Positions 1-64,000 of a DNA stretch of 64,000 nucleotides are shown in pieces. Location: the NCBI GenBank assembly GCA_947589325.1, contig CANQAM010000002.1, positions 39,415 through 103,414 of the forward strand, in the 5' to 3' direction. Within the stretch, counting starts at the first letter, position 1. Each line of letters begins with the position of its first letter. Below the pieces are notes generated by a model. That model was not told the DNA's origin, did not search any database, and saw nothing but the letters and a program-made list of their open reading frames with translations. A program made the translations under genes and the position numbers. This DNA is from an uncultured Bacteroidales bacterium (GTDB lineage: Bacteria; Bacteroidota; Bacteroidia; Bacteroidales; UBA11471).

Positions 1-2527
1 CGTAGCTGCCGTTCGATACCGAGGGCTCTTCGTTGGCAGTCAGGTTGTCGGGCAGTTCCAGTATTTTGTTCACGTTGCGGTTGATGTTGAAGTTTGCCGA
101 AACCGTCCAGTCTTTGTTTTTGAATATTTCGTAATCGATGCGGTATTCCCAACCGATGTTGCTCAGCTTGCCGGAGTTGAAATATGCCAACTGGTTGCTT
201 GCGTATCCTACGCTCGACGGTATGGTAACTTTCGTCTGCAACAGGTCTTTCGTTATTTTATGATAGTAGTCGAACGTCATGGTCAGTTTGTTGTCGAGGA
301 AGCCCAAGTCGGTACCGATGTTGTATTCGGTCGAAGTTTCCCATTTCAGTTTGTTGAGCTGCATGGTGTTGGGGGCGATGGCAGCTTCGGTGTTGTAGTC
401 GCCGATAGAGGCGTAGGTACCGATGTAGGGTGCCGTGCCGCTCGGGGCATTTCCGCTCTGTCCCCAGCTGGCGCGCAGTTTGAGTTGATTCCACCAATCG
501 AGATTTTCCATAAACGGCTCTTCCTGCACGTGCCATGCCACACCGACGGCGGGGAAGAATCCCCAGCGGTTGGCCTTGCTCAGCGTGGAGCGGCCTTCGT
601 AGTTGGCAGTGAAGTTGATGACGTAACGGTCCATCAGCGTATAGTTTATCAATCCGCGTACGGCCAGTGTGCGGGCTTCGGACTTGCCGGAACCGAGGCT
701 TTGTATGGCGCCGCCCGTTACGGGGTCGGACATTCCCGGAGCCGCAGCACCGTATATAGCTTCGGAGGTATCGGAGCTGCGCGATTGTTCCGTCTTCCAC
801 AATCCCGTGAGAAGCAGGGTGTGAACGTCGAATGTTTGACGGTACATCAATTTGTTTTCGCTTTGCAGCGACATGGTGTTTTTGTAGGCGTCGGAGCTGT
901 AATTGGCATACCAGTCATTGATAGAAGCGTCGGTGGCCGATTGCGGCAGGAACATTCGCGTCTTGGTAGTATTGAATTTCATCGACACCCAGCCGGTGTA
1001 GGTGAATCCGGGCAGAATTTTGTAATTCAGCCGGTAGTTGATTTTTTCCTCCCGCTGGTTGGTTTTGCTGTAACTTTCATTGGCAGCGATGATGGGGTGA
1101 TAGTTTTTGTCTTTTCCGTTGAAAGCGCCTTGGAATTCTTCGGCGTTCTGGCGGAGGAAGTAATTGTCGGTCGGGAGACCTGTCGCGTCGTCGATCCAAT
1201 AAGGGCTCTTGTTCGGCATTTTGCGCATGGCTTCGGCACGCACATTGTCGAAATAGGGTTCCTTGTTGTTGGTGTCGGAGTAGGTGAACTCGGCGTACAT
1301 GTCGAGTTTTTCGGAAAATTTGTACGTCAGGTTGTACGAAGCGGTGATACGGTTCATGCCGGTGCCTACGCTCGTACCTCCTTCATTCATGTATGAAAGC
1401 GAGAATCGGTATGTGGCTTTTTCGCCGCCGCCCGACATGGAGAAACTTTCGTCGAAAATCCATGCGTTTTTGGTGATGTCTGAAAGCCAGTCGGTGTTGG
1501 TGTTGTATTCGTTGAAGTAGCGCCAGTTCGGATTGTAACCGATTTCGGGCGTGTCGAAAAGAAGTTCGAGGTAGGACGATGAATTGGAAAGTCCGCGTGC
1601 GTTGGCGGTGTTCCAAATGGCATCTTGCATGAATGCCACATATTCATCGCCGTTCAGCAGCGGAATCGATTTCGGTTCTACCTTGACGGTGAATTTGGAA
1701 GACAGGGTGAACGTCGTCTTTCCTTTTGTACCTTTTTTGGTCGTGATGAGGAGTACGCCGTTGGCGGCTTTCGTACCGTAAATGGCGGTCGATGCGGCGT
1801 CTTTCAGCACCTCTATGGATTCGATGTCGTAGGGGTTGAGGTTCAACATATCGGCAAAATCTTCGTTATTTGCCGTGTTGAAGTCGAACGAATCGTCGAT
1901 GTCGGTCGAGTAGGGAACGCCGTTGATGACAATCAGCGGGTCGGCATTGGAGTTGAGGGTTGCCGTACCGCGGATACGGATAGAGCCTTTGGCACCCGGG
2001 TCGCCGCCTGAAATGATGTCCACGCCGGCAAGCCGGCCTTGCAGAGCCTCTTCCACAGACGATACCGGCAGCGTTTCTACTACCGACGACATGTCGATTT
2101 TCTGTGTGGCTGCCGTTTGTTCACGAACGGTAAGTCCCATTTCCGTAACTTCGCTTCGGGCGCTCGATACGGTTATCTCTTCCAGTTGGTGCGAGCTTGG
2201 CTGCATGACTACCGTAACCGTTTTTTGTCCGGTATAAGGTATGCGCTGTGTTTCCATACCGATAAAGGAAACGACAATGGTTTTTGCGCCTGCCGGCACT
2301 TTCAGCGAGAATGTACCGTTGGCGTCGGTTGCCGCGCCGGCCAGTACACGCTGCTGGTCGTTTTCTATGGCGACATTCACGCCGATGGCGGGTTCGTGTT
2401 CTCCTTGATATATTTCATATACTTTACCGGACAGGAAACCCGATTCTGTCTGTGCCGATACGGTGCAACTGCCTATCGCACACAGGAACAAGATACTGTA
2501 TTTTATGGTAGAGATTACGTTTTTCAT
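1..2527 (-). CDS. SusC/RagA-type TonB-dependent outer-membrane receptor; C-terminal part lies beyond the left window edge
   Basis: Absent from the ORF track because it has no stop in the window. Reverse translation from ATG 2527..2525 gives MKNVISTIKYSILFLCAIGSCTVSAQTESGFLSGKVYEIYQGEHEPAIGVNVAIEND... (signal peptide plus carboxypeptidase-regulatory-like domain). At the window edge the same frame reads ...ANFNINRNVNKILELPDNLTANEEPSVSNGSY; the interior was not translated base by base. The start overlaps the stop of the upstream gene (ATGA, 2524..2527). Confidence 0.85.
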   Translation of the reverse strand, partial: MKNVISTIKYSILFLCAIGSCTVSAQTESGFLSGKVYEIYQGEHEPAIGVNVAIENDQQRVLAGAATDANGTFSLKVPAGAKTIVVSFIGMETQRIPYTGQKTVTVVMQPSSHQLEEITVSSARSEVTEMGLTVREQTAATQKIDMSSVVETLPVSSVEEALQGRLAGVDIISGGDPGAKGSIRIRGTATLNSNADPLIVINGVPYSTDIDDSFDFNTANNEDFADMLNLNPYDIESIEVLKDAASTAIYGTKAANGVLLITTKKGTKGKTTFTLSSKFTVKVEPKSIPLLNGDEYVAFMQDAIWNTANARGLSNSSSYLELLFDTPEIGYNPNWRYFNEYNTNTDWLSDITKNAWIFDESFSMSGGGEKATYRFSLSYMNEGGTSVGTGMNRITASYNLTYKFSEKLDMYAEFTYSDTNNKEPYFDNVRAEAMRKMPNKSPYWIDDATGLPTDNYFLRQNAEEFQGAFNGKDKNYHPIIAANESYSKTNQREEKINYRLNYKILPGFTYTGWVSMKFNTTKTRMFLPQSATDASINDWYANYSSDAYKNTMSLQSENKLMYRQTFDVHTLLLTGLWKTEQSRSSDTSEAIYGAAAPGMSDPVTGGAIQSLGSGKSEARTLAVRGLINYTLMDRYVINFTANYEGRSTLSKANRWGFFPAVGVAWHVQEEPFMENLDWWNQLKLRASWGQSGNAPSGTAPYIGTYASIGDYNTEAAIAPNTMQLNKLKWETSTEYNIGTDLGFLDNKLTMTFDYYHKITKDLLQTKVTIPSSVGYASNQLAYFNSGKLSNIGWEYRIDYEIFKNKDWTVSANFNINRNVNKILELPDNLTANEEPSVSNGSY

Positions 2528-4890
2528 AATACTCCGTTTATAAATTGTACACAACCGTCGTCAAAGACGAAAGGAAAATAATCATAGTCGCCCACCATGT
2601 CCACTCTTCCGTTGTAGCCCGGCTCTGCGACTTCGGCGCTCAGTTTTGTGCCGTCGTCGTAGATGTTTACGTGCGTGGCATTGATTTGCGGACGCCCGTC
2701 TACGATAATGTTTTCGGAATCGAGCGTGATAAGTCCGCCGTCGGCTTCGGTGTTTTCACCCCAGCCTACGAACGGATAGTTGGATATGGAGGCGGTGCTT
2801 AGCGGTATGAAATATACTTTCAGATATTTTTGCAGTGCATCTGGGTCACTGACCGTGCAGGCATTAAAGAAATCGACGCTTGGAACATTCGCGGTGGCTG
2901 TCGTGGCGATGCCGGGAATTTTCCCCGCAACGACGGCTTCTTTTACAGCATTGTTCGTGGGAATGAGCATCAGCGAACTTTCGGTCATGGCGGTCAATTC
3001 CGATCTGGCGATATCTATCATTCCGGCTTTTATCAGTAATTGTATGAATGCGCAGAACGGTGTTATTTCATCGGTACGCCCGCTTACCATCATGGCTATG
3101 AATTTGCTTGGAATAGCCATGTTTTCAAAACTTCCTTCAAACAAGGAGCCATCGTAGGCGTAGCAATGTCCGTTCGTCCAGTTGTCGCCCTTGAAAGTCA
3201 GTTCCGAGACTTCGCAGTACACACTGTTTTCATTTGCCATGTTGCCGGTGTAGGGTATCAGTTGGTCGAACAGGTAGGAATTGGTGATTTTCCCGTTTTT
3301 TACATACCAGTACACTTTGTTGTCGGGCATAAGCGTGGCAAACACGTGTTTCCCGCTCGTCGGCAGTTCTTCGAGCGTGGTGGTGGAGCCGTCTATGGCA
3401 GCCACATGGGTATATACATATTTCTGCTGTTCCGACGCCGACAGCTTGTTTTGTCCTAAAAGGAGCGTATTTTGAGCGGCATCGTAGGTGATGCCGTTGC
3501 GTGCCAATTGATCGTCGGAGGGATAGAGCACGATATATTTCATGTGTTCGGAGTACAGCGACTCTTCCAAATCCGAATTTTCCATCATGCGCTGGAAATT
3601 GCTGTATCGCTTGTATTGATAGGCAGGGCCGGTTACGGCGCTGAACATCGGCGGGGGAGTCAGTTCGTCGCAGCCGTACAGAGCGCCGTTCACACATATT
3701 TTACGGTTTTCTTCGGGGACGTTATCGACGTCGAATGAGATGACGGTGCCGAGCGAGCTTTTTATGTCGCCGCGCTCTATTTCTTCGGGAAAGACGATGG
3801 ACGCAGCGTAGATGCTGTTTTCCAGCAGACGGCGCAGAACGTCCGGCGAAACGGCATCGTAGGCGACTTCTTGCGGATAGCCGGTGCCTTCGACGCCCCA
3901 ATACTCTTTGTAGAAGTTGTCCCACGCATCGTCGTTCGGGGCGAAGATACTGTATGATACAGACGACAATGCCGTCATTTGCTTATAATCCGTTACCGGC
4001 CATTCGGTGGCGATGTTCGGCAGTTCGGGCGAGTGCAGATGCTGGTATAGGTCGGTGCCGTTGCCGTATTCGCGGGTCAGTGTTTCATCGAGATCGTAAT
4101 GCTCGTATTCATTGTAAAAGTTCAGATACGTGTTGTACGTGCCCGCTTTCTTCATTTCGTTGTAGATAGTTTCGAGCGGTTTGAGTACTTTATCTATAAG
4201 ATAGACATAGCCTGTGGACGTGATGATTTCATATTCATCGACAGAAGCGTTCGACACGTTGAATCCGTCGGCTCCTTCCCACGAAGAGCCCGGATAGAAA
4301 TATTCGTAGTTGCGCTTCGCGTCGATTTGTTTCGTTTGAAACATACGATACGAGAATACCGGTACGAAACGCTCCAAGTGGTACACGTTCACTTTGTTGC
4401 CGACAGTATCGGTTTCGAGAGTCGCGGCGTCTTGGCTTTTGGTGCGGAATTTGTAATACAGTCCCGCATTTACCATTTGCTCTTCCTCGGTGGCGCCGTC
4501 ACCTTCGTTCGGACGGAAATTGACGAGTTTGTTTTTATCGAACGAATAGTACAGAATATGGAAGCCGATGAGCTTCTGTACTTCTTCGACGGAAAGATCT
4601 TCGATGCTTTCGGCTCCGTATTCCGATTTCAAATATTCGGCAAAGGCGTCGTTGTTGGGTGCCATTACCGTCCAAATGCCTTTGCCTTGCAACAAGGGGG
4701 CATAGCCGGCTATATCCACACCGTTCAGAAACGTGCTGTAATTTCCTCTTTCCTGCAATGTTTCGTATATACTTCCTTTCATGTCTTTCGGCATATCGTA
4801 ATACGATAAATTGTCTTGACAGGAAATTCCTAAAACAGCCCAGCAAAGCACACCGGCAAAGATGATCCGACCTTTGAATGTGTTTTTCAT
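2524..4890 (-). CDS. Multi-FAS1 (fasciclin) domain surface lipoprotein, PUL-associated
   Basis: 788-aa ORF with a lipoprotein-type signal (VLCWAVLGISC). Repeated FAS1 motifs: WTVMAPNNDAF, SIFAPNDDAW, LMLIPTNNAV. Confidence 0.8.
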   Translation of the reverse strand: MKNTFKGRIIFAGVLCWAVLGISCQDNLSYYDMPKDMKGSIYETLQERGNYSTFLNGVDIAGYAPLLQGKGIWTVMAPNNDAFAEYLKSEYGAESIEDLSVEEVQKLIGFHILYYSFDKNKLVNFRPNEGDGATEEEQMVNAGLYYKFRTKSQDAATLETDTVGNKVNVYHLERFVPVFSYRMFQTKQIDAKRNYEYFYPGSSWEGADGFNVSNASVDEYEIITSTGYVYLIDKVLKPLETIYNEMKKAGTYNTYLNFYNEYEHYDLDETLTREYGNGTDLYQHLHSPELPNIATEWPVTDYKQMTALSSVSYSIFAPNDDAWDNFYKEYWGVEGTGYPQEVAYDAVSPDVLRRLLENSIYAASIVFPEEIERGDIKSSLGTVISFDVDNVPEENRKICVNGALYGCDELTPPPMFSAVTGPAYQYKRYSNFQRMMENSDLEESLYSEHMKYIVLYPSDDQLARNGITYDAAQNTLLLGQNKLSASEQQKYVYTHVAAIDGSTTTLEELPTSGKHVFATLMPDNKVYWYVKNGKITNSYLFDQLIPYTGNMANENSVYCEVSELTFKGDNWTNGHCYAYDGSLFEGSFENMAIPSKFIAMMVSGRTDEITPFCAFIQLLIKAGMIDIARSELTAMTESSLMLIPTNNAVKEAVVAGKIPGIATTATANVPSVDFFNACTVSDPDALQKYLKVYFIPLSTASISNYPFVGWGENTEADGGLITLDSENIIVDGRPQINATHVNIYDDGTKLSAEVAEPGYNGRVDMVGDYDYFPFVFDDGCVQFINGVL

Positions 4891-5078
4891 AGAATCGTGG
4901 TTTTCTGTTTTGTTTTGTATAGTTTATAATAACAGTGAAAAAATAAAAAATTTTTTCACAAATTACTATTTTGATAGTGTTCTTTCTTGTTATTGCATGA
5001 GCGAGGTTATTTGCAGCGTGCATTGCCGCCTCGCCCATGCAGATATCTTTCTTTTATATCTTCTCTCTGTTTTATCTG

Positions 5079-7337
5079 TTATTTTCGAAGAATCACTTTT
5101 TCTCCCTCTACAATGTAGAAGCCTTGCGGCAGCACGGTGGATATCTCTTTATAAGGTATCTGCCGGCGGACGCACTGTCCGGCGATGTTGTAGACATCGA
5201 CGAGACGGTCGGGGTCTTTGGGCGTTGCCGCAATCTCCTCGACGGCACTGGTGCCGATGTTGCGCACCGTCAGGATAAGCGATACCGCCACTTGGTTGTC
5301 TCCCGAGAATCGCAACAGAAACGAACCTTTCAACGGCGTTTCGAGTTCTATCGTGTGGGCGGCGCTGTTCGGAGTTCCTTTTCGCGACGGGAATACATAT
5401 CGAGTGTTATCGTACACGTTCTCTCCCAGTTGTTGCAGGTAGGAAGTGCCGTTGTCGTTATTGCAGCAACCTTCTATTTTTATGGAGACCACTTCTTTCC
5501 CGTCGGGTATGTTCACGTAAAAATCGATGTTGCGCGAATATTTTACCGTTGAGCCGCTTTTGGCGTAGGCTTTGTTATCGTTGTTGGTGATGAAGTAGCC
5601 GTCGTCGAAGTTCCAGCGGGTACCCTCCGAGCCGGTGGCGGTCGAGGCGGAGATTTCCACCTCTGTGGCTTCGGTCGATGAGGAGGAGTCTATCTTCTTG
5701 CCGAGCAGCTCGCCGCCGGAGGTGCAGCCCTCCATGATGTCGGCGACAAGGCTGTTCATATAGACTTCGAGCATGGTGTAGCCGCTGTCGTCGAGGGTGT
5801 TGCCGTCGGCGGGGTCGGCGGGATCAAGCCCCTTCTCTGTTTCCCATTCGTCGGGCATACCGTCGCGGTCGGTGTCGGCGCGTGCGGGCAGCGATTCCAA
5901 TTCAGGCCATGGGCTCGCGGCGCCCGGAGCGCGGCATTCGTTCTGCGTGTCGATGAAGCCATTGGTGCCGTAGGTAGCTGTTTTGTTGCGTGTGTCGGAT
6001 ACCATGACGGCATCGAGTGCGTCGCGTGCGTGACACGCGCCTACATACTCCAATACTTTCTCATACGCTACGTCGGGGGTGTGCGTCGTCGTGGCAATGA
6101 ACTCTATCGGCTCGCCGATGCGCATCGAGTCTTTGGTGCCTTGCGTGTAGGTGGAATCTACGCCGGAACCGTTACTTATCTGGGCGTAGATGCCTTTCGT
6201 CCAGTTATCTTGCGTAACTTCATTGTTACCCACGATTTTGTTTCCGTCCACGAAATATTTTCCCCACATATGCAGGGCAGGTTTCCAATTGTTCCATGAA
6301 ACAGTCACCGTCTTACCGTCTACGTCGATGGTGTTGGCGGCCATGTCTATTTCGTATTTCGTTCCACCGATGGTTACGTAATTTTTCGTTCCGTCGGAAG
6401 AACCGGATACGTTATTCTCATCATACGGAGTGTTTGCCACCTTGTTGTAATTGCTTGCAGTCGTTTTCTTGTCGAGGCAGTAATCAACCGTCCTGATGCC
6501 CGGCGAGGCGATGCGGTAAGCTATGGCTTTGGTGCCGGTGGCGGGACCGGGCTTGTAGTAATTGTTCACCATGTTCACGTTCATGGCTTCGCCGCCGTAG
6601 CAGCCGTTGACTGCCCAGTTGTAAATCACGTTGTTGCGCATATCCATGCGCTCGTCGAGCTGCGTCGAAGGACGCGGACCCAGACGCGGCGTGCGGCTCT
6701 CGTGGTGGCATATCAGGTTGTGGTGATACGATGCGCCGCTGCCGCCCCAGTTGCCGCCGTAGCCGTGTTTGCCTTTGCTGTGCCCTGAGTTGCGCAGACT
6801 TTGCGATGCGATGCACCACTGCACGGTGATGTTTGTCGAACCATAGACCGAGAGACATTCGTCGATGCTCCAGCTTACCGAGCAGTGATCGACCATGATG
6901 TCCCTTTGATCCATGCCGCCCAGCCCGTCGCCTTCGTGGTAGGCTACGTTTTTGTTGCCGAGACGGAAGCGCAGGAAGCGTATGATGACGTTGTTGGCGC
7001 TGATGGTAAAGGGATAGCCCGCGATGCAGATGCCGTCGCCCGGGGCGGTCTGCCCCGCGATGGTTACATTGCCGTTTTTCAGGGCAAGTGCCGATTCCAG
7101 AAATATCGTGCCCGATACGTCGAATACGATGGTACGTTTACCCGATTTTTCGATTGCCCAACGGAACGAGCCGTCGCCGCTATCGTTGAGATTGGTTACA
7201 TGATACACCGCACCGCCGCGTCCGCCGGTAATGTAGCGTGCAAAACCTTCGGCACCCGGAAATGCCGGCAGATCTTCATCGGCATGTACGGTGAAGAACG
7301 ATAAGAGACAACCGAAAAACAGAATTGTTTTTTTCAT
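5079..7337 (-). CDS. Pectate lyase, polysaccharide lyase family 1, with T9SS C-terminal sorting domain
   Basis: The ORF track starts at 7388; I prefer the internal ATG at 7337 (MKKTILFFGCLLSFFTVHA signal peptide). PL1 beta-helix motifs: IMVDHCSVSWSIDE and HHESRTPRLG. Ca-binding-like DTDRDGMPDEWE. The C-terminus ...VDVYNIAGQCV...GFYIVEGEKVILRK resembles a T9SS type-A CTD. Confidence 0.85.
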   Translation of the reverse strand: MKKTILFFGCLLSFFTVHADEDLPAFPGAEGFARYITGGRGGAVYHVTNLNDSGDGSFRWAIEKSGKRTIVFDVSGTIFLESALALKNGNVTIAGQTAPGDGICIAGYPFTISANNVIIRFLRFRLGNKNVAYHEGDGLGGMDQRDIMVDHCSVSWSIDECLSVYGSTNITVQWCIASQSLRNSGHSKGKHGYGGNWGGSGASYHHNLICHHESRTPRLGPRPSTQLDERMDMRNNVIYNWAVNGCYGGEAMNVNMVNNYYKPGPATGTKAIAYRIASPGIRTVDYCLDKKTTASNYNKVANTPYDENNVSGSSDGTKNYVTIGGTKYEIDMAANTIDVDGKTVTVSWNNWKPALHMWGKYFVDGNKIVGNNEVTQDNWTKGIYAQISNGSGVDSTYTQGTKDSMRIGEPIEFIATTTHTPDVAYEKVLEYVGACHARDALDAVMVSDTRNKTATYGTNGFIDTQNECRAPGAASPWPELESLPARADTDRDGMPDEWETEKGLDPADPADGNTLDDSGYTMLEVYMNSLVADIMEGCTSGGELLGKKIDSSSSTEATEVEISASTATGSEGTRWNFDDGYFITNNDNKAYAKSGSTVKYSRNIDFYVNIPDGKEVVSIKIEGCCNNDNGTSYLQQLGENVYDNTRYVFPSRKGTPNSAAHTIELETPLKGSFLLRFSGDNQVAVSLILTVRNIGTSAVEEIAATPKDPDRLVDVYNIAGQCVRRQIPYKEISTVLPQGFYIVEGEKVILRK

Positions 7338-7553
7338 GGTATCGCTTTTGCGTAAAATTTCACGAAACAAAGAAAGAGATATTTTCATAGAGGAAAGAGG
7401 ATTTTTTATTCAAAGAGGTGTACTTTTTCTATGAATGCGCTTGTTTTACGAAAGCCGATATCTTCTTTCCAAGTGTATAGTTTATTTGCAAATATAAATA
7501 TTTTTTTTCGATTTTACAAATTTTATCTGTAAAATCGAAAAGTGATACAATCA

Positions 7554-10500
7554 TTATTCTTTGATATATACCGACGGCGATTTGCCGGTTATCTTTTTGA
7601 AACTGCGGCTGAAATATTTGGGGTCGGCATATCCGACTTTGTAGGCGACTTCGGCAATCGAGAAGTTTCGCGACTGCATCAGCTGTATGGCGCGTTTGAT
7701 GCGTATGGTTTTCAGGAAGTTGATAGGCGACTGTCCCACCAACGCTTTGATTTTCCGGAAGAACACGCTGCGGCTGAGCGCCATTTCCCGCGCCAGATCA
7801 TCGACACTCAGGTCGGAGTTGTCGAGGTTGTCATCGACGTATGCGAGGAGTTTCTGCATGAATTGTTCGTCGGCGGGCATGATGGAGAGTTCGGGCAGTT
7901 GGTAACCCGTTTCGCCGGCGGAGTTTTGTCCGAGTCGTTCCATGTATTTTTCACGCAGGAGCTGCTGTTGCTGCTGTATCATGGCTACGCGGGCTTTGAG
8001 CAGCTGGGTGCTGAACGGTTTTACCATATAGTCGGCAATGCCGCTGTTGGCACCGCGAATGCGGTCGTCGAGCGTGGCTTTGGCAGTCAGCACGATAATG
8101 GGAATGTGACAGGTCGTGGCGTTGGCCTTTATGCGGTCGATAAGTCCGAATCCGTCGAGTTCGGGCATCATCAGGTCGGTAATCACCAAGTCGGGCATAT
8201 ATTCGAGCGTCCGTGTCCAGCCCTCTTCGCCGTTGCAGGCGGTATAGATTTTGTAGTTGCGGCACAGGCTGTTTTGCAGGAATGCGCGCAGGTCGCGGTT
8301 GTCTTCGACGATGAGAATGATGAAGCGGTCGTCGGCATCGGTGCCGTCGGCTTCTGCGGCGATTTCTTTTTCGTCGTCGGCCTCACTGTCGTTCAGTAGA
8401 AATTCGGCTTGCGCATCTTTTTCGAAGTGGTCTTTCCCCGTGAGGAATGCCACCTCGAACGTGCTGCCTTCGCCTGTACGGCTGTGGACGGCGATTTCGG
8501 CATGATGCAATTCCGCGAGCTGTTTGACCAACGACAGCCCGATGCCCGTCGATTGCTTGTAGATGTTGTTTTGCAGTATGGTGTCGAAGCGTTGGAACAG
8601 CGTCTCGATTTTGGCGGGCGGTATGCCTACTCCCTTGTCGTGCACGGCGATGACGATGCGGTCGTCTTTCCGCGCCGCCTCTACCGTTACCGACTTGCCT
8701 GCCGGCGTGTATTTGAAGGCGTTGGACAGAAGGTTGATGAAAATTTTTTCGAATTTGTCTTTATCCGCCCATACGTACATATTGTCGGGCCCCATTTCGA
8801 GACGGAAGTCGATTTTATTCATGCGGGCGATGTTGTCGAAGTTCTCCATGATGCTCTCCAACTCTTCCCGCACATTGAGCTTCTCGACCAGCAGGCGCAT
8901 TTTCTCGTTCTGGATTTTCCGGAAATCGAGAATCTGGTTGATGAGGTTCAACATACGGTGGGCATTGGTTTGTACGACTGTCAGGTATTCTTTGTCCTGT
9001 TCGGGCAGTTTTTCGTCTTCCAACACCTCCGAGAGCGGCCCTTCGATGAGGGTGAGCGGCGTGCGCAGCTCGTGCGAAATGTCGGTGAAGAATCGGAGTT
9101 TCGCTTCCGTGAGCTGCTGCTCCACCCGCAGGCGGTAGCGCAATTTGTAAATATGCAGATAGATGAATACGATGATGCTAATCAGCACGATAGCGAGTAC
9201 GATATAAAGACATATCGCATACGGCGTTTCGGCAAACGCCGGTTGGCGCGAAACGGGGAGCGTCCGTTCGTTATCGACCCAAAGCCCGTTGCGGTTGGTG
9301 GATTTCACCCGCAGTTTGAAATCTCCGGCCGGAAGATTGATGTAATTGGCTGTCAGGTTGTCGGAGGTGATAGTCCACTCTTTGTCCACACCTTCCAATT
9401 TGTAGGCGTACCTGATGGCGGCATCGGAAGAGAAATCGACGGCCACGAAGGGCACGGACAAGGTCCTTTCGGTCGCTTTCAGGTGTATTGCCTCTATCCC
9501 GTTTCCGAATATAATGGCGGGAATGTAGTCGTTGTCGTCTATCTTGTCGGGTTCGACCATCGCCACGCCCGTGCCGGTGGACACGAGCAGTTTCCCGTCG
9601 GGATAGATGTAGGGCTTGTTTTCCGACAGAGTGGTATAGCGTGGGAATATGTCGTTTCCGAAATTCTCGAAATTTTCGTTTCGGGGATTGAACCGCATCA
9701 GCAGCCGCTCGGAGAGCACCCAGATGTAGCCGTTGCGGTCTTCGGTAACGTTGAGCGCCACATCGGAGTAGGCGCCCGCCTGTTTGGTATAGGACTTGAA
9801 ACGGATATTGTCGGAAAGCAAATTCGGGGAGAGGATTTTATTCAGCCCGCCGCCGAATGCCGCCACGTATATATCGCCGTTTTCAGCCACTTCTATGCCC
9901 ATGACATCGTTCCCGCCCAGACTGTGCTCATCGTCTTTTTGCCGCACGTTGCAGTAGAAAAAGAGGTCTTCGGGTTGATAGAAATTTTCGTCGAATGTGA
10001 AAAGTCCCTGTGTGGTGCCGACGAGAATCACGCCGTCGTCGGTTTCCGCTATGCAGCGCACCTGTTTGGGCTTGCTGCCCGAGCGCAGCGCCAACCGGTT
10101 GTGTTCATGGAAAAACAGCGGTGCCGGGTCGTTGGGCGATTCTATCATGTTCAGTCCGAAATCGTAGCACCCGACCCAGATGTGCCCGTTTTTGTCCTGC
10201 AAGATTGCATATACGGCATCGCCGCTGAGGCTGTACGGTTTGTGTCCGTCGGGCTTGAAGTGTCCCGTAATGCGGTATCGGTGCGGGTCGGCATAACGCA
10301 TTCGGTAGAGCCCTTCGCCTTTTGTCCCCACCCACAGGTTGTGGTCTTTGTCTTCCAACATGGTGTAAATGCCGGCGCTGAACAGCGTTTGTTCCGATAC
10401 GATTCGTCCGTCGGGCGAGAGGTAGCCTATTCGTTTGCCGCCTTCCCGTATCTCCACCATGCCGTCGCGCGTCGAAATCCACATGCGTCCTGCCGAATCG

Positions 10501-11786
10501 ACGAAAGTGCACCGTATTTCACCTTGCAAATAGTTCGGCAGCAGATAAATGCCTTTGCTTCCGAATTGCAGTTTGTGCAGTCCCGAATTGCACCCTACCC
10601 AAATGTTTTCCTGTTTGTCCTGAAATACTAGCCGTATCGTTTGCGACAGGAACCGGCCGGCGTTGTAGGGCGCCAGTGTAAGAGCGAGCGTGTCGATGCG
10701 GTGCAGCCCTCCCGACCGCAAGAACAAAAACAGGTCGCCGGACGGGTTGTTGAAAAAGAGGGGGCGTGTAACGTCTTGCGATGTCCACACGGTTTCTTTC
10801 GCCTGTTTCAGCGGCTCGATGCGACGGCTGTCGGCATGAAGTACATACGTCTGCATATCCTTTGTTATCAGACAGTAGAAACCCTTTTTGCCGAAACAGG
10901 AAATGACTTCCTGCGAGCCGGTGCGGGTCGGGAGCCGTTGTTGCTTCACTGCCTGCGTGCGGGAGTCGATGAAGAGCATGCCGGCATCGGTAGCCACCGC
11001 GATGGTGGTGTCGTCGGCGAAGAGCATGCGGTAGAGGTGGGTTGCTGTCGGAGGTATGTTTTCCACAAAAGCCAGTTCGCCCGTTTTCATGTCGTAGGTC
11101 GCGATGCGGCATTCGGGCGTGCCTAGCCATATCCGGTCGTTGCGTTCCGTCCAGCTTTTGTAGGTAAGGTTGTTGCGAAAGCTGTTTCCGCCGACGGTCA
11201 TGATACCTTGATCGGTCAATATCCATTCGCTGCCTTGCGAGTCGAGCTTGATGTCGTATATTTTCCGTTTCTTCGGCAGCGGGTTGGGGTAAAGGGCCGG
11301 CGAAGAAATATTTTTGTCGTCGATGCGGTAGAGCGTGCCGTCTTCTTCGATGAGCCACGAAAAGCCGTTTTTCAGCGATACTGCTTTGTATGCCGTTACC
11401 TTGCGTTTGAATCGTTCTTCCAGCAGGCTTTGGACGTCTTCGAAATGCCCTTGCCGGTTGCGGAAGAGGTAGAAGCGCTCCCGCCCGATGCACCAGATGT
11501 CGTTTTCGCTGTTTACCGCCAATACATCTATACGGTTTTGCACAAGGGGTTCGTGATTTCCCGGCAGGGATTTGTAGCAGGAAAATCCGTATCCGTCGTA
11601 GCGGTTCAGTCCGTCCCACGTGGCAATCCACAAAACGCCGTCGGCGTCTTGCTCTACGGCCGTAACGCGGCTTTGCGACAGCCCGTCGGCAGCCGTATAG
11701 GTGGTCATGCGGCACGTCTGCGGCGGTTGTGCCCATGCCGACAAGACGAAGAATATTCCTGACAGAACGGAAATGGTGTGTTTCAT
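7554..11786 (-). CDS. Hybrid two-component system sensor kinase/response regulator with AraC-type output (HTCS)
   Basis: The ORF track starts at 11837; the internal ATG at 11786 (MKHTISVLSGIFFVLSAWAQ) is preferred. Domains: periplasmic propeller/Y_Y_Y-type repeats, TM segment, HisKA (FTDISHELRTPLTLI), HATPase (GIGLSLVKQLAELH), REC (ILIVEDN...DLMMPELDG) and AraC HTH (GYADPKYFSRSFKKITGKSP). Confidence 0.92.
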   Translation of the reverse strand: MKHTISVLSGIFFVLSAWAQPPQTCRMTTYTAADGLSQSRVTAVEQDADGVLWIATWDGLNRYDGYGFSCYKSLPGNHEPLVQNRIDVLAVNSENDIWCIGRERFYLFRNRQGHFEDVQSLLEERFKRKVTAYKAVSLKNGFSWLIEEDGTLYRIDDKNISSPALYPNPLPKKRKIYDIKLDSQGSEWILTDQGIMTVGGNSFRNNLTYKSWTERNDRIWLGTPECRIATYDMKTGELAFVENIPPTATHLYRMLFADDTTIAVATDAGMLFIDSRTQAVKQQRLPTRTGSQEVISCFGKKGFYCLITKDMQTYVLHADSRRIEPLKQAKETVWTSQDVTRPLFFNNPSGDLFLFLRSGGLHRIDTLALTLAPYNAGRFLSQTIRLVFQDKQENIWVGCNSGLHKLQFGSKGIYLLPNYLQGEIRCTFVDSAGRMWISTRDGMVEIREGGKRIGYLSPDGRIVSEQTLFSAGIYTMLEDKDHNLWVGTKGEGLYRMRYADPHRYRITGHFKPDGHKPYSLSGDAVYAILQDKNGHIWVGCYDFGLNMIESPNDPAPLFFHEHNRLALRSGSKPKQVRCIAETDDGVILVGTTQGLFTFDENFYQPEDLFFYCNVRQKDDEHSLGGNDVMGIEVAENGDIYVAAFGGGLNKILSPNLLSDNIRFKSYTKQAGAYSDVALNVTEDRNGYIWVLSERLLMRFNPRNENFENFGNDIFPRYTTLSENKPYIYPDGKLLVSTGTGVAMVEPDKIDDNDYIPAIIFGNGIEAIHLKATERTLSVPFVAVDFSSDAAIRYAYKLEGVDKEWTITSDNLTANYINLPAGDFKLRVKSTNRNGLWVDNERTLPVSRQPAFAETPYAICLYIVLAIVLISIIVFIYLHIYKLRYRLRVEQQLTEAKLRFFTDISHELRTPLTLIEGPLSEVLEDEKLPEQDKEYLTVVQTNAHRMLNLINQILDFRKIQNEKMRLLVEKLNVREELESIMENFDNIARMNKIDFRLEMGPDNMYVWADKDKFEKIFINLLSNAFKYTPAGKSVTVEAARKDDRIVIAVHDKGVGIPPAKIETLFQRFDTILQNNIYKQSTGIGLSLVKQLAELHHAEIAVHSRTGEGSTFEVAFLTGKDHFEKDAQAEFLLNDSEADDEKEIAAEADGTDADDRFIILIVEDNRDLRAFLQNSLCRNYKIYTACNGEEGWTRTLEYMPDLVITDLMMPELDGFGLIDRIKANATTCHIPIIVLTAKATLDDRIRGANSGIADYMVKPFSTQLLKARVAMIQQQQQLLREKYMERLGQNSAGETGYQLPELSIMPADEQFMQKLLAYVDDNLDNSDLSVDDLAREMALSRSVFFRKIKALVGQSPINFLKTIRIKRAIQLMQSRNFSIAEVAYKVGYADPKYFSRSFKKITGKSPSVYIKE

Positions 11787-12232
11787 ACTACCAAATGTAT
11801 GGAATATTTTTGGCTTGAAGAGTGTAAAAAGAATCAAAAAGCGAAAAGTACACTTTTTTGATTTATTTATCCTCTATTTTGTAAACGAATCGAAAGAAAA
11901 AAAGGCAATTGGTTAAAAAATGCACTTATTCGCTTGAATTATCGACTTCCGATATGGGGATATGAATTTTCTTTGTACAAGAAAAATTTTGCATTTCTAA
12001 AAATGCCTTTACACACGTAGTTTCTTTTCATGTTTACTTTCGGAGAGGGGCTTTCGATGTTTGTCGAAGCCCTCTTTTTTATGAAGAAAAAAATTCGGCA
12101 GGCTTGATGAAAGGAGTCTGCCGATTCTTTTACGGACAACCGTCTTGCCGACGGACACGCAGGGCGAATTTACAGGCATCTTTATGAAAAACTTTTCTTT
12201 TCGCTATCTTTGCACGAAAATTTCACCGAACA

Positions 12233-13690
12233 ATGCGAACACTCATTTCTCTGCAAAAAGGGGTGGCGGGCGACCCTGCCCGACGTTTTCGCATTCCCGT
12301 CGATTTTGAATTGCGGGAGGGCGAGCATTTGGCAATTGTGGGACAGAACGGAAGCGGTAAAAGTACGTTAGTACAGACGGTTACAGGGCAGCTTTTTTTG
12401 AAAAGCGGCATATTGATGTGCGACTTCGGCGCGCACGCAGGACGGTACGATTCCGACAATATCCGTTATGTAACGTTCAATGATGCTTACGGTACGGCGA
12501 CGTCGGACTATTATTATCAACAGCGCTGGAACTCGCAGGACAGCGACCTTTCGCCCCGCGTTGCCGATATTCTTGGAAAGGAAAAATGTGAAAATCCGTT
12601 GTGGAAAGATAAGGTATACAGCCTGTTGGGTATTGGCGATTTGCTCCGGTTACCCATCATTCAGCTTTCGTCGGGCGAACTGCGCAAGATGCACATCGCC
12701 CGCCTGCTGCTTTCCGCTCCGAAGGTGTTGATACTCGAAAGTCCTTTCATCGGCCTCGATGCGGCGGCACGCCGCCTGCTCACGGAGCTGTTGCAGCAAT
12801 TGATTGCCGAGACGCCGGTGCAGGTCGTTTTGGTCGTGTGCGCTCCGCAGGACATTCCCTCTTTTATAACGCATGTTTATCCGGTGGAGGATATGCAGTG
12901 CGGCGCGAAGATGACGCGGCAGGAGTATCTGGCGGGCGAAACGCTTTCCGCCCGACGGGAGGAGGTTGCCTGCCGGCAGGTGATTCTGCCGCAGTCGGCC
13001 GACGAAAAAACGCTTTGTACGGCAGAAACGATCGTACGCTTTACCGACGTGTCGATACGGTATGGCGGACGCACCATTCTCGACAAAATAAATTGGACAA
13101 TAAAAAATGGAGAAAAATGGTCGTTATCAGGTGCTAATGGTGCCGGAAAATCGACTTTGCTCAGTCTTGTTTGTGCGGATAACCCGCAAGCCTATTCGCA
13201 GAATATAACCCTTTTCGACCGCCGGCGCGGCACGGGCGAAAGCATTTGGGACATCAAGAGGCACATCGGTTACGTGTCGCCCGAGATGCACCGCGCCTAC
13301 CTCAAAGACATTCCCGCCGTCGAAATCGTGGCGTCGGGCTACTACGATACTATCGGACTTTACCGCCGCCTCTCCGACGAACAGACAGCGCGGTGCGCCG
13401 GCTGGCTCGATGTTTTCGGTATCACGGCGTTGCGCGACCGCTCGTTTGTGAAACTCTCGTCGGGCGAACAGCGGCTGTTGCTGCTGGCGCGGGCGTTGGT
13501 CAAAGACCCCGACCTGCTGATTCTCGACGAACCCCTGCACGGACTCGACGTACTCAATAAGGCGCGGGCGTGTGCCGTCATCGAGGCCTTTGCCGCCCGC
13601 GCGGGCAAGACGCTTATTTACGTTACGCATTATCCGGAGGAGCTCCCTCCTTGCATCGACAACAGTTTGGTGTTGCGGCGCAACGATTGA
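12233..13690 (+). CDS. Tandem ABC ATPase without a membrane domain (ModF-like)
   Basis: Two Walker A motifs (GQNGSGKST, GANGAGKST), two ABC signatures (LSSGELRKM, LSSGEQRLL) and two Walker B motifs (LILESP, LILDEP). Confidence 0.85.
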   Translation: MRTLISLQKGVAGDPARRFRIPVDFELREGEHLAIVGQNGSGKSTLVQTVTGQLFLKSGILMCDFGAHAGRYDSDNIRYVTFNDAYGTATSDYYYQQRWNSQDSDLSPRVADILGKEKCENPLWKDKVYSLLGIGDLLRLPIIQLSSGELRKMHIARLLLSAPKVLILESPFIGLDAAARRLLTELLQQLIAETPVQVVLVVCAPQDIPSFITHVYPVEDMQCGAKMTRQEYLAGETLSARREEVACRQVILPQSADEKTLCTAETIVRFTDVSIRYGGRTILDKINWTIKNGEKWSLSGANGAGKSTLLSLVCADNPQAYSQNITLFDRRRGTGESIWDIKRHIGYVSPEMHRAYLKDIPAVEIVASGYYDTIGLYRRLSDEQTARCAGWLDVFGITALRDRSFVKLSSGEQRLLLLARALVKDPDLLILDEPLHGLDVLNKARACAVIEAFAARAGKTLIYVTHYPEELPPCIDNSLVLRRND

Positions 13691-13729
13691 AAAAAGCGGC
13701 GAAGCACAGGCTTCGCCGCTTTTCTTTTT
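13691..13729. terminator. Bidirectional intrinsic terminator between convergent genes
   Basis: Perfect 10-bp stem AGCGGCGAAG/CTTCGCCGCT (13695-13704 / 13711-13720), flanked by an A5 run and a T-run. Confidence 0.75.
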
Positions 13730-13742
13730 GTCGGTTTTATCC

Positions 13743-15032
13743 TTAGATTTTTTCGAGAGCCTGTTGCAGGTCGGCGATGATGTCGTCGATGTGCTCCGTG
13801 CCGATGGAGAGCCGTATCGTGGCAGGCGTGATATGCTGCTGTGCCAGTTCCTCCGGCGTCATTTGCGAGTGGGTGGTCGTGTAGGGGTGGATTACCAGTG
13901 ACTTTACATCGGCGACGTTTGCCAGAAGCGAGAATATTTCCAGCGAGTCGATGAAGCGCCACGCCTCTTTTTCGCCCCCCTTTATTTCAAAGGTGAAAAT
14001 GCTGCCGCCGCCCTGCGGAAAATATTTTTGATACAGCGCGTGGTCGGGGTGATTGGGCAGCGAGGGGTGATTGACTTTCGTTACTTTCGGGTGCTTCGAC
14101 AGAAATTCGACCACCTTCAAGGCGTTGGCAACGTGCCGTTCCACCCGCAACGAAAGCGTTTCGAGCCCTTGCAGCAGAATGAAGGCGTTGAACGGCGAAA
14201 TGGCGGCACCCGTATCGCGTAGGACGACGGCGCGTATTCTCGTAACGAAAGCCGCCGCACCGGCTGCGTCGGCGAATATGGTGCCGTGATAGCTCGGGTC
14301 GGGTTTTGCCAGTGTCGGGAATTTGTCGGCGTTGGCTTTCCAGTCGAATGTTCCGCCATCGACGATGACGCCGCCGAGGCTCGACCCGTGTCCGCCGATG
14401 AATTTCGTGGCGGAATGCACTACGATGTCGGCGCCGTGTTCGATAGGCCTGATGAGGTAGGGCGTGCCGAATGTGTTGTCGATAATCAACGGAATATGGT
14501 GACGGTGAGCCACTTCGGCGACCGCGTCGATATTCGTTACGTCGGAGTTGGGATTGCCGAACGTTTCGGCATACACTACTTTGGTTTCGGGGCGTATGGC
14601 AGCCTCCAACGCTTTCAAGTCATTGACATTGACTATCGTATGCGTGATGCCCTGTGTGGCGAGCGTGTGCGTGATGAGGTTGAACGAGCCGCCGTAGAGA
14701 TTGTCGGCAGCCACGATGTGGTCGCCCACGCCGAGAATGTTTTGCAGTGCATACGTTACGGCAGCCGCGCCCGAAGCTACGGCAAGAGCCGCTGTGCCTC
14801 CTTCGAGTACGGCGATGCGCTCCTCGAATACCCCTTGCGTCGGGTTAGTCAGGCGTCCGTAGATGTTGCCCGCGTCGCGCAGGGCGAAGCGGTCGGCGGC
14901 GTGTTGCGAGTTGCGGAACACGTAAGAGGTCGTTTGGTAAATGGGAACCGCGCGAGCATCGGTGGCGGGGTCGGGCTGTTCCTGTCCTACATGGAGTTGC
15001 AGGGTTTCGAAGTGAAGATTTTTTCGTTTCAT
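13743..15032 (-). CDS. metY: O-acetylhomoserine aminocarboxypropyltransferase / sulfhydrylase (PLP-dependent Cys/Met metabolism family)
   Basis: 429 aa. N-terminus HFETLQLHVGQEQPDPATDARAVPIYQTTSYVF; PLP-lysine motif HSATKFIGGHG. Confidence 0.88.
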   Translation of the reverse strand: MKRKNLHFETLQLHVGQEQPDPATDARAVPIYQTTSYVFRNSQHAADRFALRDAGNIYGRLTNPTQGVFEERIAVLEGGTAALAVASGAAAVTYALQNILGVGDHIVAADNLYGGSFNLITHTLATQGITHTIVNVNDLKALEAAIRPETKVVYAETFGNPNSDVTNIDAVAEVAHRHHIPLIIDNTFGTPYLIRPIEHGADIVVHSATKFIGGHGSSLGGVIVDGGTFDWKANADKFPTLAKPDPSYHGTIFADAAGAAAFVTRIRAVVLRDTGAAISPFNAFILLQGLETLSLRVERHVANALKVVEFLSKHPKVTKVNHPSLPNHPDHALYQKYFPQGGGSIFTFEIKGGEKEAWRFIDSLEIFSLLANVADVKSLVIHPYTTTHSQMTPEELAQQHITPATIRLSIGTEHIDDIIADLQQALEKI

Positions 15033-15197
15033 ATCGTATAATGTTTTGGTTTTATTTTCTGCACAAAAATATTTTCAATAAAATAAATGAACAAGAAATT
15101 TTATAAATATGGAAAATAATTCTATTTTTGCGCTGTATTAAAGAAATAAACAATTGTTAGTGTAAACAAACTGCCGTCCGGAAAGAAAAATATTCTT

Positions 15198-15659
15198 ATG
15201 GAAACACTCGATAAAACCGATTTGCAAATTCTGCGCGTGTTGCAGGAGAATGCGCGGCTCACGACCAAAGAGTTGGCGGCACGGGTGCATCTCTCGACCA
15301 CGCCCGTGTTCGAGCGGCTCAAACGGCTGGAAAACGAGGGCTATATAAAGAAGTATATCGCCCTGCTCGATGCCGGCAAACTCAATCGCGGATTCGTCGT
15401 ATTCTGCTGTGTGAAGCTGCGCCGGCTCAATCGCGACATCGCTTTCGATTTCGTGCGTATCGTCAAGGATATTCCGGAGGTAACGGAGTGTTACAACATT
15501 TCCGGCGAGTACGATTATCTGCTGAAAATACACGCTCCCGACATGAAATATTATCAGGAGTTTTTGCTCAATGTGCTGGGAACCATCGATAGTCTCGGCT
15601 CGCTTACGAGCATGTTTGTGATGGACGAGGTAAAGCAGAATGGCGGCATACCTTTCTGA
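15198..15659 (+). CDS. Lrp/AsnC-family transcriptional regulator
   Basis: 153 aa with an N-terminal HTH (LDKTDLQILRVLQENARLTTKELAARVHLSTTPVFERLKRLENEGYI) and a C-terminal RAM/AsnC-type domain. Confidence 0.9.
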   Translation: METLDKTDLQILRVLQENARLTTKELAARVHLSTTPVFERLKRLENEGYIKKYIALLDAGKLNRGFVVFCCVKLRRLNRDIAFDFVRIVKDIPEVTECYNISGEYDYLLKIHAPDMKYYQEFLLNVLGTIDSLGSLTSMFVMDEVKQNGGIPF

Positions 15660-15675
15660 CCGTCGTCGGGCGGAG

Positions 15676-15716
15676 AAAAAGAAAAGGCTTTCAGTGTTTT
15701 GCTGAAAGCCTTTTTG
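15676..15716. terminator. Bidirectional intrinsic terminator (Lrp gene / tRNA cluster)
   Basis: Stem AAAGGCTTTCAG/CTGAAAGCCTTT (15683-15694 / 15702-13) with a 7-nt loop, an A-run upstream and a T-run downstream. Confidence 0.75.
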
Positions 15717-15719
15717 TCG

Positions 15720-15797
15720 TGGTGGGCGTTGAGGGATTCGAACCCCCGACCCTCTGCTTGTAAGGCAGATGCTCTGAACCAGCTGAGCTAAACGCCC
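15720..15797 (-). tRNA. tRNA-Val (anticodon UAC), copy 1, CCA encoded
   Basis: Hand-folded cloverleaf of the reverse complement: GGGCGTT-TA-GCTC-AGCTGGTTCA-GAGC-A-TCTGC-CTTACAA-GCAGA-GGGTC-GGGGG-TTCGAAT-CCCTC-AACGCCC-A-CCA. Confidence 0.9.
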
Positions 15798-15866
15798 GAA
15801 TGTGTTGCACACCCGCTTCGACGGGCTGCCGGCGGTCGATAAAAACGTTACCGCTTTTCGGTCGGG

Positions 15867-15941
15867 TGGGTGTTGAGGGATTCGAACCCCCGACCCTCTG
15901 CTTGTAAGGCAGATGCTCTGAACCAGCTGAGCTAAACACCC
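15867..15941 (-). tRNA. tRNA-Val (anticodon UAC), copy 2
   Basis: Same body as copy 1. The acceptor stem carries a compensatory pair change (GGGTGTT / AACACCC). No encoded CCA. Confidence 0.9.
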
Positions 15942-16010
15942 GAATGTGTTGCGCACCCGCTTCGACGGGCTGTCGACGCTCGATAAAAACATTATAGGTT
16001 TTCGGTCGGG

Positions 16011-16085
16011 TGGGCGTTGAGGGATTCGAACCCCCGACCCTCTGCTTGTAAGGCAGATGCTCTGAACCAGCTGAGCTAAACGCCC
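16011..16085 (-). tRNA. tRNA-Val (anticodon UAC), copy 3
   Basis: Identical to the copy 1 body, with no encoded CCA. Confidence 0.9.
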
Positions 16086-16238
16086 GAAACGCTTTTCTGC
16101 AAAAGCGAGGCAAAGGTACAAGTTTTTTCCGATAAACAAAATAAAATCATCTTTTTTCTGTAAAAATCATCTTTTTCTTGGGAGTGTCGCGGCGAAAAGT
16201 TACCTTTGTCGTTTCAAAAAATCAAGCTACAACAAGTT

Positions 16239-17585
16239 ATGGAATTAACCTCCCTTACCGCCGTGTCGCCTATCGACGGACGCTATCGCGGAAAAACTTC
16301 GGTTTTATCGGATTATTTTTCGGAATTTGCCTTAATTCGCTATCGGGTGCGTGTCGAAATCGAGTATTTCATCGCCCTTTGCGAATTGCCTCTGCCGCAG
16401 CTCGAAAAATTCGATGCGCGGCTGTTCGATGCGTTACGTGCCATTTACAAGGATTTTTCGCTTGCCGATGCCGCCCGCATCAAGGAAATCGAGTCGGTTA
16501 CCAACCACGACGTGAAAGCGGTGGAGTATTTCATCAAAGAGAAATTCGACGCGCTCGGCGGGCTCGACGCTTATAAAGAGTTCATACACTTCGGACTTAC
16601 CTCGCAGGACATCAACAACACTTCCGTGCCGCTTTCCGTCAAAGAGGCGCTCGAAAATGTTTATTATCCGATGCTCGGCGAGCTGATAACGACCTGCCGC
16701 AACTACGCCGAAGCGTGGAAAGATATTCCCATGCTGGCGAAGACGCACGGACAGCCGGCGTCGCCCACGCGCTTGGGTAAGGAAATGATGGTGTTCGTCT
16801 ATCGCCTCGAACAGCAGCTCGCCTTGTTGAAAGCAACTCCTATCAGCGGAAAATTCGGCGGAGCGACGGGCAATTTCAATGCCCACCGTCTGGCATATCC
16901 GGGTTACGACTGGCGAGCCTTTGCCGAGCGGTTCCTCCGCGAGAAGCTGGGCATCGAGCGCGAAATGTGGACGACGCAGATTTCCAATTACGACAATCTT
17001 GCCGCTCTGTTCGACGCCCTGCGCCGCATCGATACCATATTGATAGACCTCGACCGCGATTTCTGGCAGTACATTTCGATGGAGTATTTCAAGCAGAAAA
17101 TCAAAGAGGGCGAAGTGGGGTCGAGCGCCATGCCGCACAAAGTCAATCCAATCGACTTTGAAAATTCCGAAGGCAATCTCGGCATCGCCAACGCGCTGCT
17201 CGAACACCTCGCGACCAAACTGCCCGTGTCGCGCTTGCAGCGCGACCTGACCGACTCCACCGTGCTGCGCAACATCGGCGTGCCCTTGGGGCATATACTC
17301 ATCGCCCTGCAAAGCACGATGAAAGGGTTGGGCAAACTCCTGCTCAACGAAAAAGCGATATATGCCGACCTCGATAAGATGTGGAACGTCTGCGCCGAAG
17401 GCATACAGACCATATTGCGGCGGGAGGGTTATCCGAAGCCCTACGAGGCGTTGAAGGCTCTGACCCGCACCAACAGCGTTGTCGATGAAGCTGCCATACA
17501 CGCCTTTATCGACACCCTTGCCGTAAGCGATGCGGTGAAAGCCGAGCTGCGTGCCATTACCCCGCACACTTACACAGGATTCTGA
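16239..17585 (+). CDS. purB: Adenylosuccinate lyase
   Basis: The ORF track begins at TTG 16206; ATG 16239 (MELTSLTAVSPIDGRYRGKT) fits the family N-terminus. Fumarate-lyase signature GSSAMPHKVNP. Confidence 0.93.
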   Translation: MELTSLTAVSPIDGRYRGKTSVLSDYFSEFALIRYRVRVEIEYFIALCELPLPQLEKFDARLFDALRAIYKDFSLADAARIKEIESVTNHDVKAVEYFIKEKFDALGGLDAYKEFIHFGLTSQDINNTSVPLSVKEALENVYYPMLGELITTCRNYAEAWKDIPMLAKTHGQPASPTRLGKEMMVFVYRLEQQLALLKATPISGKFGGATGNFNAHRLAYPGYDWRAFAERFLREKLGIEREMWTTQISNYDNLAALFDALRRIDTILIDLDRDFWQYISMEYFKQKIKEGEVGSSAMPHKVNPIDFENSEGNLGIANALLEHLATKLPVSRLQRDLTDSTVLRNIGVPLGHILIALQSTMKGLGKLLLNEKAIYADLDKMWNVCAEGIQTILRREGYPKPYEALKALTRTNSVVDEAAIHAFIDTLAVSDAVKAELRAITPHTYTGF

Positions 17586-17604
17586 TTCCGGCGATACCCG
17601 AAAC

Positions 17605-17639
17605 AAACAGCGCCGCGTTATTGCAACGCGGCGCTGTTT
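17605..17639. terminator. Bidirectional terminator hairpin between purB and alaS
   Basis: 15-bp inverted repeat AAACAGCGCCGCGTT / AACGCGGCGCTGTTT with a 5-nt loop and short T runs on both sides. Confidence 0.6.
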
Positions 17640-17657
17640 ATATATAATAAGGTGGAG

Positions 17658-20279
17658 CTATTGGGTAACCGCCTTGACGATTTCATCGACAGCCACCGAA
17701 ATGCCGTCGGCATTTTTTCCGCCGGCTTGGGCGAAATGGGCTTGACCGCCGCCGCCGCCCTGTATCTGTTTGGCGGCGTTGCGCACGAGCGTCGATGCAC
17801 TGAGGCCGGCTTTCACCAAATCGTCGCTCAACGAAACGGTAAGCAGCGGTTTGTTGGCGGCATCGACCGTACCGGCAACGAAAAGGAAGCGGTCGGTTTG
17901 CTCCTCCCGCAGCCGGAAAGCCAGATTCTTCACGTTGTCCGGCGCCAGCGGCATTTGCAGGGCGATGACGTTTATGCCGTTGATATGCAGCATATTTTGG
18001 AGTAGTTTTTCTTTTATCGTGGCGAGTTTTTCGCGGGCAAACTCTTCCGCCCGTTTTTTGAGGTCGCCGTTCTCCTCGATGGTGCGGCGGATAGCCGCCG
18101 TGATGTCGGGAGCGTTGTTGAAAATCGAGCGTATCGTTTCGAGGGTGTCGTGCAGCGTGTTGATGCGTTTCTCCACTTGAGCCGCCGTGATGGCTTCGAT
18201 GCGTCTGATGCCGGCGGCGGTGGAGCTTTCCGACACGATGCGTATCATGCCTATCTGTCCCGTGTTGGCGACGTGCGTACCGCCGCACAGCTCTATCGAC
18301 GAGCCGTAGCGTATCACGCGCACCTCTTCGCCGTATTTCTCGCCGAAAAGCGCCATGGCGCCCATCGCTTTCGCTTCGGCGATAGGCACATTGCGGTGTT
18401 CGTCGAGCGGCAGGCAGGCGCGCACTTTCAGGTTGGCGCGCCGTTCCACCTCGCGCAATTCTTCCGGTGTGACTTTCTGGAAGTGCGAGAAGTCGAATCG
18501 CAAACCCAGCGGCGAAACCTGCGAACCTTTCTGTTCCACGTGCGTGCCGAGCACTTCGCGCAGCGCCTCGTGCAGCAGGTGAGTCGCCGTGTGGTTGCAG
18601 GCGGTCGCCAACCGGTCTTCGGCATTCACTTCGGCGCGGAAGGTTGCCATAACGTCCGACGGCAGTTTTTCCACGAGGTGCACGCCGAGGTTGTTTTCCC
18701 GTTTGGTGGCGATGACAGCCACTTTGTCGTCGTCCGATGTCAGCGTGCCGGTGTCGCCCACCTGACCGCCCATTTCGGCATAGAACGGCGTGGTGGAGAG
18801 CACGAGTTGGTAATACTCCTTGTTCTTTTGGCGTATCTTCCGGTAGCGGAGTATTTCGGTGTCGCACGACAGCATGTCGTAGCCCACGAATTGCGGTTCG
18901 CCCTCGTGCAGCACCACCCAGTCGCCCGTTTCGGTGGCGGCGGCGTTGCGGGCGCGCTCCTTCTGTTCCTGCATGCGCACGTTGAAGCGGTCGGTATCCA
19001 CCGACAGGTTATTCTCTTTCAAAATCAGTTCCGTAAGGTCGAGCGGGAATCCGTACGTGTCGTACAGCACGAAAGCGTCGTCGCCGCTGATGCTCGTTTT
19101 GCCGGCGGCGCGGGCGTCGCCCATCACTTTGTCGAGCAGCCGCATACCCGTCGAGAGGGTGCGGAGGAAAGCCTCCTCCTCCTCTTTTATAACCTTCTCT
19201 ATCAGTGACTTCTGTGCCGACAGTTCGGGGTAGGCGTCGCCCATCGTTTCGATGAGGGTGGGCAGCAGCTTGTAGAGGAATGCCTGCTGTTGGTTGAGGA
19301 ACGTATATCCGTAGCGCACCGCCCGCCGCAAGATACGGCGTATCACGTATCCCGCCTTGGCGTTCGACGGCAGCTGTCCGTCGGTGATGGAGAAAGCGAT
19401 GGTGCGTATATGGTCGGCGACCACGCGCATGGCGATGTCGCAGCGGGCGTCGTCGCCGTAGTGTTTGCCGGCGATTTTGCCGATAGCTTTTATCAGCGGC
19501 TGGAACACGTCGGTGTCGTAGTTCGAGGTCTTTCCCTGCAACGCCATGCAGAGCCGTTCGAAGCCCATGCCCGTGTCGATGACCTTTGCCGGTAGCGGTT
19601 CCAGCGAGCCGTCGGCTTTGCGGTTGTACTGCATGAACACGAGGTTCCATATTTCGATGACCTGCGGGTGGCTTTGGTTCACGAGAGTGAGACCGTCGGT
19701 TTCGGCGCGTTCGGCGTCGCTGCGCAGGTCGATGTGTATTTCCGAGCAGGGGCCGCAGGGACCCGTGTCGCCCATTTCCCAGAAGTTGTCGTGGCGGTTG
19801 CCGTTGATGATATGGGCGGCAGGCAGGTGTTTTTCCCAGTAGGAGGCGGCTTCGTTGTCGCGTTCCAGACCTTCGGGGGCATACCCCTCGAACACGGTGG
19901 CATACAGTCGGTCGGGGTTGAGTTTCAGCACATCGACCAGATACTCCCATGCCCAGTTGATAGCCTCTTTTTTGAAGTAGTCGCCGAACGACCAGTTGCC
20001 CAGCATTTCGAACATCGTGTGGTGGTACGTGTCGAGCCCCACCTCTTCGAGGTCGTTGTGTTTGCCGCTCACGCGCAGGCATTTCTGCGAGTCTGCCACG
20101 CGGCGGTATTTGGCGGGAGCGTTGCCCAGAATGATGTCTTTGAACTGGTTCATGCCGGCATTGGTGAACATCAGGGTCGGGTCGTCTTTCACGACCATCG
20201 GTGCCGACGGCACGATGCGGTGTTGTTTCGAGGCGAAAAAGTTTTTGAACGATTCGCGTATTTCCTTGGCTGTAAGCAT
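17658..20279 (-). CDS. alaS: Alanine--tRNA ligase
   Basis: 873 aa. Motifs [15 protein letters not shown] and [18 protein letters not shown]; editing-domain HxxxH ([13 protein letters not shown]). Confidence 0.97.
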
Positions 20280-20432
20280 ATCGGTTGTTTTAATTATTCA
20301 AAAGAAATGGAGCTTTTGTGTAAAAGCGTTTGCAAAAATAGACCAAAAATATTACTTTTGCCGCCACTAAGGGATAAAAAATCGCATTGACGGTTGTTTT
20401 TTACCTTTTGGCGGGTAAAATATCCGGAAATC

Positions 20433-21404
20433 ATGGCACGCAAGATTTATTACAAGTACAATCCGAACACACTTACCTACGAGCGGGTATATCTGTCGAT
20501 AGGCGCGCGCGTATGGTCGGTGGTGCGTTATTTGTTTTTCTGTGTGCTTTTGGGGGTGGTTTTCTTTTTGTTGTTCGACAAGTTTTACGAGTCGCCCCGT
20601 GAAAAGAAGCTGCGCGAAGACAACGAGCAGATGAACACCCAGTACCGTATTCTCTCGCACCGGCTCGACGAGGCTTTGGAGGTGATGAACGACGTGCAGC
20701 AGCGCGACGACAACCTCTACCGCATCATCATGCAGGCGAATCCCATCGATGCCGAAACCCGCAACGCCGGTATTGCCAACGACTCCCACTACCGCGAGTT
20801 GCAGAATCTGGGCGATGCCGACCTTATCGTTTCCTCCACCAAGAAGCTCGACCTCCTGCGCCGGCAGCTCTATGTCCAGAGCAATTCGTTCAACGAAATC
20901 GTGGAGCTGACGCGCAAAAACGATGACCGCATCAACTGCCTGCCCGCCATTCAGCCCATTTCCAACAAAGACTTGAAGCGCACCGCCTCGGGCTACGGTT
21001 GGCGCATCGACCCCATTTATCATACGCGCAAGTTCCACGCCGGCATGGACTTTGCCGCCAACACCGGCACGCAGGTCTATTCGACCGCGAACGGCACGGT
21101 GGCTTTCACCGGTTGGAAGCAGGGCTACGGCAACACGGTGGTCATCGACCACGGTTACAACTACCGCACCCTTTACGGGCATTTGAGCAAAATCACCACC
21201 AAGCGGGGCAAGCGTGTGGTGCGCGGCGAGGTGGTCGCCGAAGTCGGCAGCACCGGAAAGTCCACCGGCCCTCACCTGCATTACGAAGTCATTTACAAGG
21301 GAAAGCACCAGAATCCCATCAACTATTATTTCTTCGACCTTACGCCCGAAGACTACGACCTGATGATACAGCTGGCTGAAAACAACGGGCTGGTGATGGA
21401 TTGA
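20433..21404 (+). CDS. M23-family peptidoglycan metalloendopeptidase, membrane anchored
   Basis: The ORF track starts at 20394; ATG 20433 (MARKIYYKYNP) is preferred. N-terminal TM segment and coiled coil. M23 motifs HAGMDFAA, GYGNTVVIDHG and GSTGKSTGPHLHYEV. Confidence 0.9.
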   Translation: MARKIYYKYNPNTLTYERVYLSIGARVWSVVRYLFFCVLLGVVFFLLFDKFYESPREKKLREDNEQMNTQYRILSHRLDEALEVMNDVQQRDDNLYRIIMQANPIDAETRNAGIANDSHYRELQNLGDADLIVSSTKKLDLLRRQLYVQSNSFNEIVELTRKNDDRINCLPAIQPISNKDLKRTASGYGWRIDPIYHTRKFHAGMDFAANTGTQVYSTANGTVAFTGWKQGYGNTVVIDHGYNYRTLYGHLSKITTKRGKRVVRGEVVAEVGSTGKSTGPHLHYEVIYKGKHQNPINYYFFDLTPEDYDLMIQLAENNGLVMD

Positions 21405-21417
21405 CGGAGGCGTCGGC

Positions 21418-21837
21418 ATGAAAAGGAAAGAGCTCCCCGAAAAAATGTTTTACACCATTACCGAAGTGGCGCAGCATTTCGGCGTGAGCGAGCCTACGCT
21501 GCGCTTTTGGGAAAAAGAGTTCGACATCATCGCCCCCAAGCGTTCCGACAACAAGCGTCAGATACGTTCCTATACTGCCAAAGACATACACAATATCGGA
21601 TTGATTTATCATCTGCTCAAAGAGCAGGGCATGACGTTGAGCGGCGCCAAAGAGCGGTTGCGCAAGAAGCCCGCCGAAACGGAGGCGCGCTACGAAGTCA
21701 TCAGCCGGTTGCGTGCCATACGCGCCGAGCTTGCCGATATTTGCCGCGAGCTGTCGGCCGGTGCTAAGCCCGCTGCCGCCGAGCCGCCGGCAGGCGGGGA
21801 GCCTCCCTCAGAAGTAACGCCCGATGCGGGCGGATAG
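21418..21837 (+). CDS. MerR-family transcriptional regulator
   Basis: HTH FYTITEVAQHFGVSEPTLRFWEKEFDIIAPKR followed by a coiled-coil-like tail. Confidence 0.85.
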   Translation: MKRKELPEKMFYTITEVAQHFGVSEPTLRFWEKEFDIIAPKRSDNKRQIRSYTAKDIHNIGLIYHLLKEQGMTLSGAKERLRKKPAETEARYEVISRLRAIRAELADICRELSAGAKPAAAEPPAGGEPPSEVTPDAGG

Positions 21838-22206
21838 CGGTTTCGATACGAATATCCCCGCTGCGATGCCCAGCGTGGCGCCCAGCAGATTGGCGGCCAT
21901 ATCGCCCCAGTCGCCAGACCGGTACGTCGTGAGGCAGAGTTGCGCCGCCTCCATGGCACCGCCTAACAGCACGGCCAGCAGCCACCCCGTCCACAGCGGT
22001 TTCCGGTACGAAGTGCGGGCGGGCGTCGCGCGGTAGAGGTCGAAGCAGAACGTCGCCACCAAACCCAAATACATCAGGCAGTGCGCCGCCTTGTCGAGAT
22101 AAGGAATGTCCGGCAGGTCGCTGTCGGGCGTGAAGTGTGCCAGCGACAGCACCAGAATGGCTGCCGCGACGATGAGCGTAAGATAATAGCGTCGTAAAAA
22201 TTTCAT
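21808..22206 (-). CDS. VanZ-like membrane protein
   Basis: 132 aa with four hydrophobic segments and the motifs DKAAHCLMYLGL and GAMEAAQ...SGDWGDMAANLLGA. Its 3' end overlaps the convergent MerR gene by 30 nt. Confidence 0.7.
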   Translation of the reverse strand: MKFLRRYYLTLIVAAAILVLSLAHFTPDSDLPDIPYLDKAAHCLMYLGLVATFCFDLYRATPARTSYRKPLWTGWLLAVLLGGAMEAAQLCLTTYRSGDWGDMAANLLGATLGIAAGIFVSKPLSARIGRYF

Positions 22207-22338
22207 GCCGCAAAGATAATGATTTTTCGCCGGCTCCGACCGTTAGCGAGGCAGGGGGAGCAGAAAAATTTTCCGCCGTGCGGGCGGCGGTAAAATAAAA
22301 CGGCGCCGTTTACGTATATATAATGTATATAGAAGAAT

Positions 22339-24315
22339 ATGGTTCGCGTGTTGAAATACCTCGTTCTCTCTGCGGGCTGCCTCCTGCTTTTGGCGGCGGC
22401 GGGCTGCGGAGCCAAGCTCTCCACCGCCCATGCGCAGTACGAGCGGGGCGAGTATTTTGCCGCCGCCGCCACCTACCGCAAAGTCTATAACAAAACTTTG
22501 CCGAAGGACAAGCCCGCGCGGGCGCAAATCGCTTTCCGCATCGGCGAGTGCTACCGCCGGCTGAACTCCGCCCCGCGTGCCGCGGCGGGCTATCAGAATG
22601 CCGTGCGATACAAATACCCCGACAGCATCGCCGTCTATTATCTGGCGCGCGAGCTCCACATGCAGGGCAAATACAAGGAGGCCGGCAAGCAGTACGCCGC
22701 CTATCTCCAATACGCCCCCGACGACCGCCTCGCGCTGAACGGCATGCGCGGCTGCGACGCCGCCCCCGGGTGGAAAGCCGCGCCCACCCGTTACGTCGTG
22801 AAGCCCGCCAAACTCTTCAACTCCCGCCGCAGCGAGTGCGCCCCCATGTTTCTCGGCACCGAAAACGACCTGCTCTATTTCTGCTCCGCCAACGACAAAG
22901 CCTCCGGCGACAAAAAGAGCGACATCACCGGCATCAAGAGCAACGACATATTTTTCTCCAAGAAAGACGAGAAAGGCGTCTGGCAGCGTCCCGAGCCTGC
23001 CGAAGGCGGCGTCAATACCGAAGCCGACGAGGGAATCATCTCCTTTTCGCCCGACGGCAGTACGATGTACCTCACCCGCGCCCGCCACGAGGAGGGCATC
23101 GATACCTCCGTCGAGATATGCACCTCCTCGCGCTCCGATGCCAAGTGGAGCGCCCCGGTGCCCTTTCCCATTACCGGCGACACCCTGTCGGCCTTCGCCC
23201 ACCCCGCCGTTTCGCCCGACGGCCGCTACCTCTATTTCGCCTCCGACATGCCCGGCGGCTCCGGCGGCAAAGACCTCTACCGCATCGACCTTCAAGCCCG
23301 CGACGGCATCGCCGAAAATCTCGGCGTCCAAATCAACACCGCCGGCGACGAAATGTTCCCCTACATACGCGACAACGGCGACCTCTATTTCGCCTCCGAC
23401 GGTCACCCGGGCTTGGGCGGGCTCGACCTTTTCCGCGCCACGCTCAACGAGTTCGGCGTCTGGAAAATCGAAAATCTCGGCGTCCCCGTCAATTCCGCCG
23501 GCGACGATTTCGGCATCACCTTCGAAACCGGTCGCGAAGCCGGATTTTTCAGTTCCAACCGCAGCGACGCGCGCGGCTACGACCACCTGTTCAGCTTCGA
23601 GCTGCCCCGTCTCGAAATATGGATTACCGGCTACGTGCTCGACCAAGACGAGGAGCCCGTGCCCAACGCCGTGATACGCATCGTGGGCAAGGACGGCTCC
23701 AACCAGAAAGCCTATGCCCGCGACGACGGCACCTACCGTTTCCCGCTCAGTCTGGGCGTCGATTACGTCATGATGGCGGGCTGCCGCGGATACCTCAATT
23801 CGCGCGGCGAGTTCACCAGCGATTCCGAAGAGCGCGACGAGACCTACGGGCTCGACTTCATTCTCGCCGCCATCGACAAGCCCGTCATCGTCGAAAACGT
23901 CTTTTACGAATTCGACCGCGCCGACCTCACCCCCGAGTCGGCCGCCGCCCTCGACGGCATCATTCGCACCCTCGAAGACAACCCCAACGTGTCGATAGAA
24001 CTGAGCGCCCACACCGACATGAAGGGCAGCGACGACTACAACCTTCGCCTCTCCGAGCGACGCGCCCGCGCCGTCGTCGATTACCTCATACAGCACGGCG
24101 TAGCCCCCGACCGCCTCACCCCCAAAGGCTACGGCAAGACGCAGCCCCGCACCATCACCCGCCGGCAGGCGCGCGAATATCCCGAGTTTCACGAGGGCGA
24201 CGTCCTCACCGAAGAATACATACTCGCCCTGCCCCCCGACTTGCAGGAGATTGCCAACGCCCTCAACCGCCGCACCGAGTTCCGCGTGCTCGATGTCGAT
24301 TACCGTCTTATGTAG
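22339..24315 (+). CDS. OmpA-family protein with N-terminal TPR and WD40-like (TolB/PD40-type) repeats
   Basis: Lipoprotein-like signal (LLLLAAAGCG). Repeated ...FSPDG..LYF.SD... units. C-terminal OmpA domain (NVSIELSAHTDMKGSDDYNLRLSERRARAVVDYL). Confidence 0.9.
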   Translation: MVRVLKYLVLSAGCLLLLAAAGCGAKLSTAHAQYERGEYFAAAATYRKVYNKTLPKDKPARAQIAFRIGECYRRLNSAPRAAAGYQNAVRYKYPDSIAVYYLARELHMQGKYKEAGKQYAAYLQYAPDDRLALNGMRGCDAAPGWKAAPTRYVVKPAKLFNSRRSECAPMFLGTENDLLYFCSANDKASGDKKSDITGIKSNDIFFSKKDEKGVWQRPEPAEGGVNTEADEGIISFSPDGSTMYLTRARHEEGIDTSVEICTSSRSDAKWSAPVPFPITGDTLSAFAHPAVSPDGRYLYFASDMPGGSGGKDLYRIDLQARDGIAENLGVQINTAGDEMFPYIRDNGDLYFASDGHPGLGGLDLFRATLNEFGVWKIENLGVPVNSAGDDFGITFETGREAGFFSSNRSDARGYDHLFSFELPRLEIWITGYVLDQDEEPVPNAVIRIVGKDGSNQKAYARDDGTYRFPLSLGVDYVMMAGCRGYLNSRGEFTSDSEERDETYGLDFILAAIDKPVIVENVFYEFDRADLTPESAAALDGIIRTLEDNPNVSIELSAHTDMKGSDDYNLRLSERRARAVVDYLIQHGVAPDRLTPKGYGKTQPRTITRRQAREYPEFHEGDVLTEEYILALPPDLQEIANALNRRTEFRVLDVDYRLM

Positions 24316-24325
24316 CCCCGCCGCC

Positions 24326-25219
24326 ATGCTCTCGATACTCATACCCGTTCACAATTGCGACTGCACCGCTTTCGTCGCCGCCCTCTCGGCACAGGCCGCC
24401 GCCCTGTCGGCGCCCTGCGAAATCATCGTCGCCGACGACGCCTCCGACGATGCCGCCGCCCGCGCTGCCAACCGCGCGATAAACCGTCTGCCACACGCCC
24501 GCCTCATCGAGCTGCCCGAGAACAGGGGACAGGCATACGTGCGCAATTTTCTGGCGGAGCAGGCGCGATACGACTACCTGTTGTGGCTCGACAGCGACCT
24601 CATGCCCGCCGACGACCGCTTTCTCGCCCGATACGTCGAGGCTGCCGACGGCCGTTCCGTCGTCTGCGGCACCATCGTTTTCCGTCCCCCCGCCGGCATC
24701 GCCCCGCGCAGCAGCCTGCGCTATGTCTATGCGCGGGCGCGCGAAGAACACACGGCGCAGGAGCGCGCCCGCGCCCCCTACGCTTCGTTTGCCGTATGCA
24801 GCTGCATGGCGCCGCGTGCGGTTTTCGAGCAGGTGCGCTTCTGCGACGAAATCACCACCTACGGGCACGAAGACACCCTCTTCGGCAAGGAGCTGCAAGC
24901 CGCCGGAGTGCCCGTGCGATACATCGACAACCCCGTCGTTCACCCCGTCACCGACACCAATGCCGCCTTCCTGCGCAAGACCGAATCGACCCTCGTCAAT
25001 GCCCTCCGCTACCGTGATCGCCTGCGCGGCTGCGTGCACATACTCGACGTGCAGGAGCGCCTGCGGCGGCTCGGCTTGCAACCCCTTGTGCGCCTGCTCT
25101 TCGCCCTCTTCCGCCGCCCCCTGCGCCGCAACCTGCTCGGCAGCCGACCCCGCCTGCGCCTGCTCGACCTCTACAAGTTGGGCTTTATCTGCACCCTCGA
25201 CCGCCGCATGAACTCCTGA
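24326..25219 (+). CDS. Family-2 glycosyltransferase
   Basis: The ORF track starts at 24251; ATG 24326 (MLSILIPVHNC...IIVADDASDD...WLDSD) gives the canonical GT2 N-terminus. Confidence 0.85.
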   Translation: MLSILIPVHNCDCTAFVAALSAQAAALSAPCEIIVADDASDDAAARAANRAINRLPHARLIELPENRGQAYVRNFLAEQARYDYLLWLDSDLMPADDRFLARYVEAADGRSVVCGTIVFRPPAGIAPRSSLRYVYARAREEHTAQERARAPYASFAVCSCMAPRAVFEQVRFCDEITTYGHEDTLFGKELQAAGVPVRYIDNPVVHPVTDTNAAFLRKTESTLVNALRYRDRLRGCVHILDVQERLRRLGLQPLVRLLFALFRRPLRRNLLGSRPRLRLLDLYKLGFICTLDRRMNS

Positions 25220-25383
25220 CCCTCGCAGTGGTAAAATCAAAAAACGCACTGTTTCTGCCAAAACGACAATTCCTCTCCGACGCGATAAATGGTTTATTTG
25301 TAGACCGAATTCCGCACTTGTGAATCGGTACGGGTAAAGACAAACGTATTTTGTTAATAACCAAATAATAAACTAAAAGTATC

Positions 25384-27843
25384 ATGAAAAAAATTACTAT
25401 TTTGGCTGCGTTTGCGCTCATGACGACAGCGGCATTTGCGCAGACAAGCCGCCAGATTTTCATTCCTTATTCGTCTGAAGATGGAATGTATAACTGGAGT
25501 GGAAACAACTGGATATGGCCTACATCTCCTATGGCTGAACCCGAGACAGGTTCGTACGAAAACAACAGAATAAGCTTATTCGTCGATTCGGTAATGCTGT
25601 ATCCAGCGGTGGATACGCCGCAGTTCACCATTAGTTTCGGCCAGAGTGTACAGACTCCCGGCATAGAGATAACCGCCGACTCTGTCCGCTACAATGTTGC
25701 TTCGACCAACCGTACGTTTAACATAACGGGAGTCGGCAACGGCGTCCAATTGGTGAAAGACGGCAAGGGCGCTTTCTACACCGATGTCGATTTGAAGAAT
25801 ATGACCACCGTGCTGAAAAACGGTACGCTGGGACGGTATAAAAAATCGAGCGCCGAGTCGCAAGTGTTCGGCCGCAAAATTTCGGTTGCCGAAGGTGCGA
25901 AGGCGACGTTGGTTATGAGCGATGAAAATCCAACTAAAACCGACTATTTCCCCGCATTGAATGTCGATTCGTTAGTTATCGGCAAGGGTGCCGTGCTCGA
26001 TTTCTATCTGCCGAGTTTCGGCAAGATGCGTGCAGATACCACCGTGTATGTAGCCGGCGAGGGCACGATTAATTTCTATACATGCGGAAACCGTTTCTTC
26101 GCAGGCGGAAGCAATGCGAGTATAGTGCTCGATCCGGCAACGGGACAATGGCATAACGGGTCGCTTACTGGCGATAATACCTCGAAATGGGACAAGTATG
26201 TTACCGACTTCTCGGGATTCGAGGGAACGGTACGCATTCAAAACGATGTGGAGAAGAACAATTCGACTCCGGGCGTGTTTATCCTTGCACAGGGCCCCGG
26301 TAAAGCCAACGAATATCTCGAGAAGAGCGAGGGCGACAGTGCGCTCTACAACATCTGGAAAGCCGCCAACGTCTACGGCAGTGCCGATAAAGAAGCCCTT
26401 TTGAGCCGGCTCTGTATCGATTGGAAAGATGTGGACCTTGTTATCGGCGAGATGGGCTGTTTGGCCTGCTCCTCGACGGGCGGCGCTACGACGCTGTTCA
26501 GAACGAGAAGCCTCAATGTAGAGCCAAAAGGTCATGTAGCCGGCTATTTTAAGACATCTGAGCCCAAGCTGTTGATTATTACCGGCGGCGACGATAAAGA
26601 TGCCAAACTCGACGGAACGTTTACCGCTTGTACGAAAGGCGGCGATACGCTCGGAGGATTTCAAATCTATAACGGCGGTGCCGGTATTATCAAAGAGGGA
26701 AAAGGCACCTACACGGTTACCGCAAACGATAATATGTTCGCCTTGGGAATCGACGTATACGAAGGCGGTGTCATGTTCGACAACCCCGACCCCGCGAACA
26801 ACTCGGCCACCGGCGAAACGGTTACGGGCAAGCCGGTAGTAACCTGCCGTGAGTATGGCCATATCGGCGGAACGGGCACGATAGGCAGCACCACCGAACT
26901 CTACGGAACGCTCTACCCGGGCGACGAATCGGTTTCCGCCTTCCGCATCGACGGCTCGCATGGAGCGAAACCGTCCTACAAAATAGGCATACCGAGTACT
27001 GGAGAAAACGGTACGATTACGAAAAACCTTGCCAACGGCAATGAATTTTTGAAAGCAACCGTGAAGAAGGTGCCGAATGAGGCTACTGAAGAACCATTAG
27101 ACTCTATTAACGTAGCGTCGGATTCGACATTCCTGAGAGGAAAAACAAAAGACGCCGCCGCCTTGTGGCTCCACAACGAAGCAGCGATGGTCTTCGATGT
27201 CAATAGCAAAGACCATCACGACACGTTATTGGTACAAGGCGATGTATGGCTGATGGAGGGAAGAAACGCCGATAAAAAAGTAAAAATCAGTCTGACGTCG
27301 CACGGTGAATTTAATTTGGCCGAAAACGACACCATCGTGCTGATGCACGCACTTCGCGCCTATGCCGGTGAAGATGATGTGGACTTTTTGAACGGAGACG
27401 ATTTCGAACTGGAAGTAGCTCCCGAATATAATGGAGCGAACTTCAAGCTCGTTACGGAATTGGATACTATCGCGAAAATGGAAGAGGATCCGAAGACCGG
27501 TCGTCCTCACAAGGTAATAACTCCTGTTTCGTGGGAGCTTAGAGCTGTCGTTACGGCTGCCGGAAGCGGTACCTTTACGCCGGCTGCCATACAGGAGCCC
27601 GAAACCGAAACCGAAACGATGCAGGTATATCCCAATCCTGCCGTCGATAATGTAACGGTGGCTCTGCCCGCCGACGTTACGGGTACGGTTGCCATCTACA
27701 ACCTCTCCGGACAACTCGTGAAATCGGTATCGACGACCGAACCGGCCGTTACGGTGAATGTCGATGACCTTACTGCCGGTGTCTACACCGTCAGGGTACA
27801 GACCGCCGATAAATCGTATGTTCAAAGACTGGTGGTGAAATAA
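25384..27843 (+). CDS. Secreted beta-helix repeat protein with T9SS C-terminal sorting domain; function unknown
   Basis: Signal peptide MKKITILAAFALMTTAAFAQ. Autotransporter-type beta-strand repeats (LVKDGKGAFYTD, IIKEGKGTYTVTANDNMF...GGVMF). C-terminus MQVYPNPAVDNVTVALP...IYNLSGQLV...AGVYTVRVQT...RLVVK is a T9SS type-A CTD. Confidence 0.85.
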   Translation: MKKITILAAFALMTTAAFAQTSRQIFIPYSSEDGMYNWSGNNWIWPTSPMAEPETGSYENNRISLFVDSVMLYPAVDTPQFTISFGQSVQTPGIEITADSVRYNVASTNRTFNITGVGNGVQLVKDGKGAFYTDVDLKNMTTVLKNGTLGRYKKSSAESQVFGRKISVAEGAKATLVMSDENPTKTDYFPALNVDSLVIGKGAVLDFYLPSFGKMRADTTVYVAGEGTINFYTCGNRFFAGGSNASIVLDPATGQWHNGSLTGDNTSKWDKYVTDFSGFEGTVRIQNDVEKNNSTPGVFILAQGPGKANEYLEKSEGDSALYNIWKAANVYGSADKEALLSRLCIDWKDVDLVIGEMGCLACSSTGGATTLFRTRSLNVEPKGHVAGYFKTSEPKLLIITGGDDKDAKLDGTFTACTKGGDTLGGFQIYNGGAGIIKEGKGTYTVTANDNMFALGIDVYEGGVMFDNPDPANNSATGETVTGKPVVTCREYGHIGGTGTIGSTTELYGTLYPGDESVSAFRIDGSHGAKPSYKIGIPSTGENGTITKNLANGNEFLKATVKKVPNEATEEPLDSINVASDSTFLRGKTKDAAALWLHNEAAMVFDVNSKDHHDTLLVQGDVWLMEGRNADKKVKISLTSHGEFNLAENDTIVLMHALRAYAGEDDVDFLNGDDFELEVAPEYNGANFKLVTELDTIAKMEEDPKTGRPHKVITPVSWELRAVVTAAGSGTFTPAAIQEPETETETMQVYPNPAVDNVTVALPADVTGTVAIYNLSGQLVKSVSTTEPAVTVNVDDLTAGVYTVRVQTADKSYVQRLVVK

Positions 27844-27862
27844 CCTGCCGCAGCACTTTATA

Positions 27863-27897
27863 AAACAGGGGCGACTTTCGGTCGCCCCTGTTTTTTT
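27863..27897 (+). terminator. Intrinsic terminator
   Basis: Stem CAGGGGCGAC/GTCGCCCCTG (27866-75 / 27881-90) followed by T7. Confidence 0.85.
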
Positions 27898-27948
27898 GTC
27901 CTTTTTCGCTTTTTGTCTGTCGGGATAATGTCGTGCCGATACGGCCCG

Positions 27949-29082
27949 TTATCCGGCAAAATACTGCGTTTTCAACCAATAGGCGTAAATCGGGTCTTGG
28001 AATGAAACCGCTCCGCCCTTGTTGTCGAGTACGTCGCATTCGATGAGCGCCGCTTTCGAGCGGGCGACAGAGGTCGCCGAGGATATGCGGTAGCGGTTCA
28101 TGACCGCCGTCGAATGGATAGCCTTCTCGCCGGCAATCAACGCTTTGAGGTAGTAAAGCTGCTGTGTGGTCAGGGTTTCGGTAATGGTAACGAACAGCAG
28201 GCTCAGCTGCTCCACCAAGGCGGCATGTGCCTCGCGCACGATTTCTTCGCTGCACCGGTCGCGGGTGCGCAGCCACGACAGTTGGGCCAGCTGTTGGGCG
28301 TAGTAGGGGTGATTGTCTGTCAGCTCGGCGATAAGGCGGGCCGCCGTGTCGTCGATGCTTTTGCCCGTGTCGGCAAAGCGGCTTTTGAAAAATGCCGTGA
28401 GTTGCGGCGTCCCGATTTTTTCGAGGAAAATCAGCGTGCCGAACTTGTAAAACGGCATGGACGCATCGGTGAACACCTCCATCATCATGTGCCGCTTGCT
28501 GCCGTAGAGGCAGTAGGCAGCGTGCCGGTGCCGCTGCCAGTGCGCACGCAGCCGCTTTTGGAATCCGACGGAGTCGGCAAACTCCGAAATGTTCTGAAAC
28601 TCGTCGATGCAAACAACGATTTTCAATCCTTTTTCTTCGGCGATTTTCTCGGCAAGGTCGAGCACTTCGTCGGGATTGTGCCGCACCTCCTCCCAATCGA
28701 AGTCGAGGGAAATCTCATTGCCCGGCATGGCGCTGAGGGCAATTTTCGGAACGAGGCGCGAGAAAAATTTTTTTACGTCCCCGACCGCCTCCTCCCATTT
28801 CGTGGCGGTAGCCGCGATGACCTTTTGCGCCAAAAGAGTGTAAAAACCTCCTTCGTCGCGCACGTTGAACAGGTCGATGTGGCAGATTCGCAGCCGATCG
28901 TCCTGTGCCATGGCCGCCGCTGCTGCCTTGTTCACCAACGAACTCTTGCCCCAGCGGCGGGGCGAGATGATAATCGTATTGATAAGAGAGGTGAACTGCT
29001 GCACCAGCTCTGCCGTCTCTTTTTCGCGGTCGGTAAAATTCTTTTCCGTTGCGACTTTTCCGAAAACGAACGGAGTTTCCAT
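27949..29082 (-). CDS. Archaeal-type AAA ATPase (PF01637-like) with DUF234-like C-terminal region
   Basis: 377 aa. N-terminus FVFGKVATEKNFTDREKETAEL; P-loop variant ISPRRWGKSSL; Walker B VVCIDEFQ. Confidence 0.8.
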   Translation of the reverse strand: METPFVFGKVATEKNFTDREKETAELVQQFTSLINTIIISPRRWGKSSLVNKAAAAAMAQDDRLRICHIDLFNVRDEGGFYTLLAQKVIAATATKWEEAVGDVKKFFSRLVPKIALSAMPGNEISLDFDWEEVRHNPDEVLDLAEKIAEEKGLKIVVCIDEFQNISEFADSVGFQKRLRAHWQRHRHAAYCLYGSKRHMMMEVFTDASMPFYKFGTLIFLEKIGTPQLTAFFKSRFADTGKSIDDTAARLIAELTDNHPYYAQQLAQLSWLRTRDRCSEEIVREAHAALVEQLSLLFVTITETLTTQQLYYLKALIAGEKAIHSTAVMNRYRISSATSVARSKAALIECDVLDNKGGAVSFQDPIYAYWLKTQYFAG

Positions 29083-29116
29083 GATGTATGCGTTTTTTAT
29101 TTCGCAACAAATATAC

Positions 29117-29217
29117 TACAAAAAATGTATATACACAAATTGTGTACACAAAAAATGTATATACAAAAAAGTGTTACACATTTTATGTACAAAAATCGTT
29201 ATACAAAAAATGTGTAA
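29117..29217. promoter_or_regulatory. Iterated operator-like repeats in the spacer between the Phd-like gene and the ATPase gene
   Basis: Five direct copies of ACAAAAA(A)-TGT/GTG/TCG-TRTA-type units, at 29117, 29147, 29163, 29189 and 29203. Two of them contain the perfect 10-bp palindrome TGTATATACA (29126-35 and 29156-65, 30 bp apart). On the minus strand a TATATTTG (-7-type) box lies about 25 nt before the ATPase ATG. Confidence 0.6.
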
Positions 29218-29218
29218 C

Positions 29219-29500
29219 CTACTCGGTATCTTCCCATGATTTGCGCAATTCTTCGAGAGGAGTAAAACGGGCGTTTCCTTGACGTACCGCCTCTATGCGG
29301 CGCGACAGCTCCGCGATGTTTCGCGGGTCGTCGAACCACGCATCGCCGCTCGGACTCGGGTTGTCGTCGATAGCATCTTTGACCACCAACTCGATAAGTT
29401 TACGTCCACGTTTTACGAAGATGCGGGTGGTCTCTGCCATATCGAAATACTTTTTTTGATTGGCGCGCAATTCTGTCGGACTGATTGTAATGGCATTCAT
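29219..29500 (-). CDS. Small Phd/YefM-like antitoxin-fold protein with no adjacent recognisable toxin
   Basis: The ORF track extends to 29704; ATG 29500 gives 93 aa. MNAITISPTELRANQKKYFDMAETTRIFVKRGRKLIELVV... resembles the Phd/YefM N-terminal fold. The assignment is by eye only. Confidence 0.55.
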   Translation of the reverse strand: MNAITISPTELRANQKKYFDMAETTRIFVKRGRKLIELVVKDAIDDNPSPSGDAWFDDPRNIAELSRRIEAVRQGNARFTPLEELRKSWEDTE

Positions 29501-29600
29501 AAGGGTCGGTATGTACGTTTTTATGTACAAATATAACGCATTTTCGGCAGATTGCCAAATCGCGGGCGGATTTTTTTTGCAATACGCGGGGCGAGGGCAA

Positions 29601-29636
29601 TAAAAAACGCGCTCCCTCGTGCGAGGGAGCGCGTTG
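29601..29636 (-). terminator. Intrinsic terminator of fbaA
   Basis: Minus-strand hairpin AACGCGCTCCCTCG-CAC-GAGGGAGCGCGTT followed by a T run (plus-strand A run 29602-29607). Confidence 0.85.
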
Positions 29637-29657
29637 CCTATTTTCAGAACCGGCGTG

Positions 29658-30665
29658 TTATTGGGCGCAGGCGCATTTTCCGGCGCTGCCCAACACATCG
29701 ACAATTTTGTGAATGTAGAGTTTCTTCATGTTGTCGCGAGCCGGACCCAGGTATTTGCGGGGGTCGAACTCGGCGGGTTTCAGCGCCATCGTTTCGCGTA
29801 TGGCGGCCGTCATGGCAAGGCGGCTGTCGGAGTCGATATTGATTTTGCAGACGGCCGAAGCGGCGGCTTTGCGCAGCTGCTCTTCGGGAATGCCGATAGC
29901 GTCTTTGAGCGCACCGCCGTATTTGTTGATGGTATCGACCTCTTCCTGAGGCACCGACGACGAGCCGTGCAGCACGATGGGAAATCCGGGCAGCTCTTTT
30001 TCGACGCCTTCGAGCACGTCGAAGCGCAGGGGCGGCGGCACGAGGCGGCCGTTGGCATCGCGCGTGCACTGAGCCGGCGTGAACTTGTTGGCGCCGTGCG
30101 ACGTGCCGATGGAGATTGCCAGACTGTCGCAGCCCGTTTTCGTTACGAAGTCTACGACCTCTTCGGGACGGGTGTAGGTGTGGTGTTCGGCCGACACTTC
30201 ATCTTCGACACCGGCCAGCACGCCCAGCTCGCCTTCGACGGTAACGTCGAACTGATGAGCGTATTCGACCACTTTCTTGGTGAGAGCCACATTCTCGTCG
30301 TAGGGCAGGTGCGACCCGTCGATCATCACCGACGAGAAGCCCATGTCGATGCACGACTTGCACAGCTCGAACGAGTCGCCGTGGTCGAGGTGCAGCACGA
30401 TTTCGGGTTTCGGGCAGCCCAACTCTTTGGCATATTCCACAGCGCCTTCGGCCATGTAGCGCAGCAGCGTCTGGTTGGCATACTGGCGTGCGCCTTTCGA
30501 TACTTGCAGAATCACGGGCGACTTGGTTTCGACCGTCGCCTGTATGATTGCCTGCAACTGTTCCATGTTGTTGAAATTGAATGCCGGTACGGCATAGCCT
30601 CCTTTGATTGCTTTGGCAAACATCTCCCGGGTGTTCACCAAACCTAATTCTTTGTAACTAACCAT
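29658..30665 (-). CDS. fbaA: Class II fructose-1,6-bisphosphate aldolase
   Basis: The ORF track starts at 30803; ATG 30665 (MVSYKELGLVNTREMFAKAIKGGYAVPAFNFNN) is the family N-terminus. Also LHLDHG and GTSHG. Confidence 0.93.
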   Translation of the reverse strand: MVSYKELGLVNTREMFAKAIKGGYAVPAFNFNNMEQLQAIIQATVETKSPVILQVSKGARQYANQTLLRYMAEGAVEYAKELGCPKPEIVLHLDHGDSFELCKSCIDMGFSSVMIDGSHLPYDENVALTKKVVEYAHQFDVTVEGELGVLAGVEDEVSAEHHTYTRPEEVVDFVTKTGCDSLAISIGTSHGANKFTPAQCTRDANGRLVPPPLRFDVLEGVEKELPGFPIVLHGSSSVPQEEVDTINKYGGALKDAIGIPEEQLRKAAASAVCKINIDSDSRLAMTAAIRETMALKPAEFDPRKYLGPARDNMKKLYIHKIVDVLGSAGKCACAQ

Positions 30666-30917
30666 TTCTTTATTTGTTTTTCTAAAAAAATAAATCGCGA
30701 TTTCGTATCGTGCAAATATAAAAATTTTTATTCTTTTTTTGCCTGTCGGAAAGATTTTATTTCGTATGCGGCCGCCAAAATGCAAAAATGCGACGGCCGG
30801 CACGCATATTTCCGCCGCTATCGTTGTGGAAGTTCGTTTTTTATGTCTATTTTTGCGGTTCGTTTCCGAACGAAAAAACGTTGTTCAACCTTTAACCGTA
30901 AGAAATTTATTCGAGAA

Positions 30918-32816
30918 ATGAGAAAATGGCGCATTGAAGACTCGTCGGAACTCTACAACATCACCGGCTGGGGATTGAAATACTTTTCTATCAACGAGAA
31001 AGGTCATGCCACCGTAACGCCCAAAGAGGGCTACGCCTCCGTCGATTTGAAAGAATTGATGGACGAATTGCAGGTGCGCGACGTCTCGGCCCCCGTGTTG
31101 GTGCGCTTCCCCGACATACTCGACAACCGCATCGAAAAAATATCGAACTGCTTTCGTCAGGCTGCCGGACAGTACGGCTACACCGCCCAAAACTTCATCA
31201 TCTACCCCATAAAGGTGAACCAGATGAATCCGGTCGTCGAAGAAATCGTGAGCCACGGCAAGAAATTCAACATCGGACTCGAAGCCGGCTCCAAACCCGA
31301 ACTTCACGCCGTACTCGCCATCAACGTCGATTCCAATTCGCTGATTATCTGCAACGGCTACAAAGACGAAAATTACATCGAACTCGCCCTGCTCGCCCAG
31401 AAAATGGGGCGCCGCATCTTTCTCGTGGTCGAGAAACTCAACGAGTTGAGCCTTATCGCCTCCATATCGAAACGGCTGAAAATACGTCCCAACATCGGAA
31501 TCCGCATCAAACTGTCGAGCACCGGCAGCGGCAAGTGGGAGGAGTCGGGCGGCGACGTGAGCAAGTTCGGACTCAATTCGAGCGAGCTGCTCGAAGCCCT
31601 CGACATACTCGAAAAGAACAAAATGCAGGACTGCCTGAAACTCATACACTTCCACATCGGCAGCCAGATAACCAAAATACGCCGCATCAAAAACGCCCTG
31701 CGCGAAGCCTCGCAATTCTACGTGCAGCTGCGCAAAATGGGCTACGGCATCGACTTCGTGGATATAGGCGGCGGGTTGGGCGTCGATTACGACGGCACCC
31801 GCTCCTCGGCCAGCGAGAGCAGCATGAACTACTCCATACAGGAGTACGTGAACGACTCGATATGGACGCTCGTCGATGTATGCACCAAAAACAACCTGCC
31901 GCAGCCCAACATCATCACCGAGTCGGGCCGCTCGCTTACCGCCCACCACTCCGTGCTGATATTCGAGGTGCTCGAAACAACCACCCTCCCCGCGTGGGAC
32001 GACGATGCCGAAGTGTCGGACAACGACCACGAACTCGTGCGCGAACTCTACACGTCGTGGGACAACCTCAACCAACACGACCTCATAGAAACGTGGCACG
32101 ACGCCTTGCAGATACGCGACGAGGCGCTCGAACTCTTCGGGCTGGGGCTGCTCGACCTGCGCACCCGCGCCCAGATAGAACGCCTCTTCTGGTCGATAGC
32201 CCGCGAAGTGTACGAAATGGCGAACGAAATAAAACACGCCCCCGAAGAACTGCGGAAAATCGCCAAGATGCTCCCCGACAAATATTTCTGCAACTTCTCC
32301 CTGTTCCAGTCGCTCCCCGACTCGTGGGCGATAGATCAGATATTCCCCATCATGCCCATCAGCCGCCTCGACGAAAAGCCTACGCGCTCGGCAACCTTGC
32401 AGGACATCACGTGCGACTCCGACGGAAAAATCGACAACTTCATCTCCGCACGGAATTTCAACTACCACCTGCCCGTGCATACGTTCAACAGCAAGGAGCC
32501 GTATTACATCGGCGTCTTTCTCGTGGGCGCCTACCAAGAAATTCTGGGCGACCTGCACAACCTCTTCGGCGACACCAACGCCGTGCACGTGAGCGTGTAT
32601 AAGGACCGCTACGAAATCGATCAGGTCATCGACGGCGAAACCGTCGCCGAAGTGCTCGACTACGTGCAGTTCAATCCCAAGAAAATGGTGCGCAGCGTCG
32701 AGACGTGGGTAACCACTTCGATGAAAGCCGGCGTGATAACCCCCGAAGAGGGTCGCGAATTTCTCTCGAACTACCGCTCGGGACTCTACGGATATACCTA
32801 CCTCGAAAAAGATTGA
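30918..32816 (+). CDS. speA: Biosynthetic arginine decarboxylase
   Basis: The ORF track starts at 30780; ATG 30918 (MRKWRIEDSSELYNITGWGLKYFSIN) is preferred. PLP-Lys context YPIKVN; about 632 aa, which is speA-sized. Confidence 0.92.
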   Translation: MRKWRIEDSSELYNITGWGLKYFSINEKGHATVTPKEGYASVDLKELMDELQVRDVSAPVLVRFPDILDNRIEKISNCFRQAAGQYGYTAQNFIIYPIKVNQMNPVVEEIVSHGKKFNIGLEAGSKPELHAVLAINVDSNSLIICNGYKDENYIELALLAQKMGRRIFLVVEKLNELSLIASISKRLKIRPNIGIRIKLSSTGSGKWEESGGDVSKFGLNSSELLEALDILEKNKMQDCLKLIHFHIGSQITKIRRIKNALREASQFYVQLRKMGYGIDFVDIGGGLGVDYDGTRSSASESSMNYSIQEYVNDSIWTLVDVCTKNNLPQPNIITESGRSLTAHHSVLIFEVLETTTLPAWDDDAEVSDNDHELVRELYTSWDNLNQHDLIETWHDALQIRDEALELFGLGLLDLRTRAQIERLFWSIAREVYEMANEIKHAPEELRKIAKMLPDKYFCNFSLFQSLPDSWAIDQIFPIMPISRLDEKPTRSATLQDITCDSDGKIDNFISARNFNYHLPVHTFNSKEPYYIGVFLVGAYQEILGDLHNLFGDTNAVHVSVYKDRYEIDQVIDGETVAEVLDYVQFNPKKMVRSVETWVTTSMKAGVITPEEGREFLSNYRSGLYGYTYLEKD

Positions 32817-32824
32817 TACGGCAG

Positions 32825-33601
32825 ATGGCGGAGACGGACGACAGTCGATTTCGTTATTTCCTGTACCTCTCTTACGACGGCACGGCTTATCACGGGTGGC
32901 AGCGCCAGCCCAACGGCATCACCGTGCAGGAGTGTCTTGAAAACGCCCTTGCCCTGCTTGCCCGCCGACCGGTAGCCGCCACCGGCGCAGGACGCACCGA
33001 CACGGGCGTGCACGCCCGCGTGATGACGGCGCACATCGACCTGCCGGCTCTGCTCGACGACCCCGCCGAATGGACGATGCGCCTCAACCGCATACTCCCG
33101 CCCGACATCGCCGTGAACCGCATCGTGCCCGTGGCTCCCGACGCCCACAGCCGCTTCGACGCCCTGTCGCGCACCTACCGCTACTACCTTACCGACCGGA
33201 AAGACCCTTTTACAGGGCGCTACCGCTGGGCGATGAACACCGCCGCCCTCGACGTCGCCGCCATGAACGAAGCCGCCGCACAGCTCCTGCAATACACCGA
33301 CTTCAAGAGTTTCAGCCGCGTGCATACCGACGTGAAGACCTACAACTGCCGCCTCTCGCGGGCGCACTGGTTCGACGAAGGCGCCGACCTGATATTTGAA
33401 ATCACCGCCGACCGCTTCCTGCGCAACATGGTGCGCGCTGTCGTGGGCACGCTCGTCGAGGTGGGGCGGGGGAAACTCACCTTGCCCGACTTCCGGCGCA
33501 TCGTCGAAGCCAAAGACCGCTGCCGTGCCGGCAGCTCGGCGCCCGCCAACGGGCTGTTTCTCTACGACATCGTCTATCCCGATGCCGTGTTTATCGTATA
33601 A
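32825..33601 (+). CDS. truA: tRNA pseudouridine(38-40) synthase
   Basis: ATG 32825 (the ORF track has 32705). RYFLYLSYDGTAYHGWQRQPNG; catalytic-Asp motif GAGRTDTGVHA. Confidence 0.93.
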   Translation: MAETDDSRFRYFLYLSYDGTAYHGWQRQPNGITVQECLENALALLARRPVAATGAGRTDTGVHARVMTAHIDLPALLDDPAEWTMRLNRILPPDIAVNRIVPVAPDAHSRFDALSRTYRYYLTDRKDPFTGRYRWAMNTAALDVAAMNEAAAQLLQYTDFKSFSRVHTDVKTYNCRLSRAHWFDEGADLIFEITADRFLRNMVRAVVGTLVEVGRGKLTLPDFRRIVEAKDRCRAGSSAPANGLFLYDIVYPDAVFIV

Positions 33602-33612
33602 AAGATTTGCGT

Positions 33613-34512
33613 ATGTGGTTGATTTTCGCTTTCATATCGGCAGTATTGTTGGGAATGTACGAGGTGTTCAAAAAAATGGCGCTCGACAACAACGCCGTCA
33701 TACCCGTGCTCTTCCTCAACACGCTCTTTTGCAGCCTGCTTTTCCTGCCCGCCATACTGCTCTCCCGATTTTTTCCCGAGACAGTCGAAAATACCCTGTT
33801 CTACCTGCCGCGTGCCGACTTTGCCACACACCTCTATATCGTACTGAAAGCCGTCATCGTGCTGTCGTCGTGGGTGTTCGCCTACTTTGCCATGAAACAC
33901 CTGCCCATCACCATAGCCGGAACGATAAAGGCGTCGCAGCCCGTGCTCACCCTCTTGGGCGCGCTGCTCATCTTCGGCGAACGCCTCAATCTCTACCAGT
34001 GGATAGGCGTTATCGTGTCGATAGTCTCCTTTTTCATGCTCTCGTCGGCAGGTAAAAAAGAGGGCATACGCTTCGCCCACGACCGCTGGATATACTTCAT
34101 CGTGCTCGCCACCCTCACCGGCGCACTCAGCGCTCTCTACGACAAATACCTGCTGTCCAACGGATTCGACCGCATGGTCGTGCAAGTGTGGTATACGTAT
34201 TATCAGATGATTATCATGGCGGGCATTTTGCTCGTGTGGTATCGCGGGCGCAAAGACTCCACCCCTTTCCGGTGGCGTCCGAGCATCTTTTTCATTTCGC
34301 TCTTTCTCGTGGCTGCCGATTTCATCTATTTCTATGCCCTCAGCTTCCCCGATTCCATGATTTCCATCGTCTCGATGGCGCGGCGCAGCGGCGTAGTGGT
34401 GAGCTTCCTTTTCGGCGCCCTGTTCTTCCACGAAAAAAACATTCGCAGCAAAGCCGTCGATTTGCTGTTGGTGCTTATCGGTATGTATTTCCTCTATTTG
34501 GGTACACGATGA
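33613..34512 (+). CDS. EamA/DMT-family transporter
   Basis: About 10 predicted hydrophobic helices in two EamA-like halves. ATG 33613 lies two codons after the TTG used by the ORF track. Confidence 0.8.
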   Translation: MWLIFAFISAVLLGMYEVFKKMALDNNAVIPVLFLNTLFCSLLFLPAILLSRFFPETVENTLFYLPRADFATHLYIVLKAVIVLSSWVFAYFAMKHLPITIAGTIKASQPVLTLLGALLIFGERLNLYQWIGVIVSIVSFFMLSSAGKKEGIRFAHDRWIYFIVLATLTGALSALYDKYLLSNGFDRMVVQVWYTYYQMIIMAGILLVWYRGRKDSTPFRWRPSIFFISLFLVAADFIYFYALSFPDSMISIVSMARRSGVVVSFLFGALFFHEKNIRSKAVDLLLVLIGMYFLYLGTR

Positions 34513-34548
34513 AAAACGCAATGGATTATAAACTAAAAATATAAGGGT

Positions 34549-35175
34549 ATGAAAAAATGGATTTTTCCGATATTTTTATTTCTCTTTTCATTCGCTTCCG
34601 AAAGCGAAGCGCAAGAACGGACAACGCTCGAAACCTGTTTCATAACGATGCCCGACTCCTTGCTTCCCCAACTCGATGTCAATGCCCGCAAAGACTTGCT
34701 CGACCTGCATAAAGCCGGACACGCCGCCAGCGTCAAAGGGCGCATGGGGAACATCACGCTCGAATGGCTCGACGAAAAAACACTCCTCTTGTCGCTTTCG
34801 GAAAAATCGACCATGCAGGTAGCCCTGCTGCCGGCAAAACCGTCGCCCGTCGTCGCCGTCGTGCAAACCGTGAAAATGCCGGCAGCCGACAGCCGTATCG
34901 ACTTTTACAATACCCGTTGGGCTGCGTGCGATGCCGCTGCTCTCTTTACGCCGCCGCGCCCCGAAGACTTTTTTGCCGGCAGCCGGCAGGAAAAAGCCGA
35001 TGCCGCGCAATCGCTCCCGCTGCTGCCGGTAGAATACCGGATAAACGGCGATACGCTCTATGTAGAACACCATTTGCGGGATTTTCTTCCGGAAGATGCT
35101 TATAAACAAATAATTATGCGTCTGAACACCGCCCCGCTCGTCTATCGCTGGAACGGACGCCGTTTTTCGAAATAA
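34549..35175 (+). CDS. Hypothetical secreted protein
   Basis: Signal peptide MKKWIFPIFLFLFSFASESEA. No catalytic motif recognised. Confidence 0.6.
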   Translation: MKKWIFPIFLFLFSFASESEAQERTTLETCFITMPDSLLPQLDVNARKDLLDLHKAGHAASVKGRMGNITLEWLDEKTLLLSLSEKSTMQVALLPAKPSPVVAVVQTVKMPAADSRIDFYNTRWAACDAAALFTPPRPEDFFAGSRQEKADAAQSLPLLPVEYRINGDTLYVEHHLRDFLPEDAYKQIIMRLNTAPLVYRWNGRRFSK

Positions 35176-35374
35176 TCCGTAAATAAACGATATGAAAAGA
35201 TTTATTCCCATACTATGCCGTAAATTCAAAAAAAATTCCGATATTCGCACTCAGTTCGGAATACAAGGAAAAAAGCGATAAAAAATTTCTCCGATTTTAT
35301 TACCGACATAAAAGAAAAAGCTGTACATTTGCAGACTAAAATAAAAACGCTAATCAACATAAAATCAAAAAGCA

Positions 35375-35647
35375 ATGACAAAAGCAGACATCGTAAACGA
35401 GATTTCTAAGAATACAGGAATCGAAAAAGCTATCGTATTGGCTACCGTAGAAGAGTTCATGGAATCGGTAAAAGGCTCTTTGTCCAAAGGTAATAACGTA
35501 TATTTGAGAGGATTCGGCAGTTTCATCGTGAAGAAAAGAGCACAGAAAACCGCCCGCAACATCTCCAAAAATACGACCATTATCATTCCGGCTCACAACA
35601 TACCCGCGTTCAAACCCGCTAAAACATTCATGGGAGACGTGAAATAA
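35375..35647 (+). CDS. HU/IHF-family DNA-binding protein
   Basis: 90 aa. MTKADIVNEISKNTGIEKA...LRGFGSFIVKKRAQKTARNISKNTTIIIPAHNIPAFKP. Confidence 0.93.
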   Translation: MTKADIVNEISKNTGIEKAIVLATVEEFMESVKGSLSKGNNVYLRGFGSFIVKKRAQKTARNISKNTTIIIPAHNIPAFKPAKTFMGDVK

Positions 35648-35682
35648 GCGAAGCCGAATATTAACATTCTAAACCATATATT

Positions 35683-35772
35683 ATGCCCAGCGGAAAAAAA
35701 AGAAAAGGCCATAAAATGGCTACGCACAAGCGTAAAAAAAGACTGAGAAAAAACAGACATAAGAAGAAATAA
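35683..35772 (+). CDS. 29-aa extremely basic peptide (MPSGKKRKGHKMATHKRKKRLRKNRHKKK)
   Basis: ATG..TAA ORF, too short for the ORF track. It sits in a 237-bp gap between the HU and RNase G genes. More than half the residues are K/R/H, which resembles a small ribosome/RNA-associated protein. Confidence 0.45.
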   Translation: MPSGKKRKGHKMATHKRKKRLRKNRHKKK

Positions 35773-35884
35773 TCGATTCCGCGTTTCTTCTTAAACAAGC
35801 AAAGGACAGACTCCTGACGCGCTCAAGAGTTTGTCTTTTGTGTGTAAAACTCTATGCAAGTAACCTAAATAAACATTCAAAAAC

Positions 35885-37456
35885 GTGTCAAGCGAATTAG
35901 TAGTTGATGTACAACCCAAAGAGGTTTCTATCGCTTTGCTCCACGACAAGCGGTTGGTCGAGCTGCAAAAGGAGCCTTGCAACATATCGTTCGCACTGGG
36001 CGATATTTATTTGGGTCGCGTCAAAAAATTGATGCCGGGATTGAATGCCGCTTTTATAGATATAGGTTACGGTAAAGACGCATTTCTTCACTATCAGGAC
36101 TTGGGTCCGTTCTTCACGTCGAGTGAAAAATTTACCAGACAGTCGCTGTCCGACCGCAAACACGTGCTTTCCCTTCCAAAATTCAAAATGTTGAAAGAGC
36201 ACGACAAGGAGGGTTCGATAGGCGACTTGCTTACCGTCGGTCGCGAAATTTTGGTGCAGATTACCAAAGAATCCATTTCCACCAAAGGCCCGCGCCTTAC
36301 GGCAGAGCTCTCTTTCGCCGGTCGTTATCTGGTACTTATCCCCTTTGCCGACAAAGTATCGGTGTCGCAGAAGATAAAATCGAACGAGGAGAAAAACCGG
36401 CTGCGGCAGCTTATTCACAGCATCAAGCCGCAGAACTTCGGCGTCATCGTGCGCACGGTGGCAGAAGGCAAACGGGTTGCCGAACTCGACAACGAAATGA
36501 AAACGTTGGTGAAACGTTGGGAAGACAGCCTCGTCAAACTGCAAAAAGCCAAAGCCCCCTCGCTTCTCTACGAAGAAACGGGTCGGGCTGTCGGACTGTT
36601 ACGGGACATTTTCAATCCCTCTTTTGAAAACATTTACGTCAATGACGAAGAGACCTTTCACCAAATCAGCGATTATGTAAACATTATCGCCCCCGAGTGC
36701 AAAGGCATTGTCAAGCACTATACCGACGAGCTTCCCATTTTCGACCACTTCGCCATTACGAAGCAGGTCAAATCGTCTTTCGGGAAGACCGTTTCTTTCA
36801 AAAACGGCGCCTACCTCATCATCGAACACACGGAGGCGCTTCATGTCATCGACGTAAACAGCGGAAATCGCACCAAACCCGATGCCGACCAAGAGAATAC
36901 GGCATTTGAAGTGAACATGGCTGCTGCCGAAGAGATAGCCCGCCAGTTGCGGCTGCGCGATATCGGCGGCATCATCGTCATCGACTACATCGACATGAAC
37001 GAAGCCGACAATCGCCAGAAACTCTATGACCGCATGAAGGAGTTGATGGAGAGCGACCGCGCGCGGCACAACATTCTGCCGTTGAGCAAATTCGGGTTGA
37101 TGCAGATTACCCGCCACCGCGTGCGTCCCGCACTCGACATCATGACCGACGAGAGCTGCCCCGTCTGCAACGGAAAAGGCAAAATACCTCCGTCGATTCT
37201 TTTCACCGACAAGCTCGAAGAAAAAATCGCTTTTCTGGTGAGTAAATTCAAAGTGAAGAAATTTTCCTTACACGTACACCCCTATATAGCGGCGTACATC
37301 AATCGGGGAATTTTCTCTCTGAAATGGCGTTGGAAACGCAAATATACTCGTCGTTTCAGGTTGATTCCCAATGAGTCTCTCGCCCTGCTCGAATATAAGA
37401 TATACGACGGCGAAGGCAATGAAATAGACCTGAAAGAAGAGATTGAAATCAAATAA
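35885..37456 (+). CDS. rng: Ribonuclease E/G family (RNase G-like)
   Basis: GTG start. S1 domain GDIYLGRVKKLMPGLNAAFIDIG; catalytic-core motif HVIDVNSG; CPVCNGKG zinc link. Confidence 0.9.
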   Translation: MSSELVVDVQPKEVSIALLHDKRLVELQKEPCNISFALGDIYLGRVKKLMPGLNAAFIDIGYGKDAFLHYQDLGPFFTSSEKFTRQSLSDRKHVLSLPKFKMLKEHDKEGSIGDLLTVGREILVQITKESISTKGPRLTAELSFAGRYLVLIPFADKVSVSQKIKSNEEKNRLRQLIHSIKPQNFGVIVRTVAEGKRVAELDNEMKTLVKRWEDSLVKLQKAKAPSLLYEETGRAVGLLRDIFNPSFENIYVNDEETFHQISDYVNIIAPECKGIVKHYTDELPIFDHFAITKQVKSSFGKTVSFKNGAYLIIEHTEALHVIDVNSGNRTKPDADQENTAFEVNMAAAEEIARQLRLRDIGGIIVIDYIDMNEADNRQKLYDRMKELMESDRARHNILPLSKFGLMQITRHRVRPALDIMTDESCPVCNGKGKIPPSILFTDKLEEKIAFLVSKFKVKKFSLHVHPYIAAYINRGIFSLKWRWKRKYTRRFRLIPNESLALLEYKIYDGEGNEIDLKEEIEIK

Positions 37457-37481
37457 CCGCCTTTCTCTTCGCCCCTATACG

Positions 37482-37516
37482 AAAAATCCCGCTTGCGAGC
37501 GGGATTTTTCTTTTTC
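37482..37516. terminator. Bidirectional intrinsic terminator
   Basis: Stem AAAAATCCCGC/GCGGGATTTTT (37482-92 / 37499-509), then CTTTTT. Confidence 0.8.
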
Positions 37517-37526
37517 CATGAATGGG

Positions 37527-38396
37527 TCAGATGCGTTGCAGCACTTTTTCGATAAGACCCTCTATCGAACCTTTGTAGCCGACATTGGCTTCGCCCGCGC
37601 GCCGGTTGGCGATGATGCAGCACACCGTCATGGCATGATGCCCCATCAAGTGCGCCAGCCCTGCCAGAGCCGAGCTTTCCATTTCGTAATTCGTTACGAC
37701 TTTTCCTTCGTAGGAAAAGGCTTCGATGCGCCGGTTGAGGTCGGGAACAGCCAGCGGCAGGCGCAATTCCCGTCCCTGCGGTCCGTAAAAACCATTTGCC
37801 GAAATCGTTACGCCGAGCACCATTTCGCCCTGCCCGATGCGCTGTACCAGTTCGCGGTCGGCATCGACCACGTATGGCGCCGCCCATTGCGGGTGCCACC
37901 CCACGAAGTCGCAGAATGCCCGCTCGAAAGCCAAGTCGCTCACACGGTCGCGTCCCGCGTAAAAATTGAGTACCCCGTCGAATCCGATCGATTTTTCCGA
38001 AATCACATACGTACCTATCGGCACATGGGGTTGCAAACCTCCCGACGTGCCGATGCGCACTAAGGTCAATGACCGCAGCGACGACCGTTCCTCTCGTGTC
38101 GCGAAGTCGATATTCGCCAACGCATCGAGTTCGTTCAGCACGATGTCGATGTTGTCCGTACCGATGCCGTGCGATACCACCGTCAGCCGCTTTCCGTGAT
38201 ACGATCCTGTAATCGAGTGAAATTCGCGGTTGGACACTTCGCATTCCCGACTGTCGAAATGCGACGCCACCGTATCGACCCGTGCCGGGTCGCCCACAAG
38301 TATCACTTTGTCAGCCAGTTGTTCCGGTTGCAGATGCAGATGAAATACCGAGCCGTCGTCGTTAATCATCAATTCGGAAGCAGGAAAATGTTTCAT
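37527..38396 (-). CDS. Nucleoside phosphorylase (PNP/UDP family 1)
   Basis: 289 aa. VILVGDPARV...SHGIGTDNIDIVLNEL...VRIGTSGG...YEMESSALAGLA. Confidence 0.85.
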   Translation of the reverse strand: MKHFPASELMINDDGSVFHLHLQPEQLADKVILVGDPARVDTVASHFDSRECEVSNREFHSITGSYHGKRLTVVSHGIGTDNIDIVLNELDALANIDFATREERSSLRSLTLVRIGTSGGLQPHVPIGTYVISEKSIGFDGVLNFYAGRDRVSDLAFERAFCDFVGWHPQWAAPYVVDADRELVQRIGQGEMVLGVTISANGFYGPQGRELRLPLAVPDLNRRIEAFSYEGKVVTNYEMESSALAGLAHLMGHHAMTVCCIIANRRAGEANVGYKGSIEGLIEKVLQRI

Positions 38397-38562
38397 GATA
38401 AAAATTCTTTTTGAACGGTTTGACCCCTAAATATACTCTTTTTTCGTGAAAACGGGCAGCTTTGCCGTAAAAAAGTTTTGGACGGAATCAACAGACTTGT
38501 GCGACATGAAAGAAAATGTTTGAAGAATCTGTTTTTGGAATGGCGCTTGTCTCGGAACGATT

Positions 38563-39489
38563 TTATCGTTTGCCGAGTATGTTCAGGTGATACGCCATAC
38601 CTATGCGAAATTGGTCGTAAGGATAATCGGTGAAACCATGGCAGAAAGAAGCAAGCAGTTCGAATTGTTTGATATGGTATGCGATTTCGCTTGTCAGCAC
38701 CATCGGTCGGTCGTGTGCGGCGGACGAGATGCTGTTTTCCCACCCGGCATATCCGGCAAAACTTTCGGTAACCGACCAGCGGCGAGTATATAGGTTGAGC
38801 AGAGCGCCGAACTGGACGGCATCGTTCTGTCGTCCGGCACCGGTCTGCCAGCATAAGAACCCGCTTGTGGCAGCAACACGCAAACGCAGTTGGCAGGGTT
38901 TGATTATCAGAAATGATTTCGCTATTGCCGCATCGAAGAAATAGCCGGGGCTATCGTAGTAACGGGCTAATGAATAGCCTCCGCCGGAGGCGGATTTGAT
39001 AGCTGCTCTAATTACCGCATCGGGTAAGTAGCGCCCTTCTGCCAAAACTTGTATATCGACGCTCACATAAGCGTCGCCGGCCATTGAGCCGCGACGAGCG
39101 TGCTTCCGATTTTCGGCGGGTACTCGGCAGACATTCATATTGAGTTCGCTGTTGCGATACCACTCCATTGCCGGAATCCATAGCGACAGATTCACACGCG
39201 GGGTAAACAGAGGTATATTGGCTTTGAGAGCAATATCATACACGACATCGCCCCGACGGCCTTTGAAATAGTCGCCGGCGATTTCGATACGCAAGTCTTC
39301 GCTTACCTTATAGACGATGTTGGGAACAGGAAAGGCGTTCGGTCCGAAATAATAAGGCGATATACAGCTTACTCCGGACTGCGATGGCGTTTCGGGTGTC
39401 GCTTGGGCTCTTGCGGTTATCGGCACAAAACACATACAGATAGAGAGCAGGACGATATGAATGCGAGAGCGTTTTATTTCGTGTGCCAT
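38563..39489 (-). CDS. Hypothetical secreted / outer-membrane protein
   Basis: ATG 39489 (MAHEIKRSRIHIVLLSICMCFVPITARAQA signal). Alternating beta-strand-like pattern. No family recognised. Confidence 0.6.
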   Translation of the reverse strand: MAHEIKRSRIHIVLLSICMCFVPITARAQATPETPSQSGVSCISPYYFGPNAFPVPNIVYKVSEDLRIEIAGDYFKGRRGDVVYDIALKANIPLFTPRVNLSLWIPAMEWYRNSELNMNVCRVPAENRKHARRGSMAGDAYVSVDIQVLAEGRYLPDAVIRAAIKSASGGGYSLARYYDSPGYFFDAAIAKSFLIIKPCQLRLRVAATSGFLCWQTGAGRQNDAVQFGALLNLYTRRWSVTESFAGYAGWENSISSAAHDRPMVLTSEIAYHIKQFELLASFCHGFTDYPYDQFRIGMAYHLNILGKR

Positions 39490-40104
39490 TGCGGTTTTGT
39501 TGTTCCGTGTGCTCTCTTCACGGCATAACAAATAAAAGCGTGAGAGCCATATTTGTTGCTCGTCCCGCTGTCTCAGGCATGTGGCATCGCCTTTTCATGT
39601 AGAACAAGCAACGATGACCTCACGCCGATATGAATGTACCTTTTCCTCTCGACCGTATTATGGGCCAAGAGAAGTCGGGTATATAACATACCTCATGAGC
39701 ATCTATCGTCGCATTATTCTTGACATGAAGTTTGAAATTGCCACATTTCAGAGACAGCCAAGAATAAGCGTAAATAAACGCTTTTCAAAAATATAGATTC
39801 TCTTGTCCGGTACGGAAAACGTATCTGCGACAGAGAGAATAATCGCAAATTTATGGTTTATCCGGCGATTATCCAAACAGATAACAGGGAAATGCAGTTC
39901 CGATATCGGAATGTATTTATTGCAAAATCGACTAAAATCAATCGGCACGATTCGGTTTTAAGTTTTTCGAAAAGATGTTTTTCGATTTTATTTTTATGTT
40001 GCACGGGCTTTAAGTGCAAATATTTTCCTCTTTTTGTCGTGCTTCTTTCTTCACTGAATGGCAAATGTCGTATATTTGTACTCGAAATCCAATAACGAAA
40101 AGGC

Positions 40105-41478
40105 ATGACGACAAAACCCTCCATACCCAAAGGCACGCGCGACTTTTCGCCCGAAGAAATGGCGAAGCGCAACTATATCTTCAACACCATTCGCGACGTT
40201 TTTCATCTCTTCGGTTTCCGGCAAATCGAGACGCCGGCGATGGAAAATCTCTCCACGCTTATGGGAAAGTACGGCGAGGAGGGCGACAAGCTGCTTTTCA
40301 AGGTACTCAACTCCGGCGACTTCCTTGCCGATTTGAGCGATGCCGACCTGACGGCGCGCAATACGACGCATCTTGCCGCACGTCTGTGTGAAAAGGGGCT
40401 GCGCTACGACCTTACCGTGCCGTTTGCCCGTTTCGTGGTCATGCACCGAGGAGAGTTGTCGTTCCCGTTCAAACGCTACCAGATACAACCCGTGTGGCGC
40501 GCCGACCGCCCGCAGAAAGGGCGTTACCGCGAATTTTATCAATGCGATGCCGACGTGGTGGGCTCCGATTCGCTTCTCAACGAAGTGGAGTTGCTGCGGC
40601 TTATCGACGAAGTTTTCGCGCGCTTCGGCATACGGGTGGCAGTGAAACTCAACAACCGGAAAATATTGAGCGGTATTGCCGAAATGATAGGCGCTCCCGA
40701 AAAAATTGTCGATATAACCGTCGCTATCGACAAGCTCGACAAAATAGGTCTCGACAAGGTGAATGCCGAGTTGCGGGAAAAGGGCCTTTCCGAAGATGCC
40801 ATAGCGCGGTTGCAGCCCGTTATTCTGCTCGAAGGCGGCAATCGCAGCAAGCTGGCGACGCTGCGTACCGAGCTTGCCGCTTCGGAAATCGGACGGAAAG
40901 GCATCGAGGAGTTGGAATACATACTCGACAAACTCGACCGTTCACCCCTGCGCGCCGCTCTCGAAATAGACCTCACGCTGGCGCGCGGACTCAATTACTA
41001 CACCGGAGCCATTGTCGAAGTAAAGGCGCTCGATGTGGCGATAGGCAGCATCACCGGCGGCGGACGCTACGACAATCTGACGGGCGTGTTCGGTATGCCC
41101 GACGTGTCGGGCGTGGGCATCTCGTTCGGAGCCGACCGCATCTACGACGTACTCAATCAGCTCGACCTCTATCCCTCGGATTCTTTACAGACCACGCAGT
41201 TGCTTTTCGTCAATTTCGGCGAACGTGAAGTCGAGGTATGTATGGAATATGCCGCCTGTCTGCGTTCCAAAGGCATTCGCACGGAAATCTATCCCGAAGC
41301 TGCCAAAATGAAAAAACAGATGGGGTATGCCGACGATAAGAAAATTCCTTTCGTGGCGTTGGTGGGCGAGGACGAAATAGCTTCCGGAAAAATCACGGTC
41401 AAAAACATGACGACCGGCGAGCAGCAGCAGCTTCTGCCCGATGAAATCATTTCTTTGTTGAAAGAAGGAAAAGCGTAA
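40105..41478 (+). CDS. hisS: Histidine--tRNA ligase
   Basis: 457 aa. [10 protein letters not shown], class II motifs ([35 protein letters not shown]) and an anticodon-binding C-terminus. Confidence 0.96.
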
Positions 41479-41487
41479 GCCGTCGAT

Positions 41488-43026
41488 TTATCCTGCCCAA
41501 TTTTCGCGGTCGAGGTTGCGGTAATTGATAGCCTCTGCCAGATGTGCCGGCTCTACGGTTTCGCTGCCGGCGAGGTCGGCTATGGTGCGGGCTACTTTCA
41601 GTATGCGGTCGTAGGCGCGTGCCGAGAGGTTAAAGCGTTTCATCGCCGTGCGCAGTCTTTCAAAACCAGCTTCGTCGGGACGGGCATAGGTATTGAGTAA
41701 CCGACTGTTCATCTGTGCGTTGCAATAAACACCCGGCACATTTTTGAAACGGGCAGCCTGTATTTCCCGCGCCCGAATTACCCGTTCGCGAATGACGGCA
41801 CTCGTTTCGCCGGCGCGGCTGTCGGAGATTTTCTCGAATGGCACGGGGACGATTTCTATCTGTATGTCGATGCGGTCGAGCAGCGGGCCCGATATGCGGT
41901 TGAGGTAGCGGCGCACGGCACCCGGCGGGCAGATACATTTCTTTTCGGGGTGATTGTAATAGCCGCATGGACAGGGATTCATCGAGGCGATAAGCATCAC
42001 GCTCGCCGGATATTCGATAGAGTATTTTGCGCGAGAAACGGTGATTTTCCGGTCTTCGAGCGGCTGGCGCATCACTTCGAGCACCTGTCTGGAAAATTCG
42101 GGAAGCTCGTCGAGAAACAGTACCCCGTTGTGTGCCAGCGATATTTCACCGGGCTGCGGAAAGGTGCCGCCGCCCACCAGCGCCACGCTCGATATGGTGT
42201 GGTGCGGGGCGCGGAAAGGTCGCTGCGTCAGCAGCGAGCTGTCGCGATCCATTTTTCCGGCGACCGAATGTATTTTGGTGGTTTCGAGAGCCTCTTGCAG
42301 CGAGAGCGGCGGAAGTATCGACGAGATGCGTTTCGCCATCATCGACTTGCCCGAGCCGGGCGGACCTATCATGATGAGGTTGTGTCCGCCGGCGGCAGCT
42401 ACCTCGAAAGCCCGTTTTACACTTTCCTGCCCTTTTACGTCGGCAAAATCGAGGTCGAAATTGCCCTGCGCTGCAAAAAACTCGGCACGGGTGTCGATGA
42501 CTGTCGGGGTCAGTTCGTGCGTCCCGTTGAAAAAATCGACCACCTCTTTGATGTTTTCCACCCCGAAGACGTCGAGTTTATCGACTACGGCAGCTTCGCG
42601 CACATTGGCTTTGGGTACGATAAGCCCTTTGAACCCCTCTTTGCGTGCCTGTATGGCAATGGGCAGCGCGCCTTTGATAGGGAGTATCGACCCATCGAGC
42701 GAGAGTTCGCCCATGACCATGTAGCGGTCGAGCCGGTCGGGCGCGATGTCTTCGGCAGCCGCCAGAATGCCGATAGCAAGCGGCAGGTCGTAAGCCGAGC
42801 CTTCTTTTCGTATGTCGGCGGGAGCAAGGTTGATAATCAGCTGGCGGTGCGGAAATTTGTAACCGTTGTGCAGCAGTGCCGAGCGAATGCGCTCGTGGCT
42901 CTCTTTTACGGCAGTGTCGGGCAGACCTACCATATAGAAATGAATGCCTTGCGAACAGTTCACTTCGATGGTTACGGTGAGGGCGTCGATGCCCTGCATG
43001 GCTGCTCCGAAAACTTTTACCAGCAT
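41488..43026 (-). CDS. YifB/ComM-family Mg-chelatase-like AAA ATPase
   Basis: ATG 43026 (MLVKVFGAAMQGIDALTVTIEVN). Lon-like N-domain, Walker A GPPGSGKSM, Walker B LFLDELPEF. Confidence 0.92.
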   Translation of the reverse strand: MLVKVFGAAMQGIDALTVTIEVNCSQGIHFYMVGLPDTAVKESHERIRSALLHNGYKFPHRQLIINLAPADIRKEGSAYDLPLAIGILAAAEDIAPDRLDRYMVMGELSLDGSILPIKGALPIAIQARKEGFKGLIVPKANVREAAVVDKLDVFGVENIKEVVDFFNGTHELTPTVIDTRAEFFAAQGNFDLDFADVKGQESVKRAFEVAAAGGHNLIMIGPPGSGKSMMAKRISSILPPLSLQEALETTKIHSVAGKMDRDSSLLTQRPFRAPHHTISSVALVGGGTFPQPGEISLAHNGVLFLDELPEFSRQVLEVMRQPLEDRKITVSRAKYSIEYPASVMLIASMNPCPCGYYNHPEKKCICPPGAVRRYLNRISGPLLDRIDIQIEIVPVPFEKISDSRAGETSAVIRERVIRAREIQAARFKNVPGVYCNAQMNSRLLNTYARPDEAGFERLRTAMKRFNLSARAYDRILKVARTIADLAGSETVEPAHLAEAINYRNLDRENWAG

Positions 43027-43030
43027 ACGG

Positions 43031-44191
43031 TTATTTCTTTTTGGATTTTTTTGCGCTCTCCTTCTTTTTATCTTTGGCGTTAAGCGTTTTGTCTTCACCT
43101 GTTTTTGCAACCGACGAATCGACGGCAGCCACCAGCAGGCTGTCGGGTAAATCTCGTGCTATGATGTATCCTTTCCCGTCGATAAGGTATGTGGCTGGCA
43201 ATTGTCTGATGTCGAGCGATGTTATCTGATTGGCATTCCACCCTTCGGGCAGGCGGCAGTGCAGTTCCTGCTCGAGCGAGTCTTGCCGAATGGCATTGTT
43301 CCATGCGTCTTTGTCGGTATCGAGCGATATGCTTACAAGGCGGAGGTAAGAAACCGGATATTTTTTTCTCAGTCGGCGGACGGTCTGCAATTTCTGTCGG
43401 GATAGCGTATCGTAAGATGCCCATACCGAAAGGAGGGTCGTGCGGTTTCGGAAACTGCTCGTATTGATGAGGCTGTCGCTTCCCGTGCGGAAAGTCGTGT
43501 ATGGAACGGGTTTGCCCGTGAGTTCCTTTTTGTTGCCCGATATGAAAAGTTCCGACTTGGCGAGCAGCGATACCGGTTTGGCTTCCGGCGGCAGCTGCCG
43601 CAGCAGGGTGTCTGCCGTGCGGGTGGAATATTCGTCGAGCAGGTAATCGTATATAAGTACCGTCGATGCGTATGAGGGTGGGGCGGCGGTTACGAAATCT
43701 CTTACCCGACGGTGGAGCGTGTCGAGCCGGCTGCGGCGTGCTGCCAGAAAAAGCGTATCTTCGGAACGGACATAAAAGGCAGAATCGTCGGCTTCTATTT
43801 CTTGCAGGAGTTCGTGATTTTCGTTTCGGAACCGGCTGACGGTTTCCTGTTCGGGCGAGCCGCTTATCGTTATTTCGTAAGGCGCTGCCGTCGAGCCTTT
43901 CAATTTCACTTTATCGCCGTTTTTTACATACAGCCATGTTACCCGCTCGCCGGCTTCGGTGAAAATCTCTACCCGTGTCAGGTCGTCGCTCGTACTTTTG
44001 AATACGGCTTTCCCTTTTTTCACCAGAACCGAATCGACGGCGATGCCCTTTTTGTATTGTTCCTGCCAAAAGTAGAGATACGATTGTTCGGGCACATCGA
44101 GTTCTACGACGAGCGTGTAGCCCGCCTTGTCCACACCGGAGCAGGAAAGGAAACAGAGCAATGCCGCTATGTACGAGATATATCGAATCAT
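43031..44191 (-). CDS. TlpA/thioredoxin-fold lipoprotein with a degenerate active site
   Basis: Lipoprotein signal LLCFLSCSG and a DUF4369-like N-domain. The position where the family has WASWCGPC reads VWASYDTLS (no cysteines). Lys-rich tail ...KDKKKESAKKSKKK. Confidence 0.7.
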   Translation of the reverse strand: MIRYISYIAALLCFLSCSGVDKAGYTLVVELDVPEQSYLYFWQEQYKKGIAVDSVLVKKGKAVFKSTSDDLTRVEIFTEAGERVTWLYVKNGDKVKLKGSTAAPYEITISGSPEQETVSRFRNENHELLQEIEADDSAFYVRSEDTLFLAARRSRLDTLHRRVRDFVTAAPPSYASTVLIYDYLLDEYSTRTADTLLRQLPPEAKPVSLLAKSELFISGNKKELTGKPVPYTTFRTGSDSLINTSSFRNRTTLLSVWASYDTLSRQKLQTVRRLRKKYPVSYLRLVSISLDTDKDAWNNAIRQDSLEQELHCRLPEGWNANQITSLDIRQLPATYLIDGKGYIIARDLPDSLLVAAVDSSVAKTGEDKTLNAKDKKKESAKKSKKK

Positions 44192-44275
44192 GTTTTTTAA
44201 TGGCTATACAAACATAGGCAAAATTTCCGATTTATCGGTACGGAATTTGTAAAAAGTCGTTGCGGAACAAGCGGA

Positions 44276-45565
44276 TTACAGACTGAATGCCTTTTTCAGG
44301 ACATCGACATAATCGAGTTTTTCCCACGTGAAAAGTTCCACGTCCGCTTCCACCGGCTGTTCGTAGCGCGACCGAAAGGTTTTGTGTACGATGCGGGGCC
44401 GGCGTCCCATGTGCCCGTAAGATGCGGTCTCTTCGTATATGGGGTTGCGGAGTTTCAGCCGTTCTTCGATGGCTTTCGGACGCAGGTCGAAAATTTCACC
44501 GATGCGGGCGGCGATTTCGGCATCGCTCTGCCGAACGTGCGAGGTGCCGTAGGTATCGACGAATAGGCTTACCGGACGTGCGATGCCTATGGCATACGAA
44601 ATCTGTACCAGCACTTCGTCGGCAATGCCGGCAGCCACCATGTTCTTGGCGATGTGGCGGGCTGCATAAGCCGCCGAGCGATCGACTTTCGAGGGGTCTT
44701 TTCCCGAAAAAGCGCCGCCGCCGTGCGCCCCTTTGCCTCCGTAGGTATCGACGATGATTTTGCGGCCGGTGAGCCCTGTGTCGCCGTGCGGTCCGCCGAT
44801 GACGAATTTTCCCGTAGGATTGACGTGCAGAATCATCTTGTCGTCGAAAAGCCTGCGCACCCGTTCGGGCAGGCGGGCGATGACTCGGGGCAGTACGATG
44901 CGGCGCACATCGTCGGCAATGCGGTGCAGCATTTTTTCGTCGGCAGCCGCTTGGGCTTCGGGGGTGTCGCTGTCGGGGTCTACGAATTCGTCGTGCTGCG
45001 TGGAGAGTACGATGGTGTGTATCCTTACGGGGTGGCGCTCCTCGTCGTACTCGATGGTTACCTGCGACTTGGCATCGGGGCGCAGGTAAGGCATCTCGCG
45101 GCTTTCGCGGCGGATATCTGCCAATTCCATAAGTATCAAATGTGAAAGTTCCAGCGGCAGCGGCATGTAGTTGTCGGTTTCGTTGCAGGCGTAACCGAAC
45201 ATCATGCCTTGGTCGCCGGCACCCTGATTCATGGCGTCGGCCCGTTCCACGCCGCGGTTTATGTCGGCAGACTGCTCGTGTATGGCGGAAAATACGCCGC
45301 AGGAGTCGCCGTCGAATTTGTATTCGCTTCGCGTATAGCCGATGCGGTTGATGACACGGCGCGCCACTTCGTGCAAGTCGATGTAGGCATTCGATTTCAC
45401 TTCGCCCGCCAACACTACCTGACCGGTCGTTACCAGCGTTTCGCAAGCCACTTTCGACTGCGGGTCATAAGCAAGAAATTCGTCGAGTACAGCGTCGGAA
45501 ATTTGGTCGGCAACCTTGTCGGGGTGACCTTCCGATACCGATTCAGAGGTAAACAGGTAATTCAT
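44276..45565 (-). CDS. metK: Methionine adenosyltransferase (SAM synthetase)
   Basis: [24 protein letters not shown]...[19 protein letters not shown]. Confidence 0.97.
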
Positions 45566-45821
45566 CTTATCGTTTTTTAATAGAACAATTTACGACAAGA
45601 GATGGAAAAAACGCTGTAAAAAGAGGAACATTTTTGCCGGCAGAAAAGCCGGAGGTGCGATCGTTTTAGCAGTTTTTTTATGTGGTTGCAAGCAGCCAAA
45701 TCCATCCACAAATCGTACCGGCAAAGTAAATTCATTTTTGAGAAATACGCAATAGTCCGGTGCGTTTTTTTATCGGATTCGGTTTTTATTTTTACCTTTA
45801 TGCCTGAAATATTTTTGTCCG

Positions 45822-45850
45822 TTAAACCTTTCCGACCTGATTCAGTCTAA
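45822..45850 (+). promoter_or_regulatory. ECF-type promoter candidate upstream of the sigma gene
   Basis: TTAAACCTTT-N7-GATTCAGTCTAA, i.e. an AAAC(C)-like -35 element and a GTCTAA-like -10 element. The same bipartite motif recurs with identical spacing at 46451. Confidence 0.5.
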
Positions 45851-45899
45851 ATCGCGGTTATCGGAAAGAAGGAAGAAATACCGCCGAAAACGAGAAAGT

Positions 45900-46454
45900 A
45901 TGTCATCTGCCTATAACGAAGAAGTCATCGTTGCCCGACTGCAAGACCCGCGCCATTGCCGCGAAGCCTTTACGCAGGTGGTGAAGCAGTACAGCGAATC
46001 GCTTTATTGGCAGATACGCAAGATGGTCGTTTCGCACGACGATGCCGACGACCTGCTGCAAAACACCTTTCTCAAAGCGTGGCAGAACATCATCTATTTT
46101 CGGGGCGATGCCCGACTATCGACGTGGCTCTATTGCATAGCGATAAACGAAACGCTTACTTTCCTTGCCCGGCAGCGTCAGCAAAACAATGTCCCGCTCG
46201 ACGGCGAAGACACTTTCCTGATAGAGCAGCTCGAAAGCGACGAATGGTTCGACGGCGACGAAGCCCAACGCCTTTTGCAGGAGGCTGTCTTCCGGCTGCC
46301 CGAGAAGCAGCGGCTTATCTTCAATATGCACTATTTCGACGAAATGAAGTATGAAGAAATTTCCCGTATTCTCGGCACCTCCGTCGGAGCTTTGAAAGCC
46401 TCGTATCATCATGCTGTCAAAAAAATCGAAGAGTATTTAACGTCCGCAAATTAA
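45900..46454 (+). CDS. ECF-subfamily sigma-70 factor
   Basis: Region 2 DADDLLQNTFLKAWQNI...STWLYCIAIN; region 4 LPEKQRLIFNMHYFDEMKYEEISRILGTSVGALKASYHHAVKKI. Confidence 0.92.
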   Translation: MSSAYNEEVIVARLQDPRHCREAFTQVVKQYSESLYWQIRKMVVSHDDADDLLQNTFLKAWQNIIYFRGDARLSTWLYCIAINETLTFLARQRQQNNVPLDGEDTFLIEQLESDEWFDGDEAQRLLQEAVFRLPEKQRLIFNMHYFDEMKYEEISRILGTSVGALKASYHHAVKKIEEYLTSAN

Positions 46455-46479
46455 ACCTTTTGCTTACGATTCAGTCTAT
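46451..46479 (+). promoter_or_regulatory. Second copy of the ECF-type promoter motif, overlapping the sigma stop codon
   Basis: TTAAACCTTT-N7-GATTCAGTCTAT, about 20 nt upstream of the next ATG (46498). Confidence 0.45.
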
Positions 46480-46497
46480 ATATCAAATACGAAGAAA

Positions 46498-46842
46498 ATG
46501 AAAAACGAAATCTGGCAAAAAATCGATCGCAAACACGGATTCACAGAACCCGGCAAAGACTACTTCGAGCGATTCGCCGCACACATGGAAGAGCAGCTGC
46601 CGGAACTCGAATTTCCGCAAAAACCGAAAGTAACCCTTTGGTCGCACATACAGACGTGGGTCTATATGGCAGCCATGTTCGTGGGCATCGCTTTGATGAT
46701 ACGGATATTTTCGCCTGCCCGCAATCAAGACGACTTGCTTGCCGAGCAGTCGCAAGAGGCATTCTATGACGAACTTATCTGGACGTCATGTGTCGATAAT
46801 GGCGATGTATATATCTATTTAGCCGATGCGTATGACTATTAA
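46498..46842 (+). CDS. Small single-pass membrane protein, putative anti-sigma partner
   Basis: 114 aa with one TM segment (TWVYMAAMFVGIALMIRIF). It lies immediately downstream of the ECF sigma gene. Confidence 0.55.
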   Translation: MKNEIWQKIDRKHGFTEPGKDYFERFAAHMEEQLPELEFPQKPKVTLWSHIQTWVYMAAMFVGIALMIRIFSPARNQDDLLAEQSQEAFYDELIWTSCVDNGDVYIYLADAYDY

Positions 46843-46852
46843 AATCAACGAT

Positions 46853-47440
46853 ATGATGAAAAAATCCCTTCTTTCGGCACTCGTTTTTTGTCTGTGGGTT
46901 TCTATGCCGTTGAGCGGCGTTGCGCAGGAGCATCTCCTTACCGTAGCCGAAGCCGAAACCCAACTGAAAGCGGCGCAAGAAGAATATAAAAAAGAAAAAG
47001 CCGCCGTGCAGGCACTGCCTAAAAACAAACAGGAGGAGGCGCGTAAAACATTGCGGGAAGCCGGTCGGAAAGTCGGCTATTGCAAAGTCGAAGTGTTCAA
47101 AGCCGGCAAGCGTGATTTTTTGCGGGAACAAGCCGGTTTGTCGGAACAAGAAGCCGCACGCTTTTTCCCTCTTTATGAAGAGTTGCAGACCGCGATATTC
47201 AAACTGCACGACGATGCCCAACGCACGGTCAAACGTTTGTTGCGGAACAAGGACAATAGAAAGATTCCAGATGCCGAGTATCTGGCTGCCGTGCGGAAAC
47301 GCCTCGATGCAACGGCAGAGGAGGCGCGGCTGCAAAGTGAATATTTTGAAAAATTCAAACGAATATTGCCGGCAGAAAAGTTGCTGCGGATATATGATGC
47401 CGAGTCGCGTTTCTCTTTTGAGATGATGCTATGGGCATAA
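46853..47440 (+). CDS. Periplasmic Spy/CpxP-like helical protein
   Basis: ATG 46853 (MMKKSLLSALVFCLWVSMPLSGVAQ signal). Charged helical repeats (LSEQEAARFFPLYEEL). It is the third gene of the sigma trio. Confidence 0.6.
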   Translation: MMKKSLLSALVFCLWVSMPLSGVAQEHLLTVAEAETQLKAAQEEYKKEKAAVQALPKNKQEEARKTLREAGRKVGYCKVEVFKAGKRDFLREQAGLSEQEAARFFPLYEELQTAIFKLHDDAQRTVKRLLRNKDNRKIPDAEYLAAVRKRLDATAEEARLQSEYFEKFKRILPAEKLLRIYDAESRFSFEMMLWA

Positions 47441-47441
47441 A

Positions 47442-47640
47442 AACGAATTGTACAATATTTATCAGAAAGATATAATGCGTAAATAACTGATAAATTGATA
47501 GATATACGATGTCGTTTGAATGTGAAAAGAAAAACGAAACGTACAAAAACTTTAATCTGCTTTAATTTCACTTTAAGTTTCGAGTAAAGTTTTCTCGAAA
47601 TCGTTTAATACTGTTTTACCACAACTTTAATTCTGTTTAA
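47442..47640. repeat. Prophage left-end repeat arrays (candidate transposase-binding sites)
   Basis: AACGAAnnGTACAA at 47442 and 47533 (direct repeats, 12/14 identical), with further AACGAA copies at 47798 and 47809. Six (C/G)TTTAA(T/G) units lie between 47550 and 47640. A 7-bp inverted repeat TTTCGAG/CTCGAAA lies at 47578-47600. TGTGAAAAG...ACGAAACGTACAAAAAC begins at 47521. Confidence 0.5.
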
Positions 47641-47645
47641 TTATG

Positions 47646-47684
47646 GGCGGACAGATGGCTTTGGGCTGTTTGTCCGCCTTTTTT
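47646..47684 (+). terminator. Terminator-like hairpin plus T6 inside the prophage left arm
   Basis: Stem GGCGGACA (47646-53) / TGTCCGCC (47671-78) followed by TTTTTT. There is no annotated plus-strand gene upstream within 200 nt. Confidence 0.5.
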
Positions 47685-47884
47685 CACTACCTCTTATCTG
47701 ATGCCTCAAATGGCTTAAACGCCCAATTTAAGGCAATTTACAGCCAGATTCGAGGCAATTCAAAGCAGCGTCTTTTATTCATTACAATTGGTTATTAAAC
47801 GAACAAAAAACGAATAACTCGAGTTGAACGGACAGAAAAAATGCGGGAGTGTATTGCAATGGGCAATTCAAACCACAAAATAGT

Positions 47885-47920
47885 GTTGGGCATACAGTTG
47901 GGCATACAGTTGGGTATACT
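47885..47920. repeat. Three tandem copies of a 12-bp unit, GTTGGGCATACA
   Basis: GTTGGGCATACA GTTGGGCATACA GTTGGGTATACT, read directly from the sequence. Confidence 0.9.
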
Positions 47921-48061
47921 TTTTAAGCACGAATAATACCCTATAATGGAAAAAATCGACATAAAAAGCGGCTTTTTCGTGAGAATCTACCCCCTTTAAT
48001 ATCCAAACAGATATAGAAACAAGACCCTTAAATAAGTGTTTAAGCTGCTGATAATTAGCAA

Positions 48062-48092
48062 TTAAAACGTGTTTTTGCGATAAAAACACGTG
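48062..48092 (-). terminator. Probable intrinsic terminator of the repressor gene
   Basis: Perfect 10-bp stem ACGTGTTTTT/AAAAACACGT (48067-76 / 48082-91). On the minus strand it is followed by TTTT. It lies about 115 nt downstream of the repressor stop. Confidence 0.6.
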
Positions 48093-48209
48093 AAAACAGC
48101 ATAATCGCCCCTGTTAGGTGTCTGAAAAGGGTATATGGGAGGGTACATCAATGTTGGGAAATAACGAAGCGGATCTGCCTACATTGGGAACAGATCGTAT
48201 GTCGAGCTT

Positions 48210-48917
48210 TTACCCCATTGTATTGAATCGAATGCTGGCTTTAATCAATGCCAATGCTCTGATGGAATCTGCCGGAATATCCTGCGGTGAAAAATGCGGG
48301 TTATAACTTATCAGTCGCACGAACTTGTTGCTGTCCGCTTTCTGAATATATTTGATTGCAATATAACTTTCCCCGTCAAGGACAAACGACAAAAGATACA
48401 TTTCACCCCAAATAATTCCAGCTGCAAGGTTTGGAACCTCCTTATATAACACAATATCCCCACTTTTCAATAGCGGATACATCGAATCACCTCGCACATA
48501 TAAAGCACCATCGCATGGTGGCAGGTCGGGAATTTGCAAATAGCTAATCGGGGTATGATGAGTTGCTGTATCGAATAGGGAAACCAGACCAGCAGTGGCG
48601 TCCAATTCGTAAAGCGGGATGCTTTGTTGGGCGACTGAGCAATCGGTACTGAGGGGAAACTTGCTTTGAACAGTTGGGGTCGCTAATTGAATATCCAAAT
48701 CATGGAGCATATTACCTTTACCAGTCATTAACCAGTTGGCATTAATTTCAGAATAGGTTTCGATAATTTTCGATACCCATGAGGCAGATATATCGCTTCC
48801 TTTATTAATAGCTCGTCCAATAGCGCCATTTGAAGCACCAATACTTTGTTCAAAAGCACGGACACTTATCCCTTTGCAATTAATATATTGTCCTATCCTT
48901 TCGACTATTTGCGACAT
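48210..48917 (-). CDS. Phage repressor: N-terminal HTH plus C-terminal S24 (LexA/CI-type) autopeptidase
   Basis: 235 aa. HTH IGQYINCKGISVRAFEQSIGASNGAIGRAI; S24 Ser motif YVRGDSMYPLLKSGDIVLYK. It is transcribed toward the phage end, as in Mu. Confidence 0.88.
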   Translation of the reverse strand: MSQIVERIGQYINCKGISVRAFEQSIGASNGAIGRAINKGSDISASWVSKIIETYSEINANWLMTGKGNMLHDLDIQLATPTVQSKFPLSTDCSVAQQSIPLYELDATAGLVSLFDTATHHTPISYLQIPDLPPCDGALYVRGDSMYPLLKSGDIVLYKEVPNLAAGIIWGEMYLLSFVLDGESYIAIKYIQKADSNKFVRLISYNPHFSPQDIPADSIRALALIKASIRFNTMG

Positions 48918-49037
48918 GACATAAAAAAATATCTATAAAGTTTGCGTATTTCGATAATTATCTATATTTTTGTCTCGTGAAATAAATAACACAGCCGTCA
49001 AAGATAAGAAAAAAAGACGAAAACAAAATAATACAAT
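48918..49037. promoter_or_regulatory. Divergent early control region (operators and promoters)
   Basis: Two direct TATCTATA copies (48930-37 and 48959-66, 29 bp apart). The second overlaps a TATTTTTG (TAnnTTTG-type) box at 48965-72, which faces the early operon. Confidence 0.55.
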
Positions 49038-49406
49038 ATGGAAAAGTATATAGCAGTAACGAAAGAATGTAGAGAGTTCTTACAAAAGGCATTCAATACG
49101 TCCAAGCCAACTGTATGGCGGGCTTTGACATTTGCCGACCGAGGCGGCGACAGCGAATTGGCGTGTAAGATTCGGCGGTTGGCACAATTGCGGGGCGGTA
49201 TGTTAATGGTGGTTGCCCATGCCATGGAAACCATACATGATGCCGACGACTTTATGCGTCAGTATTTCCCCAACGGCGTGATGCTGGAATGCGACAAAAA
49301 AACGGGGCGTATAGACATCATCAAAGACGGCAAGTCCGTAAAAAGTTATGCCGATGTAAGATTAGACTGTTTTTCTGCTATACAAGCGGAAGCACAAAAG
49401 TTATAG
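49038..49406 (+). CDS. First early gene: small putative DNA-binding protein (Ner/Cro position)
   Basis: 122 aa. HTH-like ECREFLQKAFNTSKPTVWRALTF. The assignment rests on its position opposite the repressor. Confidence 0.5.
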   Translation: MEKYIAVTKECREFLQKAFNTSKPTVWRALTFADRGGDSELACKIRRLAQLRGGMLMVVAHAMETIHDADDFMRQYFPNGVMLECDKKTGRIDIIKDGKSVKSYADVRLDCFSAIQAEAQKL

Positions 49407-49480
49407 CATGAGTAAAACCGTGAATACACAAACATTGAATCAAATCAATACGGACACGGGAGCAAGAAAACGACAACGCG

Positions 49481-51490
49481 ATGGAGTATTATAACAACAC
49501 ACTTTGTATAAGCCACGCGGAACTGACAGACGGTATTCTGTCTAAACCTAACATTTCGGCAATGGTGCGACGCGGGAAGTTAGAACAGGTGCGACGTGCC
49601 TGTTACGGTACCCCCGCGCTGTTTGCCGTTAATAGTTTACCATTGAAATATCGGACGAAGGTGTACCGCCGTTATCCGGATTTACAAGAAAGTGCCAATA
49701 GCAAGCCATTTATTGATACGATAATGCCTGACGGTAGAGCAATGCAGTTCTATGCCGATTATGTTTTGGCGGACGGTCGCCATCTGCCGACGGGAAAACA
49801 GGTGGAATATGCGAACAACTGCGCTATTATGAATGCGTTTCGCACGTGTATTGACAAGAGTAACAGCCAACGTATGCGGCAAAGCAAGTCTCGGCTGAAT
49901 AAAATGGCGTTTTGGGACAAAGCTGCCGGCGCATTGCCACGGCTTGCGGATAGGTTTCCTCATTCGCTACCCGAAAGCGCCCGCCGTCTCCAACGCAAGT
50001 TCAATGAATACCTACGCGACGGGTACAGTTGCTTTATCAGCAAAAAGTACCAAAACAACAATGCAGCAAAGGTGGATAATGACGAGAAGGAAAGTTTGCT
50101 GGCATTACTTATCGGGCACCATAATAACCTCGATAATGTACTGATAGCTAATCTATACAATACCAAAGCCAAAGAGTGTGGCTGGAAATCTATTACTCCC
50201 GGCGCCGTTGGCGTATGGCGTGAGAAATTGGACTTGACAACATCTGCCGGACGACTGGGAACCGCACAATTCCGTAACAAAAAGAGTATGCAGATAAAAC
50301 GCAGTCGCCCGACAGCACCTTTCTTGATGTGGACACTCGACGGCTGGGACGTGGAGCTATTGTATCAGAAAACTATGACTGACAAAAACGGACATTCAAT
50401 TACGAGCTATTGCAACCGTCTGACATTGGAGGTAGTATTAGACCCCTGTTGCAATTATCCGATAGGCTACGCAATAGGCACCCACGAGACACCCGATTTG
50501 ATTGCCGCAGCCTTGCGCGACGCCGCTAAACACAGCAAAGAACTCTTCGGCTCGATGTTGCGGGCGAATCAATTGCAATGCGACCATTACGCATTCAAGA
50601 CCATGATGCCCCTTTATAATGCGATGGCGGCAATACTGACGCCGGCTCAGGTCAAAAATGCCAAAGCAAAAGTCGTCGAACCGTACTTCGGTTACTTAAA
50701 CAAGACCTATTGCCGCCTATTCAATAACTGGTCGGGCTATGGTATTACAACCAATCCTGAAAAACAACCTAACAGCGAGGCATTGAATAATTTGCGGCGC
50801 CATTTTCCCGACGAAGACGGTCTGCGCCGACAGATAGAGAACATGATGCAATTAGAACGTCAGCAAAAAGTCTCTGAGTTCCGGGAAATGATGGACAACC
50901 TGCCGGCAGAGCGTCGTCTGCCATTGAGTCGAGAATCGTACCTGCTACATTTTGGTGCAGAAACGGGACACAAGAATGCCATTGAGGGCGGAGGTTTGCG
51001 ACCAACATTACTCGGGGTGAAACGTGATTACGATTGTTTTGACATACGTTTTCGTGAATATGCAGGCAAGCGATGGACGATAAAATACGACCCTGACGAT
51101 TTACACGAAATTCTTGCCGTCAGTGAGGACGGTACACTCAGATTCATGCTCACGGAAAAATATGTTCAGCCAATGGCTTTGGCTGAACGGAAAGATGGTG
51201 ATGCAGCAGAACTTGCCCGTGTGGTAACATTCAATCGACAACTGGAACAGCACATTATTGAACAGCGCGCATTGGCAAATGCCAAAGTAGAACATTTAAT
51301 CGGCAGCGGATCTGACAACATACTCAGTCGCTTGCTGATATGCAACAGCGACGGGCAGCACAAACTGCCCAAAGCAAAACGACGCCTCAGCGCAGCGGAT
51401 ATTAACAGTGTTGATGTGAATACCGTCGAAATTCCGTTGATGCCACAAGGCGCGCCAGCTTCGGATAAAGACGATTATTCCATTTTCTAA
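49481..51490 (+). CDS. MuA-like DDE transposase
   Basis: 669 aa. An rve-type core (WTLDGWDVELLY...CDHYAFKT...) and a Mu-transposase-like C-terminal region (RRLPLSRESYLLHFG...WTIKYDPDDLHEILAV). A MuB-like ATPase gene follows directly. Confidence 0.85.
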   Translation: MEYYNNTLCISHAELTDGILSKPNISAMVRRGKLEQVRRACYGTPALFAVNSLPLKYRTKVYRRYPDLQESANSKPFIDTIMPDGRAMQFYADYVLADGRHLPTGKQVEYANNCAIMNAFRTCIDKSNSQRMRQSKSRLNKMAFWDKAAGALPRLADRFPHSLPESARRLQRKFNEYLRDGYSCFISKKYQNNNAAKVDNDEKESLLALLIGHHNNLDNVLIANLYNTKAKECGWKSITPGAVGVWREKLDLTTSAGRLGTAQFRNKKSMQIKRSRPTAPFLMWTLDGWDVELLYQKTMTDKNGHSITSYCNRLTLEVVLDPCCNYPIGYAIGTHETPDLIAAALRDAAKHSKELFGSMLRANQLQCDHYAFKTMMPLYNAMAAILTPAQVKNAKAKVVEPYFGYLNKTYCRLFNNWSGYGITTNPEKQPNSEALNNLRRHFPDEDGLRRQIENMMQLERQQKVSEFREMMDNLPAERRLPLSRESYLLHFGAETGHKNAIEGGGLRPTLLGVKRDYDCFDIRFREYAGKRWTIKYDPDDLHEILAVSEDGTLRFMLTEKYVQPMALAERKDGDAAELARVVTFNRQLEQHIIEQRALANAKVEHLIGSGSDNILSRLLICNSDGQHKLPKAKRRLSAADINSVDVNTVEIPLMPQGAPASDKDDYSIF

Positions 51491-51500
51491 ACTATATAAT

Positions 51501-52361
51501 ATGTTACAGGAAGAAAAACAACAAATTGCTACAAGCCTCAAAGGCTACTGCGACAGGAAAGGAAGTCAAAATAAGGCTGCCAACAGTATGAACGGAGTCA
51601 GCTCTGCCACCATAAGCAAGGTACTGGCAGGCGACTGGGAAACAATTAGTGACGAAATGTGGCGCACGATAGCCGCCCAGACGGGACACGAGGCAAAGAC
51701 GTGGCACATCGCTGAAACACGTGCATATAGCCGCATGGGCTTCCTGCTCGACAATGCTCGTGAGGACAGCCTTGTATTGGCTGTTACCGGCGATGCCGGC
51801 TGTGGAAAAACGGAGGCGATAAAAAACTATGCTGCAACTCATCGCAATGTATATCATTTGTGCTGTTCTGAATACTGGAATCGTCGCACGTTCATGGGCA
51901 AACTGCTCAAATGTATGGGCATGGATTTTTCCGGCGCTACCGTATCAGACATGATGGACGATATCATCGACGCTCTGAAACGCAAGGAACTCCCGCTGGT
52001 CGTCCTTGACGAAGCAGACAAGTTGAGTGATCAAGTACTCTATTTCTTCATCAGCCTTTACAATCAGTTAGAGGGACATTGCGGCATCATTCTTTGCGCC
52101 ACAGATTTTCTGGAAAAACGCATAAAAAAGGGGTTGCGGATAAAACGTAAAGGCTATGAGGAAATATACAGCCGTATGGGGCGCAAGTTCGTGGAGTTGC
52201 AGGTCGTGAATACGGCGGATATAGCCGCCGTTTGCGTGGCAAACGGCATAACCGACACCAAAGAAATAAATCGGATAGCAGACGATTGCGAATGCGACCT
52301 GCGCCGCGTAAAACGCGCTATTTGGGCGATACAAAAGAACGGAGAACAGCATAACGATTAA
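51501..52361 (+). CDS. MuB-like AAA+ transposition ATPase
   Basis: N-terminal HTH-like segment, Walker A VTGDAGCGKTEAI and Walker B LVVLDEADKL. Confidence 0.85.
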   Translation: MLQEEKQQIATSLKGYCDRKGSQNKAANSMNGVSSATISKVLAGDWETISDEMWRTIAAQTGHEAKTWHIAETRAYSRMGFLLDNAREDSLVLAVTGDAGCGKTEAIKNYAATHRNVYHLCCSEYWNRRTFMGKLLKCMGMDFSGATVSDMMDDIIDALKRKELPLVVLDEADKLSDQVLYFFISLYNQLEGHCGIILCATDFLEKRIKKGLRIKRKGYEEIYSRMGRKFVELQVVNTADIAAVCVANGITDTKEINRIADDCECDLRRVKRAIWAIQKNGEQHND

Positions 52362-52400
52362 GACGATTAACGATGTACCTTATCTGATGGGAAAATAAAC

Positions 52401-53039
52401 ATGGGTCGAGCGATAAGCAATAAGAATGTACTGACAGCCAAATTTGAAGTAGCCGACTTCGAGGGGACTTTCCTTGCCAGCTTCGGGCGGCCGGAACTGC
52501 GAGGCGCATGGATGATCTACGGCGGCAGCGGTTGCGGTAAAACCACCTTTGTGTTACAGATCTGCAAGTACCTTACCCGCTTTCGCCGCGTGGCATACGA
52601 CAGTTTGGAACAAGGTTTAAGCCTCTCGCTAAAACGAGCATGGGAGCGGGTCGGCATGGCAGAAGTCGGTAATCGCATCATTCTGCTAAATAAAGAGGGT
52701 TTGAAAGATGTCCGCCTCCGGTTGGAAAAAAAGCGTAGCCCTGATGTCATTGTCATCGACAGCGTGCATTACTGGTTAGGACTTAAAATGTCGGATTATA
52801 TAAACCTACGTAAAGACTTTCCCGATAAGTTGTTCATTTTCGTATGCCATGAAAAACACGGGCTTCCTGATGGAAAAATAGCTGAAAAGATACGATACGA
52901 CAGCGATATAAAGGCTCGAGTAGAGGGTTACAAAGCATTTATAACCTCTCGGTACGAAATAGCCGAACTCGGCGAAGGTGGCGCGGACTTCGTGATATGG
53001 GAGCAAGGCGCACAGGAATATTGGATTGATAAAATGTAA
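52401..53039 (+). CDS. Small RecA-fold P-loop NTPase (AAA_24/Sak4-like?)
   Basis: 212 aa. Walker A YGGSGCGKTT and Walker B-like DVIVIDSV. Family assignment is uncertain. Confidence 0.6.
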   Translation: MGRAISNKNVLTAKFEVADFEGTFLASFGRPELRGAWMIYGGSGCGKTTFVLQICKYLTRFRRVAYDSLEQGLSLSLKRAWERVGMAEVGNRIILLNKEGLKDVRLRLEKKRSPDVIVIDSVHYWLGLKMSDYINLRKDFPDKLFIFVCHEKHGLPDGKIAEKIRYDSDIKARVEGYKAFITSRYEIAELGEGGADFVIWEQGAQEYWIDKM

Positions 53040-53045
53040 AACGAT

Positions 53046-53525
53046 ATGACAGAGAACAGGACGATGGACGCGATCCATCGAAACATCTTAAAGAAATTCC
53101 ACACCCTTTGCAGTGCATTGGGGCTTACCGAAGCAGAAAAGCGTGCCATAGTTGAAAGCTATGGTGTTGAGAGCAGCCGCGACATGGATACGCACGATTT
53201 GATAAACGTGTGCGGAAAACTTTCGGAACAGGCAAACGAAAAGGTGGGCGCAGGTGAGATGGACAAGTTGCGAAAACGGGTTATGGCTGCTATCGGAGCC
53301 TATCTGAAAGCCGTAGGCAGAGAGAGTAACGCCACCGTGATAAAAGGCATCGCTTGCCGGGCCACGGGGCATGCCGACTTCAACAAGATACCGCGCGAGC
53401 GGCTGCGTAATCTGGTGGCGGCGTTCAACAACAAGGTAAAAGACGCGCAGGCGGTGAATGAAATAGCCGACGGCCTGCTGTTGCAGTCTTATTTCGAATA
53501 TGGAAGACCACAAGCAAAAGCGTGA
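53046..53525 (+). CDS. GemA / Mu gp16-like protein (DUF1018)
   Basis: 159 aa. IHRNILKKFHTLCSALGLTEAEKRAIVESYGVESSRDMDTHDLINVCGKL is typical of the GemA family. Confidence 0.65.
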   Translation: MTENRTMDAIHRNILKKFHTLCSALGLTEAEKRAIVESYGVESSRDMDTHDLINVCGKLSEQANEKVGAGEMDKLRKRVMAAIGAYLKAVGRESNATVIKGIACRATGHADFNKIPRERLRNLVAAFNNKVKDAQAVNEIADGLLLQSYFEYGRPQAKA

Positions 53526-53528
53526 ACC

Positions 53529-53759
53529 ATGAGCAGCAAGAGAGACATTATAGAAATCGTGCCGCCGCCTTTTGTCGAAAAAAAGAACCTGACCGAATGT
53601 ATAACAAGCAATACTCATTTATGCAGCCACTGTCATGGTAACGGGTTCTTTTGGCAAAATGAAATGAATATGGCAGAGAAAAAGACCTGTCCGGTGTGCA
53701 ATGGCAGTGGTAAACTCCATGCCACGATCACCATCAAGTGGAAACCTGTAAAACAATAA
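53529..53759 (+). CDS. 76-aa protein with two DnaJ-type CxxCxGxG zinc-finger motifs
   Basis: CSHCHGNG and CPVCNGSG, separated by 18 residues. Confidence 0.65.
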   Translation: MSSKRDIIEIVPPPFVEKKNLTECITSNTHLCSHCHGNGFFWQNEMNMAEKKTCPVCNGSGKLHATITIKWKPVKQ

Positions 53760-53763
53760 GAAA

Positions 53764-53937
53764 ATGAGAAAAGACAAAATCGTAAAAGCGTTAAAGACGG
53801 TCGGTGCCATACCGTTCGTAGCAGTAGGAGTCGTACTCTTGTTTGCGGCTATCGTACTGAGAGCAGCCGGATATATGTTCCTGTTCGACACCGAGGCTGC
53901 GAAATATGAAATAAACCAAATCAAACCCAATAAATAA
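53764..53937 (+). CDS. 57-aa single-pass membrane protein
   Basis: Hand-translated: MRKDKIVKALKTVGAIPFVAVGVVLLFAAIVLRAAGYMFLFDTEAAKYEINQIKPNK. Tightly packed between neighbouring genes; below the ORF-track size cut-off. Confidence 0.5.
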   Translation: MRKDKIVKALKTVGAIPFVAVGVVLLFAAIVLRAAGYMFLFDTEAAKYEINQIKPNK

Positions 53938-53944
53938 CTTGTAT

Positions 53945-54598
53945 ATGGAAAACGTAACGATGACAGCGGAAGAACGCCGAGAGTTTGAAGCGTACCGCGC
54001 AGAAAAAGCAAAAAAAGAGGCGGCAGCACGCCGGAAACAGCAGCGTGCCGATTATGCCGGAATGGTAGATGACGAGCTGTGCACGACACTGCCGATTCTC
54101 AAAGAGTTGAGCGAGCGGATAAAGGTCGTGAAAGACACTGTTTTCGGGAATTTCGAAGCGATTTTGAAGATGAAGTCCGACGTGCTGGGCCTGACCAAAG
54201 AGATGCAGCACAGCCACACCTTTACGTCGAGCGACAGCCGCTTCCGCCTGACCCTCGGCGTGAACACCATCGACAGCTACCGCGATACGGTGGAAGATGG
54301 CATTGCCATGGTCAAGGCCTACATACAGAGCTTGGCCAAAGACGATACGAGCAAGGCGCTCGTAAACGCTGTTTTGCGGCTGTTGAGTCGCGATCAAAGC
54401 GGCAACATCAAAGCCAGCCGTGTGCTGCAACTTCGTAAAATGGCACAAGAAACAGGCGACGAACAGTTCATTGAGGGCGTGCAGATCATCGAGGAGAGTT
54501 ACCAGCCTACCGAGTCTAAAAAGTATATTCGTGCCGAGTACAAGAACGACAAAGGCGCGTGGGTCAATGTACCGCTCGGAATGACCGACGTGGATTGA
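53945..54598 (+). CDS. DUF3164-family protein (conserved in Mu-like early regions)
   Basis: ATG 53945 (the ORF track uses TTG 53939). ...GNIKASRVLQLRKMAQETGDEQFIEGVQIIEESYQPTESKKYIRAEYKN... matches my recollection of DUF3164. Confidence 0.65.
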   Translation: MENVTMTAEERREFEAYRAEKAKKEAAARRKQQRADYAGMVDDELCTTLPILKELSERIKVVKDTVFGNFEAILKMKSDVLGLTKEMQHSHTFTSSDSRFRLTLGVNTIDSYRDTVEDGIAMVKAYIQSLAKDDTSKALVNAVLRLLSRDQSGNIKASRVLQLRKMAQETGDEQFIEGVQIIEESYQPTESKKYIRAEYKNDKGAWVNVPLGMTDVD

Positions 54599-54678
54599 CA
54601 GCAGCGCCCGCTCCATCTGCAAGAAAGAAACGGGCGCAAGCCTTGTTGCCACAGGGTTTTGCAAAAATAAAAAAATAA

Positions 54679-54939
54679 ATGCAGATGGACAAGCGAAAAC
54701 ACCACGAAAGCACCATCGAGAGGGTCAGGATGGTAAGAGCCGTAACGGCAGAACATTACGAAAGCGGCAATCAGGCGCGGTGCTACAAAGCTGTATGGCG
54801 GCAGCATATTTTCCCGAAGTTCAAAATCTGCTATCGCACCTATCTGAGTTATTTGGGCATACCGACGCCTCCACCCGTGCCGAAACATTCCCCACAAGCA
54901 AGTCTATGGGACATCATGCAAGAAAAACCTGCTGAATAG
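54679..54939 (+). CDS. Last early-operon gene: small putative regulator (Mor position)
   Basis: 86 aa and basic. The assignment is positional only; its stop codon sits in the loop of the operon terminator. Confidence 0.4.
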   Translation: MQMDKRKHHESTIERVRMVRAVTAEHYESGNQARCYKAVWRQHIFPKFKICYRTYLSYLGIPTPPPVPKHSPQASLWDIMQEKPAE

Positions 54940-54958
54940 TTGCAGGTTTTTCTTTTTT
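54923..54958 (+). terminator. Intrinsic terminator ending the early operon
   Basis: Stem AAAAACCTGC (54923-32) / GCAGGTTTTT (54942-51), then CTTTTTT. Confidence 0.85.
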
Positions 54959-54961
54959 CTA

Positions 54962-54969
54962 TATATTTG
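54962..54969 (+). promoter_or_regulatory. Bacteroidetes -7 box (TATATTTG) for the moron gene
   Basis: Exact TAnnTTTG match 18 nt upstream of ATG 54987, immediately after the terminator. Confidence 0.5.
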
Positions 54970-54986
54970 GGGAAAATTGTACGATT

Positions 54987-55484
54987 ATGAAATCCATTAT
55001 TGTTTTGTCATTAATGCTATTTGCTGCGTCGTTTTCTTATGCCGACGATTATGCACGGTATTTTGAATGCGCGGACAAGAACGACGTTCAGGGAATGATT
55101 GATAGTTTATTATCCAGAGGCACACGCCAGTATAATCTCAAAGAAATTCGCAAGCGTAATGCAGACAGCGATCATATCATAGATTATATTTATCTCGGAG
55201 CCAATGCCGATTTTCCCGATAGCGTAAAACTGTTCGTCGAAGTCAATTTCTTTATGAAAGACGCAAATCCTGATATGAATATAACAGGAACACCGGTATA
55301 TAAAATAAATTCTATCGTCGGCGAATATCTGGACGTGTTACCTATATACCAGATTGTATCTCCGGAAACAACCGCAGAAAGCGCTGTTCGATACGGAGCC
55401 AATACAGATGTGCCCGATTCTCCTTATAAAGTCCGTTACAGTATTCGGAAATCATCGGCCGGTTGGAGATTCCGCCGTTTTTGA
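54987..55484 (+). CDS. Secreted protein of unknown function (prophage moron)
   Basis: 165 aa with signal peptide MKSIIVLSLMLFAASFSYA. It has its own promoter box and is AT-richer than its neighbours. It lies between convergent operons. Confidence 0.65.
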   Translation: MKSIIVLSLMLFAASFSYADDYARYFECADKNDVQGMIDSLLSRGTRQYNLKEIRKRNADSDHIIDYIYLGANADFPDSVKLFVEVNFFMKDANPDMNITGTPVYKINSIVGEYLDVLPIYQIVSPETTAESAVRYGANTDVPDSPYKVRYSIRKSSAGWRFRRF

Positions 55485-55496
55485 GGTACTCGGTTG

Positions 55497-55979
55497 CTAA
55501 TGGTTTAATGACAATTTAATACTGCCGGACTTCATGCTTGGAGGCATGGCAGTCGTGTCCTGTGCATTAGTGACGAATCGCTCGACGCTCTCCATCAGTT
55601 CGGCGTGGTCGTGATTGGTGGCCGATGTGGTCAGTTGGAAGCCGGCAAAGTTGTCGCCCCGCAACCCCTGCATGGCGGTGTCGATGCGTTCGATCAGGTC
55701 GAAAAATACCAATGCTTCCGGCATTTTCCGGTCGGTGTGTCCGTGCGTCGCCACGGCCCGCGTTACGATGTGCAGCCGCACGGCCACGTCGCCGCGGCGC
55801 GCTCCGTTGTTCTGTTGCCGCCACTCTATCTCCTCGAACTCGACAAATACGGCCGGCATCGGCCATACCGCGCCGCCGTTCAGTGCGGCGACATTGTTGT
55901 TCCACAGGTCGATGAATTGAATATCCGGCACGCACGCGGCGAGACGTGCGCAAATGGCTTGAAAGATTTGTTTTCTCAT
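55497..55979 (-). CDS. Virion structural protein, possibly head-tail joining / neck
   Basis: 160 aa. Last gene of the minus-strand late block, with a 4-nt ATGA overlap with the gpG-like gene. No motif recognised with confidence. Confidence 0.5.
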   Translation of the reverse strand: MRKQIFQAICARLAACVPDIQFIDLWNNNVAALNGGAVWPMPAVFVEFEEIEWRQQNNGARRGDVAVRLHIVTRAVATHGHTDRKMPEALVFFDLIERIDTAMQGLRGDNFAGFQLTTSATNHDHAELMESVERFVTNAQDTTAMPPSMKSGSIKLSLNH

Positions 55980-56434
55980 TTTCGTATGAATTTTGTAAGT
56001 TGCCCATTGAAGTCGGCGAGATTGTCCTCGATGATCCCTTTGATAATCTCCTGCGTACGTTTGCCGTCGCCCACGAACTGGCGCTTCGGCATGTTGAATT
56101 TGCGCGTGTGCGCCTTTACCGTGTACGGCTTCCCCTTTTTACTGGTGCGGGTATGTTGGCGCACAGACTTTGTCCCGCTGCCACCTTCATTATGAATAGC
56201 AGCGTATGGCACGGCCGAGGAGAAGCGCACGCCGTCGCCTCTTACTTCGGTCTTTATGCTGCGCCGCATCGTGCCCGTTACCATCAGCAGCGAGCCTTTG
56301 GGATATTTATAGGCCCGGGGCTTCCACTTGTCGGTAAAAAAGGCCTTGCGCTCGAAGTTGCGGTCGAACTCCTCGGAGAGTTCCACGCGCATGTCGTTCA
56401 ATATGTTTCTTTTCAGTTGTTCCCCGTCTATCAT
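55976..56434 (-). CDS. Mu gpG-like virion morphogenesis protein
   Basis: 152 aa. VPYAAIHNEGGSG and FNMPKRQFVG correspond to the YAAIHQFGG / MPARPFL motifs of the Mu G family. Confidence 0.75.
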   Translation of the reverse strand: MIDGEQLKRNILNDMRVELSEEFDRNFERKAFFTDKWKPRAYKYPKGSLLMVTGTMRRSIKTEVRGDGVRFSSAVPYAAIHNEGGSGTKSVRQHTRTSKKGKPYTVKAHTRKFNMPKRQFVGDGKRTQEIIKGIIEDNLADFNGQLTKFIRK

Positions 56435-56476
56435 TTTAATTATCGTTTAATTGTTGGTAATTCAAAAAAATAGTTG

Positions 56477-56484
56477 TAAATTTG
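56477..56484 (+). promoter_or_regulatory. Bacteroidetes -7 box (TAAATTTG) directly upstream of the 78-aa ORF
   Basis: Exact TAnnTTTG match ending 4 nt before ATG 56489, which implies a leaderless or near-leaderless transcript. Confidence 0.45.
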
Positions 56485-56488
56485 CGAT

Positions 56489-56725
56489 ATGGTAAAAATT
56501 ATAGATAAAATAGAAGAATGCCCTTATATGTGTGAGCACTGCAAGCACTTTAAGCAAGGACATACTTGTTTGGCTTTTGACAACATACCATTAAGCATTT
56601 TGCTTGATGCAGAAAGCCATACAACGGTATTGCCTGAACAAAAAGGCGCTTATGTCTTTGAGCCGGCAAAGCCCCGTGATACCATGCGTGTTTATGTGGA
56701 CGGTGCCGAAGAACCGGAATATTGA
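56489..56725 (+). CDS. 78-aa Cys/His-rich protein, antisense to the late operon
   Basis: MVKIIDKIEECPYMCEHCKHFKQGHTCLAF... It has its own promoter box and lies in AT-rich DNA. Its 3' end overlaps the MuF-protease stop by 34 nt (convergent). Confidence 0.55.
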   Translation: MVKIIDKIEECPYMCEHCKHFKQGHTCLAFDNIPLSILLDAESHTTVLPEQKGAYVFEPAKPRDTMRVYVDGAEEPEY

Positions 56726-58245
56726 TACTTTTCTGCATATAGTTTTTTAATTATAGTTCCAACCGCAACCGCAATAGGTCGCGGTTTTTCATTATTTAGA
56801 TACTCAGACCAAGCCTCAGCAATAAATTCAGCTGCGTTTTTATGTCCGTAGGAGGACAAGTTCTCCGTAATATGCGCTTTGCCTTTTGACATTTCCTCAT
56901 TATATATTTTGAGGAAATCCTTGTGAGTACGAAGTCCGATAAGTCGGTCAATTTCGTGCCCGAGTTCGTGGTCAAAAACAGCTTTCAATGTACCGGTTCC
57001 AAGTGGATGCCCTTTTGCCTGCACATCCTCTTCAAGCGACTTGTCTATTTTTTCACCTTTCCATGATGTATTGAAGCAAATGCCAGATAACCCCCAATCC
57101 TTAAATGCGCCATGAGAATAGGCATAAGTGTTTTTGCCTGCCCTTACTTTCATGCGGGTAATCCACCGGCTTACTTCTTTTTTCAACACTTCGTCCCCAA
57201 ATTTTGCATAATATGGGTCTGCCTTCAGTTCTGCAAGTTTGCGCTCGGAAAGTAGTTTAATGCGCCCAAGTATAGTGCCGACGAATAGTGTCTCTTTTTT
57301 TAATTCGGGGAAACATTGGAAATGCCTTTCCACACTCCTGAAAATGCTTTCTATTTGGTTCATGTTACTTTTATTAAATCCGGTCAAAGAGCATTTGACA
57401 CCCAATTTATCGCAAAAGAATTGTTCGGCTTCCTCGATTGTTTTTGGCGTCCATTCCGCAGGGGTATAGCCATTAATAGCTTGTTTCACCTGTTCGGGGT
57501 CCGGGCATTTGTAGTACGGGTGCTTTGGCGGAAAAAGTTGTAGCGACTTTCCGGCATTATAGCGAAATATAGACCCTTTTTTCCCGCCTGTACAGTCTTC
57601 GCCGAGCCGCATGGCGGTTTCGGGATTGGAAAGGGGGTATTTGTTTTTGCGCACCTGCACGGTCGTACAGCGGCAGTTCCATCCGTTGGGTGGGAGAAAC
57701 ATCGACCAGAACGGGTCGTCAGGCGGCAGGGTTATGCCGTTCAATGCGGCGTGTTCCTCGCGCACGCGGTCGTCGCCGGCCGTCCGGTATTGCAAGTCGT
57801 AACGGTCGCCGTCCTGCTCGAAGTCGTGCCATTTGGCTGCCATTTGCGACGCACCGACAGCATGGTTGTATTCCGCGTACAGGTAGTTATGGTTGTACTT
57901 GGCATTTATCTTCCGCACGTCGGTCAGGAAGTCGTCGAACGGTTTGATGTCGCCTTTGTCGGTCAGCAGCGACAGGCCCACTTCACGCAGGGCGTGGTAT
58001 GTTTTGAAGCCGGAAAAGACGAAAGCGTTATTTTCGAGCGCGTAGCGAATCGTCTCGGGAACTTCTGTCGGCAGTTTGCTGTTTATGGCAGTCTGCAATA
58101 TCCGTAAGGTCTCTTCGATGAGCGCTCTCGACTCGGAAGCTGCCAGTTGGTCGGGGGTGAAGCCCTGACTGTCGTAAACGGTCTGTGCCGCCTCCTCGAA
58201 GAGGGAGTCGTCGAAGTCGAACGGGCGGTCCTTATCCGCCAGCAA
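56692..58245 (-). CDS. MuF/SPP1-gp7-family head morphogenesis protein fused to a C-terminal anthrax-LF-like zinc metalloprotease domain; start uncertain
   Basis: The reading frame is open from 58992, but there is no in-frame ATG between 58944 and 57843. The first plausible independent start is TTG 58245; alternatively it is entered by a -1 shift from the portal frame at 58341-58335. MuF motifs: YRTAGDDRVREEHAALNG and PPNGWNCRCT. C-terminal motifs: HELGH (56956-70) and NLSSYGHKNAAEFIAEAW. Confidence 0.8.
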   Translation of the reverse strand: MLADKDRPFDFDDSLFEEAAQTVYDSQGFTPDQLAASESRALIEETLRILQTAINSKLPTEVPETIRYALENNAFVFSGFKTYHALREVGLSLLTDKGDIKPFDDFLTDVRKINAKYNHNYLYAEYNHAVGASQMAAKWHDFEQDGDRYDLQYRTAGDDRVREEHAALNGITLPPDDPFWSMFLPPNGWNCRCTTVQVRKNKYPLSNPETAMRLGEDCTGGKKGSIFRYNAGKSLQLFPPKHPYYKCPDPEQVKQAINGYTPAEWTPKTIEEAEQFFCDKLGVKCSLTGFNKSNMNQIESIFRSVERHFQCFPELKKETLFVGTILGRIKLLSERKLAELKADPYYAKFGDEVLKKEVSRWITRMKVRAGKNTYAYSHGAFKDWGLSGICFNTSWKGEKIDKSLEEDVQAKGHPLGTGTLKAVFDHELGHEIDRLIGLRTHKDFLKIYNEEMSKGKAHITENLSSYGHKNAAEFIAEAWSEYLNNEKPRPIAVAVGTIIKKLYAEKYQYSGSSAPST

Positions 58246-58306
58246 AAGCAGATTTTTGCCGTATAACGACTCGACGGCGGTATGGAACGCAGCGTATTTG
58301 TCGCGC

Positions 58307-58341
58307 AGCCCCTCGCAGTCGGAGGGGCTTAATCGAAAAAA
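58307..58341 (-). other. Candidate -1 programmed ribosomal frameshift signal (slippery heptamer, spacer, stem-loop)
   Basis: On the minus strand: U UUU UUC (58341-58335) in the portal frame, a 5-nt spacer GAUUA, and a stem AGCCCCUC (58329-22) / GAGGGGCU (58314-07) with a 7-nt loop. The -1 frame is the MuF frame. Confidence 0.55.
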
Positions 58342-59573
58342 GAGTCGGGTTGTGTTTTCGCCTGTCGCGTACCGGTGATGGGAATGTTGTACCGATCGAC
58401 GAAATACTGCGCGTCGATCTCGAAATATTCGAGCAAAAGGCGCTCCTCTTCCCGTAGTTCGGCCGGGGTGAAAGAGGCGGCATCGTCCCACCGGAACGCG
58501 AGGCCCCGCACGGGGAAGCCGTGCTGCACCATGAGCGGCAGGAGCCGGCCGTTGATGACGTTTGCCAGCATTTTGGCGTCGGCCTTGACGACATCGTCGA
58601 AAATTTCGAGGTGCGTCTCCGACTGCGAGAGCGACGAACCGCTGTCTATCGTCATTGTTTGCATCAGAATGCCTTTGGAGAGCTCGCTGTTGCACCGGTC
58701 CACACGTTTGTCGTACACGTTGTAGGCATCGCCCCTGCTGCTTTCCTTTATTTCGATGTCCGTTCCTTCTGGGAACAAAGCCCAGAAAGCAGCACCCATT
58801 TTGTCGAGCGCGGTTTCGATGCGCCGACGCTCGGCCTCGTCGGTCGTATTGGTACGGGCCACCCGCATGGGCGCCCCGAATATTTCGCCGAACATGTCCC
58901 AGAAAGCAAGCATGTTTTTTTTGCTGATGCAGGCAGGCGCGCATTTGAGGAGCAGGCCCAAATCTTTGGGCTTGCCCACTTCGACGCACCACAGGGCGAA
59001 ATCGCCCTCGCGGTACGGTATGCCTGTGCGCCAGTCGGCAGACGGGTCAGGGGTGATGACGCCGTATTCGGGGCATACGTGTTTGCGCGGGACGAGCTCG
59101 ACACCGTCGAAGCACATGCCGTTTTCGTCGGTTACGACATCGCCCAACTGGATCAGGCTGTGCCCCCAATAGCGGCTGTCCAAGGCAAGGTCGCAGAAAT
59201 CGCCAAACCACTCTTTTTGCAACAATTTCGTGGCCTCGGCGTTTTCTTTTCCGTCCTTGCCTACCAGCCGAAAATCTTTCTGCAACACTTTCCCTTTGCG
59301 CTGGCCGATGCAGCCTGTGAGATGCAGATCGAGCAAACAGTCTGCATAAATATCGTAGAGGCGTCCCCTGTTGGGAGTGTCCGCACTGATGGCGGCCTGA
59401 TGAGCCTGCCGCCACGTTGCAATATCCTTTTTGGTAAGGCTGTCGGTTTGCTGCAAGAGCTGCGCGGTCAGTTTTACCCCCTGCCGGCTTTTGGCGAAAC
59501 GCATCAGCCTGTCCATATCTGCCGCCGGAGTGTGGCGGTCGAAAAGCTGTTTTATACTGCTTATGAAGTCCAT
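58329..59573 (-). CDS. Portal protein (DUF935 / Mu gp29 family)
   Basis: 414 aa. It lies between the terminase and MuF genes. Overall resemblance to gp29-type portals (…WRTGIPYREGDFALW…MRVARTNTTDEAERRRIE…). Confidence 0.8.
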   Translation of the reverse strand: MDFISSIKQLFDRHTPAADMDRLMRFAKSRQGVKLTAQLLQQTDSLTKKDIATWRQAHQAAISADTPNRGRLYDIYADCLLDLHLTGCIGQRKGKVLQKDFRLVGKDGKENAEATKLLQKEWFGDFCDLALDSRYWGHSLIQLGDVVTDENGMCFDGVELVPRKHVCPEYGVITPDPSADWRTGIPYREGDFALWCVEVGKPKDLGLLLKCAPACISKKNMLAFWDMFGEIFGAPMRVARTNTTDEAERRRIETALDKMGAAFWALFPEGTDIEIKESSRGDAYNVYDKRVDRCNSELSKGILMQTMTIDSGSSLSQSETHLEIFDDVVKADAKMLANVINGRLLPLMVQHGFPVRGLAFRWDDAASFTPAELREEERLLLEYFEIDAQYFVDRYNIPITGTRQAKTQPDSFFD

Positions 59574-59637
59574 TTAATTGTTGGTTAAAGAACGTTTAAC
59601 TTCGTATGAAATGCCGGCTGCAGCCGGTAGTCTGGCA

Positions 59638-60057
59638 TTAATAATCGTATTTGTTGGGCGGCATCGAGCCGTAGCGCACGGGGTTGTGCGCGTCCGTTTC
59701 GCCGCCCTCGCCCGTATAGGTAGGCAGGTCGGGCGATGCCTTGGAGCTTTGCACGTCGCGCAGCCACTGAATGGCGTCCTTGTAGAGGCATTCACGCCGC
59801 TCGTGTCCCATATTCTGCGGCAGCCGGTGGATCATCAGCCAAAGGGTGATGTTTACCGCACATTGCACGAGAAACGGATTCCGCTCGTGACCCTGTGCAG
59901 CAAAAGCCGCCTGCATATCGTACCGGTGGCGGGTATAGCTGCATATCTGTTCTATTGCCGCCTGTTCTGCGGCGAGCCGCTCGGAGGTGTTTGCACACAG
60001 CTGCTCCAGCTCGAACTCATCGCATACGCTTTTATAGTCTTCTTCTGTCAAAAACAT
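59638..60057 (-). CDS. DUF1320 / Mu gp36-like head protein
   Basis: 139 aa. MFLTEEDYKSV...IEQICSYTRHRYD...NPFLVQCAVNITLWLMIHRL pattern. Confidence 0.6.
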   Translation of the reverse strand: MFLTEEDYKSVCDEFELEQLCANTSERLAAEQAAIEQICSYTRHRYDMQAAFAAQGHERNPFLVQCAVNITLWLMIHRLPQNMGHERRECLYKDAIQWLRDVQSSKASPDLPTYTGEGGETDAHNPVRYGSMPPNKYDY

Positions 60058-60305
60058 GGTCGTCGGTTTTTAGGGTATGCTACATATATCGCGCGTTTCA
60101 TGGCCTCTGCGGAGGTGAAACTTTTTACAAAACGGCGCTGCCGTATCAGATTTTTTATTCCCTGCATGGAGACCGCGACAGGTTTGCCGTCGAATACGAT
60201 CACCAAGTACTTTTTTCCGTACCGTGCGGCGTGGCGCGTCGCTTTTTTCGTGGCGCGTCGCAGCCGCCACTCAAACACCAGTGTCTTAAATAACTTTTTT
60301 ACCAT
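60048..60305 (-). CDS. Hypothetical small basic phage protein
   Basis: ATG 60305 (MVKKLFKTLVFEWRLRRATKK...). It overlaps the TerL stop by 7 nt and the next gene's start by 10 nt. Confidence 0.5.
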   Translation of the reverse strand: MVKKLFKTLVFEWRLRRATKKATRHAARYGKKYLVIVFDGKPVAVSMQGIKNLIRQRRFVKSFTSAEAMKRAIYVAYPKNRRPCF

Positions 60306-61843
60306 AATATGTTTTTTGCATTGTTCCGCCTGCCAAAAGACGGAGTGAAACTGCTGATACGGGTATCGCGCTGCAGGTACCATATCGCGCCCTCGTCGGC
60401 ATCGGGCGCATCATCGTGGCCGCGCATACCCCGTTCAAATGCGAGTGTCTGTTCTATCCCCGCCTGCATGTCGGGGTCGTCTTTTTCCGTCTCGTTGTAG
60501 GTTACGAAACCGCGCTCCCACAGGGGGCTTATCGCCTCGATACGCTGAAACTTGTCGGGCTTCTTGCGTTTGTCCGCACTGATTGGCAGCTGGTAGCCGC
60601 GCAAATCGCCTTCGCGTCGGAACTCGTCGAGGATGGTGTCTTGCATGAAATTGGCCTCCATATACCATTTGATGGCGATACCCTGCGACTGGCTCCATTC
60701 GTAGAGGTCGTAAAGCCAGCGCACCATTTCGGCGACGCTGCACTGGCGCACAAAGGCTTTGATATGCCACAGTTGCGAACCGGCTTTGCCCCACAACTTG
60801 GCGGCCTTGTAGTCGTTTTTCGTCGTGCCCTTGAAAGACGGGTCGATATACAATACCAGTTCGTCAAACTTTTTCAAATCGGGCATTTTGCCCCACTTTA
60901 TCCAGTCGTTGCGGAACACGGCTCCCTCGGTTATCGGGTTGTTCATATACTCCTTTTGGAAAGAACGATAGCCCTGAAACTGCTCGATGGCTCTCACCTC
61001 TTTGGGTGTCCATTTGGCCGCCCACGACACATTGCCGTTCTTGTCCCAGACATTCACCTGCGAAACGTGCACGCCGTTTGTGGCGGCTATATTGGCCAGC
61101 ACGCTGTTTTTGGATATCAGGTTGCCGACCATGATGAAACGTCCGCGTCCGCCGTCGAGCGCCCCGAAAAGCGCCTCTTTAACCCAGTTTGTCAAGCGGG
61201 TAACGCGGGCGGGGCTTTCGCACAGCTCATCGTCGTCGAGGTCGTCGATGACGATGTAGTCGGGGCGGTGCGAGCGGTAGCGCAGACCGCGCGGCGACTG
61301 CCCGCGGCCTCGTGCGAAGAATGCCGTGCCGTCTTTTGTTACGAACTCGCCCTCCTCCCACGAACCGCCGTTGTACTGCTGCCCGAAGTCGTGGATATAC
61401 CGCTGGTTGAACTGCAACTCCGCCTGAATGTCGGAGAGCAGCGTGTTGGCGTTGTCCTCGCTTTTCCCCACCAGCACCATGACGTTGAGCTGTTTGTTCT
61501 GCTGGCATTTGAGCCATAGCGGAATGAATATGTCCATGTGCGTGGACTTTGCAGCTCCTCGGTGCCATTTGAATACGGCTCTCAGGTTACGATTTTGGAG
61601 AATCTTGCTCGCCGCTTTGATGTGAAACGGCGCGCAGGGCGTCCGCATGCCCGTTTCCGGATTTACGGTGTAGTGCGGAAAATAATAATCGACAAAAGCG
61701 GCATAATCGGCCCGCACGTGTTTAATGCGCAAGGCTTTGTCCTGCAAAGTCTCCGCCGTATTTACGGCCGTAGCGGCCTGTACGGTTTCGCAATGTTTCT
61801 GCCACCTTTCGATGGCGTCTCTCAATATCGCTTTCTGTATCAT
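60299..61843 (-). CDS. Terminase large subunit
   Basis: 514 aa. ATPase Walker A-like WHRGAAKST and Walker B YIVIDDLDDDE. C-terminal nuclease-like half. Confidence 0.88.
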   Translation of the reverse strand: MIQKAILRDAIERWQKHCETVQAATAVNTAETLQDKALRIKHVRADYAAFVDYYFPHYTVNPETGMRTPCAPFHIKAASKILQNRNLRAVFKWHRGAAKSTHMDIFIPLWLKCQQNKQLNVMVLVGKSEDNANTLLSDIQAELQFNQRYIHDFGQQYNGGSWEEGEFVTKDGTAFFARGRGQSPRGLRYRSHRPDYIVIDDLDDDELCESPARVTRLTNWVKEALFGALDGGRGRFIMVGNLISKNSVLANIAATNGVHVSQVNVWDKNGNVSWAAKWTPKEVRAIEQFQGYRSFQKEYMNNPITEGAVFRNDWIKWGKMPDLKKFDELVLYIDPSFKGTTKNDYKAAKLWGKAGSQLWHIKAFVRQCSVAEMVRWLYDLYEWSQSQGIAIKWYMEANFMQDTILDEFRREGDLRGYQLPISADKRKKPDKFQRIEAISPLWERGFVTYNETEKDDPDMQAGIEQTLAFERGMRGHDDAPDADEGAIWYLQRDTRISSFTPSFGRRNNAKNILW

Positions 61844-61869
61844 GGCGATTGTTTATTGTTTGCCCTCGT

Positions 61870-62343
61870 TTATTGAAATTTGTTTTGCAGCAGTTCGTTG
61901 ATATAGAGGTCGTGATACCGGTTAATGGTTTTCAGCAGCTCCGGCGTGATTTTGTCGTCGAAAGACATGCGGTATTGCATCCATTTGCTGAATGCCATAA
62001 ATACCTCTATCACGTCTACGATGGACGCCTTTTTGTCGAGCCGCTCGATGGTCGATGACAGTTTTGCCAGTTTGTCGCCTAATCCGGCCATTGCCTCCGG
62101 ATCATCGCTGTCGTTCACCTGTTCTATCAGCCGGTCGATGGTGTGCAGCAGTTTGTTTACCAGTTCGGGGCGGGTGATGTTTGCCGCGGCGCGCTGTTCC
62201 TGCCAGCCGTTATCGGCGGCCCACTTGGTGATCGTTACCGCCGACACTCCTACTTTTTCGGCGATTACCTTCTGGGCTTCGCCCTGCATAAACAGCAGGC
62301 GGGCATATTCACGCTTTTCTTCGAGTTCTTTTTTTGTTGCCAT
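61870..62343 (-). CDS. Terminase small subunit-like DNA-binding protein
   Basis: 157 aa. N-terminal HTH (ARLLFMQGEAQKVIAEKVGVSAVTITKWAADNGW). It lies directly upstream of TerL. Confidence 0.65.
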   Translation of the reverse strand: MATKKELEEKREYARLLFMQGEAQKVIAEKVGVSAVTITKWAADNGWQEQRAAANITRPELVNKLLHTIDRLIEQVNDSDDPEAMAGLGDKLAKLSSTIERLDKKASIVDVIEVFMAFSKWMQYRMSFDDKITPELLKTINRYHDLYINELLQNKFQ

Positions 62344-62488
62344 TCATATCGTTTATGTTTTCGGTACCGCTACGCGCGTTTTCCGATGTGCAAAATTGCG
62401 TCCGATATCTTATTATAAAAAAAAGATATGCAAAGTTTTACACTCTTTTTGCCGTCGTGGTCGGCAATAGAGATATTTGCATCGCAAT

Positions 62489-62561
62489 CGCAGGGTGGAG
62501 CAGCTGGCAGCTCGCAAGGTTCATTCCCTTGAGGTCGGCGGTTCGAATCCGTCCCCTGCTA
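62489..62561 (+). tRNA. Phage-encoded tRNA with CAU anticodon (Met/Ile2-type), atypical
   Basis: Hand fold: CGCAGGG-TG-GAGC-AGCTGGCA-GCTC-G-CAAGG-TTCATTC-CCTTG-AGGTC-GGCGG-TTCGAAT-CCGTC-CCCTGCT-A. Oddities are a C1:U72 mismatch, U at position 37 and no encoded CCA. Confidence 0.7.
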
Positions 62562-62576
62562 CAAACAAATTGACGA

Positions 62577-63560
62577 ATGGCAAAAGATGTAATCATTAGC
62601 ACCAGCGGCCTGAACTGTTATGGTGGCCGCGTGCTGACCTCGGGCATCGACCTGACACAGTTCCAGAAAAACCCGCTGCTGTTGTGGATGCACCGCCGTA
62701 GCTTCGAGCGTGATGCAATGCCTATCGGGCGCATCGACAACCTGCGTATCGACGGCGACCGCCTTATCGGCACGCCTGTTTTCGACCAGAACGACGAGTT
62801 TGCCAAAAAAATAGAAAGCAAGTGGGAAAACGGTTTCCTGCGTATGGCTTCAGCGGGACTCTCTATCGTAGAAATAAGCAATGCACCCGAATACCTTTTA
62901 CAAGGGCAAACCCGTGCGACAATCGTACGCAGCCGATTGGAAGAGGTCAGTATCGTCGATATGGGCGGCAATGACGACGCCTTACAATTGTATGACCGCA
63001 GCGGCAAGATGTTGAAGCTCGCCGCTGGCGTGGACAACCCTGTATTGCCGCTGCTTTCGCTCGAAAAGGATTCCGAGGGGACAGACCCTCGCAACGTGGA
63101 AAATCAAACCAATCAAAATCCAAAAAAGATGAATGAAGAAATTTTGAAGCTGCTCGGACTGCCGGACTCGGCTACCGAACAGGAAGCGGTAGGCGCACTT
63201 CGCCTGCTGAAAGAAAACGCCGAGAAAGGGGAAACACTTCGCCTTGCCGGCATTACGGCTGTTGTGGACGCTGCCATTGCCGAAAAACGTATCACGGCGG
63301 ACAAAAAGGAGCATTTCGTGAACCTCGGTAAGACGGCCGGCCTCGACGCGCTGCGCGAGACCCTTTCACTGATGCACCCCGTCAGCAAGCCCACAGAGGT
63401 AATCCGCCAGAAAGACGCGCCGCGTGCCGATGAACCGAAGACCTACGCCAAATTATCTGAGGTGCCGGCCAAACAGGTAGAAGCGCTGCGTATGGAAAAA
63501 CCGCAAGAGTACGAGCGGCTTTACAAAGCCGAATACGGCATTGAAATCCCGAAGAAATAA
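62577..63560 (+). CDS. Prohead protease with C-terminal scaffold region (Mu gpI-like)
   Basis: 327 aa. N-terminal protease-like half (NPLLLWMHR...MPIGRIDNLRIDGDRLIG...MASAGLSIVE). C-terminal helical scaffold-like half (EEILKLLGLPDSATEQEAVGALRLLKENAEK...). Confidence 0.75.
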   Translation: MAKDVIISTSGLNCYGGRVLTSGIDLTQFQKNPLLLWMHRRSFERDAMPIGRIDNLRIDGDRLIGTPVFDQNDEFAKKIESKWENGFLRMASAGLSIVEISNAPEYLLQGQTRATIVRSRLEEVSIVDMGGNDDALQLYDRSGKMLKLAAGVDNPVLPLLSLEKDSEGTDPRNVENQTNQNPKKMNEEILKLLGLPDSATEQEAVGALRLLKENAEKGETLRLAGITAVVDAAIAEKRITADKKEHFVNLGKTAGLDALRETLSLMHPVSKPTEVIRQKDAPRADEPKTYAKLSEVPAKQVEALRMEKPQEYERLYKAEYGIEIPKK

Positions 63561-63579
63561 CAAAAAAAACAACAAAACA

Positions 63580-64000
63580 ATGAAACTTATCAAGTATCTT
63601 TTTATTGCCGTTTTGGCATTGGTAGCGTCCGTAGCACTCAACAGTGCAATGGGTGCAACCATCGCGTATGTATCAGGATTTTCTCCTGTGGCTGGCGTTG
63701 TGGCTGGCAACGTCATCGGATTGTTCACCGGTGCGGTACTGCCGCACGGTGTAGCGTGTGAAACCGTCTTTAAGGAGATTTGGACGGGTGAAATGATCAA
63801 GGCATTCCGCACGGCAGCCGAAAGCCTCGGATGGTTCGACCGTATCAAAAGTTATGACCAGTACGTCGAAAACGACGTTATCCATTTTACGGAATTAGGC
63901 GGCGACCCAGAGGTTTTAGTAAATAATAAGACTTATCCCTTGAACATCAAAACTCTCAACGATGCCGACAAACCTATAACACTCGATTATTACGACACAG
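63580..64000 (+). CDS. Major capsid protein candidate, N-terminal 140 codons; continues beyond the window
   Basis: Not in the ORF track (no stop). ATG 63580 gives MKLIKYLFIAVLALVASVALNSAMGATIAYVSG...ETVFKEIWTGEMIKAFRTAAESLGWFDRIKSYDQYVENDVIHFTELGGDPEVLVNNKTYP... The call is mainly from its position after the protease/scaffold gene. Confidence 0.55.
   Translation, partial: MKLIKYLFIAVLALVASVALNSAMGATIAYVSGFSPVAGVVAGNVIGLFTGAVLPHGVACETVFKEIWTGEMIKAFRTAAESLGWFDRIKSYDQYVENDVIHFTELGGDPEVLVNNKTYPLNIKTLNDADKPITLDYYDT

Follow-up and report, generated by a model that had tools for sequence, protein, structure and literature searches.

Between the MuF gene and the gpG-like gene of a Bacteroidales Mu-like prophage, a small plus-strand reading frame, here called ORF78, runs against the late operon and overlaps the end of its neighbour. 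What does such a gene do in the middle of a head module, and does it belong to the proteins beside it or only to the space between them? The window, which is the whole 64,000-nucleotide stretch of DNA analysed here, had earlier been read by eye of its sequence, and this original prediction offered two functions: an immunity protein or inhibitor for the protease carried by MuF, or an anti-defence or accessory gene lodged at a site reminiscent of anti-CRISPR loci. We follow the gene, its protein, its partner and its relatives in turn.

A convergent gene between F and G

The 78-codon frame on the plus strand is present with the coordinates and the N-terminus first read for it, and its surroundings agree as well (table 1): because the MuF-frame ORF ends at 56692, the overlap with MuF amounts to 34 nt, and because the gpG-like gene starts at 56434, the gap between F and G measures 257 nt, with ORF78 as the only gene in it. 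The reading frame is unbroken in 40/40 distinct homologues, in which each of the other five frames is interrupted by stops in 28-40 of the 40, and dN/dS lies at 0.13-0.23, with synonymous sites close to saturation. These patterns of substitution mark ORF78 as a genuine gene maintained by purifying selection. An invertible segment between inverted repeats was considered and rejected, merely weak matches of 12-14 nt being found and the orientation being constant at ~90 loci of the lineage.

Table 1. Coordinates in the window of ORF78, its putative control signals and the neighbouring late genes
Feature	Position	Strand	Remarks
ORF78	56489..56725	+	78-aa acidic protein with putative CCCH zinc-type site; candidate immunity-type partner of the MuF zincin tail
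Span of invariant putative zinc ligands	56531..56620	+	C15 56531-56533, C18 56540-56542, C27 56567-56569, H44 56618-56620
-7 box TAAATTTG	56477..56484	+	TAnnTTTG, sigma-ABfr type; 4 nt upstream of ORF78 ATG
Terminator-like hairpin	56767..56796	+	AACCGC-N8-GCGGTT, then T run; 41 nt 3' of ORF78 stop
Overlap of convergent 3' ends, ORF78 and MuF	56692..56725		34 nt; poorly conserved tails of both proteins
MuF C-terminal zincin metallopeptidase tail	56692..57471	-	HELGH 56956-56970, then EFIAEAWSEY; low-GC, swappable, putative 'toxin' half
MuF N-terminal domain (capsid-targeting)	57472..58326	-	Phage_Mu_F E = 3.8e-15; true start uncertain
gpG-like virion morphogenesis gene	55976..56434	-	Phage_tail_S E = 2.8e-13, synteny; late operon, downstream of cassette
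Mu-type portal gene	58329..59573	-	Portal_Mu in syntenic loci; directly upstream of MuF

On the opposite strand, MuF matches phrog_324 (E = 7e-107); no in-frame ATG start occurs near the portal stop, and the TTG at 58245 is a possible start. Its tail gives a weak Pfam ATLF match (E = 8.7e-5) and, as a profile, reaches anthrax lethal factor 2l0r at E = 0.009, while HELGHE...EFIAEAWSEY is invariant in the tail alignment. The GC content falls to 30-44% across 56400-57500 vs 53-64% on both flanks. Nearby, a further plus-strand ORF (54987-55484) resembles a classic moron.

A promoter of its own had also been predicted for ORF78. The box TAAATTTG, which follows the Bacteroidetes sigma-ABfr -7 consensus (PMC7366714), lies where it had been placed, and since it ends 4 nt before the ATG a leaderless transcript is predicted. 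The box is retained in 45/47 distinct upstream regions of ORF78 homologues, in which the remaining spacer has diverged, and it is this retention that supports the predicted promoter and its leaderless placement; the box stands 3-8 nt before the ATG in close relatives, and 16-22 nt before it where the homologue is diverged. The motif alone is not rare, with 44 matches in the 64-kb window vs 32 expected. Upstream, the -33 region offers just TTG/GTTG-like matches (ATTGTTGG, 56450-56457) where TTTG was sought. As published, 5'UTRs below 10 nt are rare (~3.7%), and in some Bacteroidetes the -33 element is weak or missing (PMC7366714). At the other end of the gene, the hairpin and its T run fall within the MuF codons for NEKPRPIAVAVG. 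The hairpin is found at ~30/40 distinct loci, and the codons of its stem are frozen at synonymous positions: Pro is CCG in 37/37 (background 24%), Ala is GCG in 35/37 (background 19%) and Arg is CGA or CGG in 37/37 (background 25%). Lying inside the MuF coding sequence, this structure is the probable terminator of the ORF78 transcript.

A large protein family and its putative zinc site

The protein, which is Cys-rich, had been described as looking like a small metal-binding domain. In four alignments the columns of C15, C18, C27 and H44 are fully or at least 90% conserved, which gives the pattern C15-x2-C18-x8-C27-x16-H44, whereas C11 varies and lies outside the conserved set. From this invariance, one zinc ion held by the four residues probably maintains the fold of ORF78. 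The AlphaFold2 model rose from a pLDDT of 71 with 16 sequences to 91.5 with a 102-sequence alignment; a fold search with the first model returned no matches, and Foldseek with the second gave none in the PDB at E <= 0.001. As a profile against PDB sequences, ORF78 reached a best E of 0.23, and no known zinc-finger or zinc-ribbon fold was matched. Searches of Pfam, PHROGs and NCBIfam placed it in no family, with a lone chance match to PA14 (E = 0.042) and, in PHROGs, nothing at E <= 1. Distant co-directional members of the family, and also fusion proteins, do match phrog_33375 (E = 1.4e-9 and 6.5e-4 for the former), a PHROG without assigned function that is tied to ORF78 via profile alignments only. 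Among GenBank phages, no near-identical DNA was found for 55400-59600, tblastn with the MuF tail gave no matches, ORF78 as query found a best match of only E = 0.07, and a Mu-type member of the family as query found none.

The family nonetheless comprises 1,097 clusters at 90% identity and at least 9,191 at 50%, and has no Pfam model. Its members are acidic (median net charge -5), so that nucleic-acid binding is unlikely, and they share a highly conserved sequence motif, PGDNGIxFEP or QKGxYVFEP. In distant phages their genes are co-directional with those of the MuF or portal proteins that they follow, and frequently share 1 or 4 nt with them. The tails of these partners include, among others, an ADP-ribosyltransferase, a zeta toxin and a restriction-endonuclease-like domain, and one partner is a 390-aa Mu-type MuF that lacks HExxH. 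The small proteins are not partitioned by tail, their identity being 0.555 within the same tail type vs 0.545 between different types. Fusions in cis also occur: two proteins (P0143 and P0169) join HExxH to 2 copies of the ORF78-family domain, and a third (P0123) joins MuF, a JAB-like motif and 2 copies of the domain. Such a fusion to peptidase proteins would be unusual for immunity, yet fits a zymogen-style inhibitor; two larger domain-bearing proteins (L131 and L188) showed no informative partner domain. Classical immunity proteins are toxin-specific and fast-diverging. As the family follows MuFs co-directionally, some of them devoid of a protease tail, a strictly protease-specific reading is weakened, and its position beside unrelated tails in distant phages keeps a generic cargo-accessory role as a rival.

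The zincin tail as probable partner

Within the lineage of the window, the evidence ties ORF78 to the tail. The original prediction took the two for one acquired cassette, and this is borne out: besides their shared low GC, ORF78 identity follows that of the MuF C-domain (rho 0.87) and not that of the N-domain (rho -0.04), with a recombination break between the two domains. The same MuF N-domain, at 41-75% identity, bears zincin, Gln_amidase or other tails, and at 80 loci found via this domain the ORF78 gene occurs with 7/7 zincin tails vs 0/73 others. When loci are found via the tail instead, the gene is present in all that reach 44% identity or more and extend far enough downstream; zincin-tailed MuFs at 26-35% identity (L097-L101, L103) have no ORF78-type gene.

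Two further observations bear on the nature of this link. Sibling MuFs with glutamine-deamidase toxin tails (Gln_amidase, PF15644) carry, at the position of ORF78, small ORFs of 72-93 aa that are unrelated to it. These too run towards MuF, with an overlap of 4-63 nt at its stop, and a TAnnTTTG box precedes their ATG by 4-7 nt. Compared across these loci, the convergent layout with a predicted promoter of its own is not unique to ORF78 but standard for every MuF tail cassette of this lineage. Moreover, on a bacterial chromosome without any MuF (L007-L009, with neither MuF nor portal nearby), an orphan ORF78 homologue comes directly after an ORF homologous to the deamidase-linked small one (36-51% identity, E down to 4e-29), and each of these orphan genes has its own -7 box. 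Immunity genes typically occur as tandem orphan copies. A 260-aa neighbour of the L007 orphan, considered as a free-standing protease tail, was rejected as unrelated to the tail; it is unrelated to the window's 165-aa secreted ORF too.

Being inherited with the tail and provided with a host-type promoter of its own, ORF78 resembles the tail's immunity partner, and from these sequence relationships we favour, with moderate confidence, a polymorphic toxin/immunity cassette in which the MuF zincin tail would be one half and ORF78 the small-gene half. MuF-family proteins are established in the literature as a route by which C-terminal tails enter the capsid. Here MuF would bring the tail into the capsid, from where it may be injected along with the DNA, and ORF78 would bind and neutralise its cognate metallopeptidase tail in the manner of a polymorphic-toxin immunity protein. 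The host sigma-ABfr -7 box would set the start of the convergent mRNA at or next to the AUG. Because this promoter is its own, ORF78 could be made without late-operon transcription, for instance in the lysogen, where it would guard against leaky tail expression or against tails injected by sibling virions. Zincin tails of virion proteins may be self-processing and not toxic (Iyer 2017), and by analogy the tail considered here may not be a toxin.

The family's distribution can be read differently, with ORF78 as a generic accessory (adaptor, chaperone or safety catch) of cargo-bearing capsid-internal proteins, whatever the enzyme; it would bind a shared feature of long MuF and portal proteins and aid in loading, holding or releasing the cargo, and in this lineage it would be linked to the zincin tail by physical adjacency only. 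The C-terminal extensions of the proteins that family members follow fall into at least 8 unrelated classes, of which small-protein identity is independent. In addition, 58/58 partner MuFs extend at least 170 aa past the MuF core (median 280); 952/1,515 MuFs are counted as short (Jamet 2017, PMC5576092). Outside Bacteroidales, translational coupling by start/stop overlaps of 1 or 4 nt is usual, and both the conserved family motif and the fusions of the domain to MuF or peptidase proteins point the same way. Against this, 73 long, other-tailed MuFs of the same lineage have other small ORFs and no ORF78, orphan copies lie on a chromosome without MuF and adjoin another cassette-type small ORF, and an assembly factor needs no independent host-type promoter convergent to the late operon. 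We consider a generic accessory rather unlikely; the survey anchored on the N-domain and the orphan islet favour immunity over it. Protease immunity or inhibition, as originally proposed, appears the best supported function, through cassette swapping and the tandem orphan islet, although its strict specificity for the protease is weakened. In its broadest form, the rival would have the CCCH mini-protein serve cargo-bearing MuF and portal proteins universally, irrespective of the effector, as a zinc-stabilised domain of new fold, either a safety catch or an adaptor for loading the enzymes that are injected from the capsid; we entertain this tentatively. If it were true, many of the small ORFs 3' of MuF toxins, assumed by the literature to be diverse immunity genes, would form one family of at least 9,000 clusters. 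Bacteroidales phages would then have rearranged members of this family, and their true immunity genes as well, as convergent units that are leaderless and active in the lysogen.

Other readings detach the gene, or its protein, from MuF. An own promoter, a probable terminator, low GC, copies outside prophages and the moron-like plus-strand ORF at 54987-55484 would all suit an independent moron or anti-defence gene, expressed in the lysogen and lodged in the F-G gap with a function unrelated to MuF. Such a gene would hardly co-occur strictly with one tail type (7/7 vs 0/73) and recombine jointly with it, nor would its family be bound to MuF across very distant phages; in addition, a partner regulator gene is absent from the 257-nt gap, and Pfam, PHROGs and NCBIfam gave no match to a named function, so that we regard this reading as improbable. 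In the anti-CRISPR loci of Pseudomonas JBD30-type phages, the interval from G to the protease/scaffold holds one or more variable small genes and, behind them, an aca-type HTH regulator. The analogy with these loci, on which the second function of the original prediction was modelled, finds no support: ORF78 is conserved together with the tail and is not variable, an aca-like gene is absent, and the site is the F-G gap, not the interval from G to the protease. The plus-strand transcript itself might also be the main product, acting in the lysogen as antisense RNA or by transcriptional interference on the MuF 3' end and gpG, with the protein as secondary. The convergent overlapping layout with its conserved promoter, common to all sibling cassettes, and the conserved hairpin in the MuF coding sequence would accord with such a role, but strong purifying selection acts on the protein, whose putative Cys and His ligands are invariant, and other phages encode the family co-directionally, where an antisense effect is impossible. 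We judge it very improbable that the transcript is the main product; a regulatory side-effect may exist on top of the protein.

MuF modules and other known systems

MuF-fused enzymes are widespread and barely studied phage-delivered effectors of gut bacteria, and to our knowledge only Apk2 and Bxa have been characterised experimentally. The ORF78 locus provides the metallopeptidase class with a candidate partner, from a large unannotated family whose confidently modelled fold has no solved relative. The lineage-wide design, a convergent overlapping small gene behind a leaderless-type -7 box, provides a simple guide to candidate toxin/immunity pairs in prophages of Bacteroidales and suggests that the immunity gene would be expressed in the lysogen, apart from the late genes; the orphan islet could be used for finding more immunity genes. 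The paradox lies in one conserved small-protein family being paired with unrelated effector tails.

Phage morons are genes added to late operons and equipped with a promoter and a terminator of their own. ORF78 resembles them as an autonomous transcription unit of deviant GC between two conserved late genes, but differs in that it overlaps the structural gene beside it and is swapped together with the 3' portion of that gene. The orphan islet at L007-L009 in turn recalls the orphan immunity arrays of Bacteroidales, that is, polyimmunity loci and acquired interbacterial defence islands (cited in PMC11699363): two different cassette-type small genes stand in tandem with no toxin gene nearby, although here a single two-gene islet is present and protection is presumed by analogy. 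A counterpart in a cultured Bacteroidetes phage is found in Flavobacterium phage vB_FspM_lotta8-2 (gp028-gp029, MN812204), whose gene order is that of the window: Mu-type portal, zincin-tailed MuF (HEFGH...EFIAEAFTEY), a 66-aa CCCH member, gpG-like and p160-like genes. There, however, the small gene points the same way as MuF, shares 23 nt with the end of it and belongs to the late operon; it is annotated as a hypothetical protein only.

The closest known systems are the MuF toxin-immunity modules (Jamet et al. 2017, PMC5576092), including Bxa, BAH and Bsi and their glutamine-deaminase and alarmone-synthetase relatives (PMC11699363). In Bacteroidales, the MuF toxin Bxa is neutralised by adjacent immunity proteins, one small ORF of its locus, BACSTE_RS09440, being non-neutralising, and a glutamine-deaminase MuF was modelled with its small ORF as a toxin-immunity complex (PMC11699363). 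As in these modules, the MuF N-domain of the window (Phage_Mu_F, E = 3.8e-15) directly follows the portal, its variable C-terminal enzyme tail is swapped among homologous MuFs, and a small ORF abutting the 3' end of the putative toxin gene changes with the tail; metallopeptidase tails are a listed class of MuF toxins, and sibling loci of the window carry the same Gln_amidase tail as described in PMC11699363. The differences lie in the zincin peptidase tail, whose partner had never been characterised before, in that partner being a CCCH zinc-type mini-protein without a solved-fold relative, and in its convergent, toxin-stop-overlapping arrangement with its own leaderless-type promoter and a probable embedded terminator, the strand of the small ORFs not being reported in PMC5576092 and PMC11699363. 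The ORF78 family also differs in not being limited to one toxin type, since outside this lineage it accompanies several types of tail.

A convergent gene at the end of MuF

The elements of the original prediction, namely the 78-aa plus-strand reading frame (ORF78), its 34-nt overlap with the end of the MuF frame, the 257-nt gap that it occupies ahead of the gpG-like gene and the -7 box just before its ATG, were all confirmed in the sequence (see table). The neighbours are likewise as described: the minor head protein gene MuF, with a Mu-type portal gene upstream, matches Phage_Mu_F (E = 3.8e-15) and phrog_324 (E = 7e-107), and its C-terminal zincin (lethal-factor-like, ATLF) metallopeptidase tail, the candidate toxin, gives a weak ATLF match (E = 8.7e-5) covering the HELGH motif; the gpG-like gene matches Phage_tail_S. 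The low GC content attributed to both ORF78 and the protease module also holds (30-44% over ORF78 and the C-terminal third of MuF vs 53-64% on either side). No in-frame ATG for MuF was found after the portal stop, and a TTG, the nearest conventional start, is possibly used. A perfect 7-bp GC-rich hairpin (GCCCCTC-N7-GAGGGGC), without a T run, directly follows the portal stop codon, with no in-frame MuF ATG downstream.

ORF78 is a real gene. Its frame is intact in all 40 distinct lineage coding sequences, the remaining five frames carrying stops in 28-40 of the 40, and dN/dS is 0.13-0.23 at synonymous differences that are close to saturation (median pS 0.76). A protein search retrieved 15 clusters (71-79 aa, 54-91% identity), none with a name or Pfam domain, in which M1, D6, Y13, C15, C18, K19, G24, C27, A29, F30, I33, P34, E42 and H44 are invariant. 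The Cys-rich metal-binding motif proposed for the N-terminus needs correcting: the conserved set is C15, C18, C27 and H44, and C11 varies. One homologue, at a contig end (L022, 7500-7976), has an in-frame stop after codon six, lacks the -7 box and may be a decaying copy.

The motif TAnnTTTG, the sigma-ABfr -7 consensus, is by itself not rare (44 matches in the window vs 32 expected). Upstream of ORF78 homologues, nevertheless, 45 of 47 distinct sequences have it. The distance from its end to the ATG is 3-8 nt for close relatives and 16-22 nt for diverged ones, and the spacer otherwise varies; the promoter motif predicted here is therefore conserved, and what is conserved is its position. From this arrangement, the transcript would be leaderless, and ORF78 would be expressed in the lysogen. 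Given that only about 3.7% of 5'UTRs in B. thetaiotaomicron are shorter than 10 nt (PMC7366714), such a start would be unusual, though with precedent. Past the stop, a hairpin with a T run, probably the intrinsic terminator of the ORF78 transcript, was present in some 30 of 40 distinct loci. Its stem relies on frozen synonymous choices in MuF codons: Pro is CCG in 37/37 (24% background), Ala GCG in 35/37 (19%) and Arg CGA or CGG in 37/37 (25%).

Features of the locus and of the surrounding prophage (window positions)
Feature	Position	Strand	Remarks
ORF78	56489-56725	+	78 aa
-7 box TAAATTTG	56477-56484	+	ends 4 nt before ORF78 ATG
Hairpin and T run	56767-56796	+	41 nt past ORF78 stop, within MuF codons for NEKPRPIAVAVG; probable terminator
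MuF stop	56692	-	
Candidate MuF start (TTG)	58245	-	possible
GC-rich hairpin	58308-58328	-	
gpG-like gene start	56434	-	
165-aa ORF	54987-55484	+	signal-peptide-like N-terminus; GC 37-45%
165-aa ORF with TATATTTG	54962-55484	+	TATATTTG ends 17 nt before the ATG
76-aa early-region ORF	53529-53759	+	CSHCHGNG...CPVCNGSG
Prophage	about 48200-64000		
Repressor-like gene	48210-48917	-	
Late genes	from past window end to 55497	-	

In the prophage, plus-strand early genes follow the repressor-like gene, among them a 669-aa transposase-sized ORF and one whose syntenic homologues match AAA_22; they converge with the late arm, which ends with a portal-MuF-gpG-p160 block, the capsid and tail genes lying outside the window. 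Exactly where the two arms meet sits the 165-aa ORF, which looks like a classic moron. The motifs of the 76-aa ORF resemble the DnaJ-type CXXCXGXG zinc finger, and its syntenic gene in L195 gives a faint DnaJ_CXXCXGXG match.

Linkage to the zincin tail and distribution of the family

Across 21 loci, ORF78 identity follows that of the MuF C-domain (rho 0.87) and not that of the N-domain (rho -0.04), with moderate values for gpG (0.58) and portal (0.60). ORF78 and the zincin tail thus recombine as one unit, the linked cassette originally proposed. When the query was the MuF N-domain rather than ORF78 (80 loci, same phage backbone, N-domain identity 41-75%), a CCCH gene, as we call ORF78 homologues, was present in 7/7 zincin-tailed loci, always convergent, and in 0/73 with other tails. 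Within the lineage the gene goes with this tail alone, and the suggested co-occurrence with ATLF-type tails is borne out there. The closest siblings have a MuF with a Gln_amidase tail ("papain fold toxin 1", PF15644). The same position in siblings is taken by small ORFs (72-93 aa) that are unrelated and belong to at least three families, none with a Pfam match, each convergent, overlapping the MuF stop by 4-63 nt and with TAnnTTTG 4-7 nt before the ATG (L201-L238, e.g. L227 6525-6773, L203 6519-6770, L215 6537-6779); two of these families accompany Gln_amidase tails and one a different HExxH tail. The sibling cassettes were built in parallel and, since their small ORFs are also convergent with their own -7 box, the antisense, self-promoted layout is the general tail-cassette design in the lineage.

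Of 48 loci that ORF78 retrieved in the window's clade, 44 share the order gpG (-), ORF78 (+), MuF (-), portal (-), MuF bearing both N-domain and zincin tail; one Bacteroidales MAG (L013) is 99% identical to the window over ORF78. Outside this clade the CCCH gene is co-directional, directly after MuF, with a stop overlap usually of 1 or 4 nt: at three distant zincin-tailed MuFs (L102, L105, L108), in a Leptospiraceae prophage, in a phage with an SPP1-type portal, and on about 70 of another 80 viral contigs. The order in a classic Mu-like phage is portal, MuF (390 aa, without HExxH), CCCH gene, gpG, Mu protease, gpT. Among cultured phages, Flavobacterium phage lotta8-2 has this co-directional arrangement (gp027 Mu-type portal, gp028 MuF with HEFGH tail, gp029 the 66-aa member, gp030 gpG-like). 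In Brevibacillus phage Jenst (KT151955, 126 kb; L199 3118-4701), the member is JENST_114, two genes after JENST_116; the latter carries the annotation 'low copy number virion structural protein' and has a HEIGH zincin motif without a MuF core; both are among DNA-metabolism genes.

Profile searches bring the family's size to 1,097 clusters (90% identity), and an exhaustive HMMER search yields 9,191 clusters (50% identity) at E<=0.001 and 2,037 at E<=1e-10. C15, C18, C27 and H44 stay invariant or nearly so, which suggests zinc binding, within a core CxxC[KR]H[YF]...C[KR]AF..IP.EI....H followed by P[YF]PGDNGIxFEP or QKGxYVFEP; members are mostly acidic (median net charge -5). No Pfam or NCBIfam model covers the family, phrog_33375 (no assigned function) is matched by distant members only, and a profile search of PDB sequences gave no match. 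An AlphaFold2 model of ORF78 from a 102-sequence alignment (pLDDT 91.5) found nothing in the PDB with Foldseek and only uncharacterised family members in BFVD. The domain is also present 2-4 times in tandem within single proteins (among P0121, P0123, P0143, P0169) and, where fused, is C-terminal: P0123 reads MuF, a JAB-like HNHP..S..D motif, two CCCH copies; P0143 and P0169 an HExxH domain, then two copies.

Immunity partner or generic accessory

We moderately favour ORF78 as an immunity-type partner of the zincin tail, which it would neutralise. This part of the original prediction gains from the cassette linkage, the tail-specific co-occurrence, the sibling cassettes, published precedent and an orphan islet, and is weakened by the family accompanying unrelated tails elsewhere. 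The islet (L007 5732-7119, also L008 and L009; GCA_054267855.1, contig JAZLST010000020.1; chromosomal) is the one clear case of an ORF78 homologue outside a phage, and has no MuF or portal. Directly upstream is an 83-aa gene, with a -7 box 6 nt before its ATG, homologous (36-51% identity, E down to 4e-29) to family A, one of the small-ORF families accompanying Gln_amidase tails in sibling phages. An orphan tandem of two different cassette-type small genes thus exists, and such a tandem without a toxin is the hallmark of orphan immunity genes; the islet is probably an orphan immunity array against phage MuF toxins. A 260-aa secreted protein follows, to which the prophage's 165-aa ORF proved unrelated, and the islet's neighbours are an ECF sigma factor gene and one for restriction-modification.

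The main rival, a generic accessory to MuF or portal proteins that carry cargo, to which we give a low but real probability, accounts for the distribution across phages. When 48 upstream partners of CCCH genes were scanned against Pfam, 37 matched Phage_Mu_F and 2 Phage_min_cap2, with tails including ADPrib_exo_Tox (9), ART (7), zeta toxin (1), a restriction-endonuclease-like domain (1) and ATLF (1); among the partners are also portal proteins that bear an HExxH extension. All 58 partner MuFs extend at least 170 aa past the MuF core; in Jamet 2017 (PMC5576092), 952 of 1,515 MuFs are short. In 41 non-redundant pairs, picked through the YPGDNGI motif and hence from one subfamily only, tails fall into at least eight unrelated clusters (20 with HExxH), and small-protein identity does not differ between related (0.555) and unrelated (0.545) tails. 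Also counting against specific immunity are the tandem and fused copies of the domain, and the lack of a CCCH gene beside zincin-tailed MuFs (26-35% identity) of AT-rich phages. A generic accessory, however, fails to account for the absence from all 73 other-tailed loci, for replacement by other small ORFs, and for the islet. A role as an unrelated moron or an anti-defence gene is unlikely, the suggested anti-CRISPR analogy having found no support, and it is likewise unlikely that this locus, whose frame is so well kept, acts mainly as antisense RNA.

An immunity partner would fit a kind of system already known, the MuF polymorphic toxin with its immunity gene. Metallopeptidases make up 20% of MuF toxins (Jamet 2017), and Bacteroidales MuF toxins have been described with ADP-ribosyltransferase, glutamine-deaminase and alarmone-synthetase tails, adjacent immunity proteins neutralising the toxin Bxa and the deaminase with its small ORF being modelled as a toxin-immunity complex (PMC11699363). 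New relative to these are a candidate partner of metallopeptidase-class tails, in the form of an uncharacterised CCCH family with no relative of solved fold; the unit design seen across the lineage, convergent, overlapping, of leaderless type and with a probable embedded terminator; the orphan islet; and one conserved small family alongside unrelated tails elsewhere.

Follow-up and report, generated by a model that had tools for sequence, protein, structure and literature searches.

The MuF head-protein gene of a Mu-like prophage was found to end in a low-GC cassette, which carries a predicted lethal-factor-like zincin module and, on the opposite strand, a gene for a 78-aa protein. The locus is part of a 64,000-nt stretch of DNA from an uncultured gut Bacteroidales bacterium, referred to here as the window, whose positions are used throughout. 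We estimate, with a probability of roughly 60%, that the locus is a polymorphic-toxin-type effector/immunity cassette at the MuF 3' end that acts in the cytoplasm.

The MuF-protease gene in its phage context

The gene is carried by a Mu-like prophage of a gut Bacteroidales bacterium and lies in the head/packaging module, directly 3' of the portal gene. The relevant features are:

62577-63560, Mu gpI-type head protease of the same phage
60299-61843, terminase, before the adaptor-like gene in the head/packaging module
59638-60057, adaptor-like gene, between terminase and Portal_Mu
58329..59573, minus strand, Mu-type portal gene, immediately upstream of MuF (Pfam Portal_Mu, E 1.3e-79)
56692..58245, minus strand, MuF-zincin fusion gene, 517 aa from TTG 58245 (ORF list, start analysis, Pfam)
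57661..57900, minus strand, MuF/SPP1-gp7 core domain, aa 116-195 (Pfam PF04233, TIGR01641)
55976-56434, Mu G-like gene, after MuF in gene order

Two Pfam families, Phage_Mu_F and ATLF, match the encoded protein. The Phage_Mu_F match (PF04233, aa 116-195, E 3.4e-15) scores 57.2 bits against a cut-off of 29.6, TIGR01641 scores 52.7 bits against a cut-off of 39.65, and phrog_324, annotated as 'head morphogenesis', matches aa 144-516 in the PHROG search (E 5.9e-107). The MuF/SPP1-gp7 hallmarks named in the original prediction are indeed present, with YRTAGDDRVREEHAALNG at 57736-57789 and PPNGWNCRCT at 57664-57693, and a single minus-strand ORF, ending at 56692, contains all of the motifs claimed. 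No canonical start codon precedes the gene start proposed there, TTG 58245, yet the frame remains conserved and coding for ~24 codons farther upstream, a stretch without ATG, GTG or TTG that reaches the portal stop region. Among isolated phage genomes (INPHARED), neither a near-identical DNA match nor a protein-level match to the locus was found.

The C-terminal module resembles the lethal factor catalytic domain

56695..57483, minus strand, predicted M34/lethal-factor-like gluzincin module, aa 255-517, ~262 aa, candidate exchangeable effector domain (homology, AF2, Foldseek)
56956..56970, minus strand, HELGH zinc-binding/catalytic motif, H426, E427 and H430 (sequence, conservation)
56809..56856, minus strand, SSYG...EFIAEAW segment with Y466, E473 and E477 (alignment to lethal factor chains)

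The module had first been likened to anthrax lethal factor (LF) on the strength of two motifs. The first, HELGH, is located at 56956-56970 as described; the second, NLSSYGHKNAAEFIAEAW, was correctly located but extends over 56809-56862, slightly beyond the end given earlier (56859). The LF motifs cited for comparison are real, since in a phmmer search of the PDB LF is the only match, with FDHELGHEID.../NLSSYGHKNAAEFIAEAW paired with FIHEFGHAVD.../NLTSYGRTNEAEFFAEAF. E473, which lies 43 residues past H430, aligns with LF E735, and Y466 aligns with LF Y728. In LF, E735 is the third zinc ligand, within EFFAEAF, and Y728 is the catalytic Tyr, within TSYG. HELGH is invariant in all 27 close homologs as well as in 85 of 85 distant representatives, and Y466, E473 and E477 correspond to module columns (Y211, E218 and E222) that are invariant in the 27 homologs, where the LF catalytic set of HExxH, Tyr and Glu is consequently complete and unchanging.

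Profile and structure comparisons point in the same direction. ATLF (PF07737) is the top Pfam match of the module (aa 423-489, E 2.6e-5), although its score of 24.5 bits for the module alone, or 22.9 bits for the full protein, remains below the 27.4-bit gathering cut-off. A profile of the module detects LF in the PDB at E 1.3e-3. The AF2 model is confident throughout (pLDDT 93.8), and it contains three beta strands, the HExxH helix and the Glu helix in an order that fits gluzincin topology. With Foldseek, only LF and PPEP-1/PPEP-3 exceed a probability of 0.9 in the PDB (0.95-0.97), and these matches are weak over the whole module (E 0.02-0.1, TM 0.37-0.52, rmsd 8-11 Å). Comparison with families and folds did not refute the zincin assignment, and the only meaningful fold matches are LF and PPEP. 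Because the ATLF score is below the cut-off and the Foldseek E and TM values are weak, M34 membership is distant at best. Taken together, the alignments and the model suggest that the C-terminal module is presumably an active-looking gluzincin, distantly related to M34 peptidases. Assignment to the polyvalent-protein MPTase clade, in which a His ends strand 2, was also considered and was dropped since the conserved His-Pro of the model lies outside any strand.

The zincin module belongs to a swapped cassette

56435..57600, low-GC cassette (0.41 GC; flanking phage DNA 0.55-0.58) comprising the linker, zincin module, small gene and promoter region

The original prediction described the module as AT-rich and recently swapped, and its hand counts of GC are exact (0.35, 0.45 and 0.35 in the 60-nt blocks 56741-56920; 0.717 at 58501-58560). 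Along the gene, a single change-point fit locates the step in GC at 57582 (0.578 before it, 0.422 after it) and the step in GC3 at codon 215, near 57600 (0.75 before, 0.41 after). A similar GC of 0.41-0.43 is seen for the cassette in L001 (a T6SS locus), L009 and L027, the N-terminal domains of which have 0.54-0.57. Homology provides a second line of evidence. The module is absent from all 120 nearest N-domain orthologs (59-80% identity), so it is not a universal structural part of these head proteins; in most of the 120, homology to the MuF protein stops at aa 245-259, and at least 10 unrelated tails are found among them, for example LPD3, glutamine deamidase (Gln_amidase) and CdiA-CT (CdiA_C). 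Identities of the N-domain and the C-module are also discordant across loci: the window and L009 are 85% identical in the C-module and only 65% in the N-domain. To judge from the GC3 step, the alternative tails and the discordant identities, the zincin module is a swapped cassette at the MuF 3' end, as had been claimed, and this cassette is larger than first noted, since it includes the convergent 78-aa gene and its promoter box. A constant N-terminal trafficking domain joined to unrelated, exchangeable C-termini in close homologs is a hallmark of polymorphic toxins.

Recombination might also carry along an inactive or decaying passenger, a non-functional remnant. In three related metagenomic loci the fusion is broken near the junction between the two parts: L004 carries an additional T within a T-run, L005 has an N-gap, and L006 lacks 35 nt. 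Remnants of the toxin are present in L007 and L029. The breaks could be a result of assembly error or of counter-selection; one of the three is a scaffold gap. Against decay, unbroken fusions of 524-527 aa occur in many independent gut metagenomes (P0153's neighbor is found in 64 collection blocks), the catalytic residues are invariant in the 27 close and 85 distant homologs, and the model shows no poorly predicted part, which makes a passenger highly improbable. Five protein clusters begin at one shared internal Met. Together with the split fusions of L004-L006, this raised the idea of programmed frameshifting from the MuF part into the protease part, which was rejected, as the breaks in these loci differ in cause and intact fusions are common.

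A convergent gene accompanies the module

56489..56725, plus strand, convergent 78-aa gene, candidate immunity/inhibitor, with a 34-nt overlap at the MuF 3' end
56477..56484, plus strand, TAAATTTG, match to TAnnTTTG, preceding the ATG of the small gene by 4 nt (sequence)

The 78-aa protein has a conserved C-x2-C...C...H pattern and is without a signal peptide. Its homologs form 15 clusters; no match was found in Pfam, PHROGs or NCBIfam, and no PDB fold was found by Foldseek. The gene is convergent and immediately downstream of the toxin in 28 of 29 Bacteroidales-type loci, T6SS loci included, and in the decayed loci L007 and L029 it is kept beside the toxin remnants. Partner and toxin have diverged in parallel (identity correlation r=0.91), and close linkage of a small gene that varies together with the toxin is a further mark of polymorphic toxins. 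Beside distant, non-Bacteroidales members of the zincin family, the partner family was not detected.

TAnnTTTG is the Bacteroidetes -7 promoter consensus. A box of this type begins 12-32 nt (measured from its first base) 5' of the small ORF in 19 of 21 related loci, including the T6SS copies. Convergent orientation is unusual among immunity genes. Based on linkage and co-divergence, the 78-aa protein is most likely a cognate cytoplasmic inhibitor, i.e. a candidate immunity protein. A co-directional 87-aa ORF downstream of the T6SS effector was also considered for this role and proved to be a mis-call, the conserved gene being on the opposite strand.

The same two genes occur in type VI secretion loci

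The zincin module and the small gene are also found in T6SS loci (L001-L003), following TssC, two Hcp genes and VgrG, with the module fused to DUF4280. Homology between the window protein and these DUF4280 effectors begins at aa 254-268. The closest pairing involves another prophage, L027, whose MuF fusion shares 80.6% amino acid identity over the toxin module with the T6SS effector P0016, and whose DNA is 80% identical to that of L001 over 1052 nt spanning the toxin module and the small gene. For the window's own module, identity to the T6SS copies is only 41-46%; the 80% match belongs to L027. By these alignments, the two genes are a unit that moves between phage MuF genes and Bacteroidetes T6SS DUF4280 effector genes. 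Use of one toxin domain by a second delivery family, here the PAAR-like DUF4280 proteins, is likewise expected of polymorphic toxins. The presence of the module on T6SS PAAR-like effectors, together with a strictly linked partner gene, lends support to a toxin/effector function. Cargo of the T6SS is typically toxic to recipient cells.

An injected protease need not inhibit growth, however. It might instead serve host takeover or anti-defense, cleaving a host defense or regulatory protein and thereby helping the phage, and the small protein, expressed from the prophage, would then block the protease of incoming relatives, amounting to superinfection exclusion. The abundance of the fusions is relevant here. 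A word-indexed search returned 30 clusters and gave the impression that the module is rare, but an exhaustive profile search yielded 2577 cluster representatives of the zincin family, so rarity holds for the Bacteroidales subfamily only. In a sample of 85 distant representatives, 56 have MuF-type N-domains and only 7 match ATLF at E<1e-3. Fusions of MuF/minor-capsid domains to zincins are therefore common as such, spread across phyla and gathered in a large PHROG family (phrog_324), and the window gene joins a known class and is not exotic. Such breadth could point to a general role in phage biology, during infection, as opposed to interbacterial toxicity. In the proposal of Iyer et al. 2017 (PMC5512222), enzymes fused to MuF act as effectors that are delivered at an early stage of infection, and a small gene with its own promoter, independent of the late operon, would suit takeover too. 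On the other side, the identical two-gene unit is cargo of T6SS PAAR-like effectors, a type of cargo that is usually toxic, and sister MuF genes bear bona fide toxin domains (Gln deamidase, CdiA-CT) at the same place. We regard takeover as unlikely, while noting that it shares its mechanism of delivery and inhibition with the toxin reading and that the two are not fully exclusive.

A conserved frameshift-like signal at the portal/MuF junction

Where the portal gene meets MuF, a conserved -1 frameshift-like signal was observed, consisting of T_TTT_TTC and a hairpin:

58335..58341, minus strand, T_TTT_TTC heptamer, read in the portal frame and one codon short of the portal stop, candidate -1 site into MuF
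58308..58328, minus strand, GC-rich hairpin GCCCCTC-cgactgc-GAGGGGC, directly after the portal stop and 6 nt past the heptamer

The heptamer is kept in 25 of 26 loci and is T_TTT_TTT in the remaining one (L028). The preceding codon varies (TCT, CGT, GCT, GGT, AGT, AAT) and always ends in T, i.e. the X position is conserved. The hairpin folds at -20.5 kcal/mol (z -2.35), and each of the 20 distinct junction sequences has a stem at this position, with compensatory, covarying changes. In every locus the -1 frame is open. The junction therefore combines what is expected of a -1 site in sequence, namely an X_XXY_YYZ heptamer, a 6-nt spacer (range 5-9), a stable structure and an open frame, and -1 frameshifting may yield part of the MuF-protease in the form of a portal-MuF fusion.

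If such a fusion is real, it would need a release step, and a cis-acting or assembly protease could supply it: the zincin would process MuF, the portal-MuF fusion or other head proteins, during assembly or before ejection, and the small gene would be an unrelated moron or regulator. In the view of Iyer et al. 2017 (PMC5512222), the zincin MPTases of phage-delivered multidomain proteins are autoprocessing modules, and the fusion architecture is widespread. Yet the nearest MuF orthologs, which have other tails in place of the zincin, keep the identical portal/MuF junction signal, so assembly cannot depend on the zincin. Nor is the zincin required for head maturation, given that the phage has a Mu gpI-type protease of its own. 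Moreover, the module is found on a T6SS PAAR-like carrier, where there is no capsid, and the strictly linked, co-diverging partner gene would be left unexplained. A role in assembly is thus quite improbable.

Proposed mechanism and significance

For the preferred effector/immunity reading, the following sequence of events is envisaged. In Mu gp30 and SPP1 gp7, the MuF domain is located at the portal region inside the capsid. By analogy with these proteins, the constant N-terminal MuF domain would target the protein to the capsid-internal portal region, and frameshifting at the portal stop may, as read from the junction sequence, yield some portal-MuF-protease fusion. The zincin module would be ejected with the DNA into the recipient cytoplasm and there would cleave a cytoplasmic protein. 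The 78-aa protein would act as a cytoplasmic inhibitor expressed from its own promoter, apart from the late operon, and because of this independence the lysogen would be protected.

A broader proposal is that, in gut Bacteroidales, phage capsids and T6SS spikes exchange a single unit made up of a cytoplasm-acting LF-like protease and a new family of small Cys/His inhibitors, and that the portal-MuF-effector is made at least partly by a previously undescribed, conserved -1 frameshift at the portal stop codon, which would fix a few effector copies at the portal vertex. As a joint claim this is doubtful and is offered tentatively. If such exchange does take place, lysogens would gain immunity against T6SS attack by strains with that module. 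The partner gene, being carried by a prophage, is relevant to the question of how immunity to T6SS effectors arises in gut strains. A genuine frameshift at this junction would add a second case of widespread recoding in the structural genes of tailed phages and would account for the tethering of MuF cargo to the portal.

Gut phages are rich in MuF toxins, of which only two enzymatic types (Apk2 and Bxa) have been studied. The protease type, reportedly about one fifth of MuF toxins, has no known characterized member, and this zincin/partner pair is not known to have been characterized, although MuF toxins are a known class. The locus offers a clean, testable pair of a 262-aa zincin and a 78-aa partner, and the T6SS loci are independent evidence suggesting that the pair works as an effector/immunity unit. 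Identifying the substrate of the zincin would reveal a new target of antibacterial or host-takeover proteases in Bacteroidales.

Comparison with known systems

The closest relatives in architecture are the MuF polymorphic toxins, for which adjacent immunity genes have been described (PMC5576092; PMC11699363). The toxins of Jamet et al. 2017 (PMC5576092), Apk2, and Bxa of Bacteroides stercoris (PMC11699363) share with the window a MuF N-domain gene after the portal in a temperate phage, a variable C-terminal enzyme, a small adjacent gene presumed to confer immunity, and a toxin domain common to other delivery systems. According to Jamet et al. (PMC5576092), a metallopeptidase domain is present in 20% of MuF toxins, and their MuF toxins are mainly from Firmicutes, whereas the window is from Bacteroidales. 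Those that have been characterized are (p)ppApp synthetases and an ADP-ribosyltransferase, with no metallopeptidase type among those studied. A Bacteroidales survey of BxaNT homologs lists ART, glutamine deamidase and Apk2-like tails, and a zincin tail is not among them. The window also differs from known MuF toxins in its partner gene, which runs convergently into the 3' end of the toxin gene, with an overlap, and is equipped with a promoter box of its own.

At the level of the enzyme, the module is most similar to the LF catalytic domain, PPEP-1/Zmp1 and PPEP-3 (MEROPS M34; PF07737), the only PDB proteins matched by sequence or fold. They have in common HExxH, a Glu in the EFxAEA helix (spaced 43 residues from HExxH in the window module and 45 in LF/PPEP), the catalytic Tyr in (S/T)SYG, and an Asp three residues after HExxH. 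However, similarity is confined to ~57 residues, and the N-terminal helical half of the module is without a counterpart. Delivery also differs, presumably by phage capsid or T6SS for the window module and by protective antigen or secretion for LF/PPEP. In the classification of Zhang et al. 2012 (PMC3482391), MuF is a trafficking domain and Tox-ALFMetallopeptidase is a toxin domain, an LF-like zincin used as a C-terminal toxin module in Bacteroidetes among others. Their table gives PVC and T2SS delivery with Imm-SuFu immunity for this domain, whereas the window type has MuF and T6SS PAAR-like carriers and an unrelated 78-aa Cys/His protein as partner.

Further systems resemble the locus in how the protein is carried. 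As cited in PMC13402684, DUF4280 is a PAAR-like tip protein of Bacteroidota and Francisella T6SS. DUF4280 (IglG-type) tip effectors share the zincin module and the small gene in L001-L003, whereas the window carrier is a phage head protein and involves no T6SS genes. MuF is a hub domain in the polyvalent-protein network described by Iyer et al. 2017 (PMC5512222), in which zincin MPTases likewise occur in proteins predicted to be packaged in the phage head and injected. Polyvalent proteins are mostly large and multi-effector, with the MPTase proposed to cut the polyprotein; in contrast, the window protein consists of MuF and a zincin only, has a dedicated partner gene, and has its module in T6SS loci as well.

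MuF-zincin gene and its prophage setting

The original prediction described a MuF-type head protein with an HExxH extension, and its motifs are all present where claimed, in a single minus-strand ORF ending at 56692. From TTG 58245, the first canonical start, this ORF encodes 517 aa, with Phage_Mu_F at aa 116-195 (Pfam, E 3.4e-15) and the zincin module at aa 255-517. The ORF lies in a Mu-like prophage that also encodes an S24 repressor, a MuB-like ATPase and a GemA-like gene.

56956-56970 (-), HELGH, in the MuF-zincin ORF
56809-56862 (-), NLSSYGHKNAAEFIAEAW, in the MuF-zincin ORF
57736-57789 (-), YRTAGDDRVREEHAALNG, in the MuF-zincin ORF
57664-57693 (-), PPNGWNCRCT, in the MuF-zincin ORF
58329-59573 (-), Mu-type portal gene, upstream of the MuF-zincin gene
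60299-61843 (-), large terminase gene, upstream
55976-56434 (-), Mu G-like gene, downstream
62577-63560 (+), gpI-type protease (Mu-like_Pro), encoded by the prophage itself

The head genes lie in divergent blocks, with terminase, portal, MuF and G on the minus strand (55497-61843) and the gpI-type protease on the plus strand beyond the terminase, an unusual order relative to phage Mu. Between the converging early (+) and late (-) blocks sits a 165-aa ORF (54987-55484, +) in AT-rich DNA (0.41 GC), with a signal-peptide-like N-terminus (MKSIIVLSLMLFAASFSYA). It has no match in Pfam or PHROG and looks like a moron.

Identity of the C-terminal module

Besides Phage_Mu_F, the sole Pfam family on the protein is ATLF (PF07737; aa 423-489, E 2.6e-5). 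Its score (24.5 bits) is slightly below the Pfam cut-off (27.4 bits); membership is borderline, and the module is too distant to be filed under ATLF. A phmmer search of all PDB sequences matched anthrax lethal factor (LF) alone and reproduced the motif alignment that the prediction had given, pairing H426/E427/H430/Y466/E473/E477 with LF H686/E687/H690/Y728/E735/E739. Across an alignment of 27 homologues, these six residues and E481 are invariant, and D433 is nearly so.

From this alignment, AlphaFold2 gave a confident model (pLDDT 93.8, pTM 0.89) in which a helical subdomain precedes the gluzincin elements: three short strands, an HExxH helix and a Glu helix. Foldseek against the PDB gave probabilities above 0.9 only for LF and the Pro-Pro endopeptidases (PPEP) PPEP-1/Zmp1 and PPEP-3, with weak scores (E 0.02-0.1, TM 0.37-0.52). 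Searched with the alignment profile, PDB sequences yielded LF (E 1.3e-3 to 1e-2), PPEP (E 0.56) and nothing else. These results suggest that the module is a gluzincin with intact catalytic residues, that its closest characterised relatives are M34 peptidases, and that it would work in the manner of LF-type zincins.

Exchange of the MuF tail

The GC counts behind the proposed AT-rich cassette were exact on recount. A change-point fit places a fall from 0.578 to 0.422 GC at 57582, and the GC3 of the gene steps down at codon 215 (0.75 to 0.41). The cassette (zincin module plus the small gene described below) has a GC content of 0.41-0.43 at every location, including a copy behind a 0.57-GC DUF4280 domain; low GC belongs to the cassette itself, wherever it is found.

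Homologues of the MuF N-terminal 255 aa form 3192 clusters. The best 120 of these (59-80% identical) carry at least 10 unrelated C-terminal tails, the zincin tail being present in 0 of the 120, and in most of them homology ends at aa 245-259.

C-terminal tails among the best 120 of 3192 MuF N-domain clusters
LPD3: 47
Zn-ribbon type: 36
Third type: 15
Glutamine deamidase: 5
Others: CdiA-CT; several singletons

Between the window and the related prophage L009, the zincin is 85% identical and the MuF N-domain only 65%; the opposite discordance is seen in other loci. Because orthologue tails are unrelated and domain identities discordant, the tail is exchangeable within this phage group, which supports the proposed module swap, and the zincin region is not universal.

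Convergent partner gene

A 78-aa ORF (56489-56725, +) is convergent to the MuF gene and covers its last 34 nt. Protein-level conservation extends to 28 of 29 related Bacteroidales-type loci, that is, to every one with enough sequence, and homologues of the ORF product form 15 clusters of 71-79 aa. Invariant residues include C15, C18, C27 and H44. The protein lacks a signal peptide and is unmatched in Pfam, PHROGs and NCBIfam; its model, of moderate confidence, has no PDB fold match. Its divergence follows that of the zincin (r=0.91, 190 locus pairs), a trend and not a test since the pairs are non-independent.

Directly upstream, TAAATTTG (56477-56484) is a perfect fit to TAnnTTTG, the -7 promoter element of Bacteroidetes. 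In 19/21 loci this element begins 12-32 nt before the small ORF. The intergenic region 56435-56488 is 20% GC.

Two degraded loci retain the small gene. In L007 (5860-7121), a decayed prophage remnant with only a tape-measure fragment, amid rpsP, purL and prfA-type housekeeping genes, the zincin part (from MuF aa ~165) and the small convergent gene persist, which points to selection on the pair or, at a minimum, on the partner. L029 (4220-4734 and 5401-6993) has a 103-aa zincin C-terminal stub with HELGH and an intact small gene, adjoining a separate MuF toxin gene whose tail is glutamine-deamidase-like, an arrangement reminiscent of the "orphan" toxin/immunity modules found displaced in polymorphic toxin loci.

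The two-gene unit on T6SS effectors

In 8 homologue clusters, the zincin is fused behind DUF4280 (PF14107), a PAAR-like tip domain of Bacteroidota/Francisella T6SS (role as cited in PMC13402684). In three such loci (L001-L003), the fusion gene comes after TssC, two Hcp genes and VgrG, and the small gene is directly downstream and convergent. The ORF that the gene caller had placed downstream is on the wrong strand, opposite the conserved small gene. Across the toxin module, the MuF fusion of L027 is 80.6% identical to the T6SS effector P0016, and L027 and L001 share 80% DNA identity over 1052 nt of toxin and small gene.

The zincin could instead be a purely cis-acting assembly protease. This is unlikely, given that orthologous phages lack the domain, that the phage encodes its own gpI protease, and that the module also occurs on a T6SS carrier, where its function is predicted.

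A candidate frameshift at the portal/MuF junction

In some homologues the conserved MuF N-terminal peptide GLRxxYxAF... starts with Met or Val; the window, L014, L015, L004 and L009 lack an ATG, GTG or TTG there. MuF is encoded in the -1 frame relative to the portal gene, and this frame stays open through the portal stop in 26/26 loci examined.

58308-58341 (-), T_TTT_TTC heptamer, 6-nt spacer and GC hairpin at the portal/MuF junction

The portal 3' end reads xxT TTT TTC xxx STOP (26 loci; T TTT TTT in one), with the heptamer one codon before the stop and the GC-rich hairpin directly after it. The codon preceding TTT is TCT, CGT, GCT, GGT, AGT or AAT, so that the X position stays T as the encoded amino acid changes. 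Hairpin stems covary (GCCCCTC/GAGGGGC, GCCCCAC/GTGGGGC, GCCGCA/TGCGGC and, in L024, GGGGC/GCCCC). The signal is conserved in 26 loci with 20 distinct sequences. It is seen in the window and at the portal/MuF junctions of L004-L028, L051 and L053, and it also precedes MuF genes with non-zincin tails. Comparison of six related loci over the 21 MuF-frame codons preceding the first canonical start gives 7 synonymous changes and 1 non-synonymous change.

This layout is that of a textbook -1 programmed frameshift, and we infer a candidate site that, if true, would yield a portal-MuF(-effector) fusion. Such fusions exist as single polypeptides in other phages, since phrog_35074 matches both proteins and portal fusions occur among 85 sampled zincin representatives. 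Our literature search found no report of a portal-MuF -1 frameshift.

Distribution of the architecture

A word-indexed search returned 30 clusters, and the rarity this implied was overturned once a profile was run exhaustively against 1.84 billion cluster representatives (2577 at E<=1e-3, 494 at E<=1e-30). The domain is nearly always C-terminal, in proteins of ~480-650 aa. Among the 85 sampled representatives, 47 have Phage_Mu_F, 9 Phage_min_cap2 and a few portal or VG15 fusions; ATLF reaches E<1e-3 in only 7. In PHROGs, MuF core and zincin occur together in phrog_324 "head morphogenesis" (E 5.9e-107), and BFVD fold matches include phage "minor capsid protein", "lethal factor" and "MuF-like" entries. 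Genome matches span Bacteroidales, Clostridia, Treponema, Bacillus, Synergistaceae and others, with one 98% match to a rabbit-gut Bacteroidales MAG. Given the 2577 representatives, their MuF-type N-domains, phrog_324 and the broad genome matches, MuF-zincin is an old, widespread phage architecture, without its own Pfam model. Particular to this case are the Bacteroidales subfamily, the convergent partner and the T6SS exchange.

The partner family was not detected in distant, non-Bacteroidales members (L030-L043). There, a short co-directional ORF coding for an acidic product of 49-84 aa comes after the zincin stop codon or overlaps it. Such ORFs may represent a second partner/immunity family; in L034, L037 and L043 (Treponema, Propionispira, Clostridia) they show weak mutual similarity (DEFRxKxKxLGY...).

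In three related metagenomic prophages, MuF-zincin is interrupted near the domain junction, each by its own lesion, which is why several database proteins begin at one internal Met; assembly error or counter-selection against the intact fusion may be responsible.

L004 ~7940-7955, extra T in a T-run
L005 ~5754-5766, scaffold N-gap
L006 ~1229, 35-nt deletion

Two database proteins, P0026 (383 aa; N-terminus aminotransferase-like, PF06838/PF01053) and P0025 (158 aa), join the last ~80-100 aa of the zincin to unrelated sequence and are probably assembly chimeras.

Predicted mechanism

Domain composition, intact catalytic residues, tail exchangeability, strict partner linkage and co-divergence, the partner's independent promoter-like element and T6SS presence can be read from the sequence. 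If the protein behaves like Mu gp30/SPP1 gp7 and the MuF toxins of the literature (PMC5576092, PMC5512222, PMC11699363), MuF would place it inside the capsid at the portal, and it would be ejected along with the DNA. The zincin may then cleave a target, presumably cytoplasmic since the partner lacks export signals; the partner would be an inhibitor or immunity protein produced in the lysogen. The T6SS context and sister toxin tails favour genuine toxicity, with a purpose that could be competitor killing, aid to infection or exclusion of superinfecting relatives. The original observation is confirmed, and its interpretation is supported and extended.

Comparison with known systems

A 2012 study already described a toxin-trafficking role for MuF and the use of ALF-type metallopeptidases as toxin modules (PMC3482391). 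What defines polymorphic toxin systems is that unrelated delivery domains share one toxin/partner unit (Zhang et al. 2012, PMC3482391), and the zincin/small-gene unit on MuF and DUF4280 carriers behaves alike. However, the ALF-MPTase listed there has PVC/T2SS delivery and Imm-SuFu immunity, unlike the MuF/T6SS zincin and its small partner. Jamet et al. (PMC5576092) give metallopeptidase domains for 20% of MuF toxins, mainly in Firmicutes, and a Bacteroidales MuF survey around Bxa has only ART, deamidase and Apk2-like tails (PMC11699363). The MuF-toxin class is already known; our literature search turned up no study that characterises a MuF-zincin or deals with the partner protein. The interest of this locus lies in a clean effector/partner pair common to phage and T6SS, together with a candidate recoding site.

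Follow-up and report, generated by a model that had tools for sequence, protein, structure and literature searches.

How is a MuF-effector protein made when its reading frame is already open across the end of the preceding portal gene, with no start codon of its own close by? The question is raised by a prophage in a 64,000-nucleotide stretch of DNA from an uncultured gut Bacteroidales bacterium (the window throughout), in which a MuA-type transposase and a MuB-type ATPase lie beside a Mu-type head module, the combination expected of a Mu-like transposable prophage. The minus-strand head module encodes TerL, a TerS-like protein, a Mu gp36-like protein, portal, MuF and a Neck1-like protein, and the features concerned are:

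49481-51490, transposase (PHROG 310)
51501-52361, DNA transposition protein (PHROG 296)
58329-59573, minus strand, portal gene in the zero frame, from the open reading frame and its translation (414 aa, 46.9 kDa)
58331-58329, minus strand, portal stop codon TAA
56692-58992, minus strand, open reading frame of the -1 frame, from translation
56692-58341, minus strand, the -1 frame as read from the re-paired heptamer (TTT TTT CGA TTA AGC...), with its stop codon at 56694-56692
57661-57897, minus strand, MuF (SPP1 gp7/Mu gp30) core domain, Pfam PF04233 Phage_Mu_F
56779-56979, minus strand, zincin-like C-terminal domain, the part of MuF that varies as its effector (weak match to PF07737)

The portal ORF matches Pfam PF06074 (Portal_Mu/DUF935) over the full length of the profile (positions 1-336 of 336; E=1.3e-79, 268 bits against a cut-off of 23.9), and also PHROG 113 portal. 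The -1 product matches PHROG 324 head morphogenesis (E=7e-107) and, at residues 147-225, PF04233 (E=3.9e-15, 57 bits against a cut-off of 29.6). Towards the C-terminus the match to the anthrax lethal factor family PF07737 is weak (E=8.7e-5; 22.7 bits, below the curated cut-off of 27.4), with a HELGH motif at residues 456-460 (56970-56956); this domain is plausibly a zincin, and MuF homologues differ in their C-termini. An AlphaFold2 model of residues 1-332 of the -1 product, built with 33 homologues, had a mean pLDDT of 50 and a pTM of 0.27, too poor to tell whether the 30 residues ahead of the annotated MuF start form part of a fold. From 58335 onward the -1 frame translates as RLSPSDCEGLRDKY..., and its post-slip part comprises 547 codons which, joined to portal residues 1-413, would give a predicted trans-frame product of 960 aa and 108.9 kDa, a portal-MuF-zincin fusion.

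At the junction itself the minus strand reads ...CCC GAC TCT TTT TTC GAT TAA GCC CCT CCG ACT GCG AGG GGC TGC GCG..., within which the following elements can be distinguished:

58335-58341, minus strand, slippery heptamer T TTT TTC, of the form X XXY YYZ in the portal frame, spanning Phe-Phe codons
58330-58334, minus strand, 5-nt spacer GATTA, made up of GAT, the final sense codon, and the TA of the TAA stop
58307-58329, minus strand, putative stimulatory hairpin with a perfect 8-bp GC-rich stem, read from the sequence
58329-58322, minus strand, 5' arm of the hairpin, AGCCCCTC
58321-58315, minus strand, 7-nt loop, CGACTGC
58314-58307, minus strand, 3' arm of the hairpin, GAGGGGCT

Heptamer, spacer, stem, their coordinates and the identity of the -1 frame had all been described in a sequence-only reading of the window, and every one of these statements held on rechecking. 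The local fold has a free energy of -18.7 kcal/mol (z = -2.9 against shuffles). The heptamer alone means little, because TTTTTTC occurs 50 times in the window; of the 720 XXXYYYN heptamers on both strands of the window, only 5 have a hairpin with 7 or more perfectly paired bp within 4-8 nt downstream, the portal-junction stem being the longest of the five. Taken alone, the window sequence is only suggestive of a frameshift signal, the significance of which comes from comparative data and not from a single sequence. The hairpin was also considered as a terminator and rejected, since no T-run follows it and a terminator scan did not find it terminator-like; an Rfam scan of 58100-58500 matched no family, and a promoter scan found none at the junction.

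The comparative set comprised 223 related loci carrying both genes, representing 139 distinct junctions from sources that include isolates (Porphyromonas catoniae ATCC 51270, Xylanibacter rodentium, X. caecicola and Prevotella sp. MGM2) and a HiFi-assembled MAG chromosome. Portal identity drops below 50% across the scanned loci and is down to ~27% for Hankyphage; a nucleotide search of the junction against GenBank phages gave no match, and protein-mode searching was needed. MuF lies in the -1 frame at 220/223 loci, the remaining three being two whose frame calls are distorted by indels elsewhere (L177 and L231) and one in-frame fusion (L081); with three indel-distorted calls read by hand, MuF is in the -1 frame at all but one of the 139 junctions. 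T TTT TTY is kept in the same register in 136 of the 139, as TTTTTTC in 131, with L223, L225 and L231 added by manual reading, and as TTTTTTT in two, while two further junctions (L140 and L141) carry AAAAAAG. In 133 of the 139, the zero-frame stop falls exactly one codon past the heptamer.

These counts bear directly on the possibility that a homopolymer error or a recent frameshift mutation has split a single portal-MuF ORF. Single-ORF portal-MuF genes do exist, and the apparent close in-frame fusion P0047 derives from an indel-ridden contig; it was discarded as evidence because the portal on its sole contig is broken up by indels, with T5 in place of the longer run. Artefact or decay is nevertheless a next to negligible explanation in the face of independent assemblies, isolates among them, that share the -1 relationship and T6-C, and of a zero-frame stop so regularly placed after the heptamer. 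A homopolymer error, raised as a concern when the window was first read, is excluded, because T6-C and T7 junctions alike place MuF in the -1 frame, including those from isolates and the HiFi MAG.

Codon usage at the heptamer argues for selection on the nucleotides themselves. The codon holding X is GCT, CGT, CCT, AGT, TCT, GAT, GGT, AAT, GTT or CAT, thus encoding nine amino acids with an invariable wobble T, where only 23% of the corresponding codons across those portal genes end in T (a naive product over the nine amino acids gives 1.6e-6); the first Phe is always TTT although this is the minority Phe codon (30%). Judged by these synonymous sites, the heptamer is kept beyond the requirement of the protein. 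The tetramer hierarchy given for E. coli is A_AAG >> U_UUC > U_UUU (PMC4066793).

Conservation extends to the hairpin, which starts 4-6 nt downstream of the heptamer in 133/139 junctions and whose stem reaches 6 bp or more in 129/139, with an observed median score reached by just 0.4% of random positions in the same loci; a weak or absent proximal stem is found in about 5 of the 139. Compensatory change is evident at one covarying pair (AU19/GC12/UA10/GU1), counted from 42 sequences chosen for a hairpin of one geometry, so that the percentage paired is inflated by that choice; its covariation score is 0.22 against 0.09 for shuffles (0/500 reach it) and at most 0.08 for slid partners. The 3' arm has been relocated to other codons in some clades, with loops of 4 to 28 nt, and stem polarity is reversed (GGGGG...CCCCC) in others. 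Both arms also code in the -1 frame, for Ser-Pro and Gly-Leu, so their conservation could partly reflect protein constraint. Conservation of heptamer, spacer and stem among homologues had been posed in advance as a check on the reading, and the signal is kept across the 139 junctions. On this comparative footing, the earlier proposal that stimulated -1 slippage at the portal stop would produce a portal-MuF(-protease) fusion is supported.

If MuF were entered by slippage, its frame should be translated from the heptamer itself, and the -1 frame carries the corresponding signature. It is without a stop for at least 45 codons in 137/137 junctions and encodes a conserved peptide from the slip site onward (FFR-SP...Y.AF..A...LY) with synonymous variation; the Tyr is conserved in 130/135, Leu-Tyr likewise, and variation at their third codon positions is 0.50-0.75, compared with no more than 0.13 for the first and second positions of both Tyr codons. 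Every hand-inspected length difference between slip site and motif preserves the -1 frame. Upstream of the heptamer there is no start codon in the -1 frame in 127/137, the nearest upstream stop often lying just 2 codons ahead and in most homologues 2-16 codons ahead; the long open -1 frame of the window upstream of the heptamer (to 58992) was considered as coding and rejected as Arg-rich off-frame sequence. Downstream, 81/137 have no ATG, GTG or TTG before the conserved Tyr and 42/137 have none before Leu-Tyr. In the window the start census stands as first claimed, with an ATG at 58944 upstream and, downstream, a first TTG at 58245 and a first ATG at 57843, giving two further features:

58246-58335, minus strand, 30 codons of the -1 frame (RLSPSDCEGLRDKYAAFHTAVESLYGKNLL) upstream of any start, holding the conserved Tyr and Leu-Tyr
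58243-58245, minus strand, TTG taken as the annotated MuF start (517-aa product, 58.8 kDa)

Current annotation treats these 30 codons as intergenic, gene callers leaving an 83-nt gap, and the 517-aa protein P0001 is 100% identical to the annotated MuF. Predicted tryptic peptides comprise TQPDSFFR across the junction, and LSPSDCEGLR and DKYAAFHTAVESLYGK encoded upstream of the annotated TTG.

That annotation embodies the reading of portal and MuF as two ordinary genes, with MuF initiated downstream at TTG 58245, Phe-Phe conserved for the protein, and the hairpin retained for mRNA stability or control of translational coupling. Besides the publicly annotated 517-aa protein, such a reading can draw on a GTG at +24/+27 in some clades, which lies inside the 3' arm in one of them and is used by gene callers; on the Hankyphage ATG, 12 codons after the heptamer and overlapping the portal stop; and on the phages FPSV-S27 and pippi8-1, in which a separate MuF is ATG-started. 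It is an unlikely account of the conserved junction all the same: TTG 58245 is not conserved as a start in homologues, the first available start being scattered from codon 6 to codon 107 with no positional conservation; the Tyr that precedes any start in 81/137 bears the synonymous-variation signature of translation; the candidate GTG sits within a stable stem, where the window has GAG; and a Phe-Phe requirement leaves unexplained both the wobble T across nine amino acids and the minority TTT as first Phe. Given the clade-specific GTG and the Hankyphage ATG, independent MuF initiation may coexist with frameshifting in some lineages.

Termination-reinitiation, in which ribosomes stopping at the portal UAA would restart nearby on a non-canonical codon held by the hairpin, fits the abutment of stop codon and hairpin in nearly all loci and the CUG that follows the stem in many. 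We consider it very improbable, given that the conserved -1 peptide starts before the stop, at the heptamer (FFR-SP), that Arg-x-Ser-Pro is conserved across the stop, and that a slippery heptamer in register would not be needed. A universal start at the CUG after the stem or at the GTG in the 3' arm was rejected because neither is conserved, with GAG in the window and CUU, CUA, CAA or other codons replacing CUG in several clades.

Elsewhere the two halves occur as one polypeptide. Whether portal and MuF form a single ORF in other phages had been asked of the window at the outset, and natural single-ORF proteins colinear with the predicted product were found: the trans-frame product aligns in one piece over residues 18-699, at 43% identity, with the single-ORF protein P0099, and further single ORFs are represented by L081 and by the 853-aa 'portal' of Porphyromonas gingivalis phages, with PHROG 35074 spanning both portal and MuF halves. 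A10 runs occupy the junction in L140, L141, L081 and Peternella_1, and an A9 run that of fF4; the distant Flavobacterium phages FPSV-S27 and pippi8-1 have separate genes with an ordinary ATG. The states seen at the junction are:

predicted -1 fusion on U UUU UUC with the hairpin
predicted -1 fusion on an A-run
single ORF with the cassette retained, as in P. gingivalis phages, where a slip would leave only the portal
fully separate genes

The A-runs also speak for transcriptional slippage, whereby RNA polymerase would add an extra U in the run of six and yield one-frame fusion mRNAs: A9-A10 runs are of lengths typical of polymerase slippage, which would likewise produce a portal-MuF fusion. Six identical bases, however, are few for the polymerase to slip on productively (reviewed in PMC5009743), and the polymerase has no need of a heptamer held strictly in X XXY YYZ phase with the portal codons or of a fixed hairpin 4-6 nt downstream, a geometry that matches ribosomal stimulators; slippage at transcription is therefore an improbable source of the fusion.

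Programmed -1 ribosomal frameshifting is, on the combined comparative evidence, very probably the function of the portal-MuF junction, and the site is deeply conserved and, we infer, yields a portal-MuF fusion; most likely, a fraction of ribosomes shifts frame to make this fusion in more than 200 related prophages bearing the same signal. A ribosome on the portal mRNA would arrive at U UUU UUC with tRNA-Phe in both P and A sites, as the GC-rich hairpin, 5 nt downstream at the mRNA entrance, holds out against being unwound. Some passages would then see both tRNAs slip back by one base, re-pairing from UUU-UUC to UUU-UUU, and translation would continue in the -1 frame through CGA UUA AGC CCC... 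into the MuF-effector ORF; the majority of ribosomes, not slipping, would read GAU and stop at UAA. One start codon would thereby supply two proteins, the 414-aa portal and the 960-aa portal-MuF-zincin fusion. With a few fusion subunits per portal ring, MuF and its effector would end up within the head, at the portal vertex, a location that follows from the portal C-terminus facing the capsid interior, and their copy number would be set by frameshift efficiency. At an efficiency of 8-25%, a dodecamer would contain about 1-3 fusion subunits. What we infer from the junction sequences takes in slippage itself, its efficiency, incorporation into the portal ring, any later cleavage and whether free MuF would also be made. 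A broader proposal, offered tentatively as possible rather than probable, is that in a large Bacteroidota Mu-like clade, to which the globally common Hankyphage belongs, the MuF-effector has no start of its own in most lineages and arises solely when frameshifting extends the portal, efficiency setting the number of effector cargos per virion. The junction states would then be forms, converted into one another, of a single module with two products, portal and portal-MuF.

Were the frameshift borne out, phage frameshifts conserved by position, so far those of tail chaperones and capsid genes, would gain a new class in the junction, and correction would be needed in hundreds to thousands of Bacteroidales prophage annotations, where a 'gap' of 80-200 nt now precedes a MuF that lacks its N-terminus and starts at an arbitrary GTG or TTG. 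A recoded covalent tether is one possible answer to how the portal vertex acquires MuF and effector at a low, fixed copy number. We know of no characterised natural frameshift site in Bacteroidota, for which the junction would offer a natural, strongly conserved signal with many stem and spacer variants for comparison; cultured relatives include Hankyphage lysogens, Winogradskyella phage Peternella_1, Flavobacterium phage fF4 and P. gingivalis prophages.

Similar in logic is retroviral Gag-Pol, made in HIV-1 by a -1 frameshift at U UUU UUA with a stem-loop. In both, a near-identical slip site is followed by a short spacer and a stem-loop, and frameshifting adds an enzyme module to some copies of a structural protein, the cargo thus entering the particle on a minority of subunits (as predicted for portal-MuF); Gag-Pol, however, is a product of eukaryotic ribosomes in an unrelated virus with unrelated proteins, the analogy being one of logic only.

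Among phages, a close precedent is the -1 frameshift of the tail assembly chaperones G/GT, present in lambda-like and most tailed phages (Xu, Hendrix & Duda 2004, cited in PMC7302621 and PMC7911831). As far as these secondary accounts describe it, G/GT shares with the portal-MuF junction a conserved X XXY YYZ site for a -1 slip, close to where the upstream gene, one for virion assembly, ends, a short product accompanied at a fixed ratio by a C-terminally extended trans-frame fusion (predicted for portal-MuF), and a position conserved across very divergent phages yet routinely missed by gene callers. Portal-MuF differs in its predicted action at the head and portal vertex and not at the tail, in its strong conserved downstream hairpin, and in an extension that is a 547-aa enzyme-bearing protein where that of GT is a small chaperone domain. 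Frameshifts in capsid genes, namely T7 10A/10B and the -1 frameshift of the Lactobacillus phage A2 major head protein (cited in PMC10885494), similarly shift by -1 at the end of a head structural gene to give an extended minor virion component, again predicted for portal-MuF; in these cases, as cited there, the extension is a short tail on the capsid protein, whereas in portal-MuF it is the full-length protein of the next gene.

Bacterial -1 sites such as E. coli dnaX tau/gamma and IS3/IS911 OrfAB (PMC4066793; PMC5009743) combine a heptamer with a stem-loop or pseudoknot ~5-6 nt downstream, as the junction does, and the A AAA AAG of L140 and L141 is the dnaX/IS heptamer itself. IS3 elements make a trans-frame fusion, as predicted for portal-MuF; dnaX shifts into an immediate stop and uses an upstream Shine-Dalgarno-like stimulator, and the P. 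gingivalis phage arrangement, in which a slip would truncate, is closer to dnaX than the window is.

With respect to the proteins themselves, the SPP1 pair of gp6 (portal) and gp7 (MuF family) likewise involves a MuF-family head protein in phages with portal-terminase packaging, but in SPP1 and Mu the portal and MuF are translated separately and associate non-covalently. MuF polymorphic toxins have variable C-terminal domains thought to be delivered with the DNA (Jamet et al. 2017, cited in PMC7911831; PMC5512222), and MuF/portal-effector architectures are known (PMC5512222). In the searchable literature, which included the PRFect paper, a 2016 recoding review, a 2025 frameshift survey and papers on Hankyphage, P. 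gingivalis phages and gut temperate phages, no description of a portal-MuF or portal frameshift was found (absence there not being proof of absence), nor any report of a trans-frame portal-MuF product or of frameshift efficiency. The sequence-only reading knew of no portal-MuF frameshift fusion; in-frame portal-MuF genes are already established in Microbacterium phage clusters EA3/EA5/EA8/EB (PMC7302621), so only the frameshift route is new. These in-frame fusions have the same two domains in the same order in one polypeptide, often with a variable C-terminal effector, and being plain single ORFs they place MuF on every portal subunit, whereas the link in the window needs recoding and would be sub-stoichiometric.

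The locus is a Mu-like transposable prophage (49481-55484, plus; 55497-62343, minus; 62577-63560, plus) whose head genes are split into divergent blocks, one on the minus strand and one on the plus strand from 62577; the prophage extends past the window, the end of which cuts it. Its features, including those of the portal-MuF junction, are as follows.

49481-51490, plus: MuA-type transposase
51501-52361, plus: MuB-type protein (ATPase gene)
within 55497-62343, minus: TerS-like protein, portal, MuF and Neck1-like protein
58329-58322 / 58314-58307, minus: hairpin AGCCCCTC / GAGGGGCT, perfect 8-bp stem and 7-nt loop, starting 5 bases past the heptamer
58341-58335, minus: slippery heptamer T TTT TTC, in X XXY YYZ register with the portal ORF
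58329-59573, minus: portal ORF of 414 codons, full-length Mu-type (Pfam Portal_Mu, 268 bits)
59638-60057, minus: Mu gp36-like protein
60299-61843, minus: TerL
from 62577 (62577-63560), plus: head protease/capsid-like gene

At the junction the minus strand reads ...ACA CAA CCC GAC TCT TTT TTC GAT TAA GCC CCT CCG ACT GCG AGG GGC TGC GCG ACA AAT ACG... As the sequence-only reading had described, the heptamer lies in register and is followed at 5 nt by the 8-bp stem with its 7-nt loop, and the -1 frame at the heptamer is that of the downstream MuF ORF. This frame (ORF 56692-58992) is Arg-rich nonsense 5' of the heptamer; from the heptamer onward it encodes FF-RLSPSDCEGLRDKYAAFHTAVESLY... over 547 codons, which include the MuF core (Pfam PF04233, 57 bits) and, at the C-terminal end, a zincin-like region with HELGH (PF07737 match under cut-off). 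The same reading had placed the first start past the slip site at a TTG (58245) and the first ATG at 57843, both rightly; in public annotation of the identical sequence, the 414-aa portal is separated by 83 nt from a 517-aa MuF that starts at this TTG.

Judged from the window alone, the frameshift signal is suggestive, not compelling: TTTTTTC occurs 50 times, 5 of 720 XXXYYYN heptamers have a perfect hairpin (7 bp or more) 4-8 nt downstream, and the local fold at the junction has z = -2.9. The hairpin matches no Rfam family, and a T-run is absent 3' of it. TTTTTTC is about twice as frequent in the window as expected (50 vs 24.7 in dinucleotide-preserving shuffles, with 0/100 reaching 50). An in-register A AAA AAC (34434-34440, plus) near the 3' end of an EamA-family transporter ORF (33607-34512) has a 7-bp hairpin (CAGCAAA...TTTGCTG) beginning 5 nt downstream, which is probably chance or a terminator-proximal structure.

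Homologous loci were collected in three scans (IMG/VR by the window portal, IMG/VR by a distant fused relative, and one genome per GTDB species), giving 235 loci, 223 of them with both genes, and 139 distinct junctions. Hosts in genome records are nearly all Bacteroidales (Alistipes, Prevotella/Xylanibacter, Muribaculaceae, Paludibacteraceae, Porphyromonas and others); the contigs that place this module in MAGs labelled Clostridia, Eubacteriales, Oscillospiraceae, Lachnospiraceae or Alphaproteobacteria (L161, L166, L167, L169, L172, L173, L175, L185) are mostly short and probably mis-binned phage contigs. By tblastn, MuF lies in the -1 frame at 220/223 loci, the exceptions being L177 and L231, with indels elsewhere and the cassette intact, and L081, a true in-frame portal-MuF fusion. 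TTTTTTC stands in register at 131/139 distinct junctions, and on inspection also in L223, L225 and L231; two junctions carry TTTTTTT and two AAAAAAG. Sequencing error or pseudogenisation is excluded as the origin of the junction by its uniformity over assemblies made independently, isolates and a HiFi-assembled MAG chromosome among them.

The portal C-terminal tails that lead into the heptamer are wholly different among clades (TQPDSFFD, KQKLVKPFFD, QLKNFFD and LNSFFQ, each ending at the stop). The codon supplying the first T may be GCT, CGT, CCT, AGT, TCT, GAT, GGT, AAT, GTT or CAT, covering nine amino acids, with the wobble base always T; elsewhere in the same portal genes 23% of codons for these amino acids end in T, and multiplying the nine background frequencies naively gives 1.6e-6. 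The first Phe is always TTT, though TTT is the minority Phe codon (30%), and the zero-frame stop falls exactly one codon past the heptamer in 133/139 junctions. Selection for a slippery heptamer would predict this codon pattern, unlike selection for a Phe-Phe dipeptide.

None of the 137 T-type junctions has a -1-frame stop in the first 45 codons past the heptamer, and the frame encodes a conserved peptide, FFR-[VLI]-SP ... (G)LR..Y.AF[NH].A[LV]..LY...L.LA; where slip-site-to-motif lengths differ, the -1 frame is kept in every case inspected by hand. Conserved residues include Tyr (130/135), the Tyr of Leu-Tyr (126/135) and Leu (122/136). Both Tyr codons vary almost solely at the third position (0.50-0.54 vs <=0.13 at positions 1 and 2), and at the Leu codon 0.66 of sequence pairs differ synonymously and 0.19 nonsynonymously, the pattern that purifying selection leaves on translated codons; with the zero frame already terminated, no other frame explains it. 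Between the preceding -1 stop, frequently just two codons 5' of the heptamer, and the heptamer itself, 127/137 junctions lack ATG, GTG or TTG. A start codon is absent before the conserved Tyr in 81/137 junctions and before Leu-Tyr in 42/137, and the first available -1-frame start falls anywhere from codon 6 to codon 107; with starts so scattered, and often none before Tyr, there is no conserved initiation site. In most lineages, on this census, conserved -1 residues precede any possible start. Independent initiation of MuF as the sole route is contradicted by this coding signature without a conserved start, together with the slip-site codon bias; termination-reinitiation at the portal stop does not explain the junction either, leaving the FFR-SP conservation across the stop unaccounted for.

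The hairpin is likewise retained, its stem beginning 4-6 nt past the heptamer in 133/139 junctions and reaching at least 6 bp in 129/139; the same search run at 13,081 random positions of these loci reaches the observed median score in only 0.4%. Stem sequence varies with pairing retained: at the seventh pair, 42 junctions sharing one geometry have A-U (19), G-C (12), U-A (10) or G-U (1) and are never unpaired, and at the sixth they have C-G (37), U-A (4) or U-G (1), the percentage paired being inflated because this subset was picked for having the hairpin. The stem covariation score is 0.22, against 0.09 in shuffles (0/500) and <=0.08 for slid partners. In some clades the 3' arm has shifted from the Gly-Leu codons to a Tyr-Gly-Ala site ~20 nt on (loop 28 nt), and in others the arms have reversed polarity, for example GGGGGCAGGGA...TCCCTGCCCCC; these are stronger evidence for the hairpin than the 42-junction covariation, being independent of that selection. 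Around five junctions have a weak proximal stem or none. The alignment of homologous prophages that the sequence-only reading had proposed as a check finds heptamer, spacer and stem kept, with the stem co-varying, and single-ORF portal-MuF genes also exist. Transcriptional slippage, which needs neither heptamer register nor hairpin, is unlikely on a run of six.

The portal-MuF frameshift is a prediction from these comparisons, in which tRNA-Phe on UUU (P site) and UUC (A site) would both re-pair one base back, on UUU-UUU. Ribosomes that do not slip would terminate after one more residue, Asp, and make the 46.9-kDa portal; those that slip would yield a 960-aa, 108.9-kDa portal-MuF-zincin protein. 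Portal C-termini point into the capsid interior. MuF-family proteins are generally known as portal-associated internal head components (PMC5512222), and the fusion would therefore seat MuF and its variable effector under the portal, with slip efficiency setting copy number and proteolytic release perhaps following later. The 5-nt hairpin distance in the window is that of known bacterial stimulators, and the family's three slip sites are exactly the three of the tetramer hierarchy measured in E. coli (A_AAG >> U_UUC > U_UUU), where all-pyrimidine heptamers are favoured (PMC4066793).

The MuF C-terminal third (56692-57300, minus) is unconserved among close homologues (P0039, P0065, L013, L020, L069); MuF runs from about 410 to 563 codons after the slip, with differing C-terminal sequences and PF18798 in some. 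This fits the idea of polymorphic MuF effectors, with the HELGH zincin-like end as the window's version. A few loci have a much shorter -1 ORF (140 codons in L069) and are perhaps truncated or disrupted.

Natural single-ORF fusions include P0099, a 692-aa database protein with both Pfam domains found by searching with the predicted junction, which BLASTP matches in a single unbroken alignment to residues 18-699 of the predicted trans-frame product at 43% identity, L081, and an 853-aa 'portal' annotated in ten P. gingivalis phage genomes; PHROG 35074 is one profile spanning both proteins. In-frame portal-MuF genes have been reported in Microbacterium phages (PMC7302621), as have effector domains fused to MuF/portal (PMC5512222). 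Since such fusions exist, a polypeptide of this architecture is viable in virions. P0047 was considered as a close in-frame fusion and rejected: its source, Logan contig ERR4089720_1812 (L239), has a split portal and a T5 run, and is a decayed or error-prone copy rather than a natural fusion.

The arrangement extends to Hankyphage p00 (Bacteroides phage, BK010646.1, 3330-3440; L244), the portal of which is ~27% identical to the window's and ends ...AAA CGT TTT TTC GGG AAA GCC CCG GGG AGA GAC GGG GCA ... TGG TGA. The heptamer is unchanged and in register, a spacer of 6 nt separates it from a GCCCCG/CGGGGC hairpin, and MuF again occupies the -1 frame. In this phage the zero-frame stop is displaced 11 codons further on, with an ATG (ATGGTGA overlap) 12 codons past the heptamer; L223 and L225 have Hankyphage-type junctions, L223 with CTG where the ATG stands. 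Given this downstream ATG, and one clade's GTG within the stem, independent initiation may accompany frameshifting in some lineages. MuF is also in the -1 frame at A-rich junctions: in IMG/VR loci L140 and L141 (A AAA AAG slip site, GCC GAA AAA AAA AAG TTA AGC TAG), and in the cultured Winogradskyella phage Peternella_1 (MT732475, L240; A10, CCT AAA AAA AAA AGT) and Flavobacterium phage fF4 (MN850656, L245; A9, GTA AAA AAA AAT), where the annotated MuF GTG starts lie further downstream of the run. The in-frame fusions L081 (IMG/VR) and P0099 have Lys-Lys-Lys at the junction, with an A10 run in L081. Runs of 9-10 A could be a second slip-site flavour; transcriptional slippage is there a real alternative that such runs could also support. 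More distant phages, Flavobacterium phage FPSV-S27 (MK764448, L241) and vB_FspM_pippi8-1 (MN812205, L246), have ordinary separate genes, with the MuF ATG 4 nt past the portal stop in the +1 frame and the slippery heptamer absent, so recoding is not universal in the wider family.

In the P. gingivalis phages (L242, L243, L247; PP754929, BK068094, BK068093) the fusion CDS (910-3471) retains, at codon 422, the in-register CGT TTT TTC, with a GCCCCG...CGGGGC hairpin after a spacer of 6 nt. Ribosomes slipping to -1 here would terminate after ~20 codons (FFRVGPVARRGVHWQSPHRTN, then stop), producing the portal alone, an inverted logic that resembles dnaX. Full-text literature searches, the recoding literature (the PRFect paper, a 2016 review and a 2025 frameshift survey) and papers on Hankyphage, P. 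gingivalis phages and gut temperate phages yielded no account of frameshifting in a portal gene or from portal into MuF. Both -1 PRF in phage structural genes and portal-MuF fusions are already known; their combination, and the depth of its conservation, appear to be new.
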